NCBI GenBank assembly: GCA_038131935.1
Contig: JAYPQH010000007.1
Coordinates: 1-20,509 of the forward strand
Direction of reading: 5' to 3'
DNA: 20,509 nucleotides
Source: Alphaproteobacteria bacterium
Lineage (GTDB): Bacteria > Pseudomonadota > Alphaproteobacteria > UBA8317
Shown here: positions 1-20,509 of the stretch, in pieces
Position numbering within the stretch: the first letter of the stretch is position 1
Layout of the letters: the number at the start of each line of letters is the position of its first letter
Notes under the pieces: generated by a model
Told to the model about the DNA's origin: nothing
The model's database searches: none
The model's input: the letters and a program-made list of their open reading frames with translations, nothing else
Made by a program: the position numbers and the translations under genes

Positions 1-2
1 AA

Positions 3-2345
3 GAAATTACAGATTGCCTGACAAAGATTGGTCTTGAGCTGGAAGAGATAGAAGACCCAGCTGATATCTTTCGTGGGTTCGTGGTGGGGCACGTGGTAGA
101 GGCCAGCCAGCATCCTGATGCTGATCGGTTGCGCGTGCTCAAAGTAGATGTAGGCCAGCCAACATTAAAAACAGTGGTTTGTGGTGCCCCAAATGCACAA
201 GCAGGACTGATTGGTATTCTGGCACAACCAGGATGTGTCATTCCAAGTACGGGTGCAGTGCTGGGTAAGGGAAAAATTCGGGGAATTGAATCTGAAGGAA
301 TGATGTGCTCTGGTCGTGAGCTGGGTTTAAGTGATGACCATGAAGGTATCATTGCCTTGGATCATGCCACCGCGGGCGCGGATGCTGCCCAAGCATTAGG
401 GCAAGTTGATCCTGTCATTGATATTGCAATTACCCCCAACCGTCCCGATGCGCTTGGGATTCGTGGAATAGCACGGGATCTCGCTGCAGCAGGACTTGGT
501 ACCTTGAAACCCCTACCAATGCCTGAGCTTCATCCAGATAACCAACAGGTTGTGGATCATGGTATTGACCTGGAGGAGGAGGCAGCGTGGCGTTGTCCGT
601 ACTTCATCGCGCGGCGTTTTTCTGATGTTAACAATCCGTCATCACCACAATGGCTGCAAACCAAGTTAAAATCTATTGGGTTAAGGCCTATTTCTACGCT
701 GGTCGATATCACCAATTATTTCACGATGACATTTGCACGACCACTGCATGTTTTTGATGCTGATAAACTAAAAGGGCGCTTGCATGTGCGTCTCGCACAA
801 GAAGGTGAGAGCTTGTTGGCACTCGATGAAAAAACCTATGTCTTGACTGCGGAGGACCTGGTCATTGCAGATGATCGTGGTCCGGTTGCGATTGCAGGGG
901 TTATGGGGGGCATGGAAACAGGCTGCTCTGAAGATACCAAAAATGTGATATTGGAGACGGCTTACTTCGACCCGGTTGGGGTTGCGCGAACAGGTCGGCG
1001 GCTAAATATCCTTTCAGATGCCCGCTTTCGCTTCGAAAGAGGAATTGATCCCGTCTTCACCAAGCAAGGTGATATGCTTGCCACCGCAATGATCCAGGAA
1101 TTATGTGGAGGTGTATATGGACCTGCAGCAAGCGCGGGTGATGCGCCTAAAGCTCCATCTCCTATTTCTTATTCACCTTCAATGCTCAAGCGTTTGACGG
1201 GTATGGATGTTGCGCATGAAGTCCAAAAAAAGCTTCTTGAAGATTTAGGCTTTGTGGTCGAGCAACAGGATATTTGGCAAATACAAAGGCCATCTTGGCG
1301 GCCTGATGTCCATGGCGCAGCTGATATTGTTGAAGAAATCACAAGGCTTATTGGCTTGGATGATTTGCCACTCACTCCCTTGCCAAATCTTCAAGCTTCC
1401 ATGAGGCCAGTTCTTACAGCCCGGCAAAGACGCCACAGGCTTTTACGTCATTGTGCGGCGGGACTTGGGCTGAGAGAAGCTGTGACATGGTCGTTTTTAA
1501 GGCAGGAAGAGGCAGAAATTTTTGGAGGTGGTAAAGCCAACATGCGGCTTGATAACCCTATTTCCAGTGAGCTGTCTGATATGAGGCCCTCTTTGGTTCC
1601 TAATCTTGTTCAAGCTTTGGTAAGAAACCATGATAGGGGTTTTAGAAATTTAGGATTGTTTGAATTAGGTCCGGTCTATCAATCTAGAGAGATTGAAGGA
1701 CAACGAGATTACCTTACAGCTGTTATGGTGGGTAACAAAGCTCCCGCTGTCTGGCATGCAGAGAGCAGACCCTTTGATGTTTTTGATGCAAAAGGCATGC
1801 TGTTTCACCTGCTCACACAGTTGGGTGTGCAGGTTCATAACCTTCTTCTTAAGCGAGAGGCCCCCGATACCTACCATCCTGGTCGTTACGGGGCATTATT
1901 TTTGGGGCCAAAGAATAAGATTGCCCAATTTGGTGAATTGCATCCAAAGGTGGCTGCAGATTTTGGCCTTAACCAACCTGTGGTTGTTTTTGAAATCGAT
2001 ATCGATGCGGTACCGTTTAAGAAAACCAAGGGAAAAGGCCGTCCACAGCCGGAATGGTTTGATTTGCAAGCCGTAGAGAAAGATTTGGCCTTTGTGGTCG
2101 ACGAACATATCGAGGCACAATCAGTTGTGCATGCTGCACGTGGTGCAAACAAAAAACTGATACATGATGTCCAGTTGTTTGACCTTTTCCGTGGAGGAGA
2201 TCTTCTCGAGGGGCAAAAATCCCTTGCAATACGTTTAACATTGCAGCCGTCGGAGAAGTCTCTCACAGATGCAGAGATCGCAGACATCATCCAGCAAGTT
2301 GCAAGCCAGGTGCAAAAAGCCACAGGCGGGGTCCTGCGCGGATGA
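3..2345 (+). CDS. pheT: Phenylalanine--tRNA ligase beta subunit (5'-truncated by the window edge)
   Basis: The frame is open from base 3 (EITDCLTKIGLELEEI...). Motifs: HPDADRLRV, VVCGAPN, IRGIESEGMMCS, ITPNRPDALG, RFERGID, PSWRPDV, and a C-terminal ferredoxin-fold anticodon-binding domain (DLAFVVD...LFDLFRG...KSLAIRL). Confidence 0.98.
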   Translation, partial: EITDCLTKIGLELEEIEDPADIFRGFVVGHVVEASQHPDADRLRVLKVDVGQPTLKTVVCGAPNAQAGLIGILAQPGCVIPSTGAVLGKGKIRGIESEGMMCSGRELGLSDDHEGIIALDHATAGADAAQALGQVDPVIDIAITPNRPDALGIRGIARDLAAAGLGTLKPLPMPELHPDNQQVVDHGIDLEEEAAWRCPYFIARRFSDVNNPSSPQWLQTKLKSIGLRPISTLVDITNYFTMTFARPLHVFDADKLKGRLHVRLAQEGESLLALDEKTYVLTAEDLVIADDRGPVAIAGVMGGMETGCSEDTKNVILETAYFDPVGVARTGRRLNILSDARFRFERGIDPVFTKQGDMLATAMIQELCGGVYGPAASAGDAPKAPSPISYSPSMLKRLTGMDVAHEVQKKLLEDLGFVVEQQDIWQIQRPSWRPDVHGAADIVEEITRLIGLDDLPLTPLPNLQASMRPVLTARQRRHRLLRHCAAGLGLREAVTWSFLRQEEAEIFGGGKANMRLDNPISSELSDMRPSLVPNLVQALVRNHDRGFRNLGLFELGPVYQSREIEGQRDYLTAVMVGNKAPAVWHAESRPFDVFDAKGMLFHLLTQLGVQVHNLLLKREAPDTYHPGRYGALFLGPKNKIAQFGELHPKVAADFGLNQPVVVFEIDIDAVPFKKTKGKGRPQPEWFDLQAVEKDLAFVVDEHIEAQSVVHAARGANKKLIHDVQLFDLFRGGDLLEGQKSLAIRLTLQPSEKSLTDAEIADIIQQVASQVQKATGGVLRG

Positions 2346-2415
2346 GGGGCATTGCGCTTCACGTGGGTGTGACTATATCTGAATGTTACTGGTCCGTTTG
2401 AGAGGTTGAAGTATC

Positions 2416-4218
2416 ATGGAAGAAGTATCACGCGTCAGAAATTTTTCGATTGTGGCGCATATCGACCATGGCAAGTCGACCTTGGCTGACCGCCTGATCC
2501 AATTATGTGGTGGGCTGAGTGAACGAGAAATGTCAAACCAAGTTCTCGATTCTATGGATATCGAGAAGGAACGTGGGATCACCATTAAGGCCCAGACCGT
2601 TCGGTTGCGCTATGAACATGATGACGGTGAGGTTTATTACCTAAATCTCATTGACACCCCGGGGCATGTTGATTTTGCCTATGAGGTCTCCCGTTCGCTC
2701 AAAGCTTGTGAGGGGTCCTTACTCGTGGTGGATGCGTCTCAAGGCGTGGAAGCTCAAACCCTTGCCAATGTCTATCAAGCGCTTGATCACAATCATGAAA
2801 TTGTTCCAGTCCTCAATAAAGTTGATCTACCCGCAGCAGAACCTGAGCGTGTTCGTGAGCAAATAGAGGATGTTATTGGCATCGATGCATCAGAGGCGGT
2901 TGAGATTTCTGCAAAAACGGGGTTGAACATCGATGCTGTGCTAAAAGCAATTGTAGAACGACTTCCAGCGCCAAAAACAGAAGGTGCAGACAAGCCTCTG
3001 AAAGCTTTGCTGGTTGATAGCTGGTATGATGAGTATTTGGGTGTTGTTGTTCTGTTCCGTATTTTTGACGGAGAACTCAAAAAAGGCGACCGAATTCGTT
3101 TTATGTCGAATAAGGTTAGCTACCCAGTTGATCGCGTTGGTGTGCTGACACCGAAAGGCTTAATGGTTGATAAATTGGGACCTGGAGATATTGGGTTTTT
3201 GACAGCCAGTATCAAGCAAGTTGCCGACACGCGCGTAGGTGATACCATTACCCTTGAGAAGCGCCCTTGCGATGCACCATTAGAGGGTTACAAGCCTGCA
3301 CAACCTGTTGTGTTCTGTGGCTTGTTTCCCGTTGATGCTTCCGATTTTGAGAGTTTGCGCGATGCTTTAGGAAAACTTCGTCTAAATGATGCAAGTTTTG
3401 AGTTTGAGATGGAAACCTCTGCAGCCCTTGGCTTTGGCTTCCGGTGTGGTTTTTTAGGACTGCTGCATTTGGAAATCATCCGTGAACGTCTTGAGCGTGA
3501 ATTCAGGCTTGATTTGATCACCACCGCGCCCTCTGTTATCTATCGCCTCACCATGACAGACGGTTCAGAGCAAGAATTGCATAATCCTGCTGATATGCCT
3601 GATGTCGTGAAAATTGATAGCATTGCCGAGCCTTGGATTACGGCAACAATTCTTGTCCCAGATGAATTCTTAGGTGCTGTATTAAAATTATGTGAAGACC
3701 GACGGGGGACCCAAACCAACCTAACATACGCGGGTAGTCGTGCCATGGTTGTCTATGACCTTCCTTTGAATGAAGTTGTGTTTGACTTTTATGACAAGCT
3801 TAAGTCAGCAACCCGTGGTTATGCGAGTTTTGATTATCAAATGAAGGGCTATGAAGTCGGGGATCTTGTTCGGATGTCTATTCTGGTAAATGCAGAGCCT
3901 GTAGATGCATTGGCCACCATCGTTCATCGTGCGCGTGCAGAAGACCGTGGTCGTGCGCTGTGTGAAAAACTTAAAGACCTAATCCCTCAGCATCTTTTCC
4001 AAATCCCTATACAAGCAGCACTTGGTGGGCGCATTATTGCGCGTGAAACCATAAGGGCGATGCGCAAAGATGTTACGGCCAAATGCTATGGCGGGGACGC
4101 ATCACGGAAACGAAAACTTCTTGATAAGCAGAAAGCAGGTAAGAAGAAAATGCGTCAGTTTGGGCGCGTGGAAATCCCACAAGAAGCGTTTATTGCGGCC
4201 TTACGCTCAGACGGCTAA
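2416..4218 (+). CDS. lepA: Elongation factor 4 (LepA GTPase)
   Basis: [63 protein letters not shown]; 600 aa. Confidence 0.99.
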
Positions 4219-4508
4219 AGCTGTCGCCTGTGCTTTTTGACGACCAGCGCCACAATTTCAACAAGCACGGCTATGATCAGGAGCAACATCCAAAAGGGCC
4301 GTTCCAACACGGGTTGAATAATGCTGCTCCACAGCCAGGGGTTTAAATGGCGTTCTATGGCTGGTTGCCAGATAGGGAAATGGTCAGGGAACAAAAAATA
4401 GAGATGGGCACCCAGTGGGGGAAGGTCTTGGATAAAAACATCAACGCCAAGAGATAGAAACCCTAAGGCGGCAATCAGCAGGGCCCCTGCGCGGACGTAG
4501 GATATCAC
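4215..4508 (-). CDS. Small hypothetical membrane protein (two predicted TM segments)
   Basis: Hydrophobic N- and C-terminal stretches flank [14 protein letters not shown]. The GTG start overlaps the msrA stop (GTGA), and the stop overlaps the lepA stop convergently. Confidence 0.7.
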
Positions 4509-5077
4509 AACTTTACCCCGGTTGGGGCGATGCCGCAGTACCCACGTGGGTTTTTTGCAAGATATTGTTGGTGGTAGGTTTCTGCCAAAATAAGAGGCCC
4601 CTCATCGAGGATGTCTGTTGTTATGGGCGGATACCCTTTTTGTTGGTACGCGTCATCGTAGGCAGCTCTTGCCTTCAAAGCTTCTTTGCGTTGCTGTTCC
4701 TGGGTGGGCATAATGGCTGATCTGTATTGGCTTCCTCTGTCGTTACCTTGTCTGTGTCCTTGGGTTGGATCATGATTTTCGAAGAAAATGCTTAGCAAAC
4801 TATCAAAAGATACAACATCTGGGTCGAAATTCACCAAGACAACCTCTGCATGCCCAGTGGTTCCTGTGCATACCAAATGATAATCTATATTTGTGGAGGT
4901 CCCGCCCGCATAGCCAACTGCTGTTGCCAATACACCTTTTGTTTGCCAAAAAATGCGTTCAGCCCCCCAAAAGCAACCCATGCCAAAAACCGCCATATCT
5001 TGATCTTCGTGCACAATCGATCCGGGTAAAATAAAATGAGGTGAGCTGGCTTTTTCCAGATGTTCAATGAGCGTCAT
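4505..5077 (-). CDS. msrA: Peptide methionine sulfoxide reductase MsrA
   Basis: GMGCFWGAE catalytic motif, GYAGG, TGHAEVV, HDPTQGHRQGNDRGSQYRSAI, AETYHQQYL, GYCG. The ATG at 5077 has GGAGA just upstream and is preferred over the ORF-track start at 5155, which lies inside the Pho box. Confidence 0.95.
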   Translation of the reverse strand: MTLIEHLEKASSPHFILPGSIVHEDQDMAVFGMGCFWGAERIFWQTKGVLATAVGYAGGTSTNIDYHLVCTGTTGHAEVVLVNFDPDVVSFDSLLSIFFENHDPTQGHRQGNDRGSQYRSAIMPTQEQQRKEALKARAAYDDAYQQKGYPPITTDILDEGPLILAETYHQQYLAKNPRGYCGIAPTGVKL

Positions 5078-5148
5078 GACGGTCTCCAAAACATGATTAC
5101 AGACCCCCCACACATAATCAGCTGTATGAGATGGAACAAGGTGCATGT

Positions 5149-5166
5149 CTGTCACAAAGTTGTCAC
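5149..5166 (+). promoter_or_regulatory. Putative Pho box (PhoB binding site)
   Basis: CTGTCAC-AAAG-TTGTCAC: two 7-mers with 11-bp periodicity matching the CTGTCAT-N4-CTGTCAY consensus, about 45 bp upstream of the sulfatase-family start. Confidence 0.7.
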
Positions 5167-5209
5167 AGCATCATGACAAAACATGAGTTTCTAAGATGGG
5201 GGAGCTTGG

Positions 5210-6751
5210 ATGCGGGTATTATTTTTGTCGGTTGACCAATGGCGTGGAGACTATTTTGGATTTATGGGACACCCTGTTATTCAAACGCCTAATATTGACG
5301 CCTTGGCGGAAGACAGCGCGCAGTTCCGTCGTCATTATGCCGTGGCAGCGCCTTGTGGCCCCTCTCGAACATCCATGCTAACAGGGCTGTACCCACAAGT
5401 GCATCGCTCTGTCTACAATGGGGCGCCGCTCGAGCAACGCTTTGAAAACATTGCGTCTTTGGTCCGGGACCATGGTGGTCATCCACAACTGATTGGCTAC
5501 ACCGATACATCTATTGATCCTGCAACAGTGGCAAAAGGAGATAAGAGATTACGCAGCTATGAAGGGGTGATGACAGGGTTTCATCAGTTGTATGATCATT
5601 CCGAAATGATGTTAGGGCTTTGGCGTCATCATTTGTCACAAGCCTCTGTTGAGGTGGGAGAGGGGTCTTTTCGTGACTTATATGCCCATCAGGAATATTC
5701 AGCGTCTGCTTTTCCCGATAGTCCTGCCAAATATGAAGCAGCCTACTCAGACACAGCATTTATCGCAGATCGGCTCATGGAGCATATAGATGTATTTGGT
5801 CAGGATGAACATATGTTTGTCCATGGGGTGTTTTTACGGCCACATCCACCCTTGGTGGCGCCTGAACCTTTTCATAGTATGTATGAAAACTTCGATATAA
5901 CACCAGCTCTTCCTCATCAAAACGATACAGATGAATTCGTTGCGGCATGGCTGAAATTTCAAACAACATCCCCTGAATATTATGATGCTGACATAGATAT
6001 GTCATCACTAACGGAAAAAGATGTCTGCGCAATGCGCCGTGTGTATTTGGGATTGGCGACAGAGGTTGACCATCATATTGGAAGGCTAATCAATCATCTC
6101 AAACAAAAAGGCCTTTATGATGAAACCTTGATTATCTTTACATCTGATCATGGTGAAATGTTGGGTGATTATGGGCTTTGGGGCAAAATGGGCTTTTTTG
6201 ATCCAGCTTTCCATATTCCCTTATTGGTCAAGCCACCTAAGAGCTTTCCTTGCATCCCTGGGCCACGCCATGGGTTCACGGAGAATGTTGATGTCATGGC
6301 GACGATAGCCGATTATCTTCAATTGCCTACATCTCCTGATGTGGCTGGTATCAGTTTGCGTCAGAATATTCATGACCCAGGGCAGCCGCTTCGTGATTAT
6401 GCAAGTTGGGCGTTCGATTATCGTTGCCAGGATGATCTCTTTTTTGAAAACGAACTCGGCCAGCCTTCTGAGGCTTGTTTGATGCATGTGTTCAAAACCG
6501 ACGCAGAAAAAGTAGTCATAAGGCCTGGTAAACCTCCTCTCTATCTCTCAGCAAATCCAGATGGATCAGAGTCTTATTGTGTACCATCTCAAGGTCATGA
6601 ACGACTGTTTCACACAAGCATCTCCCATCTATTGGTAAATTTTGAGAGGAAATATGCGAACATGAGGTTAAGTGCCGACGGCCCAGTGTCATTTTATACA
6701 AAGCGCGAGGCTTTGGTTGAGTTTTTAGGCCGTAACGTGAGAAATAGGTAG
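5210..6751 (+). CDS. Alkaline-phosphatase/sulfatase superfamily hydrolase, phosphonate monoester hydrolase (PMH/PehA)-like
   Basis: N-terminal VDQWRGD, formylglycine motif PCGPSRTSMLTG, LIGYTDT, LRPHPPLVAPEP, TSDHGEMLGD and WGK, all resembling rhizobial/Burkholderia PMH. Confidence 0.8.
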   Translation: MRVLFLSVDQWRGDYFGFMGHPVIQTPNIDALAEDSAQFRRHYAVAAPCGPSRTSMLTGLYPQVHRSVYNGAPLEQRFENIASLVRDHGGHPQLIGYTDTSIDPATVAKGDKRLRSYEGVMTGFHQLYDHSEMMLGLWRHHLSQASVEVGEGSFRDLYAHQEYSASAFPDSPAKYEAAYSDTAFIADRLMEHIDVFGQDEHMFVHGVFLRPHPPLVAPEPFHSMYENFDITPALPHQNDTDEFVAAWLKFQTTSPEYYDADIDMSSLTEKDVCAMRRVYLGLATEVDHHIGRLINHLKQKGLYDETLIIFTSDHGEMLGDYGLWGKMGFFDPAFHIPLLVKPPKSFPCIPGPRHGFTENVDVMATIADYLQLPTSPDVAGISLRQNIHDPGQPLRDYASWAFDYRCQDDLFFENELGQPSEACLMHVFKTDAEKVVIRPGKPPLYLSANPDGSESYCVPSQGHERLFHTSISHLLVNFERKYANMRLSADGPVSFYTKREALVEFLGRNVRNR

Positions 6752-6862
6752 GATTTGACAAAATTTCAAAAAATGTTTGGCGGTATGGGTGTGAAATCAT
6801 ACAAGATTTAGCGTTAGTTAACAAAAAATTTTGGCTTACGAAAAGCTGTTAAGGAGTTTGAA

Positions 6863-7696
6863 ATGGGTTGCATCCTTCAAATATCAGATTTGCATGTCCG
6901 TCCTAAAGATGTTCTTTGTTACGGAAAAGTGAACAGCAATAATATGTTGGAAAAGGCCATCTCATTTATCAATAAAATTCATATTCCTATTGATGCGATT
7001 GTGATCACTGGTGACGTAACTGATTGCGGTTTGGTGGAAGAATACCAAATGTTATCCAATCTTCTGATGAACCTCACCAAAGCACCTTATTTTCTATTGC
7101 CGGGAAATCATGATCGTCGAGAAAATTTGCGTGCCCAGTTTCCTCATCAACCATTCGCACAAGATATTGCGCCGTTTTTGCAATTTGACCAAACAGTTGC
7201 GGGTATCAGACTTATCGGTCTTGATAGTGTTGTTCCTGGTCACGAATATGGTGCGTTTGATGATGTGCGGTTGGCCTGGTTGCAAAAACGACTCGATGCA
7301 AATTCAGAAATTCCTACGATGATTTTTATGCATCATCCACCCTTTGATGGTGCTCAGAGGGCTGGAAAAAATCGGTTGAATTTATCGAGTGAGGCCTTGG
7401 AAAACTTATTACTTGGTTATCCAAATGTTGTTAGGGTATGCGCAGGACATTGGCATCGTAATGTTCAAACAAAATTTGCGCACGGCTTGGGCGTTGTTTG
7501 TCCATCAACCTGTCATCAGGTTGCATTCGATGTAGAACGTAGCTTGGGTGAGTTGATGTTTACGATGGAACCACCAGGTTTGTTGTTGCACATGATGGAT
7601 GAGGAAAAAGTGATATATACACATCAGTTGCCCATAGGTAATTTTGATGGTCCTCACCCCTATCCAGATGAACCCAATTACCCCGGTTCGGCATAA
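6863..7696 (+). CDS. Calcineurin-like metallophosphoesterase, GpdQ/CpdA family phosphodiesterase
   Basis: SDLH, TGDVTD, PGNHD, MHHPP, AGHWH and PSTCHQV motifs; SD AGGAG upstream. Confidence 0.9.
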   Translation: MGCILQISDLHVRPKDVLCYGKVNSNNMLEKAISFINKIHIPIDAIVITGDVTDCGLVEEYQMLSNLLMNLTKAPYFLLPGNHDRRENLRAQFPHQPFAQDIAPFLQFDQTVAGIRLIGLDSVVPGHEYGAFDDVRLAWLQKRLDANSEIPTMIFMHHPPFDGAQRAGKNRLNLSSEALENLLLGYPNVVRVCAGHWHRNVQTKFAHGLGVVCPSTCHQVAFDVERSLGELMFTMEPPGLLLHMMDEEKVIYTHQLPIGNFDGPHPYPDEPNYPGSA

Positions 7697-7751
7697 CCAA
7701 AAGTTGAGGGTTGGCAAAAAGATACAAAAGCCTTACATCCTCAAGTTTCGT

Positions 7752-7841
7752 GGACAGGTGGCCGAGTGGTCGAAGGCGCACGCCTGAAAGTGTGTATACG
7801 GTGATCCCGTATCGAGGGTTCGAATCCCTCCCTGTCCGCCA
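7752..7841 (+). tRNA. tRNA-Ser, GGA-type body, with one base missing in the anticodon loop as written
   Basis: Acceptor stem GGACAGG/CCTGTCC, D-arm TGGCCGAGTGGTCGAAGGCG, anticodon stem CACGC/GTGTG around CTGAAA (6 nt), long variable arm, T-arm GAGGGTTCGAATCCCTC, discriminator G plus encoded CCA. Confidence 0.92.
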
Positions 7842-7893
7842 TAAATTATGAATAAATCATTTTAAACCAATATAGTAAAAATATTGTATCTGT

Positions 7894-7919
7894 TTAACCC
7901 CTACATTAACCCCTACATT
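7894..7919 (+). repeat. Perfect 12-bp tandem repeat, putative tyrosine-integrase arm-type sites
   Basis: TTAACCCCTACA occurs twice (7894-7905, 7906-7917) plus TT, about 50 bp past the tRNA 3' end after an AT-rich spacer. Confidence 0.65.
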
Positions 7920-8041
7920 TGAGCGGCTAACCCTTTTAAAATTTTAAGGTTGCTTGCTTTTACTCAGTTTACATCTCTCTCAATCTTGAGCACATTTTTC
8001 AGTTAGAGGATCGTTGGGCTCAAATTTGTGCGAGGTTCATA

Positions 8042-8476
8042 ATGATTGATGATCTCATTGATGAAAAAGTGGTTAATGAATTTGATCGAGAACAGTTGGA
8101 AGATTTGAAAAGCCATATCGAAGGCCTTCTCGAGACTTATGGGTTTGGAGATGTTACGGGACTTACAAATCTAATCAGGGTTAGTCATCTACTACACCGA
8201 GATTTTAGAGATTTTCTAGCAGATGAAATAGATAAAATCCTTAAGGGTGAATTCAAGCCAGGTGAATCCAAGCCTCTTACAAAAGAACAATTACGAAAAC
8301 GCTATAGAAACCTAATGATTCATCATTACTATGAGTCGGAGCGAGGACATTTTTTTCCCGGTACAGGTAGTGGCCCCAAAGGGCGGCCAAGAGATGAAAT
8401 CATTCACGAGCTGATGGAAAAACATTCACTGGCCTACGAAACGATATATGATATTTTGAAGAAAAAAGAGGGGTAA
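8042..8476 (+). CDS. Hypothetical protein with a possible C-terminal HTH
   Basis: 144 aa with SD GAGG. The C-terminal RDEIIHELMEKHSLAYETIYDILKK has a helix-turn-helix-like pattern. It lies directly upstream of alpA. Confidence 0.6.
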   Translation: MIDDLIDEKVVNEFDREQLEDLKSHIEGLLETYGFGDVTGLTNLIRVSHLLHRDFRDFLADEIDKILKGEFKPGESKPLTKEQLRKRYRNLMIHHYYESERGHFFPGTGSGPKGRPRDEIIHELMEKHSLAYETIYDILKKKEG

Positions 8477-8556
8477 ATTTTATTTTTTTACCCATGAAGC
8501 GCATAATCTGAATCCTTAAATTCTTCCTAGATCCAACCAAAGACTAGGAGATATCA

Positions 8557-8754
8557 ATGGAAAACCCCATACGATTATTAAGACGTAATGAAGTTGAACA
8601 GATCACAGGGTTAGCTCGTAGTACCATCTATGCGTACATGCGGTCTGGCGACTTTCCACACCCTATTAGAATAGGCATTCGTGCCGTCGCATGGAAAAGT
8701 TGTGATGTTGAGGAATGGATAAACCATCGCGCTATCGCAGGTGAACAACCATGA
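8557..8754 (+). CDS. alpA: AlpA-family phage regulator / excisionase
   Basis: RLLRRNEVEQITGLARSTIYAYMRSGDFPHPIRIGIRAVAWKSCDVEEWI is a typical AlpA sequence; SD AGGAG. Confidence 0.95.
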   Translation: MENPIRLLRRNEVEQITGLARSTIYAYMRSGDFPHPIRIGIRAVAWKSCDVEEWINHRAIAGEQP

Positions 8755-9716
8755 CCAGCACAATCATCACAGAAGCTTTACGGAACAAGGCAAAAACTAA
8801 TGCAAAGGCGATCTGCCTAGATGTGCTAGGCAAGCCAAGTAGTGTAACTACTCATGAGCTCCGTTATGGCAATCGGGGATCGCTCTGTATCTGTGTTGCT
8901 GGGCCCAAGGCTGGCACCTACCACAACTTTGAGACAGGCAAAGGCGGTGATATGATTAGCCTGTTGTCAGACAAACTGGGCGGCATAGGCCAGGTTGTGA
9001 GATACCTAAGCGAAGATCACGGTGACACAGTTTCAACTTCTGCAACTGTGCATACAATACCCATGCCTAATCAACCAAAGGCTAAGCGTTGGTCCCATTA
9101 TGCACAACAGATCTTTGACGCATCAGTTCCGCTACAGAGAACGGCTGGTGAACATTATTTGGCACAGCGTGGTTTAGTGGATATTCCAGTAAGTGAAGAC
9201 ATTCGCTTTTTGGAAAGAAGCCCCTACCAAGCCTGCCCAGCTATTGTCTCACGGATTACTGATGCAAAAGTGCATAACGATTACATGAGCCTACATTTTA
9301 TATTCATGAAGGCCGATGGTTCAAAAGCGTTTCCCTTGCACAGAGGTAATAATAAACATCTGTTAGGTAATCATCAGACTCAAGGCGGTGTTATCAGAAC
9401 AACAGATGATACAGAGGTAGAATTAGGCCTGGGTGTGGCAGAAGGGCTGGAAGATGCGCTCTCAGCCATGATGATCTTTAAAACGCCTGTGTGGGCGGCT
9501 ATCAGCGCAGGAAACATCGCCAATCATCTACCAGCTATAAGTGGGATAGATACCTTATGTTTATTTGGTGATAATGACGATGCAGGCCATAAAGCGGTGC
9601 GTGCAGCCATAAAGAGACTAAGCAAAGATGGGTTAACTGTTAAACCTGCATTCCCACCCAAGTGCTACAAAGACTGGAATGATTATCTTATGGGGGATCA
9701 TCATGAACAGTCCTGA
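8751..9716 (+). CDS. Toprim-domain DNA primase (phage/plasmid type)
   Basis: N-terminal RYGNRGSL...G.YHNFETGKGGDMISL, YLAQRGL, Toprim VAEGLEDALS, GDNDDAG and KDWNDYL. ATGA overlap with alpA. Confidence 0.88.
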   Translation: MTSTIITEALRNKAKTNAKAICLDVLGKPSSVTTHELRYGNRGSLCICVAGPKAGTYHNFETGKGGDMISLLSDKLGGIGQVVRYLSEDHGDTVSTSATVHTIPMPNQPKAKRWSHYAQQIFDASVPLQRTAGEHYLAQRGLVDIPVSEDIRFLERSPYQACPAIVSRITDAKVHNDYMSLHFIFMKADGSKAFPLHRGNNKHLLGNHQTQGGVIRTTDDTEVELGLGVAEGLEDALSAMMIFKTPVWAAISAGNIANHLPAISGIDTLCLFGDNDDAGHKAVRAAIKRLSKDGLTVKPAFPPKCYKDWNDYLMGDHHEQS

Positions 9717-10864
9717 TTTGAATCAAGTCATTCAGACGTCTGAAGCAGACTTAAACGGAATTCCAGTGGATGAACACGGTAATATAGACCTCAAGCAGAT
9801 GAATGTCCTTAATGCGCGGGATTTACCGCCACGGATAGAGCCTGTGCCTTACATTGTGAAAGGAGTGCTTAACCAAAAAAGTATGGCGTATGTATATGCG
9901 CAGCCATCCACTGGCAAAACCTTCTTTACATTGGATTTGGCGTATCATGCTGCTGCAGGGCGTGTTTGGATGGGTAAGCGTGTAAATAGGACGAATGTAC
10001 TTTACTGCATTCAAGAGGGTGTGACGGGCTTTAAGAACAGAATGAAAGCCATCCAGGCGGAAAAGAACTTTGCTGATACAGATTTTTACTATCGGACAGA
10101 GCGTATCAATCTTATGAAGGATGCTGATACAAATGATATCATCAGGCAAGCCAGAGCTGTGCGAAACGGACGCCCTGTGCTGGTCATCATTGATACCCTG
10201 AGTCAGGCCCTTGCAGGCGAAGACGAGAACAGCAGTAAGCCTATGAGCAAGGTTGTTGGTGAATGTCAGCGTATCCAGCGTGAGGCAGAAGCAGCTGTGC
10301 TCCTTGTCCACCATACAGGCAAAGCTAAGGATAATAAGACAGTCAGAGGGCATTCAGCATTACGCGGGGGTACTGACACAGAGATCTTGTTGGAGCGCAC
10401 GAGTGAAAGCGAAGAAAATCTCATCGTTAAGGCGACAACAAAAAAAAGCAGCGTGATGGGCAAGAGGGGCGCTTTGTACATTCCAACTTGAGAAAGTGTA
10501 TATGGGGAATGATGCAGAGGGTGATCAAATTACGTCACGGATCATCAGGCAGGTAGAAGATACTTTTGACGGTGCGGGGTTTGCTGAAGTAGGCAAGGAT
10601 GAAGGGCCAGATTTTAAAAGTGATCATAAAAGAGCAATCTTCGAGTGCTTTCAGTTGCTCAGAAAGGAACTGGGTAAGAATGAGGTTCCTATTGAGCTGC
10701 TAAAGGAAGCGTATATCATTAAAAAGAAACCAACGAATGGCCGTCAGTTGTGGGCGCAAAATTTTAGAGAAATGCAAAATTCTCATTACCTTGCAGTTGT
10801 TGGAGCTAAGGACGTGAAAGAAGGAGATTGGCGTAAGTTTGCAAGCTTACGCTTAAGGGGCTGA
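9703..10864 (+). CDS. AAA_25 / RepA-like replicative helicase (one gene split by two frameshifts)
   Basis: Walker A AQPSTGKT, Walker B VIIDT, VHHTGK and RGHSAL. A shift in the A8 run at 10440-10447 restores KQRDG, and a second shift near 10494 joins ORF 10496..10864 (GNDAEGDQITS). The likely start is ATG 9703 with SD GGGGGA. Confidence 0.85.
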
Positions 10865-10893
10865 CACAGGAAAAAAACCAAGTCTATACAATG

Positions 10894-10946
10894 GTGTAAG
10901 TATGTAAGCGTAAGTACCCCCTTCTTTAGAAGGGGTACTACTTACA
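10894..10946. other. Putative replication origin: GTAAG iterons flanking a palindrome
   Basis: GTAAG occurs three times (gtGTAAG tatGTAAG cGTAAG), followed by TACCCCCTTCT-TT-AGAAGGGGTA and then inverted CTTAC, immediately after the helicase. Confidence 0.55.
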
Positions 10947-10999
10947 ACATGTTAGATGGCGCTTATTTATGCTTTGTGATGGCTATATAAAAGAGATAT

Positions 11000-11056
11000 G
11001 GGTCCTTCCACCATGTTCAACCGCGAGGTATTCGCAAGCGCGGCTTTCTCCTAGCG
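11000..11056 (+). other. Lambda-like cos-like packaging motif (cosQ/cosN-like)
   Basis: GGGTCCT (the lambda cosQ heptamer) at 11000-11006, then the dyad CCGCG-N13-CGCGG (11021-11043) followed by CTTTCTCCTAG, resembling lambda's CGCGGGTTTTCGCTA. Confidence 0.5.
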
Positions 11057-11070
11057 GTAGGATTACCTAT

Positions 11071-11210
11071 GAGTGGTCTGTTGGCTGGCAAAATACTGAA
11101 CTTGGTAAGCTCGTGAAAATAGGGTTCGTAGAAAGCTTCCATGGGTAAACACTTAGACGAATGCCTAGACAAAGCCCTTTTTTATATCACTCAGGCATGT
11201 CCTGTATAAA
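11071..11210 (+). pseudogene. Decayed IS3-family transposase C-terminal (integrase core) fragment
   Basis: Translates as VGWQNTELGKLVKIGFVESFHG/KHLDECLDKALF, resembling the IS3 consensus WHYIxPGKPxQNGFVESFNGRLRDECLNxxLF. Confidence 0.65.
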
Positions 11211-11323
11211 GGCTTGCCATTCAACAATCAGGCTTCTTCCAAACGAAGGCCTTTATGTTTGAGTGAGGGATGTTTGCTCTCTGGTCAGAGCTATTAGGTT
11301 TAATACAAAAAATTAAGTGCAGA

Positions 11324-11806
11324 TCAATCGATATCTATCGTCACAATTTCACCATTATCAAATACTACCTCGTCACAATTCTTACCATTCCCACCCCGAT
11401 CAATGATAACAAATTGTTGAGGCTTTATGACCAATAATGGGTGGTGCCAGACATTGCTGTGATAATTTACACCCTGTTTGCCGGTCGCCCAGAATGTACA
11501 CAGACTGATTCTGGTTTGGGCTCATTTCAATAACCACAAGCCAACGCATATTATCGATTGGATAAAAAGCTTGGTTACCTAAAGGATGCTTTCGAGCATC
11601 CCAATTTGAGCGGACGAGGCCTGCTTAGGAAAATGCTAAATTGCGCTTTTAGCATTTTCGCCACCTAGTTGGATATCAATGAGATTATGAACTCGGGTTG
11701 TGTATCCTGAATTAATCTCAAACTGCTCTGCCCCCTCGACTTGAATCACGTCCCCGAAAGGTGCAAACGCTTTTCTTGTTAACGCTTCAGGCTTAATTAT
11801 GCGCAT
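11324..11806 (-). CDS. allA: Ureidoglycolate lyase (frameshifted as written; absent from the ORF track)
   Basis: Manual translation gives MRIIKPEALTRKAFAPFGDVI...INSGYTTRVH, HPLGNQAFYP, QGVNYHSNVWHHPLL, FVIIDRGGNGKNCDE. The ATG overlaps the allantoicase stop (TGATG), the stop is at 11324-11326, and there are several indels between about 11500 and 11650. Confidence 0.88.
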
Positions 11807-12792
11807 CAGATCGACGTCCCAAAAATGCGAAGGCGTGAGATTCCACCATCTGGATAGGCGTTTAGTTTCACATGTGTCACCGGATCCTGAGAGGACACTT
11901 TGTAGGTATGTACGGAGTCGGCAGTCAGCGCTCGGTATGTCAACACCTCATCCCAAAACATCGCTTGGGTGACAATTGCATCCTTTCCTAGATTTGGCAT
12001 TTGAGCAGCCTGCAGAGAGCAGCCCTCCGGAAAATTACCCTTGAAGTGCGCAGTGTCGATTTCTATGCGTTCTATTATTCCAGGAATCCCCAGTTTCACA
12101 ATAATCCACTCGTTGCCTGGAACACGGCGACGGGCGGTTTCCCAACCATCGCCCATATTCAAACCACGACCTGGAGTCAGAATAACTTCTGGATTTCCAT
12201 AGTGCGCATCCGAGTAGGCGACGACTTTTCCACCAAGCTTGAGAGCAGATAACTCAAGTTGAGCTCCCTGCATAACCTCGTCAGCAACTGGCTGCCCATA
12301 TACTTTGAGCCTTGCAACCCCACCATCAGGATAAATGTTTAAACGAATCCAGCGAATTGGTTGATCGTGAGATTTTGCATTAAAAAAATAATGAGAATTC
12401 CCCTGAAGACTGACTTCATCTAACAAGTCAATCCAATGTTCGTCAGATGGTCGACCGACACTCGATGATCCTTGAATCGATGCACCTGGCGGATAGTTAC
12501 CTGTGAAATGTGCCGTATTGATATCAAAACCAGCGATCATTCCAGGGACTGCCAATTGAATCAGACACCAATCAAATCCCCCACTCCGGCGACGACGGGA
12601 TTCCCAACCATCCATGTATTGACCATTGGCATCAAAACGACCTTTATGGAACTCAGGCTCTGAATCAGAGAGCAACCTCTGTTTATCAGCAAAGAAATCA
12701 TCGCTGCAATCGACGGCAATTGCACCAAGCTTCGCGCTCGCGAGATTCACAGCGCTCAACGCGAACCTCGGTAGATTTGATTCAACACTCAT
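11806..12792 (-). CDS. alc: Allantoicase
   Basis: Two-fold internal repeat: SDDFFA...DGWESRRRR...TAHFTGNYP...NIYPDGGVARL and SDAHYG...GDGWETARRR...DTAHFKGNFP...YPDGGISRLR. Confidence 0.96.
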   Translation of the reverse strand: MSVESNLPRFALSAVNLASAKLGAIAVDCSDDFFADKQRLLSDSEPEFHKGRFDANGQYMDGWESRRRRSGGFDWCLIQLAVPGMIAGFDINTAHFTGNYPPGASIQGSSSVGRPSDEHWIDLLDEVSLQGNSHYFFNAKSHDQPIRWIRLNIYPDGGVARLKVYGQPVADEVMQGAQLELSALKLGGKVVAYSDAHYGNPEVILTPGRGLNMGDGWETARRRVPGNEWIIVKLGIPGIIERIEIDTAHFKGNFPEGCSLQAAQMPNLGKDAIVTQAMFWDEVLTYRALTADSVHTYKVSSQDPVTHVKLNAYPDGGISRLRIFGTSI

Positions 12793-13326
12793 CTGCTTTT
12801 CTCTCTAAACGTAATCGAGTGATCCGATGGACCTCTTCAAATGCTGTTTTAAATCTTTCCTCGCAAGAAGTATTCACTCTGAGACGAAATATTTCCAAAT
12901 ATCAGATCGGTGATAATCTTTCACCACAGATATAAATGGAAACCTAACATCAAAAATTAATTCTTAAAAATTCCGTAGCTCTTTAAGCGCAGCCGGTCAA
13001 GCCCGCGTTCGTCTGCTCTGAGTGGACGACTCGATAAGTTCAGCGAAACGCAGCTAGTCAGATAGAGCCGAGTTAAAAATAAAAAAGGATTGCATTAAAC
13101 TTATAGGGTGCCTGTGTAAACAATAGAGCTCATCTGTTTCGCGATCAAAAGCGGTTCATTATAAGATTTCAACGATTGATAAAGCGCCTCAGCAGCACAT
13201 GAATTGTGCTAATGGGGGTACAATGCAACGTTCCAACCTACTGGCCAAACGGCACTGTATTGGTGAACCGAATTTAGCTGTCTGGATTTCGGAGATATAG
13301 TAATCCCTATCATGACAGGTGAGCAG

Positions 13327-13446
13327 ATGAAGAAAAAGTCTCAACAAAAATATAGCCCCGAGTTCAGACTCGAGGTGGTAGCTCTAAATGTCGATCATTG
13401 CTTGAAAATCAGAGACATTAATAATGCAAGGTTTTATCGAGTTTGA
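13327..13446 (+). pseudogene. IS3-family transposase orfA N-terminal remnant
   Basis: MKKKSQQKYSPEFRLEVVALNVDH... matches the start of the HTH_Tnp_1 domain (KYSPEFRLE) and stops after 39 aa. Confidence 0.6.
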
Positions 13447-13536
13447 AAAGACCTACTGAATTTGTGGGATAGGTGAGAGCTAAAAAATATAAGCCCCTAA
13501 TGATAAAACATTAAATTTAATCCCTGTCGCTAAGAA

Positions 13537-14385
13537 TTACTCTAACTCGCCCAGCAGTTCGTGCTGGCGTTCGACCCGCTCCATATGCGCTCGCCCTGGT
13601 TTTCCAGAGTATAGAAAAGCTGTCACCGCAATAAGGCGTAGTAAACTGAGGCTTGCAGTTGCTGTATCAAAGACCAGAGGGCTGCGCGTTTCAACTTTAA
13701 AACACCAGTGGGCCAGAGCAGGTATACGCCGAGCTGTATTATCAGTAATTAGAAGCCTTTTGGTTTGGCAGGTTTTTGCTTGCTCCATAATCTGAGTTAG
13801 CTGCCTGAGTCGACGGCGCAATCCTATGCCGATAACCAGATCAGATTTGGTAAAGTCGGCGGTATATTCGCCGACTGTCTCGCCTGCTGCAGGAAGGGTG
13901 TAAACATCTCCTCGAAATTGGACAATCTGCCAGCGCAAATAAGCTGCTAGGAAATGACTATTTCTGAATCCCGCTATCCAAATACGCTTCGCAGCTATTA
14001 TGGCTAGCGCGGCATCATGAAGCTCAGTATAATTCAACTGTCCAAGACTATGTTTGAGTAGCTCAACCTCTTCTGATATATATTCTTTCAGCTCGACATG
14101 GTGCGACGAAGACTTGTTTTCAAGATAAAGTGGTGAGCCCCAGTTTTGACGATCACGCGACTGTTTGCGCGCCTCCTCATAAGATGAGTAACCTAGCTTC
14201 TGAAAGAAACGCGTACCTGAGGCTTTTGAAACTCCGGCAAGTATCGCCAACTCCGTAACGCTTCTTGAGCCAAGATCACCAGGTAGGCGCAGCACAGTTT
14301 CTGCAAGCTTCCTTTCAGAGTCAGACAAGTCCTCATAGTGCTCATGGATCCTTAATTCCACTGACTTCGGCCGGTGTGGTGCCAT
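13537..14385 (-). CDS. MurR/RpiR-family transcriptional regulator (HTH + SIS)
   Basis: LSDSERKLAE, ELAILAGVSKASGTRFFQKLGYSSY HTH and a SIS domain (RIWIAGFRNS, LLITD). It is divergent from the TRAP operon. Confidence 0.92.
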   Translation of the reverse strand: MAPHRPKSVELRIHEHYEDLSDSERKLAETVLRLPGDLGSRSVTELAILAGVSKASGTRFFQKLGYSSYEEARKQSRDRQNWGSPLYLENKSSSHHVELKEYISEEVELLKHSLGQLNYTELHDAALAIIAAKRIWIAGFRNSHFLAAYLRWQIVQFRGDVYTLPAAGETVGEYTADFTKSDLVIGIGLRRRLRQLTQIMEQAKTCQTKRLLITDNTARRIPALAHWCFKVETRSPLVFDTATASLSLLRLIAVTAFLYSGKPGRAHMERVERQHELLGELE

Positions 14386-14439
14386 ATTTTTCTCAGAAAA
14401 GGACTAACGCAAAGCTTATTGATATCACGCGAGTGATTA

Positions 14440-14567
14440 TGAAACAAATGTTTCAGTTTTAACAAACTTTAGACTTTATAAAATTTATACATTTCAATAG
14501 TTTTAAATTTTTAATGAAATATTTGTTAAATTATTATTGACTTTATGAAACAACAATTTCATAAATT
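14440..14567. promoter_or_regulatory. Divergent promoter region with TGAAAC-N4-GTTTCA-type operators
   Basis: TGAAACAAATGTTTCA (14440-14455, perfect 7-bp IR), TGAAATATTTGTTAAA (14515-14530) and TGAAACAACAATTTCA (14546-14561). The last lies just after a -35-like TTGACT (14538-14543). Confidence 0.7.
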
Positions 14568-14600
14568 TGAAACATAGGCCAATGTACATAGGTGTAACGA

Positions 14601-15147
14601 ATGCCCAGTACTACCCATCATGAAAACGCGCCAATTGCGCTAACTGCAATAAGGCTTAGCCGCGGACTTAATTGGTTTGTTGAGCGTCTCTGTGTTGCGC
14701 TACTGGTTATCCTTGTTTTGGATGTTTGGCTGGGTATCATGGCGCGCTACATTCTTCCTTGGCAGTTAACGTTCACAGAAGAACTGGCTCGTTATCTAAT
14801 GATCTGGGTGGCGCTGATTGCTGTTTCCTCCCGGAATCGCACACCGTGAGCATGTTGGCGTACTCATCATCTTCGAGCGCTTTCCTACCCTGACGCGGAA
14901 AATGGCTTACGCAGTCTTGTTTGATCTAATCGCATTAGTCTTCTTTGGAGTCATTTTGATCTATGGTATCGGAATGGTTGAGCGAGGCTTTAGTCGCTAC
15001 ACCATGATCAATGAGATCCCAAAAGCTTGGCCTTTTATGGGCGTTCCGATTGCAGCAGGTCTCGCTTGCATACAACTGATAATGGTAAGCGTCCATGACT
15101 TATTTGCCACGGACGTTTACGTTGCTAACTCGCAGATGGGGAGCTGA
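14601..15147 (+). CDS. dctQ: TRAP transporter small permease DctQ (one frameshift near 14830)
   Basis: IMARYIL...FTEELARYLMIW, followed in another frame by GIAHREHVGV and further TM helices. Confidence 0.88.
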
Positions 15148-15150
15148 AAT

Positions 15151-16429
15151 ATGTTTCTCGTTGCAATTACTTTCTTTGGTTTAATGGCGATTGGCATGCC
15201 AGTAGGTATTGTTATGGGTGTTGCGGGTATGGTGGGTATCTGGGACATGGGACCTAATTTTTGAAGATGGTCCCAGACCGTTTATTTGCTGGACTTGACC
15301 TCTTTCCCTTCTTTATGATGCCCTTCTTTATCCTTGCGGGTGAGGTAATGAATAAGTCTGGCATTACCGCAAATCTGGTAAGGTTCGCTGATGCGCTGGT
15401 CGGCTGGTTGCGTGGTGGGATGGCATGATTCCAACATGTTGGCATCTGTCATGTTTGCTGGAATCACAGGCGCAGCGACGGCGGATGCCGCGGCTTTCGG
15501 GAACACGCTTGTCCCGGCGATGGTGAAAAAGGGTACTCGCGCCCCTTCTGCCTGCGCGGTTACAGCAGCAGGCTCGATTATTAACCCACCATCCCACCCT
15601 CGACACTCGCTGTGATCTACGGATCGATTATGGGCGTCTCGATTGCTGGACTGTTTGCTGCGGGTATTCTGCCTGGGTTGCTGATATGTATCGTTTGTAT
15701 GGCGCTTATCGCCATCTTCGGCAAGCGCTGGAATCTGCCTAAAGGCGACACGCGTCCGAGCCTGATGGGTATCATTGCTGCGTTTCGTATGAGTATTCCT
15801 CGCTTTGATACTTCCAGTGTTTATTCCTCGGGTCAATACTCGGTGGCTTTGGTAACTCCAACGGAAGCAGCTTCCGTTGCGCTGGCGTACTCGCTGTTTA
15901 TCGCTGTGGTTGTTTATCGGTCAATTACCTGGAGTGACCTGTTTCATATGATGGTGCGCACTGCTCGCATCACTGGAGTAATCTTTTTGATTATCGCATC
16001 TGCTTCGATACTTGGCTGGTGGGATGACGTTTAATCAAACCTACAAGCAATTGCTGGCGATTTCTCTCGATCTCATCAAATCCTCAAGTGATCATTGGTC
16101 TAATCCTGATCTTACTGCTGTTCATCGGCTTGTTCATGGATATCAATGCCACCCTGATCATCCTTGCACCGGTACTGGCACCATTGACACTCAAGATTGG
16201 AATGGACCCGGTACATGCTGGAATCATGATCATTCTGGCACTTAATATCTCGTTAATGACGCCGCCTGTTGGCGCCTGCCTATTTGTTCTCGCCTCAGTA
16301 ACCCAAGAAAAAGTAGAGAACATTACGAAGAGTCTTTGGCCATTCCTGTTAGCAGAGCTTCTTGTACTAATTCTGATCGCATTCTGGCCAGACTTAACAC
16401 TCGCTATTCCGCGAATGTTTGGCATGTAA
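15151..16429 (+). CDS. dctM: TRAP transporter large permease DctM (multiple frameshifts)
   Basis: MPFFILAGEVMN, FAGITGAATADAAA, SIAGLFAAGILPGLL, TPTEAASV, GMDPVHAG and TPPVG are distributed across frames. Confidence 0.9.
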
Positions 16430-16473
16430 ACCTTAAACCCGCAAACCCCCCAAATACGATAGGAGATTCCCAA

Positions 16474-17508
16474 ATGACTATTTTCCATTCGATCAAAACT
16501 TTCGCCATCAGCGGTGTTGCAGCAGCAGCAATCTCGTTCCCAACAATGGCAGCTGATGTGACCATGCGATTGGCTCACCTGAATCCAGCTGACCCGTTTG
16601 TAAGTCACTCTGGAGCTATGACTGCCGTTTTCAAATCATTGGTTGAAACTGCCAGTGGCGGCTCCATCGAAGTTAAGCTTTTCCCGGACGGTCAGTTGGG
16701 AAAGGACAACGAGGTAATTCAGCAAGTTCGCGATGGACTCGTGCAATCAACAATTTCTTCCGCGGGGGTATTGCACAGCACTATCCTCTTGTAGGCGTAT
16801 TTGATATTCCTTTCGCTTTTCCCAACATAGCGGTATCCAATCGTGTGATAGATCTTCACAGTGACTTCGGTAAGAAGTTTGCTAGCGGTCTTGAGTCAGA
16901 AACTGGTCTGAAGGTTATGGGCCTATTGGATAGCGGTGGTTTCTTTGCGTTTACCAACTCAAAAAAGCCGATCACCAGCGTAGCGGATATGGACGGCCTT
17001 CGTATTCGTACAATGACGCTCCCTACCCACCAAGCGATGGTCAACTCACTGGGTGGTCAAGCTACTCCACTGCCTTGGCAGAGGTTTATACTGCACTTCA
17101 GACAGGTGTAGCAGATGGACAGATGAACCCTATTCCAATCATCGCTTTCGCAAAATTTGATGAGGTTCAGAAATACCTTCAATTACCAACCATGTGATAA
17201 CGCCTTACGTCTGACAATGAACAAAGAATTCTATGACAGCCTGACCCCAGAACAGCAGTATATTGTTGATTGGGCTGCTGAGGTTGCAGTTGAAACAGGT
17301 CGGGTATGTCTCGCGTAATCGAAGCTTCAGAGAACGGTTTACCAAAGCTCGCTGAAAAGATGGAAGTAAATGCATCCCCTGCAGAATTAGCTAAGTTTTT
17401 GCTGAAGTCGCACAGCCTGCTGTGTGTGCTCTAATTGAAGAGAAGTACGGTGAGGCGGGTATCGATATGCTCAATTCTATGCTGGCTGAAATAAAGAAAG
17501 CGATGTAA
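16474..17508 (+). CDS. dctP: TRAP substrate-binding protein DctP (multiple frameshifts)
   Basis: SD AGGAG, signal peptide MTIFHSIKTFAISGVAAAAISFPTMAA, LFPDGQLG, FDIPFAF, DMDGLRIRTM, GVADGQMNP, FDEVQKY. Confidence 0.9.
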
Positions 17509-17525
17509 TTTAGTGAAGAACTGCG

Positions 17526-17547
17526 GCGGGAGATGCCTTTCTCCCGC
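17526..17547 (+). other. Intercistronic hairpin after dctP
   Basis: 8-bp stem GCGGGAGA-tgcctt-TCTCCCGC with no U-tract; more likely an mRNA-stabilising or attenuating hairpin than a full terminator. Confidence 0.5.
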
Positions 17548-17582
17548 TCTCAAACACCCCGTTAACACCATTAGATGTTGGC

Positions 17583-18824
17583 ATGAAACAACTTTACCCC
17601 TACTTCCAACTAGATATACCCGTTGATTACGCGGTAAATCCATCGGCCGCATTTGAATCAATTGGCGCTGACAATGCCTTGAGCGTTGTGTCAGACAAAG
17701 CTAGAGAGGAAGCGTTCTTAGAAATTTGCTCGTGGAAAGGCTATGAGCCCACACCATTAAGGAGCCTTGGTGGACTAGCAGCTGCCTTAGACGTAACAAG
17801 CGTTGCCTATAAAGACGAGGCCTCACGGTTCGGATTAGGAAGCTTTAAAGCACTCGGTGGTGCCTATGCCGTTATGCAAGTTCTTAAAGAGCAGATCGCC
17901 AATCATTTTCCTGATATGAACATCAGTTTGTCAGATATACGAAATCATAAATTTGCAGAGCAGGTCGCAAAAGAGACAGTATGCTCTGCAACAGATGGCA
18001 ATCATGGACGTGCAGTCGCTTGGGGTGCGCAGCGTTTTGGCTGTCGTTGCGTAATATATGTGCACGAACGCGTTAGCCAAGGTCGTATTGATGCGATAGC
18101 TGCTTATGGCGCTGAGGTTCGTGTTGTAAAAGGCAACTACGACGATGCAGTTCGTGAAGCAGCCCGAGTTTCAGAAGCCGAGGGCTGGATAGTCGTTTCA
18201 GACACCTCCTACGAAGGTTGTGTAACCATTCCCCGCAATGTGCTAACTGATACACTGTGATGGTGACCGAGGCAATTAGTCAACATGAAGCTTTCTATGG
18301 CCGCCCTCCTACCCATGTCTTCGTGCAAGGAGGAGTAGGTGCATTAGCGGGTGCAGTGGCATCCACACTCTGGGATTACTACGGTGTTCAGCGGCCGATT
18401 TGTTGTGTTGTGGAACCCGACAAAGCAGCCTGTATGATGAAAACTGTTCGCCAAGGCAGTCCCGCCGTTGTAACTGGTGATCTGGATACCCTAATGGCTG
18501 GACTGGCTTTAGGTGAAGTCTCTCTAATCGCCTGGGACATACTGGAAAAGGCAGCAGACCACTTTATGGCAATTACGGATCAGTCTGCCGTTGAATGCAT
18601 GCGCTTATCTAGCTAATTCCCCGGTAATCCACCAATTGTGGGAGGTGAGTGCCGTCGCTGGTTTGGCTGATGTATACTCGCTTGTGCTGATGAAAATCTT
18701 GTAAAAGTACTGAAACTAACGTCCTGTAGCCGTATTCTTGTTTTTGGCACTGAGGGTGCAACTGATCCAGAGCTATACGCCGAACTCGTAGGTCGCCCTG
18801 CTTCTTGAGGTTTGTCCTGAATGA
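17583..18824 (+). CDS. dpaL: Diaminopropionate ammonia-lyase (PLP, fold type II; frameshifted, end approximate)
   Basis: YEPTPL, YKDEASRFGLGSFKALGGAYAV (PLP lysine), ATDGNHGRAVAWGA, VSDTSYEG, PTHVFVQGGVGALAG, MAGL and C-terminal VFGTEGATDPELY. Confidence 0.92.
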
Positions 18825-20085
18825 GCCAACAAACAATACTAAAAATAAATGGCGACCGTCTGGTCGACCGATTGAAATGCCTAGGTCAAGTTGGTTCTCT
18901 CGATGGTGGCGGTGTTAGTCGTTTGGCACTGACAACTGCGGATAGAGAAGGTCGGGACTTGGTTGTGAGTTGGATGGAACAGTTAGGCATGACTGTCAGC
19001 ATCGATCAAATAGGAAAACATTATTGCGACACGCCAAGGTGCAGATCAAAACGCTGCACCTGTCATGACTGGATCACATATCGATACCGTCAGAACTGGT
19101 GGCCTCTATGATGGCAACCTAGGAGTACTTGCAGGACTCGAGGTTGTGGAATGTTTAAACGAGCTTGATATTAAAACGCGTCACCCCATTGCTGTCGCTG
19201 TGTTTACCAATGAGGAGGGCGCACGCTTCTCTCCAGATATGATGGGTAGCCTCGTTTATGTTGGCGGAATGCCGCTGGCTGAGGCCCTAGATACTGTAGG
19301 AATAGATGGTAAAACTGTACGAGAGTGTCTGAATGAAATTGGCTATGCAGGAACAAGCAAGATCTCGACGCCAAGCGTACACGCATTTCTGGAACTGCAT
19401 ATAGAACAGGGCCCGGTTCTGGACGAAGAGCAGGTACAGATTGGCGTTGTCGAGGAGGTACAAGGATCTCTTTGACCGAGTATACCTTTGAAGGCGTGTC
19501 CAACCACGCGGGTACTACACCCTAACGATGCGGTTGCGAAAAAGATGCTGGGTTTGCTTATGTCCGTTGCCAACCATGTTAGAGAGCTGGCGATTAAAAT
19601 GGGTGGAAATCAGGTAGGGACAGTAGGTTTTATCGAAATTAAACCTAACCTGGTGAATGTTGTCCCTAACTTCGCACGCATTACAGTGGATCTTCGAAAT
19701 ACTGACGAAAAACTGCTGCAACTGGCAGAATCGAAGTCTAACCGATTTCATCGATTCTATCTGTTCAAAAGAAAAGCTAAAAGTAAGCAGTAAAAACCTC
19801 GCCCGTTTTGAGCCAGTCACTTTGAACCCCTCTGGTTGATCGGGTTGAGCAAACTGCGAAGTCTTTCGGATACTTCAATGCGAATTCCATCGGGGCTGGG
19901 CATGACGCACAAAATGCTCGCCGTGTATCTGCTCCTTCGGCTATGATTTTTGTTCCCTCCAAAAAGGGATCAGTCACAACATCAAAGAATTTACAGCACC
20001 AGAGGATTTGTGTCGGGGGGCAGATATTCTGGCTGAGTCTGATGCTGGATCTTGCTATTCAGGAGAGAGGAGCGATGTGCTATGA
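18821..20085 (+). CDS. M20-family Zn amidohydrolase (N-carbamoyl-L-amino-acid hydrolase / allantoate amidohydrolase / beta-ureidopropionase type; frameshifted, end approximate)
   Basis: GGVSRLALT, GSHIDTV..GGLYDGNLGV, NEEGARF, ELHIEQGPVL, SNHAGT, NVVP, GAGHDAQ and MIFVPS across several frames. Confidence 0.9.
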
Positions 20086-20509
20086 TCGAGAAGGTTTCCC
20101 GTCCTATTATGTCTGGGGTTGCCCAGCTAGGTCCTATCGCTCGAGAGGAGTCCAGAGCGAGTGTTATCGCACGAATGATAGCACTCCTCGACAAAGCGTA
20201 TAGTTGCGGATGTAAGCTCGTGGTATTTCCTGAGCTTGCACTGACAACCTTTTTCCCGCGCTGGTTCATAGACGATCAGCACGAGATTGATAGCTATTTT
20301 GAGACTGAGATGCCGAGCGCTGAAACCGACCGCTTTTTGATAAAGCGCGTGAATATGGTATCAGCTTTTATCTCGGTTACGCAGAGCTCATTGCTGAGGC
20401 GGGTCAGAAAACGGCATTTCAATACCGCAATTTTGGTCAACGCTCAGGGTGAGATCATCTCGAAAATATCGAAAGATTCACCTCCCCGCCATCGTGAACA
20501 TGAGAGCAA
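20082..20509 (+). CDS. N-carbamoyl-D-amino-acid amidohydrolase (D-carbamoylase, nitrilase superfamily); 3'-truncated, frameshifted, absent from the ORF track
   Basis: Manual translation gives MIEKVSRPIMSGVAQLGPIAREESRASVIARM...VVFPELALTTFFPRW...YFETEMP, then FYLGYAEL, FNTAILV and KYRKIHLP, closely resembling Agrobacterium DCase. Confidence 0.9.
   Translation, partial: MIEKVSRPIMSGVAQLGPIAREESRASVIARMIALLDKAYSCGCKLVVFPELALTTFFPRWFIDDQHEIDSYFETEMPSAETDRFLIKRVNMVSAFISVTQSSLLRRVRKRHFNTAILVNAQGEIISKISKDSPPRHREHES

Follow-up and report, generated by a model that had tools for sequence, protein, structure and literature searches.

The window, i.e., the whole stretch of 20,509 nt that was analysed, is the forward strand of contig JAYPQH010000007.1 (C7; GCA_038131935.1), which stops at position 20509 and belongs to a 2.48-Mb assembly that is 90% complete. 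It contains a tRNA-Ser(GGA) gene (7752-7841, + strand; ARAGORN and Rfam tRNA, 50.1 bits, one loop position absent), followed by an orphan ORF, alpA, a primase gene, a helicase gene, a palindromic zone and, further downstream, metabolic genes. All of these features had been listed in the initial annotation and were recovered with Pfam, PHROG, Rfam and TRF, the tRNA being the sole credible match in an Rfam scan of the window (E up to 1). The absence of structural genes from this backbone was confirmed as well, as only AlpA and replication genes were found, and no packaging or capsid genes.

The anticodon of the tRNA is read as '(ga)' by ARAGORN, with a loop of 6 nt, since one anticodon G is missing in the assembly. 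All five aligned relatives (5 of 5) read GGA, and the extra G behind position 7785 is present in contigs from other metagenomes. The spacer between the tRNA and orf144 measures 200 bp and contains a perfect 12-nt tandem duplication (7894-7919; 2.2 copies, TRF score 52). This duplication is what stands of the arm-like repeats described earlier: there are just two copies, none further within the element, and near matches to the unit elsewhere occur at chance level (3 versus 1.39 expected, with 3 reached in 20 of 100 shuffles). Independent contigs from two metagenomes (spanning 7832-8861 and 7836-8954) include the final 6-10 nt of the tRNA and continue over orf144 and alpA into the primase gene, and therefore the integrase-less junction is real, at least up to the tRNA 3' end.

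The first gene, orf144 (8042-8476, + strand), encodes an orphan all-helical protein without a match in Pfam, PHROG or NCBIfam; among 1.84 billion representatives two matches were retrieved, one of which is orf144 itself. Its structure model (pLDDT 70.6) displays a sub-threshold likeness to Mu Mor in Atlas and Foldseek searches (TM 0.44; E 1.7-2.9, non-significant), a weak lead by which orf144 is possibly a small DNA-binding regulator. The adjacent alpA (8557-8754, + strand) encodes an AlpA/excisionase-type HTH regulator (PF05930, 2e-21; PF12728, 1.5e-6; phrog_2790, 9.7e-14), the sole AlpA match in the genome, and the end of the gene, stop included, overlaps the first 4 nt of the primase gene. 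The primase gene (8751-9716, + strand) is intact and combines DUF7146 and Toprim_3 domains (PF13362, 1.2e-17; PF23639, 1.1e-11; PF13155; phrog_510, 2.4e-30), and its product is full length relative to P0124 (321 aa; 96% identical, 100% coverage). Together with the helicase gene, alpA and the primase gene constitute one tightly coupled operon in which stops overlap the next starts. Promoter-like sites were found at chance level (nine versus 6.8 expected).

The RepA-family (AAA_25) replicative helicase gene (9703-10864, + strand; Pfam and two-frame alignment) is a single gene that is frameshifted in the window. The helicase as such was correctly recognized in the initial annotation, and the 122-aa ORF behind it (10496-10864) is the helicase C-terminus. 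The break corresponds to a net +1 frameshift near 10440-10468 (A8 for A6, G4 for G5); an unbroken relative, P0001 (386 aa), is 95% identical, and all contigs from the four metagenomes (4 of 4) have two bases fewer at 10440 and one more at 10465 or 10468, which places the gene in frame. A homopolymer-error model fits both the helicase (A8) and the tRNA (GG) sites, and the tRNA deletion and the helicase frameshift may be consensus errors of the assembly. Records of the helicase family come mainly from phages (1351, versus 25 from plasmids), and the RepA-family helicases of the Roseobacter phages CRP-811/821/831 are 33% identical to that of the window.

Nested palindromes and a hairpin (inverted repeats I1-I3, 10831-10950) are located at and directly after the helicase stop. 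The zone folds with a z-score of -2.1 over 226 nt, no intrinsic terminator was scored at the palindrome, and no iteron array was found near it. The palindromic zone of the proposed ori-like palindrome is thus present, but lacks an iteron array nearby, and it is a candidate terminator or a candidate origin. The stretch that had been taken for a cos-like motif consists of a 52-nt dispersed repeat (11031-11082; 90% identity to intergenic C37:29766-29817) and the relic of an IS3-family transposase gene, of which the 3' end is present (11065-11242, + strand; 71% identity over 182 nt, E 4e-17, to C5:91642-91818); no cos motif could be defined. The C5 counterpart of the relic encodes rve/rve_3 and lies after an HTH_Tnp_1 ORF. 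The relic marks the right edge of the cassette.

Beyond this edge lie a ureidoglycolate lyase gene (11327-11806, - strand) in three frames with at least two breaks (PF04115 pieces covering profile positions 1-54, 75-99 and 108-158), an intact allantoicase gene (11806-12792, - strand; TIGR02961, 2.8e-119) and an intact gene for an RpiR/MurR-family regulator (13537-14385, - strand; PF01418 and PF01380). These are followed by the TRAP transporter genes dctQ, dctM and dctP (14598-17315, + strand) in at least ten pieces (Pfam pieces in alternating frames: DctQ 2, DctM 4, DctP 4), a gene for a diaminopropionate ammonia-lyase-like PLP enzyme in two pieces (17517-18613, + strand; PALP profile 4-135 and 147-255, two frames), and an M20 peptidase fragment with a CN-hydrolase gene that is truncated by the contig end (19014-20507, + strand; PF01546, PF00795). 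In all, the metabolic genes contain at least 11 frame breaks, and a simple homopolymer error model misfits, because 8 of the 11 frame-break zones lack a homopolymer of at least 5. A near-identical intact copy of the PLP enzyme was not found, the best named relatives (approximately 386 aa) being 57-63% identical. The genome has further long ORF-poor stretches. The tetranucleotide distance of the right-hand 9.2 kb is at the 96th percentile and that of the left flank at the 10th. Allantoicase had no match in the sole same-genus genome (84% complete), in a search that is unvalidated, as the family also matched none of 14 control genomes.

Depth was determined from the assembled contigs of four marine metagenomes from four studies, for which the longest contig pieces are listed; uncovered parts and missing bridging or circular joints do not count as evidence in such data. 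In the four runs the left flank had depths of 171/70/50/29, and the primase-helicase contig reached 146/60/57-72 in three of these, the fourth run containing a helicase piece only (26). The orf144-alpA part had depths of 13/10/4/5, and the metabolic genes beyond 13.2 kb of at most 4.6/11.6/0.8/2.1, so that in the four metagenomes the metabolic genes mostly do not reach one tenth of the depth seen for the flank and the primase-helicase genes. The bin 10515-11181 was 1.85-2.5 times as deep as the left flank in these metagenomes (about 2.4 in three of the runs, 1.85 in the fourth). The primase-helicase core is 97% identical, in frame and of chromosome-like depth in the strains that dominate other samples, and the modules on both of its sides vary among strains; the tRNA-primase interval of these dominant strains could contain an integrase. 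The initial annotation assigned at least 9 kb of nitrogen-scavenging cargo to the element, which is not supported, given the intervening IS3 relic, the broken genes, and their separation from the primase-helicase core in all four metagenomes. The ureide and nitrogen genes are part of a strain-variable stretch, and their membership of the element is not supported. Two RNA runs contained 0.07 of the sampled words.

No recombinase was found among the ORFs of the contig (no match to PF00589, PF00239 or PF07508), and a six-frame scan of the contig for an integrase relic gave a best E of 1.3, with 3e-58 for the positive control on C30. The tRNA 3' end (at least 16 nt, one mismatch allowed) does not recur anywhere in the assembly, and no such repeat occurs in the window. 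Of the tyrosine integrase and the direct repeat of the tRNA-Ser 3' end that had been predicted to follow, neither is present up to the contig end; a distal integrase or attR may possibly lie past 20509. The contig has no end overlap of at least 15 nt with any other contig, and the missing half of the CN-hydrolase gene is on no other contig. Nothing links any of the integrases encoded elsewhere in the genome (on C6 and C14, split on C18, and split at the start of C30) to the locus. The HK97 capsid and TerL_ATPase families had no match in the 90%-complete genome, and neither a packaging signal (pac or cos) nor terS nor a capsid gene could be identified in the window. No excision or circle joint was detected among the 15 joints listed, of 30, for the four metagenomes, in which contigs only were used and rare forms are missed.

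Relatives of the primase were collected at 80 loci, 53 of which have a callable primase ORF. A DUF7146/Toprim primase directly followed by an AAA_25 helicase occurs, besides in the window, at 11 of the 53 (7 Pfam-checked), and a tyrosine integrase is encoded upstream on the same strand at 8 of 10 distant loci with such an adjacent pair (5 of the 8 Pfam-checked). For example, locus L072 has the order tRNA-Ser(GGA)-int-191 aa-AlpA-wHTH-primase, which is the order of the window plus an integrase in the slot that measures only 200 bp in the window. Likewise, an integrase is present at five of six loci of helicase relatives, and the distant relatives reside in integrase-bearing islands and prophages. 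The upstream same-strand tyrosine integrase, a trait of the int-alpA-primase-RepA integrative elements as delimited here from these relatives, is absent from the window. Close relatives were found neither among the genome contigs (primase query) nor among JGI metagenome contigs (helicase query), and the IMG/VR viral contigs contain no close relative of either protein. The same-genus relative shares lepA-msrA-sulfatase and then diverges without a tRNA at that position, and fails as an empty-site comparison; the taxonomic order comprises these two genomes only. The interpretation of the cassette as a regulation and replication module of a mobile element beside a tRNA is sustained, by the mainly phage-borne helicase family and by the distant relatives in integrase-bearing islands and prophages.

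Islands of the P4 and CP4-57 type are integrated at tRNA genes, and with the 'Type C PICI-like' elements they have int, AlpA and primase/replicase. Like these islands and elements, the window has, at a tRNA 3' end, AlpA followed by same-strand replication genes and no virion genes; it differs by the absence of an integrase, psu/delta/sid and terS, and by encoding a DUF7146/Toprim primase and a separate RepA (AAA_25) helicase. PICI components include an integrase and packaging or hijacking genes (terS, capsid morphogenesis). The window has AlpA and replication genes only, and falls short of the five core components of PICI (PMC10085698). According to the authors of SatelliteFinder, elements with int, AlpA and primase alone are classed as low-confidence and may represent defective PICI or mobile elements of another kind, and many elements with AlpA or packaging hallmarks but missing core genes may be undescribed satellite families (PMC10085698). 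For the PICMI of Vibrionaceae, int, alpA and prim are mandatory in the authors' model, flanking 17-bp direct repeats and a DUF3987/DUF5906 primase are required as well, and integration is beside fis (PMC10803314). A marine host, a very small gene set, AlpA and a primase, and the lack of capsid-remodelling genes are shared with the window (PMC10803314). The AlpA matches of the window are those of PICMI (PF05930/PF12728); in contrast, it has no integrase, its primase matches PF23639, PF13362 and PF13155 only and not PF13148/PF19263, it adjoins tRNA-Ser and not fis without a flanking direct repeat, and it encodes the separate RepA helicase that PICMI lack. Tycheposons are described as carrying an integrase (a tyrosine, rarely a serine recombinase), partial tRNAs at the flanks and nutrient cargo beside tRNAs, and degenerated fragments outside intact elements are told by hallmark genes (bioRxiv 10.1101/2020.12.28.424599). 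The window resembles them in types of gene, with primase/helicase and excisionase-type hallmark genes and nearby nutrient-acquisition genes, and in that the region downstream of its tRNA is strain-variable in 4 of 4 metagenomes; the recombinase and the far-flank partial tRNA are absent from the window, the contig end leaving a distal copy possible. Finally, prophage early regions such as L062 (Mesorhizobium sp. SCN 65-20) have the primase-helicase pair in the order of the window, and these prophages encode their own integrase, portal, protease, capsid and terminase, none of which the window has.

The locus is probably what is left of a tRNA-targeting int-alpA-primase-helicase element, a mosaic remnant that is non-autonomous and borders a strain-variable region. 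The 3.2 kb downstream of tRNA-Ser(GGA) would represent the core for regulation and replication (orf144, AlpA, primase and RepA helicase) of an integrative element, in which, by analogy with the respective families, AlpA may turn the operon on and primase and helicase may copy the element from a nearby origin. Having no integrase, second attachment site, packaging or capsid genes, the core is unable to excise or integrate by itself. This remnant reading needs two separate losses, i.e., of a tRNA-side integrase and of the distal end, and the 97%-identical, in-frame core at chromosome-like depth fits an old relic less well than a live family of elements that exchange. If the remnant reading is true, the locus is one more stranded mobile-element fragment that requires no new biology. 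The self-sufficient 'cis-signal-only satellite' of the initial annotation is not supported, as the families it named all need an integrase (PMC10803314; bioRxiv 10.1101/2020.12.28.424599), and the window has no integrase, attR or packaging signal. It is improbable that the cassette, in line with the view of the initial annotation, functions as a satellite or hitcher that lacks an integrase, replicates by its own primase and helicase, and relies on a sibling element's integrase or a helper phage for excision and packaging in trans. Its compact, translationally coupled AlpA-primase-helicase operon, the conservation of the core in frame and at flank-like depth in other populations, the strain-differing modules on both sides, as in mosaic mobile elements, the mostly phage-borne helicase relatives, and the possible undescribed families with AlpA or packaging hallmarks (PMC10085698) would all agree with such a hitcher, but the assembly has no attR, the window no pac/cos, terS or capsid gene (the 'cos' being a dispersed repeat and an IS relic), the helicase is broken in the window assembly, IMG/VR holds no close relative of primase or helicase, the genome has no HK97 capsid or TerL_ATPase match, and the 15 of 30 joints listed include no excision or circle joint, although contigs miss rare forms. 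Equally improbable is a live integrase-less replicon, formed by the AlpA-primase-helicase core, at the tRNA-Ser of a poorly sampled marine alphaproteobacterial lineage, which would swap its regulatory module on the tRNA side and its downstream load among strains and be moved only in trans by a sibling integrase or phage; if true, this would place a minimal hitcher one level beneath PICMI. On the remnant reading, the locus serves as a caution, in that the combination of AlpA, primase and helicase beside a tRNA is not equivalent to a satellite.

Two further explanations concern the right-hand part. The window might include the tRNA-proximal end of an intact, tycheposon-like island of at least 12.7 kb, with ureide, TRAP and amidohydrolase cargo and the integrase and attR past the contig end, which is unlikely. 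The atypical composition of the right-hand 9.2 kb (96th versus 10th percentile), its rarity in populations that have the flank, the allantoicase unmatched in the same-genus genome (84% complete, with the unvalidated family search at 0 of 14 controls), and the nutrient cargo of tycheposons beside tRNAs (bioRxiv 10.1101/2020.12.28.424599) point towards such an island, but in 8 of 10 relatives the integrase is upstream of the primase-helicase pair and not distal, the IS3 relic separates the core from the supposed cargo, that cargo has at least 11 frame breaks, and the continuation of the contig is absent from the assembly. Moreover, orf144-alpA exceeds the metabolic genes in depth by a factor of 2-5, and in run X4 its depth is approximately 4, versus 0-0.8 for the metabolic genes beyond 13.2 kb. 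The other explanation, which is rather doubtful, is that contig C7 is chimeric or of mixed strains, joined at the repeat and IS relic at 10.9-11.3 kb, so that cassette and metabolic genes were never neighbours and the indels are consensus errors. No listed contig of the four runs bridges 10844 to 11900, although longest contig pieces only are listed and a bridging contig may exist, and the depth of the 10515-11181 bin (1.85-2.5 times the flank) is repeat-like. Near-identical low-depth contigs differ mainly by gaps (1 other letter versus 8 gaps in 415 nt; 8 versus 25 in 1095 nt), in contrast to 1 gap in 7268 nt of the left flank, and several other stretches of the genome also lack long ORFs; yet the allantoicase and RpiR genes (1.8 kb), which lie in this low-depth region, are intact and align to other contigs without gaps, and the frame-break zones without a homopolymer of at least 5 (8 of 11) do not fit a simple homopolymer error model. 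Metabolic genes that are adjacent in a metagenome-assembled contig are not necessarily cargo, and assembly artefacts may underlie the 'pseudogenes' and the tRNA damage. With its core in frame and at chromosome-like depth and modules that vary on both sides in four marine metagenomes, the tRNA-Ser locus is an exchange hot spot of a little-sampled lineage.

The locus 3' of tRNA-Ser(GGA) is probably the remnant of an int-alpA-primase-helicase element, mosaic and non-autonomous. The initial annotation was largely right in its observations, and three corrections apply to it: the helicase gene is split, the proposed cos site is a repeat followed by an insertion sequence relic, and the cargo genes are disrupted.

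The orphan ORF, alpA and primase reported after the tRNA are present. The first, orf144 (8042-8476), has 2 matches in 1.84 billion representatives, an all-helical predicted model (pLDDT 70.6) and a likeness to Mu Mor that is sub-threshold only. It is followed by alpA (8557-8754), besides which no other AlpA was found in the assembly, and by a primase (8751-9716; DUF7146 plus Toprim_3) that is intact, database protein P0124 (321 aa) being 96% identical over full coverage. A 4-nt overlap joins the alpA stop to the primase start, and the true start of the AAA_25/RepA helicase, at 9703, is likewise overlapped by the end of the primase gene; thus alpA, primase and helicase form one coupled operon. 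The helicase itself was correctly recognised, and it is a single gene: the closest database protein (P0001, 386 aa, uninterrupted, 95% identical) is matched in two frames, 9703-10503 and 10436-10861, so that the ORF following the helicase is its frameshifted C-terminus. Contigs of four metagenome runs from four studies (X1, X2, X4, and X5) were compared with the window at a likeness of at least 85%; relative to these, the window carries two additional A residues at 10440 (A8 for A6) and lacks one base at 10465-10468, and the helicase is in frame in every contig covering the frameshift site, in all four runs. Read in frame, the A8 run (10436-10470) forms an A-AAA-AAA slippery heptamer, where slippage into the -1 frame would allow the long protein to be made; a programmed slip was considered, and mutation or error is the simpler explanation, since the other four populations have a plain in-frame gene.

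The adjacent tRNA gene (7752-7841) was reported by ARAGORN with anticodon "(ga)" and by Infernal with one loop position missing. As the anticodon reads GGA in all five aligned relatives and the window is one G short, the gene is a tRNA-Ser(GGA) whose anticodon loop, as assembled here, has 6 nt. The deletion lies at 7784-7790, and the extra G is present in contigs of other metagenomes; none of the other tRNAs found in the assembly (36 in total) is a tRNA-Ser(GGA), and the missing G means that either the consensus is wrong here or the tRNA is disabled. A 12-nt tandem duplication is located downstream (7894-7919). Elsewhere in the assembly, a tRNA-Ser(TGA) (contig C29, 111-200) lies 110 bp from the contig end with its 3' end toward the break, and the assembly may have broken there at a further variable site next to a tRNA.

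At the right edge of the cassette, the ori-like palindrome of the initial annotation corresponds to nested palindromes (10831-10950), but neither an iteron array nor a scored terminator was found there. An intergenic stretch on contig C37 matches 11031-11082 at 90% identity, and 11065-11242 shares 71% identity (E 4e-17) with the end of contig C5, which encodes HTH_Tnp_1, rve, and rve_3 domains of an IS3-family transposase. On the basis of these matches the "cos-like" stretch is a dispersed repeat plus an IS3 relic, and no sequence that qualifies as a packaging signal was found.

The label "nitrogen-scavenging genes" is fair for the right side of the window, but these genes contain at least 11 frame breaks in total, and most are untranslatable as they stand in this assembly. 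Allantoicase (11806-12792) and the RpiR regulator (13537-14385) are intact, whereas ureidoglycolate lyase (11327-11806) is in three frames, dctQ, dctM, and dctP (within 14598-17315) are in two, four, and four pieces, respectively, a diaminopropionate-ammonia-lyase-like enzyme (17517-18613) is in two pieces, an M20 peptidase (from 19014) is fragmentary, and a CN-hydrolase (to 20507) is cut by the contig end. The approximately 745 bp between allantoicase and RpiR (12793-13536) hold no long ORF and may be regulatory or contain a further decayed gene. Most differences between the window and near-identical low-depth contigs are gaps (e.g., 8 gaps versus 1 other letter in 415 nt), allantoicase and RpiR, by contrast, are gap-free against other contigs, and homopolymers of at least 5 nt occur in only 3 of the 11 frame-break zones. 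The indels reflect either real decay of flexible regions or poor consensus where coverage is low. Other stretches of the assembly are nearly devoid of ORFs of at least 150 aa (C5:69000-91826, C18:216000-237000, C15:1-9000, and C37:30000-39000), against a median coverage of 0.91 for the genome, and are flexible islands in decay or else regions of poor consensus; C5 ends in the degraded IS3-family element, and the genome has two split integrases.

Of 400 genomes sampled from the same class, 13 contain relatives of the helicase (E up to 1e-15). Five of the six loci examined carry an integrase, and their contents vary widely, including a capsid gene or terminase genes, restriction systems, and a MobA relaxase. 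The helicase family matches 1351 phage records versus 25 plasmid records, with the best matches, at 33% identity, in phages of Roseobacter and Caulobacter. A primase scan with a 16-sequence alignment yielded 80 loci, 53 of which had a callable primase ORF; at 8 of the 10 loci with an adjacent primase-helicase pair and at least 2.2 kb of upstream sequence, a same-strand tyrosine integrase lies upstream, confirmed by Pfam at five (L036, L051, L060, L062, and L064). Of the remaining pair, one lies in a conjugative context and the other in a prophage that has a tape-measure gene. L062 represents a complete prophage (int, HTH, primase, helicase, portal, protease, capsid, TerS, and TerL). L060, in a Pseudomonadota MAG (5444-12800), is a roughly 7-kb island on which int, HTH, primase, helicase, and two small ORFs are the only genes, with a core SurA-like gene and tRNA-His/Val coming next; this island is a candidate for a minimal integrative replicon belonging to the same family. 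In L072 the order is tRNA-Ser(GGA), int, a 191-aa ORF, AlpA, a wHTH protein, and primase, which is like that of the window except that the integrase sits where the window has only 200 bp. At 26-45% identity these relatives are distant, and show the usual architecture of the family rather than the history of the window copy.

No window ORF matched a tyrosine or serine recombinase family, and a six-frame search of the window with a 39-integrase profile (5 Pfam-verified seeds and 34 matches) found nothing (best E 1.3), whereas the same profile scored 3e-58 on a split integrase of contig C30. A direct repeat of the tRNA-Ser 3' end is likewise lacking in the window, and within the assembly further copies of the 3'-terminal 16-45 nt of the tRNA occur only in other tRNA-Ser genes. 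A larger island with its integrase located distally is rather improbable; the ends of the contig share no overlap of at least 15 nt with any other contig of the assembly, and the integrase of the relatives is typically upstream. The split integrase on C30 (440-1691; P4-type, 123 aa plus 310 aa, 440 bp from the contig start) precedes small ORFs and a HipA-like kinase gene in what is another degraded island, and no link between it and the window was found. An integrase-less hitcher mobilised in trans appears quite improbable: HK97 capsid and TerL_ATPase had no match in the assembly, which is still compatible with a lytic helper phage, and no excision or circle joint occurs among the joints listed (15 of 30), which is no evidence against excision because contigs cannot show rare forms.

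Depths in X1, X2, X4, and X5, respectively, separate the modules of the window. The left flank (513-7779; ~99% identity, 1 gap in 7268 nt) reaches 171, 70, 50, and 29, orf144-alpA (7832-8861; near-identical, 3 other letters in 1032 nt) 13, 10, 4, and 5, and primase-helicase (8925-10844; 97% identity) 146, 60, 57-72, and 26, with only the helicase piece covered and the primase uncovered in X5. The bin 10515-11181 behaves as a repeat (2.5, 2.4, 2.4, and 1.85 times the flank), and the metabolic genes beyond 13.2 kb reach at most 4.6, 11.6, 0.8, and 2.1. Two independent assemblies confirm the junction that runs from the tRNA (its final 6-10 nt at least) via orf144 and alpA into the primase; the dominant strains have the primase-helicase core in common, the modules flanking it on either side are not, and the metabolic genes are the rarest piece. 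None of the contigs listed for the four runs bridges 10844 to 11900, and therefore the adjacency of cassette and metabolic genes is seen on this contig alone. A chimeric contig would account for the cargo link and is unlikely. Tetranucleotide distance from the genome is at the 10th percentile for the left flank, the 88th for the cassette, and the 96th for the right-hand 9.2 kb; the atypical composition of the right side suits a flexible region, and provides no tie to the cassette. The evidence does not support reading the locus as a functional satellite that carries cargo.

Regarded as the remnant of an int-alpA-primase-helicase element, the locus can be compared with known families. PICMI have int, alpA, and a DUF3987/DUF5906 primase as mandatory genes and lie beside fis between 17-bp repeats (PMC10803314); of these features the window has alpA alone. 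Tycheposons are integrase-carrying with partial tRNAs at their flanks, and degenerated fragments recognised by hallmark genes are also described; the window suits the fragment description and not the element definition (bioRxiv 10.1101/2020.12.28.424599). The combination of int, AlpA, and primase alone is a low-confidence class for the SatelliteFinder authors (PMC10085698), and the window has even less.

The assembly (2.48 Mb, 67 contigs, 90% complete), of which the window is the entire contig C7 (20509 bp), belongs to a poorly sampled order consisting of this genome and one same-genus genome only. An alphaproteobacterial origin is consistent with its permuted tmRNA, a feature linked to Alphaproteobacteria, with the class-level relatives, and with the named relatives of the element proteins; the runs holding parts of the window are marine, estuary, lagoon, and biofilm metagenomes. 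The housekeeping genes on the left side (pheT, lepA, msrA, sulfatase, and metallophosphoesterase) are intact. In three of the four metagenomes a contig joins the lepA end (4157) directly to the tRNA-Ser start (7752), skipping msrA, sulfatase, and phosphoesterase with only 30 nt on the shorter side; the probable source of this joint is a related organism whose locus is shorter.

Follow-up and report, generated by a model that had tools for sequence, protein, structure and literature searches.

Does a lambda-like cos motif in bacterial DNA that holds no terminase gene mark an island that was packaged by another phage, a phage that has lost its packaging genes, or nothing at all? The question is raised by a 20,509-nt stretch of alphaproteobacterial DNA (the window), in which GGGTCCT at 11000–11006 is followed, 32 nt later (11007–11038), by CGCGGCTTTCTCCTAG at 11039–11054. 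A direct read of the sequence confirmed every string, coordinate and dyad given in a sequence-only reading of the window. That reading's statement that no terminase gene lies beside the motif also held, as no terminase family was found among the window's 27 ORFs and a tblastn search of the window with 14 proteins of related loci (terS, terL, capsid and protease, with terS and terL taken from five elements) returned nothing below E 0.1.

The island at the tRNA-Ser gene

The motif lies in non-coding DNA between a small island and a gene of the bacterial host. The features of the island and of the DNA on both sides are as follows.

3–2345: pheT (Pfam/Rfam/ARAGORN map)
2416–4218: lepA
4505–5155, minus strand: msrA
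5210–6751: sulfatase
6863–7696: phosphoesterase
7752–7841, plus strand: tRNA-Ser-like gene, left border of the island (cmscan 50.1 bits, one consensus position missing)
8042–8476, plus strand: ORF144, all-helical, without a family, at the left end of the island
8557–8754, plus strand: AlpA-family regulator/excisionase (PF05930, 2e-21; phrog_2790)
8751–9716, plus strand: Toprim/DUF7146 primase (PF13362, 1.2e-17; phrog_510 DNA primase, 2.4e-30)
9679–10864, plus strand: RepA-type (AAA_25) helicase, in pieces 9679–10491 and 10496–10864 (PF13481, 1.5e-37)
10865–11326: non-coding DNA holding the motif, with about 270 nt after it
10897–10945, no strand assigned: three GTAAG(T/C) direct repeats and a strong hairpin (fold z −3.0 on the plus strand, −4.2 on the minus strand)
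11327–11806, minus strand: allA (ureidoglycolate lyase) pseudogene, host DNA and right bound of the island (PF04115; 5.1e-11, 5.6e-4 and 1.3e-16)
11806–12792, minus strand: allantoicase

Bounded by the tRNA gene and the end of allA, the island is approximately 3.4 kb in length and consists of ORF144 and the AlpA, primase and helicase genes. Proteins that are at least 90% identical to these four recur on other contigs. Phage structural and lysis genes are absent from the island (Pfam, PHROG and tblastn), and Pfam finds no integrase family among the 27 ORFs of the window. The 3′ part of the tRNA gene, sought as an att repeat, does not recur in 10865–11700, where the best match is 8 nt, a length equalled by 91% of random segments. 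No rpp- or terS-like gene adjoins the cos-like site, and no ORF next to it after the motif has a family.

In the tRNA-Ser-like gene, the anticodon loop is 6 nt long (CUGAAA). ARAGORN reports the gene as ‘tRNA-???’, and it is 82–85% identical to E. coli tRNA-Ser; it was the sole match when E. coli genomes were searched with the window DNA. The junction of the island may fall within the anticodon loop; alternatively, the tRNA gene may have been inactivated. Just after it, at the left edge of the island, an exact tandem 12-mer, TTAACCCCTACA in two copies (7894–7917; repeat family D15), may be a binding site for a recombinase or a regulator.

ORF144 belongs to no Pfam, PHROG or NCBIfam family, and a search of 1.84 billion representative proteins yielded a single relative, P0172, at 43% identity. 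Its structural model (pLDDT 70.6) gave no Foldseek match at E ≤ 0.001, the Mor protein of Mu appearing at a TMt of 0.47 and E 1.7; an Atlas search returned unnamed clusters and a Mor match at a TM of 0.44, and the best hit of a sequence search of the PDB was at E 0.066. We treat the predicted likeness to Mor activators as a lead only. We also considered ORF144 as an analogue of Rpp or TerS and dropped the idea, as it matched no winged helix-turn-helix, Rpp or TerS structure.

Compared with P0002, a 95%-identical protein of 386 amino acids that spans both pieces, the helicase gene has two homopolymer length changes near 10440–10470, one in a run of A and one in a run of G, which split it in two. 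These breaks could reflect real decay or an assembly error. The second piece (ORF122, 10496–10864) was considered as a separate gene and rejected: it matched only itself and encodes the C-terminus of the helicase. The repeats and hairpin at 10897–10945, which lie after the helicase stop and before the cos-like site, are a candidate origin or terminator; the sole Rfam match of the hairpin (10900–10949) is a sub-threshold one of the miRNA type.

To the right of the motif, where an insertion sequence (IS) remnant had been proposed, the DNA is instead the frameshifted ureidoglycolate lyase gene, split over three frames that cover positions 1–53, 75–99 and 108–158 of the 162 of PF04115. The 14 stop-to-stop ORFs after the motif (searched at E ≤ 10) include no transposase family and match only PF04115 at E ≤ 0.001; a Spermine_synth match at E 0.0085 falls below the cut-off of that family. 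The spacer and motif DNA of the window has no match in a collection of 72,556 plasmids. We found neither an IS nor another deletion scar, and no evidence for the IS-mediated deletion that had been offered to explain the orphan motif. Further right, in 14600–20509, genes for DctQ, DctM, DctP, a PALP enzyme and an M20 peptidase are present as fragments, and the genes at 1–7700 are intact. Together with the split allA, this suggests that the ureide/TRAP-transporter region is decaying locally.

Relatives of the motif and their packaging genes

In the lambda sequence that we fetched, the right end (...ACGGGTCCTTTCCGGTGATCCGACAGGTTACG) and the left end (GGGCGGCGACCTCGCGGGTTTTCGCTAT...) join so that GGGTCCT is followed by 35 nt, which include the 12-nt cohesive end GGGCGGCGACCT, and then by CGCGGGTTTTCGCTA; the layout given for lambda in the sequence-only reading was therefore right. 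GGGTCCT and the block after it are the experimentally defined cosQ and cosN of lambda, as described in PMC9026076.

A profile of RepA homologues (A1) was searched against the genome contigs of 185,579 species genomes and yielded 270 confirmed relatives of the helicase, of which the best 80, all at 42% identity or less, were kept. Among these best 80, 11 loci (L011, L013, L016, L019, L020, L021, L022, L023, L024, L027 and L036) carry 12 sites, two of them in L022, that form a family: GGGTCCTTCC (block 1), about 14 nt (14–17), then CGCGGGTAATTCGCACCCCG or a block of the CGGG...CCCG type (block 2). All 12 sites lie on the strand of the helicase, 77–850 nt after the RepA-helicase homologue; all start with GGGTCCTT, and 10 of the 12 start with GGGTCCTTCC. 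In seven sites from six loci (L013, L016, L020, L022 with two, L024 and L027), block 1 is followed after about 14 nt by (A)C(G/A)(C/G)GGGTAATTCGCACCCCG, and the remaining sites have a CGGG-N9-CCCG-type block, as alignments A2 and A3 show. Run against the 80 loci at E ≤ 0.05, a profile made from 11 of the sites recovers only those sites and L023, a duplicate of L021. The pattern GGGTCCT-N25–40-CGCGG, taken from the sequence-only reading, was tried as a signature of the family and discarded, as it occurs in 1 of 82 loci and there on the wrong strand.

Several of these loci also have packaging genes. In L011, L021, L023 and L036, the motif precedes a gpA-type large terminase gene (PF05876, PF20454) by 547–719 nt, with a Nu1-like or small helix-turn-helix gene between the two and a lambda-family portal gene after them (Pfam on flanking ORFs, and tblastn). 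With pP18_f, a 40.6-kb plasmid of Phaeobacter piscinae, included, the motif stands 91–123 nt before the first packaging gene and 547–780 nt before the gpA-type terL. A fifth locus with a gpA-type terL, L009, has only a by-eye variant of the motif, which the profile does not match.

The motif also occurs outside the helicase loci. A search of the plasmid collection with the motif of L013 matched six records, two of which we examined. In pP18_f, the motif is in the gap before genes for a DUF1441 protein, a ‘terminase gpA endonuclease subunit’, a portal and a ClpP-like protease. In a 49.3-kb Salmonella plasmid (CP053324.1; L084/L085), GGGTCCTTCC...GCGGGTCATTCGAACCCG lies between ParB/methyltransferase-type genes and a gpA-type terL, which is followed by genes for a lambda-family portal, ClpP protease and capsid E; the upstream genes are not helicases. 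The two plasmids, from Phaeobacter and Salmonella, share block 1 letter for letter, whereas the E. coli lambda-like prophages read GGGTCCTTTCC there. These occurrences indicate that the motif travels with gpA terminases and not with the helicase. The Salmonella record is unannotated, and its terL is read as two ORFs (4588–5025 and 5022–5774) and then continues across the record start. In the same plasmid collection, pP18_f (L083, NZ_CP010721.1) and two P. inhibens plasmids of about 41 kb are typed as non-mobilisable.

The lambda-like junctions of two E. coli prophages align with the family in register, so that the cosN of lambda falls over block 2 (A3). On the basis of this alignment and of the published definitions of cosQ, cosN and cosB (PMC6092414, PMC9026076), we interpret the family as lambda-type cos sites. 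Because they carry a gpA terminase, a portal and a head protease behind such a site, pP18_f and the P. inhibens plasmids are phage-plasmids and candidate helpers. The phage collection contained no phage that matches the window or the cos-family motif. One further candidate, H45, considered as a possible cos of a phage-inducible chromosomal island (PICI), was rejected because it belongs to an ordinary lambdoid prophage whose terS is different.

The window site can be divided as follows.

10999–11039, plus strand: extent of the match to the cos-family profile (nhmmer, 11 family members, window left out)
11000–11009, plus strand: cosQ-like block GGGTCCTTCC, 7/7 against lambda GGGTCCT and 10/10 against the alphaproteobacterial and Salmonella family
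11021–11043, no strand assigned: dyad of CCGCG (11021–11025), AGGTATTCGCAAG (11026–11038) and CGCGG (11039–11043), specific to the window
11022–11036, plus strand: cosN-like block CGCGAGGTATTCGCA, aligned with family CGCGGGTAATTCGCA and the cohesive-end region of lambda

The match to the 11-member profile is the best in the window (8.4 bits, E 0.048; the runner-up has E 0.68), yet every true family member scores 21.2–50.2 bits. A 9-member profile aligns block 1 only (7.5 bits, E 0.082), a score equalled in 9 of 300 Markov-random windows. Block 2 scores 10 in a local comparison with the 9-member consensus (p ~0.002), as do 37 of 20,000 composition-matched random 41-mers and 118 of the 40,936 41-mers of the window. 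The two blocks are 12 nt apart in the window and 14–15 nt apart in the closest family members, and the right dyad arm of the family, ACCCC, is replaced (A3). In the second half of the site, the comparatively relevant part is CGCGAGGTATTCGCA, whereas CGCGGCTTTCTCCTAG, which the sequence-only reading had matched to lambda, is not conserved in the family. Similarity of the cosB type beyond block 2 looked suggestive by eye in alignment A2 and was set aside, as neither the long 5-member profile (110 nt beyond block 1) nor a first long model matched at the window site. Folding of the dyad region gave no significant structure (z −1.1 and −1.4), and an Rfam scan found no structured-RNA family at the site.

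Sensitive blastn of 10865–11330 against the 80 related loci gave a best E of 1.2 and nothing at the expected places; in the phage collection, 10865–11805 had no match at E ≤ 1 and 10985–11075 gave only chance matches of 18–23 nt. In position, the site conforms to the family, being 136 nt 3′ of the helicase stop and on the expected strand. We conclude that it descends from a cos of this family and has drifted. The likeness to pre-terS regions that had been suggested as a check was found in this form: the motif resembles the cos that precedes terS in alphaproteobacterial gpA-terminase prophages.

Readings of the window site

The reading that we favour, with a probability of roughly 0.55, is that the site is a genuine but diverged lambda-type cos, comprising the cosQ block and the left part of cosN, and that it belongs to a helper-dependent, satellite-type island at tRNA-Ser that is now probably a relic. 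A signal of this kind would be one that is cut by gpA/Nu1-type terminases. Because the island has a cos signal at its end and no packaging genes, it probably once travelled in the particles of another phage. By analogy with lambda and the PICIs of E. coli, induction of a helper phage that resides in the same cell and encodes a gpA-type terminase would be accompanied by replication of the island; the TerS/TerL complex of the helper would recognise the island cos and nick it within approximately 11022–11040, where alignment with lambda would place the nick region; and concatemers of the island would be packaged into helper capsids. The frameshifted helicase, the lack of an integrase or att repeat and the drifted right half of cosN suggest that this copy is probably a relic.

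The main alternative is that the island is what remains of something larger: a gpA-terminase prophage that was self-sufficient, or a capsid-encoding element such as L013 or L020. A deletion just after cos would then have removed terS and terL or the head genes, together with the integrase and attR. We consider this unlikely, although it would account for several features of the locus. The order primase–helicase, cos, terS, terL, portal is found in L011, L021, L023 and L036, and helicase, cos and then capsid or protease genes in L013, L020, L022, L024 and L027, such that a cut no more than 270 nt after cos would produce the layout of the window. Decay is evident nearby, in the allA pseudogene and in the many split genes of 14.6–20.5 kb, and attR was not found. 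However, tblastn detects no vestige of terS, terL, capsid or protease genes in the window, the deletion would have left no scar that we could find, and the prophages have fused primase–helicases of 630–790 amino acids with no adjoining AlpA. In the window, AlpA is accompanied by a Toprim primase encoded in its own gene and by a RepA of 386 amino acids, which is the layout of satellite-type islands; for this reason, and with PICIs and the virion-encapsidated elements (VEIMEs) of the ocean as parallels, we favour the satellite reading. An AlpA gene and a primase/helicase module without structural genes are described as hallmarks of satellites (PMC6092414, PMC9618062). The same layout of AlpA, Toprim primase and RepA occurs in six of the related loci (L010, L040, L058, L062, L070 and L082), none of which carries the motif; this counts against the satellite reading, as do the lack of an rpp- or terS-like gene beside the site and of an integrase or att.

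The resemblance to cos could also be fortuitous, a GC-rich 10-mer and a small palindrome that happen to lie in a non-coding spacer. GGGTCCT alone occurs three times in the window against 1.71 expected (three or more in 26 of 100 shuffles), the profile scores are marginal, the long profile has no match and the site was picked after a scan of 20 kb for many types of motif. Against this, the exact 10-mer GGGTCCTTCC is expected only ~4e-4 times on one strand of the 460-nt spacer (our own arithmetic, which assumes uniform bases), block 2 adds its p of ~0.002, and the site has the same strand and side relative to the helicase as the 12 sites of the family motif have relative to homologues of that helicase. 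Once position after the helicase and strand are taken into account, the site is more than chance, yet a weak member of the family, and we hold a coincidence to be very unlikely.

That the motif instead serves the helicase module as an origin of replication or as a site bound by a regulator, with no part in packaging, seems highly improbable. It does follow the helicase in all 11 loci, which were themselves found through the helicase gene, and in such islands the replication gene is often followed directly by the origin, at which place L070 and L062 have iteron-like repeats, but its helicase-independent occurrences, before a gpA terminase with no preceding AAA_25 helicase in Salmonella L084/L085, Phaeobacter pP18_f and lambda-like prophages, argue against such a role, as do the experimental assignment of its lambda counterpart (PMC9026076) and the better origin candidate at 10897–10945.

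Terminase-less carriers and known packaging systems

The window site led us to a wider set of cos-bearing, terminase-less elements. Seven loci (L013, L016, L019, L020, L022, L024 and L027) encode a stand-alone RepA of about 390 amino acids, a ClpP-like protease and a Phage_capsid_4 capsid protein and carry the cos site, with 83–85% identity to the cos of the Phaeobacter phage-plasmids. The 94 + 63 ORFs scanned in them include no terminase or portal family; L013 is a whole contig of 9,287 nt, L027 covers 9,276 of 9,611 nt, and the other five were examined within 7-kb flanks. By their gene content, these loci look like helper-dependent elements. They are of Rhodobacterales type and may represent an undescribed kind of capsid-encoding, terminase-less satellite. 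With these loci and the E. coli PICIs as parallels, the proposal that a helper phage acts in trans on the window island is plausible.

How close is the window site to systems in which packaging is understood? As in lambda cos, a GGGTCCT(T) block comes first, a G-rich candidate for the nick region follows it on the same strand, in register and about 16–20 nt further on, and relatives of the motif precede a Nu1-like terS and a gpA-type terL. Unlike in lambda, the 12-nt cohesive end is absent, R-type or IHF sites are not recognisable, the nu1 and A genes do not follow, and the spacing between GGGTCCT and the second string is 3 nt shorter (32 versus 35 nt, counted between the strings that the sequence-only reading chose). 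Laboratory cosmids share with the island a replicon and a cos without packaging genes; they differ in being artificial and in carrying a complete lambda cos. The alphaproteobacterial gpA-terminase prophages and phage-plasmids (Paracoccus yeei L011, Stappia L021/L023, Cohaesibacter L036 and Phaeobacter piscinae pP18_f) share an identical block 1 and the position of the motif relative to the replication module. In these, by contrast, terS, terL, portal and other genes follow, and the profile score is 21–50 bits, compared with 8.4 for the window. We know of no experimental mapping of the ends of any of these prophages or phage-plasmids.

To our knowledge, the borrowing of a cos by terminase-less islands has so far been shown experimentally only for a few islands of E. 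coli, Pasteurella and Staphylococcus. The PICIs of E. coli are described as terminase-less islands with alpA, a primase and helper-type cosQ and cosN that are packaged by lambda or phi80 (PMC6092414, PMC9026076). Those reported there (EcCICFT073 and PICI-A, -B, -C and -G, with the lambda or phi80 terminase as helper, through Rpp) resemble the window island in the absence of a terminase and in the presence of alpA, a primase/replicase module, a cosQ block and a candidate cosN. According to these accounts, however, the cosQ and cosN of PICIs are near-identical to those of the helper and rpp comes directly after cos, whereas the cosN-like block of the window has diverged and no gene follows its cos-like site. 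The window island also differs from PICIs in having no integrase or att, and its host is an uncultured marine alphaproteobacterium, to judge by the names attached in the sources to proteins that share at least 90% identity with those of neighbouring genes; one such name, that of the allantoicase cluster, points to Gammaproteobacteria.

Marine VEIMEs range from less than 5 to 16.8 kb, encode AlpA and primase/helicases, and count Alphaproteobacteria among their hosts; about 20% have no integrase, and their concatemers are packaged in full-size capsids (PMC9618062). The window island is likewise a small AlpA/primase–helicase element; VEIMEs have been seen in ocean virions. The word ‘cos’ does not occur in the main text of PMC9618062, which describes no such packaging signal.

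On a bolder reading, which we regard as speculative and quite unlikely, the island would be complete rather than decayed: a minimal ‘natural cosmid’, that is, an integrase-less satellite of approximately 3.4 kb with AlpA and ORF144 as regulators, a primase–helicase replicon with its origin, and a cos. Its cosN would have shifted to the dyad CCGCG-N13-CGCGG to match a marine helper with a gpA terminase, and it would be packaged, as VEIMEs are, as long concatemers. Such an island would belong to a wider, undescribed set of cos-bearing, terminase-less marine alphaproteobacterial elements that includes the capsid-plus-protease elements L013 and L027 of ~9.3–9.6 kb.

If the favoured reading of a diverged satellite cos is true, conservation of the cosQ–cosN signal known from lambda extends to marine Alphaproteobacteria, where terminase-less islands borrow it. 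Block 1 with its nick block would then be a short, searchable DNA marker that could pair marine satellites with gpA-terminase helpers and pick out relics of satellites from which the integrase has gone. It also flags Rhodobacterales elements that have a capsid gene, a protease gene and a cos without a terminase; Phaeobacter phage-plasmids share this cos.

Two of the terminase-less loci have further features of their own. L013 also encodes a Rep_3 initiator. L022 has two cos-like sites, at 8479 and 8608, 129 nt apart, and in this it is like EcCICFT073, which has two cos copies; the two sites of L022 differ downstream, with TTAAC-type repeats after one and a GGTA...TACC hairpin after the other.

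Follow-up and report, generated by a model that had tools for sequence, protein, structure and literature searches.

The window analysed here is an entire contig (C7) of an alphaproteobacterial assembly, 20,509 nucleotides long. An intact rpiR gene on the minus strand (13537..14385, 282 aa) encodes a regulator of the RpiR/MurR family with the Pfam HTH_6 and SIS domains. Divergent from it, six genes run on the plus strand in the order dctQ-dctM-dctP-dpaL-M20 amidase-D-carbamoylase until the contig ends. The first three encode a TRAP-T transporter, whose small permease DctQ (14601..15147), large permease DctM (15151..16429), and solute-binding protein DctP (16474..17508) are all present and adjacent. 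They are followed by dpaL, encoding a diaminopropionate ammonia-lyase (17583..18808), a gene for an M20 hydantoinase/carbamoylase-family amidase (18821 to about 20080, the 3' end being approximate), and the 5' part of a gene for a DCase-type CN-hydrolase, an N-carbamoyl-D-amino-acid hydrolase (20082..20509). As the window is the whole contig, the DCase gene lacks its 3' half, and the region downstream of it is unreadable in this assembly. The divergent promoter region (14440..14562) harbors two palindromes, TGAAACA-N2-TGTTTCA, at 14440-14455 and 14545-14562. The neighboring minus-strand genes are an intact allantoicase gene, alc (11806..12792; 397.6 bits against the TIGR02961 cutoff of 277.9), and a ureidoglycolate lyase gene, allA (about 11324..11806), split into at least two frames. 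In a profile search, the allA fragments aligned to positions 1-54 and 106-164 of ureidoglycolate lyase models. The first-pass annotation had assigned these families and this operon order, with the RpiR gene adjoining, correctly, and its coordinates fit. Upstream of this region lie a tRNA and phage-like genes.

From position 14601 onward, no intact ORF was found, and all six operon genes are broken. Frameshift-aware alignment to intact orthologues at two other loci (L079 and L057) resulted in 29 to 30 single-base frameshifts in 6 kb. Against either locus, there was one in dctQ (near 14830), eight in dctM, and six in dctP; dpaL, the M20 gene, and the DCase gene had one, nine, and four against L079 and four, eight, and three against L057, respectively. 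Additionally, dpaL carries two in-frame stops, TAA at 18614 and TGA at about 18668. The need to correct dctP had been recognized in the first-pass annotation, but the damage beyond this gene was missed. The period-3 coding signal of the broken stretch was 11.6, compared with 11.1 to 11.7 for intact coding DNA and 6.3 for shuffled sequence. Once corrected for frame, the stretch was 56-79% identical to distant orthologues across their full length, with DctM (residues 1-426) and DctP 79% and 77% identical, respectively, to their L079 counterparts.

The lyase was assigned to DpaL with NF006058. The window protein matched this model in two pieces, with 232.8 bits (profile 16-207) and 151.1 bits (profile 210-327); neither exceeds the cutoff of 276 alone because of the frameshifts. 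The intact orthologues belong to the family, with 506.9 and 489.5 bits against the same cutoff of NF006058 and TIGR01747. Consistent with the earlier assignment, the window fragment retains the lysine of GSFKALGG and the aspartate of ATDGNHG, the aligned counterparts of K77 and D120 in E. coli YgeX (4D9G_A), presumably the PLP-binding lysine and the aspartate base. Serine is a further, weak substrate of DpaL enzymes. A D-serine dehydratase identity was rejected, as the lyase scored about 50 bits against a cutoff of 246.

For the M20 amidase, all four window fragments matched TIGR01879 and NF006769, the best with 160.3 bits against the TIGR01879 cutoff of 204, and the intact orthologues belong to TIGR01879 with 397.3 and 408.5 bits. 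The orthologues were similar over their full length to the AmaB/HyuC-type structures 3N5F, 8APZ, and 8C46 (E 1e-88 to 1e-95), whereas AllC and UAH ranked far below the carbamoylases in the PDB search. The protein thus shares its M20 subfamily with AmaB/HyuC (L-carbamoylase/N-carbamoyl-beta-alanine amidohydrolase), and its previous description as a carbamoylase is supported; its closest solved relatives are the uncharacterized structural-genomics entries 4WJB, 5THW, and 5I4M. An AllC identity was also rejected (258.4 and 268.7 bits for the orthologues against the TIGR03176 cutoff of 597.75).

The last gene belongs to the CN-hydrolases (PF00795) of the solved N-carbamoyl-D-amino-acid hydrolase family, as had been proposed. 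Its cluster orthologues aligned with 1FO6 over their full length of about 300 residues (E 5.8e-134 and 5.2e-129). The window gene covers only about 145 of some 305 residues; from the first 81 residues, which were searched, residues 7-79 matched solved DCases (E 3.7e-22), including the glutamate of the FPE motif. E47, K127, C172, and R175-R176, which we take to be functional residues, with Glu47-Lys127-Cys172 as the DCase catalytic triad, are all conserved in the L079 orthologue. In the window, the counterpart of E47 can be read directly, that of K127 emerges only after frame correction, and C172 would lie beyond the contig end. DCases accept many N-carbamoyl-D-amino acids, with broad side-chain tolerance. 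The Agrobacterium/Pseudomonas DCase of the industrial 'hydantoinase process' is of the same family, and we know of no established natural substrate for it. Unlike the industrial enzyme, the cluster gene is fixed beside dpaL and the M20 carbamoylase gene, without an adjoining hydantoinase or racemase.

Among the transporter proteins, DctQ was identified by alignment to orthologues, and the orthologue of another locus matched Pfam DctQ. Two fragments of DctM matched TIGR00786, and fragments of DctP matched TIGR00787 and NF037995; the L057 orthologues scored above the cutoffs for both. The ligand is not indicated by the closest DctP relatives of solved structure (E about 1e-50). Two of them, 4N8G and 4NGU, were reportedly crystallized with D-Ala-D-Ala.

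The genes recur elsewhere as one conserved unit, in agreement with the first-pass annotation, which had made its proposal depend on co-occurrence. Among 80 DpaL loci of reference genomes, dpaL, the M20 gene, and the DCase gene are adjacent in 23, and the full seven-gene set occurs in the same order in eight, from Alpha- and Gammaproteobacteria (Halomonadaceae, Acidihalobacter, Paracoccaceae, Paralimibaculum, Rhodospira, and Dinoroseobacter). Four further loci have dpaL and the DCase gene without the M20 gene. The metagenome set comprised 80 loci, 45 of them with at least 2.5 kb downstream of dpaL; within these 45, both hydrolases were present in eight loci and the full order in four. The seven-gene arrangement is more than chance, and the operon is widely conserved yet uncharacterized. 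In 11 of the 80 reference loci, of a Burkholderiales type, the dpaL-M20-DCase trio is accompanied by a Dpp/Opp-type ABC transporter, an M81 MlrC-like peptidase, and an Amidohydro_3 (PF07969) protein that matches the Alcaligenes D-aminoacylase (E 1e-160). Judged from record titles, the hosts of the cluster are aerobic marine or soil Proteobacteria.

From this gene content, the operon probably imports a diaminopropionate derivative, strips its ureido groups hydrolytically, and channels the resulting 2,3-diaminopropionate (DAP) to pyruvate and ammonia. The RpiR-type regulator would control a TRAP transporter importing a carboxylate with carbamoylated amino groups, for which 2,3-diureidopropionate and the mono-ureido diaminopropionates albizziin and 3-amino-2-ureidopropanoate are the leading candidates. 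The DCase-type enzyme would hydrolyze the N-alpha-ureido group of a D-configured substrate, and the M20 enzyme, of the carbamoylase/beta-ureidopropionase type, would hydrolyze the second ureido group; this order of the two hydrolyses and the stereochemistry are, like the substrate, proposals. DpaL would then turn free DAP into pyruvate and two ammonia, so that up to four nitrogens and one pyruvate could be gained without redox steps or ATP. A hydantoin precursor, also suggested previously, is unsupported, since neither hydantoinase nor racemase was found among the recurrent neighbor families of the 28 loci carrying the M20 or DCase gene. Genome-wide, a D-hydantoinase scored above the cutoff in two of five genomes (that of the window and those of four cluster carriers), those of L085 and L019, on a contig or at coordinates other than the cluster's; it was absent from the window's own genome.

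Ureido-diaminopropionates, which the first-pass annotation had postulated as substrates, are now established metabolites of the reductive urate pathway, in which 2,3-diureidopropionate yields DAP by way of albizziin or 3-amino-2-ureidopropanoate, and DAP in turn yields pyruvate (PMC12507026 sections 8, 9, 13; PMC12990295). A precedent for ureido-DAP intermediates ending at YgeX/DpaL was thus published in 2025 (PMC12507026; PMC12990295). The lower branch of this 2,8-dioxopurine pathway (E. coli ygeW-ygeX-ygeY/hyuA; C. difficile UacY) has the same terminal family, YgeX being DpaL, and a like logic, by which 2,3-diureidopropionate or albizziin loses its ureido groups to yield DAP and then pyruvate; in C. 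difficile, the first cleavage is already hydrolytic (PMC12507026; PMC12990295). However, the TRAP-type loci have neither a YgeW carbamoyltransferase nor a UacY-type (PF07969) enzyme, their M20 protein falls into the AmaB/HyuC carbamoylase subfamily (TIGR01879) and not that of YgeY, and they add the DCase-type nitrilase-fold enzyme, an uptake system of their own, and a regulator of the RpiR type. They are therefore not members of the reductive urate cluster (xdhD-ygfK-ssnA-hyuA-ygeW/uacY-ygeY-ygeX). As to the two hydrolases, the proposed route does use different enzymes, as the first-pass annotation had stated; overall, it is more aptly seen as a hydrolytic form of a branch now known. SsnA (TIGR03314), the marker of the upstream part of the urate pathway, was above the cutoff in none of the same five genomes, the window's own being 89.9% complete, so the source of the substrate would have to be external. 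Counted against the proposed function are this lack of SsnA matches, the difference of the M20 subfamily from YgeY, the uninformative DctP relatives, and the substrate breadth of DCase and DpaL.

A rival reading is a general salvage of N-blocked D-amino acids or small peptides with D-residues or DAP, in which ureido-DAP is not needed as a substrate; DCase and M20, with D-aminoacylase in some lineages, would deblock, and the DpaL-type lyase would deaminate D-serine or DAP. The Burkholderiales-type loci, with their peptide-type transporter, peptidase, and D-aminoacylase-like protein, fit such a role, as would the D-Ala-D-Ala reported for two DctP relatives, and as does the side-chain tolerance of DCases. 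Nevertheless, we regard this reading as possible but doubtful, because the lyase passes the diaminopropionate ammonia-lyase equivalog (490-507 bits against 276) and not that of D-serine dehydratase, and because the close pairing of such a DAP-specific lyase with two enzymes of carbamoylase type, seen at locus after locus, argues for a substrate containing DAP.

As for the broken frames, the window was compared with contigs from four runs (X1-X4) of four independent metagenome studies that cover 14401-20509. Summed over long pieces, the gaps against the window numbered 63, 58, 60, and 61 for X1 to X4, whereas the substitutions numbered 55, 75, about 100, and 132. The indel load thus stays constant as strain distance changes. 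Twelve of the 64 indels were itemized, of which ten are common to all four runs and two to three runs. By these, 7 of the 29 frameshift sites, which had been inferred independently, were matched one by one, at 5 nt or less from 14830, 15798, 15826, 16021, 17396, 19015, and 19736. All four runs are missing the base at 14830 in dctQ, two bases at 17396 in dctP, and one base each at 19015 and 19736 in the M20 gene, and none of them has the dctM indels at 15798, 15826, and 16021. In length, the X4 contig (6064 nt) is one base short of the window span it covers (6065 nt), and the metagenome contigs run on beyond the window's contig end in the DCase gene. The indels belong to this assembly alone.

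The operon is real and probably intact in the organism. Its breaks are very probably assembly errors, as the roughly 30 frameshifts are best explained by single-base indel errors concentrated in the contig's last 6 kb. The same type of lesion affects essential genes of the assembly, with a 1-base deletion in secA, rpoC spread over four frames, and dnaE over two, which demonstrates that this assembly makes such errors. Against assembly errors counts the indel density of the last 6 kb, about 10 indels per kb in all and about 5 frameshifts per kb, 20-40 times the rate elsewhere (about six frameshifts in some 23 kb of pheT, lepA, rpoB, rpoC, dnaE, secA, mutS, and mutL). The two dpaL stops also count against them, as do the individual confirmation of only 7 of the 29 frameshift sites and the mutS frameshift, which, if real, would raise the natural indel rate. 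The listed window-private substitutions hit 30 codons, 13 synonymously and 17 non-synonymously; this share of non-synonymous change, higher than expected for a conserved gene, likewise counts against errors, with the caveat that codon phase is unreliable near frameshifts and the changes may themselves be errors.

The frameshifts could instead be genuine, the operon being a young pseudogene array on a decaying tRNA-linked accessory island in a mismatch-repair-deficient lineage. Besides the substitution ratio and the stops, this would fit the splitting of mutS by an additional T within a T run, the tRNA and phage-like genes upstream, the lack of a DNA match to 11200-20509 in the sole same-genus genome (84% complete), and long stretches of the genome without coding signal, among them the final 20 kb of contig C18. 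We nonetheless consider decay unlikely. Indels stand to substitutions at about 1:1 to 1:2 and are all 1-2 bases long, with insertions and deletions in balance and no larger deletions, whereas natural pseudogenes have far fewer indels per substitution and a deletion bias. Coding periodicity is undiminished, essential genes are damaged likewise, and the mutS break may be another such error. Assembly error in combination with ureido-diaminopropionate uptake and hydrolysis has, in our estimate, about an even chance.

It is highly improbable that the operon extends the neighboring allantoate route, with the M20 enzyme as an allantoate/ureidoglycolate amidohydrolase handling allantoin-derived ureides: alc and allA lie 1-3 kb upstream, the best NCBIfam label of the M20 protein (NF006769) is a subfamily named 'allantoate amidohydrolase', and at a single other locus (L065) allA adjoins the DCase gene, but the M20 orthologues fall far short of the AllC equivalog (258-269 bits against 597.75), AllC and UAH ranked far below the carbamoylases in the PDB search, 79 of the 80 other loci lack alc and allA, and the route has no step requiring DpaL. 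The cluster shares with this aerobic ureide pathway the M20 superfamily and the proposed hydrolytic release of ureide nitrogen, and the link to alc/allA drawn previously is local only, with an allA match nearby in 1 of the 80 other loci.

The regulator recurs with the proposed ureido-diaminopropionate operon. The window RpiR is 50% identical to its L079 orthologue (275 aa, one frame), and an rpiR homologue adjoins the TRAP genes in nine of the 80 reference loci and the cluster in three more without TRAP matches (L040, L055, and L070). The two palindromes of the window are a candidate RpiR operator. The operon promoters of L057, L065, L085, L064, and L050 likewise carry a GAAA-N6-8-TTTC palindrome, which with the window makes six of the nine promoters examined.

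The window harbors, on the plus strand from 14601, the genes dctQ, dctM, dctP, dpaL, an M20 amidase and the 5' half of a CN-hydrolase, which is cut by the contig end. Profile matches and alignments in the window confirmed the gene families and the gene order of the first-pass annotation. The orthologues of DpaL (diaminopropionate ammonia-lyase) pass the curated equivalog NF006058 and align with the enzymes of known structure from E. coli and Salmonella at E values of 6e-73 to 2e-80. The DpaL fragment of the window keeps the counterparts of YgeX K77 (the PLP-binding lysine) and D120 (the aspartate base). The CN-hydrolase is a member of the solved N-carbamoyl-D-amino-acid hydrolase (DCase) family; its orthologue retains both the triad and the arginine pair, and the glutamate that opens the triad can be read in the window. 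The M20 enzyme falls into the carbamoylase subfamily of AmaB and HyuC, and its orthologues fall below the AllC equivalog cut-off. The solved DctP relatives were rejected as a guide to the TRAP ligand, as the best of them (E ~1e-50) either lack a ligand or bind unrelated acids (PMC11668362).

For the survey of gene neighborhoods, we used 80 DpaL loci from one-genome-per-species contigs, all 50-61% identical to the DpaL fragment of the window. The M20 and DCase genes were both found beside dpaL in 23 of the 80 loci; a DCase gene alone accompanied dpaL in four, and an M20 gene alone in seven, some of them on short-cut contigs. TRAP genes were present in 12/80 loci, and the complete rpiR/dctQMP-dpaL-M20-DCase set in 8/80, carried by Billgrantia, two Halomonas, Acidihalobacter, a Paracoccaceae MAG, Paralimibaculum, a Rhodospira MAG, and Dinoroseobacter. 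Of 80 metagenome loci, 45 extend 2.5 kb or more beyond the 3' end of dpaL; eight of these 45 contained both hydrolases and four the full set. A second architecture, mostly from Burkholderiales, has a Dpp/Opp-type ABC transporter instead of TRAP. Loci of this type add an M81 MlrC-like peptidase and an Amidohydro_3 protein (11/80 loci), the latter matching the Alcaligenes D-aminoacylase with an E value of 1e-160. In L010, L029, L038, L045, L073, L074, L081, L084 and other loci, the M81 MlrC-like peptidase, the D-aminoacylase homologue and DppABCDF-type genes are followed by dpaL-M20-DCase, and this Burkholderiales version suggests a module tied to D-amino-acid or peptide catabolism. No hydantoinase or racemase recurs adjacent to the cluster among the neighbor families of the surveyed loci. 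The alc/allA context pointed out earlier holds for the window, where these genes are adjacent, but it lies outside the conserved unit, with an allA match in one of the 80 other loci.

Ureido hydrolysis and DpaL are joined in one established metabolism only, the lower branch of the reductive urate pathway. In that branch (PMC12507026; PMC12990295), ureidomethylhydantoin is opened to 2,3-diureidopropionate, the first ureido group is removed by YgeW (phosphorolysis) or UacY (hydrolysis), the other is removed by YgeY, and YgeX then yields pyruvate; the R (D) configuration of the ureido intermediates is a proposal, per a commentary in the same sources. Whereas that branch relies on YgeW/UacY to remove a ureido group, the window operon is proposed to use DCase and M20. 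DCase would hydrolyze the N-alpha-ureido-D-acid, a beta-ureido-capable M20 carbamoylase would cleave the other ureido group, and DpaL would complete the same conversion, all steps of ureido removal being hydrolytic. Because the operon contains a transporter, the compound would be of extracellular origin, and SsnA scored above the cut-off in none of the five genomes tested, which is consistent with a substrate from outside the cell. The loci without an M20 gene suggest that a mono-ureido substrate can suffice. We give this hydrolytic route from ureido-2,3-diaminopropionate (ureido-DAP), with uptake, a chance close to even, if slightly short of it.

To our knowledge, the natural role of the DCase family, an industrial workhorse, is unsettled, and no published DCase-M20-DpaL-transporter cluster was found in full-text searches, as judged by titles and abstract openings. 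A broader and rather doubtful proposal is that the transporter-dpaL-M20-DCase module represents the long-sought natural role of D-carbamoylases, namely the aerobic, purely hydrolytic scavenging of (R)-2,3-diureidopropionate and mono-ureido-diaminopropionates as environmental nitrogen sources exchanged in marine and soil communities. Until now, these compounds have been known solely from anaerobic urate degradation, as intermediates within that pathway. The main rival, a broader salvage of N-blocked D-amino acids or DAP-containing peptides, is prompted by the Burkholderiales gene context (ABC transporter, M81 peptidase, and D-aminoacylase homologue), and we consider it unlikely. If the ureido-DAP function is true, a physiological substrate would be assigned to the DCase family, and the operon would encode a transporter-fed, ATP- and redox-free variant of the ureido-DAP chemistry first described in 2025 in gut anaerobes and would suggest that ureido-DAP compounds are traded as a nitrogen source. 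Culturable carriers of the intact genes include Billgrantia endophytica MC28, Halomonas sp. C05BenzN, Paralimibaculum aggregatum NKW23, and Dinoroseobacter sp. S375.

Every gene after 14601 is split, and none corresponds to a single ORF. A dynamic programme that allows for frameshifts was used to align intact orthologous proteins from two syntenic loci, L079 and L057, to the window. The L079 proteins as reference gave 29 frameshifts (dctQ 1, dctM 8, dctP 6, dpaL 1, M20 9, DCase 4); the L057 reference resulted in 30 (dctQ 1, dctM 8, dctP 6, dpaL 4, M20 8, DCase 3). The same alignment placed only two in-frame stops in the operon, both within dpaL, and after correction the products share 56-79% identity with the Rhodospira-MAG orthologues at essentially full length.

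The operon stretch is present in public runs of 14 studies. The contigs of four metagenome runs from four studies (X1-X4), all of which cover 14401-20509, were aligned to the window, and gaps and substitutions were summed over long pieces. The gaps numbered 63, 58, 60, and 61 for X1 to X4, respectively, whereas the substitutions numbered 55, 75, ~100, and 132; the indel load is constant while the strain distance varies, as expected of indels private to the window. Among the 12 of 64 indels listed, ten were common to all four runs and two to three runs, and seven lay within 5 nt of frameshifts inferred beforehand (14830, 15798, 15826, 16021, 17396, 19015, and 19736). The indels span 1-2 bases, with insertions about as frequent as deletions (over the stretch compared, the 8.7-kb spanning contig of X4 has 6064 nt and the window 6065 nt). 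The period-3 coding signal was 11.6 in the broken stretch, 11.1-11.7 in intact genes, and 6.3 after shuffling.

Indels also affect other genes of the assembly (2.48 Mb, 67 contigs, 89.9% complete), in which the window makes up the entire contig C7. The canonical secA (contig C18:160560-160800) lacks one G of a GG pair, a 1-base deletion; rpoC (C17:49796-53998) lies in four frames with three frameshifts, dnaE (C2:10028-13398) in two frames with one frameshift, and mutS (C22:79577-82184) carries one surplus T within a T run; rpoB and mutL are intact. The secA, rpoC, and dnaE genes cannot be dead, and residual indel errors run throughout the assembly. Since single-base indels occur even in essential genes, apparent pseudogenes in this assembly should not be interpreted biologically. 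We conclude that the operon frameshifts are very probably assembly errors. Strain-specific decay of the operon would fit an indel density 20-40 times the rate seen elsewhere in the assembly, the genomic stretches devoid of coding signal, the mutS frameshift, which, if real, would predict a higher natural indel rate, and the 40 listed window-private substitutions (30 codons hit, with 13 synonymous and 17 non-synonymous changes, a split that fails to separate errors from decay); yet the frameshifts in genes that cannot be dead, the steady indel load, and the coding periodicity equal to that of intact genes make decay improbable.

The last 20 kb of C18 (217528-237527) are almost ORF-free, and error-laden coding DNA is excluded there by zero Pfam matches in 48 fragments and the lack of a period-3 signal. 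The almost ORF-free C5:71827-91826 (GC 0.37) contains polysaccharide-gene scraps and an IS3-type transposase only, and C15:1-9000, with a GC of 0.24, is also almost ORF-free; all three could represent ancient junk sequence, foreign DNA, or errors of binning. A scarcity of ORFs near the end of a contig was discarded as an error sign: the C18 block lacks coding periodicity, and the C8 block is not a truncated secA, coming after a complete 657-aa SecA paralogue. Where C10, C29, and C9 begin, split carA, mltB, adh_short, EamA, and ABC genes are compatible with either errors or decay. A second M20 carbamoylase-family paralogue (L087, C16:1058-2403) is split into 138 + 310 aa by one frameshift, and it is adjoined by a TorA-like molybdopterin reductase ORF covering the C-terminal two-thirds of the profile only.

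Queried with the DpaL fragment, the metagenome contigs gave 80 loci, all with identity of at most 65%, and no near-identical intact operon copy. A same-genus genome, G001, had no DNA match to window 11200-20509, nor to the terminal 20 kb of C18; as it is only 84% complete, the lack of a match does not show absence. The 3' half of the window DCase gene is not on any other contig of the assembly. The CN-hydrolase of C35, the sole other match, was rejected as the missing half: it is a full-length paralogue that shares 51-53% identity with the cluster orthologues and lies among amidase genes of an unrelated cluster. That intact cluster (L086, C35:11343-18442) comprises an ArgE-type M20, two amidase-signature amidases, a class II aldolase-like protein, and this second full-length DCase-type CN-hydrolase, and is adjoined by a formate-tetrahydrofolate ligase and a PaaK-like ligase. 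The contig has a lower GC (0.41) and may be mis-binned.

Upstream of the operon, the first 7.7 kb of the window contain intact genes for pheT, a LepA-type GTPase, msrA, a sulfatase, and a metallophosphoesterase. They are followed by a tRNA of class-II length (90 nt, 7752-7841), whose anticodon ARAGORN could not name; its anticodon loop has 8 nt by reading of the sequence, which may reflect another indel error. The region after the tRNA (8042-11150) carries phage- or plasmid-type genes, namely a Toprim primase, an AAA_25/DnaB-like ATPase, and two unknown ORFs, and the ureide genes of the window may lie on a tRNA-linked island. A short stretch after these genes has the appearance of a transposase remnant. 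Between the phage-type genes and the operon, the minus strand contains a split allA and intact alc and rpiR. AT-rich palindromes of the form GAAA-N6-8-TTTC are located between rpiR and the operon at window 14440-14455 and 14545-14562, and elsewhere at L057:6988, L065:6743, L085:6868, L064:6902, and L050:4458. They occur in six of the nine promoters examined, high-GC genomes among them, and are a candidate RpiR operator. In a seawater metatranscriptome run (X16), 13% of the sampled words of window 14601-20509 were present.
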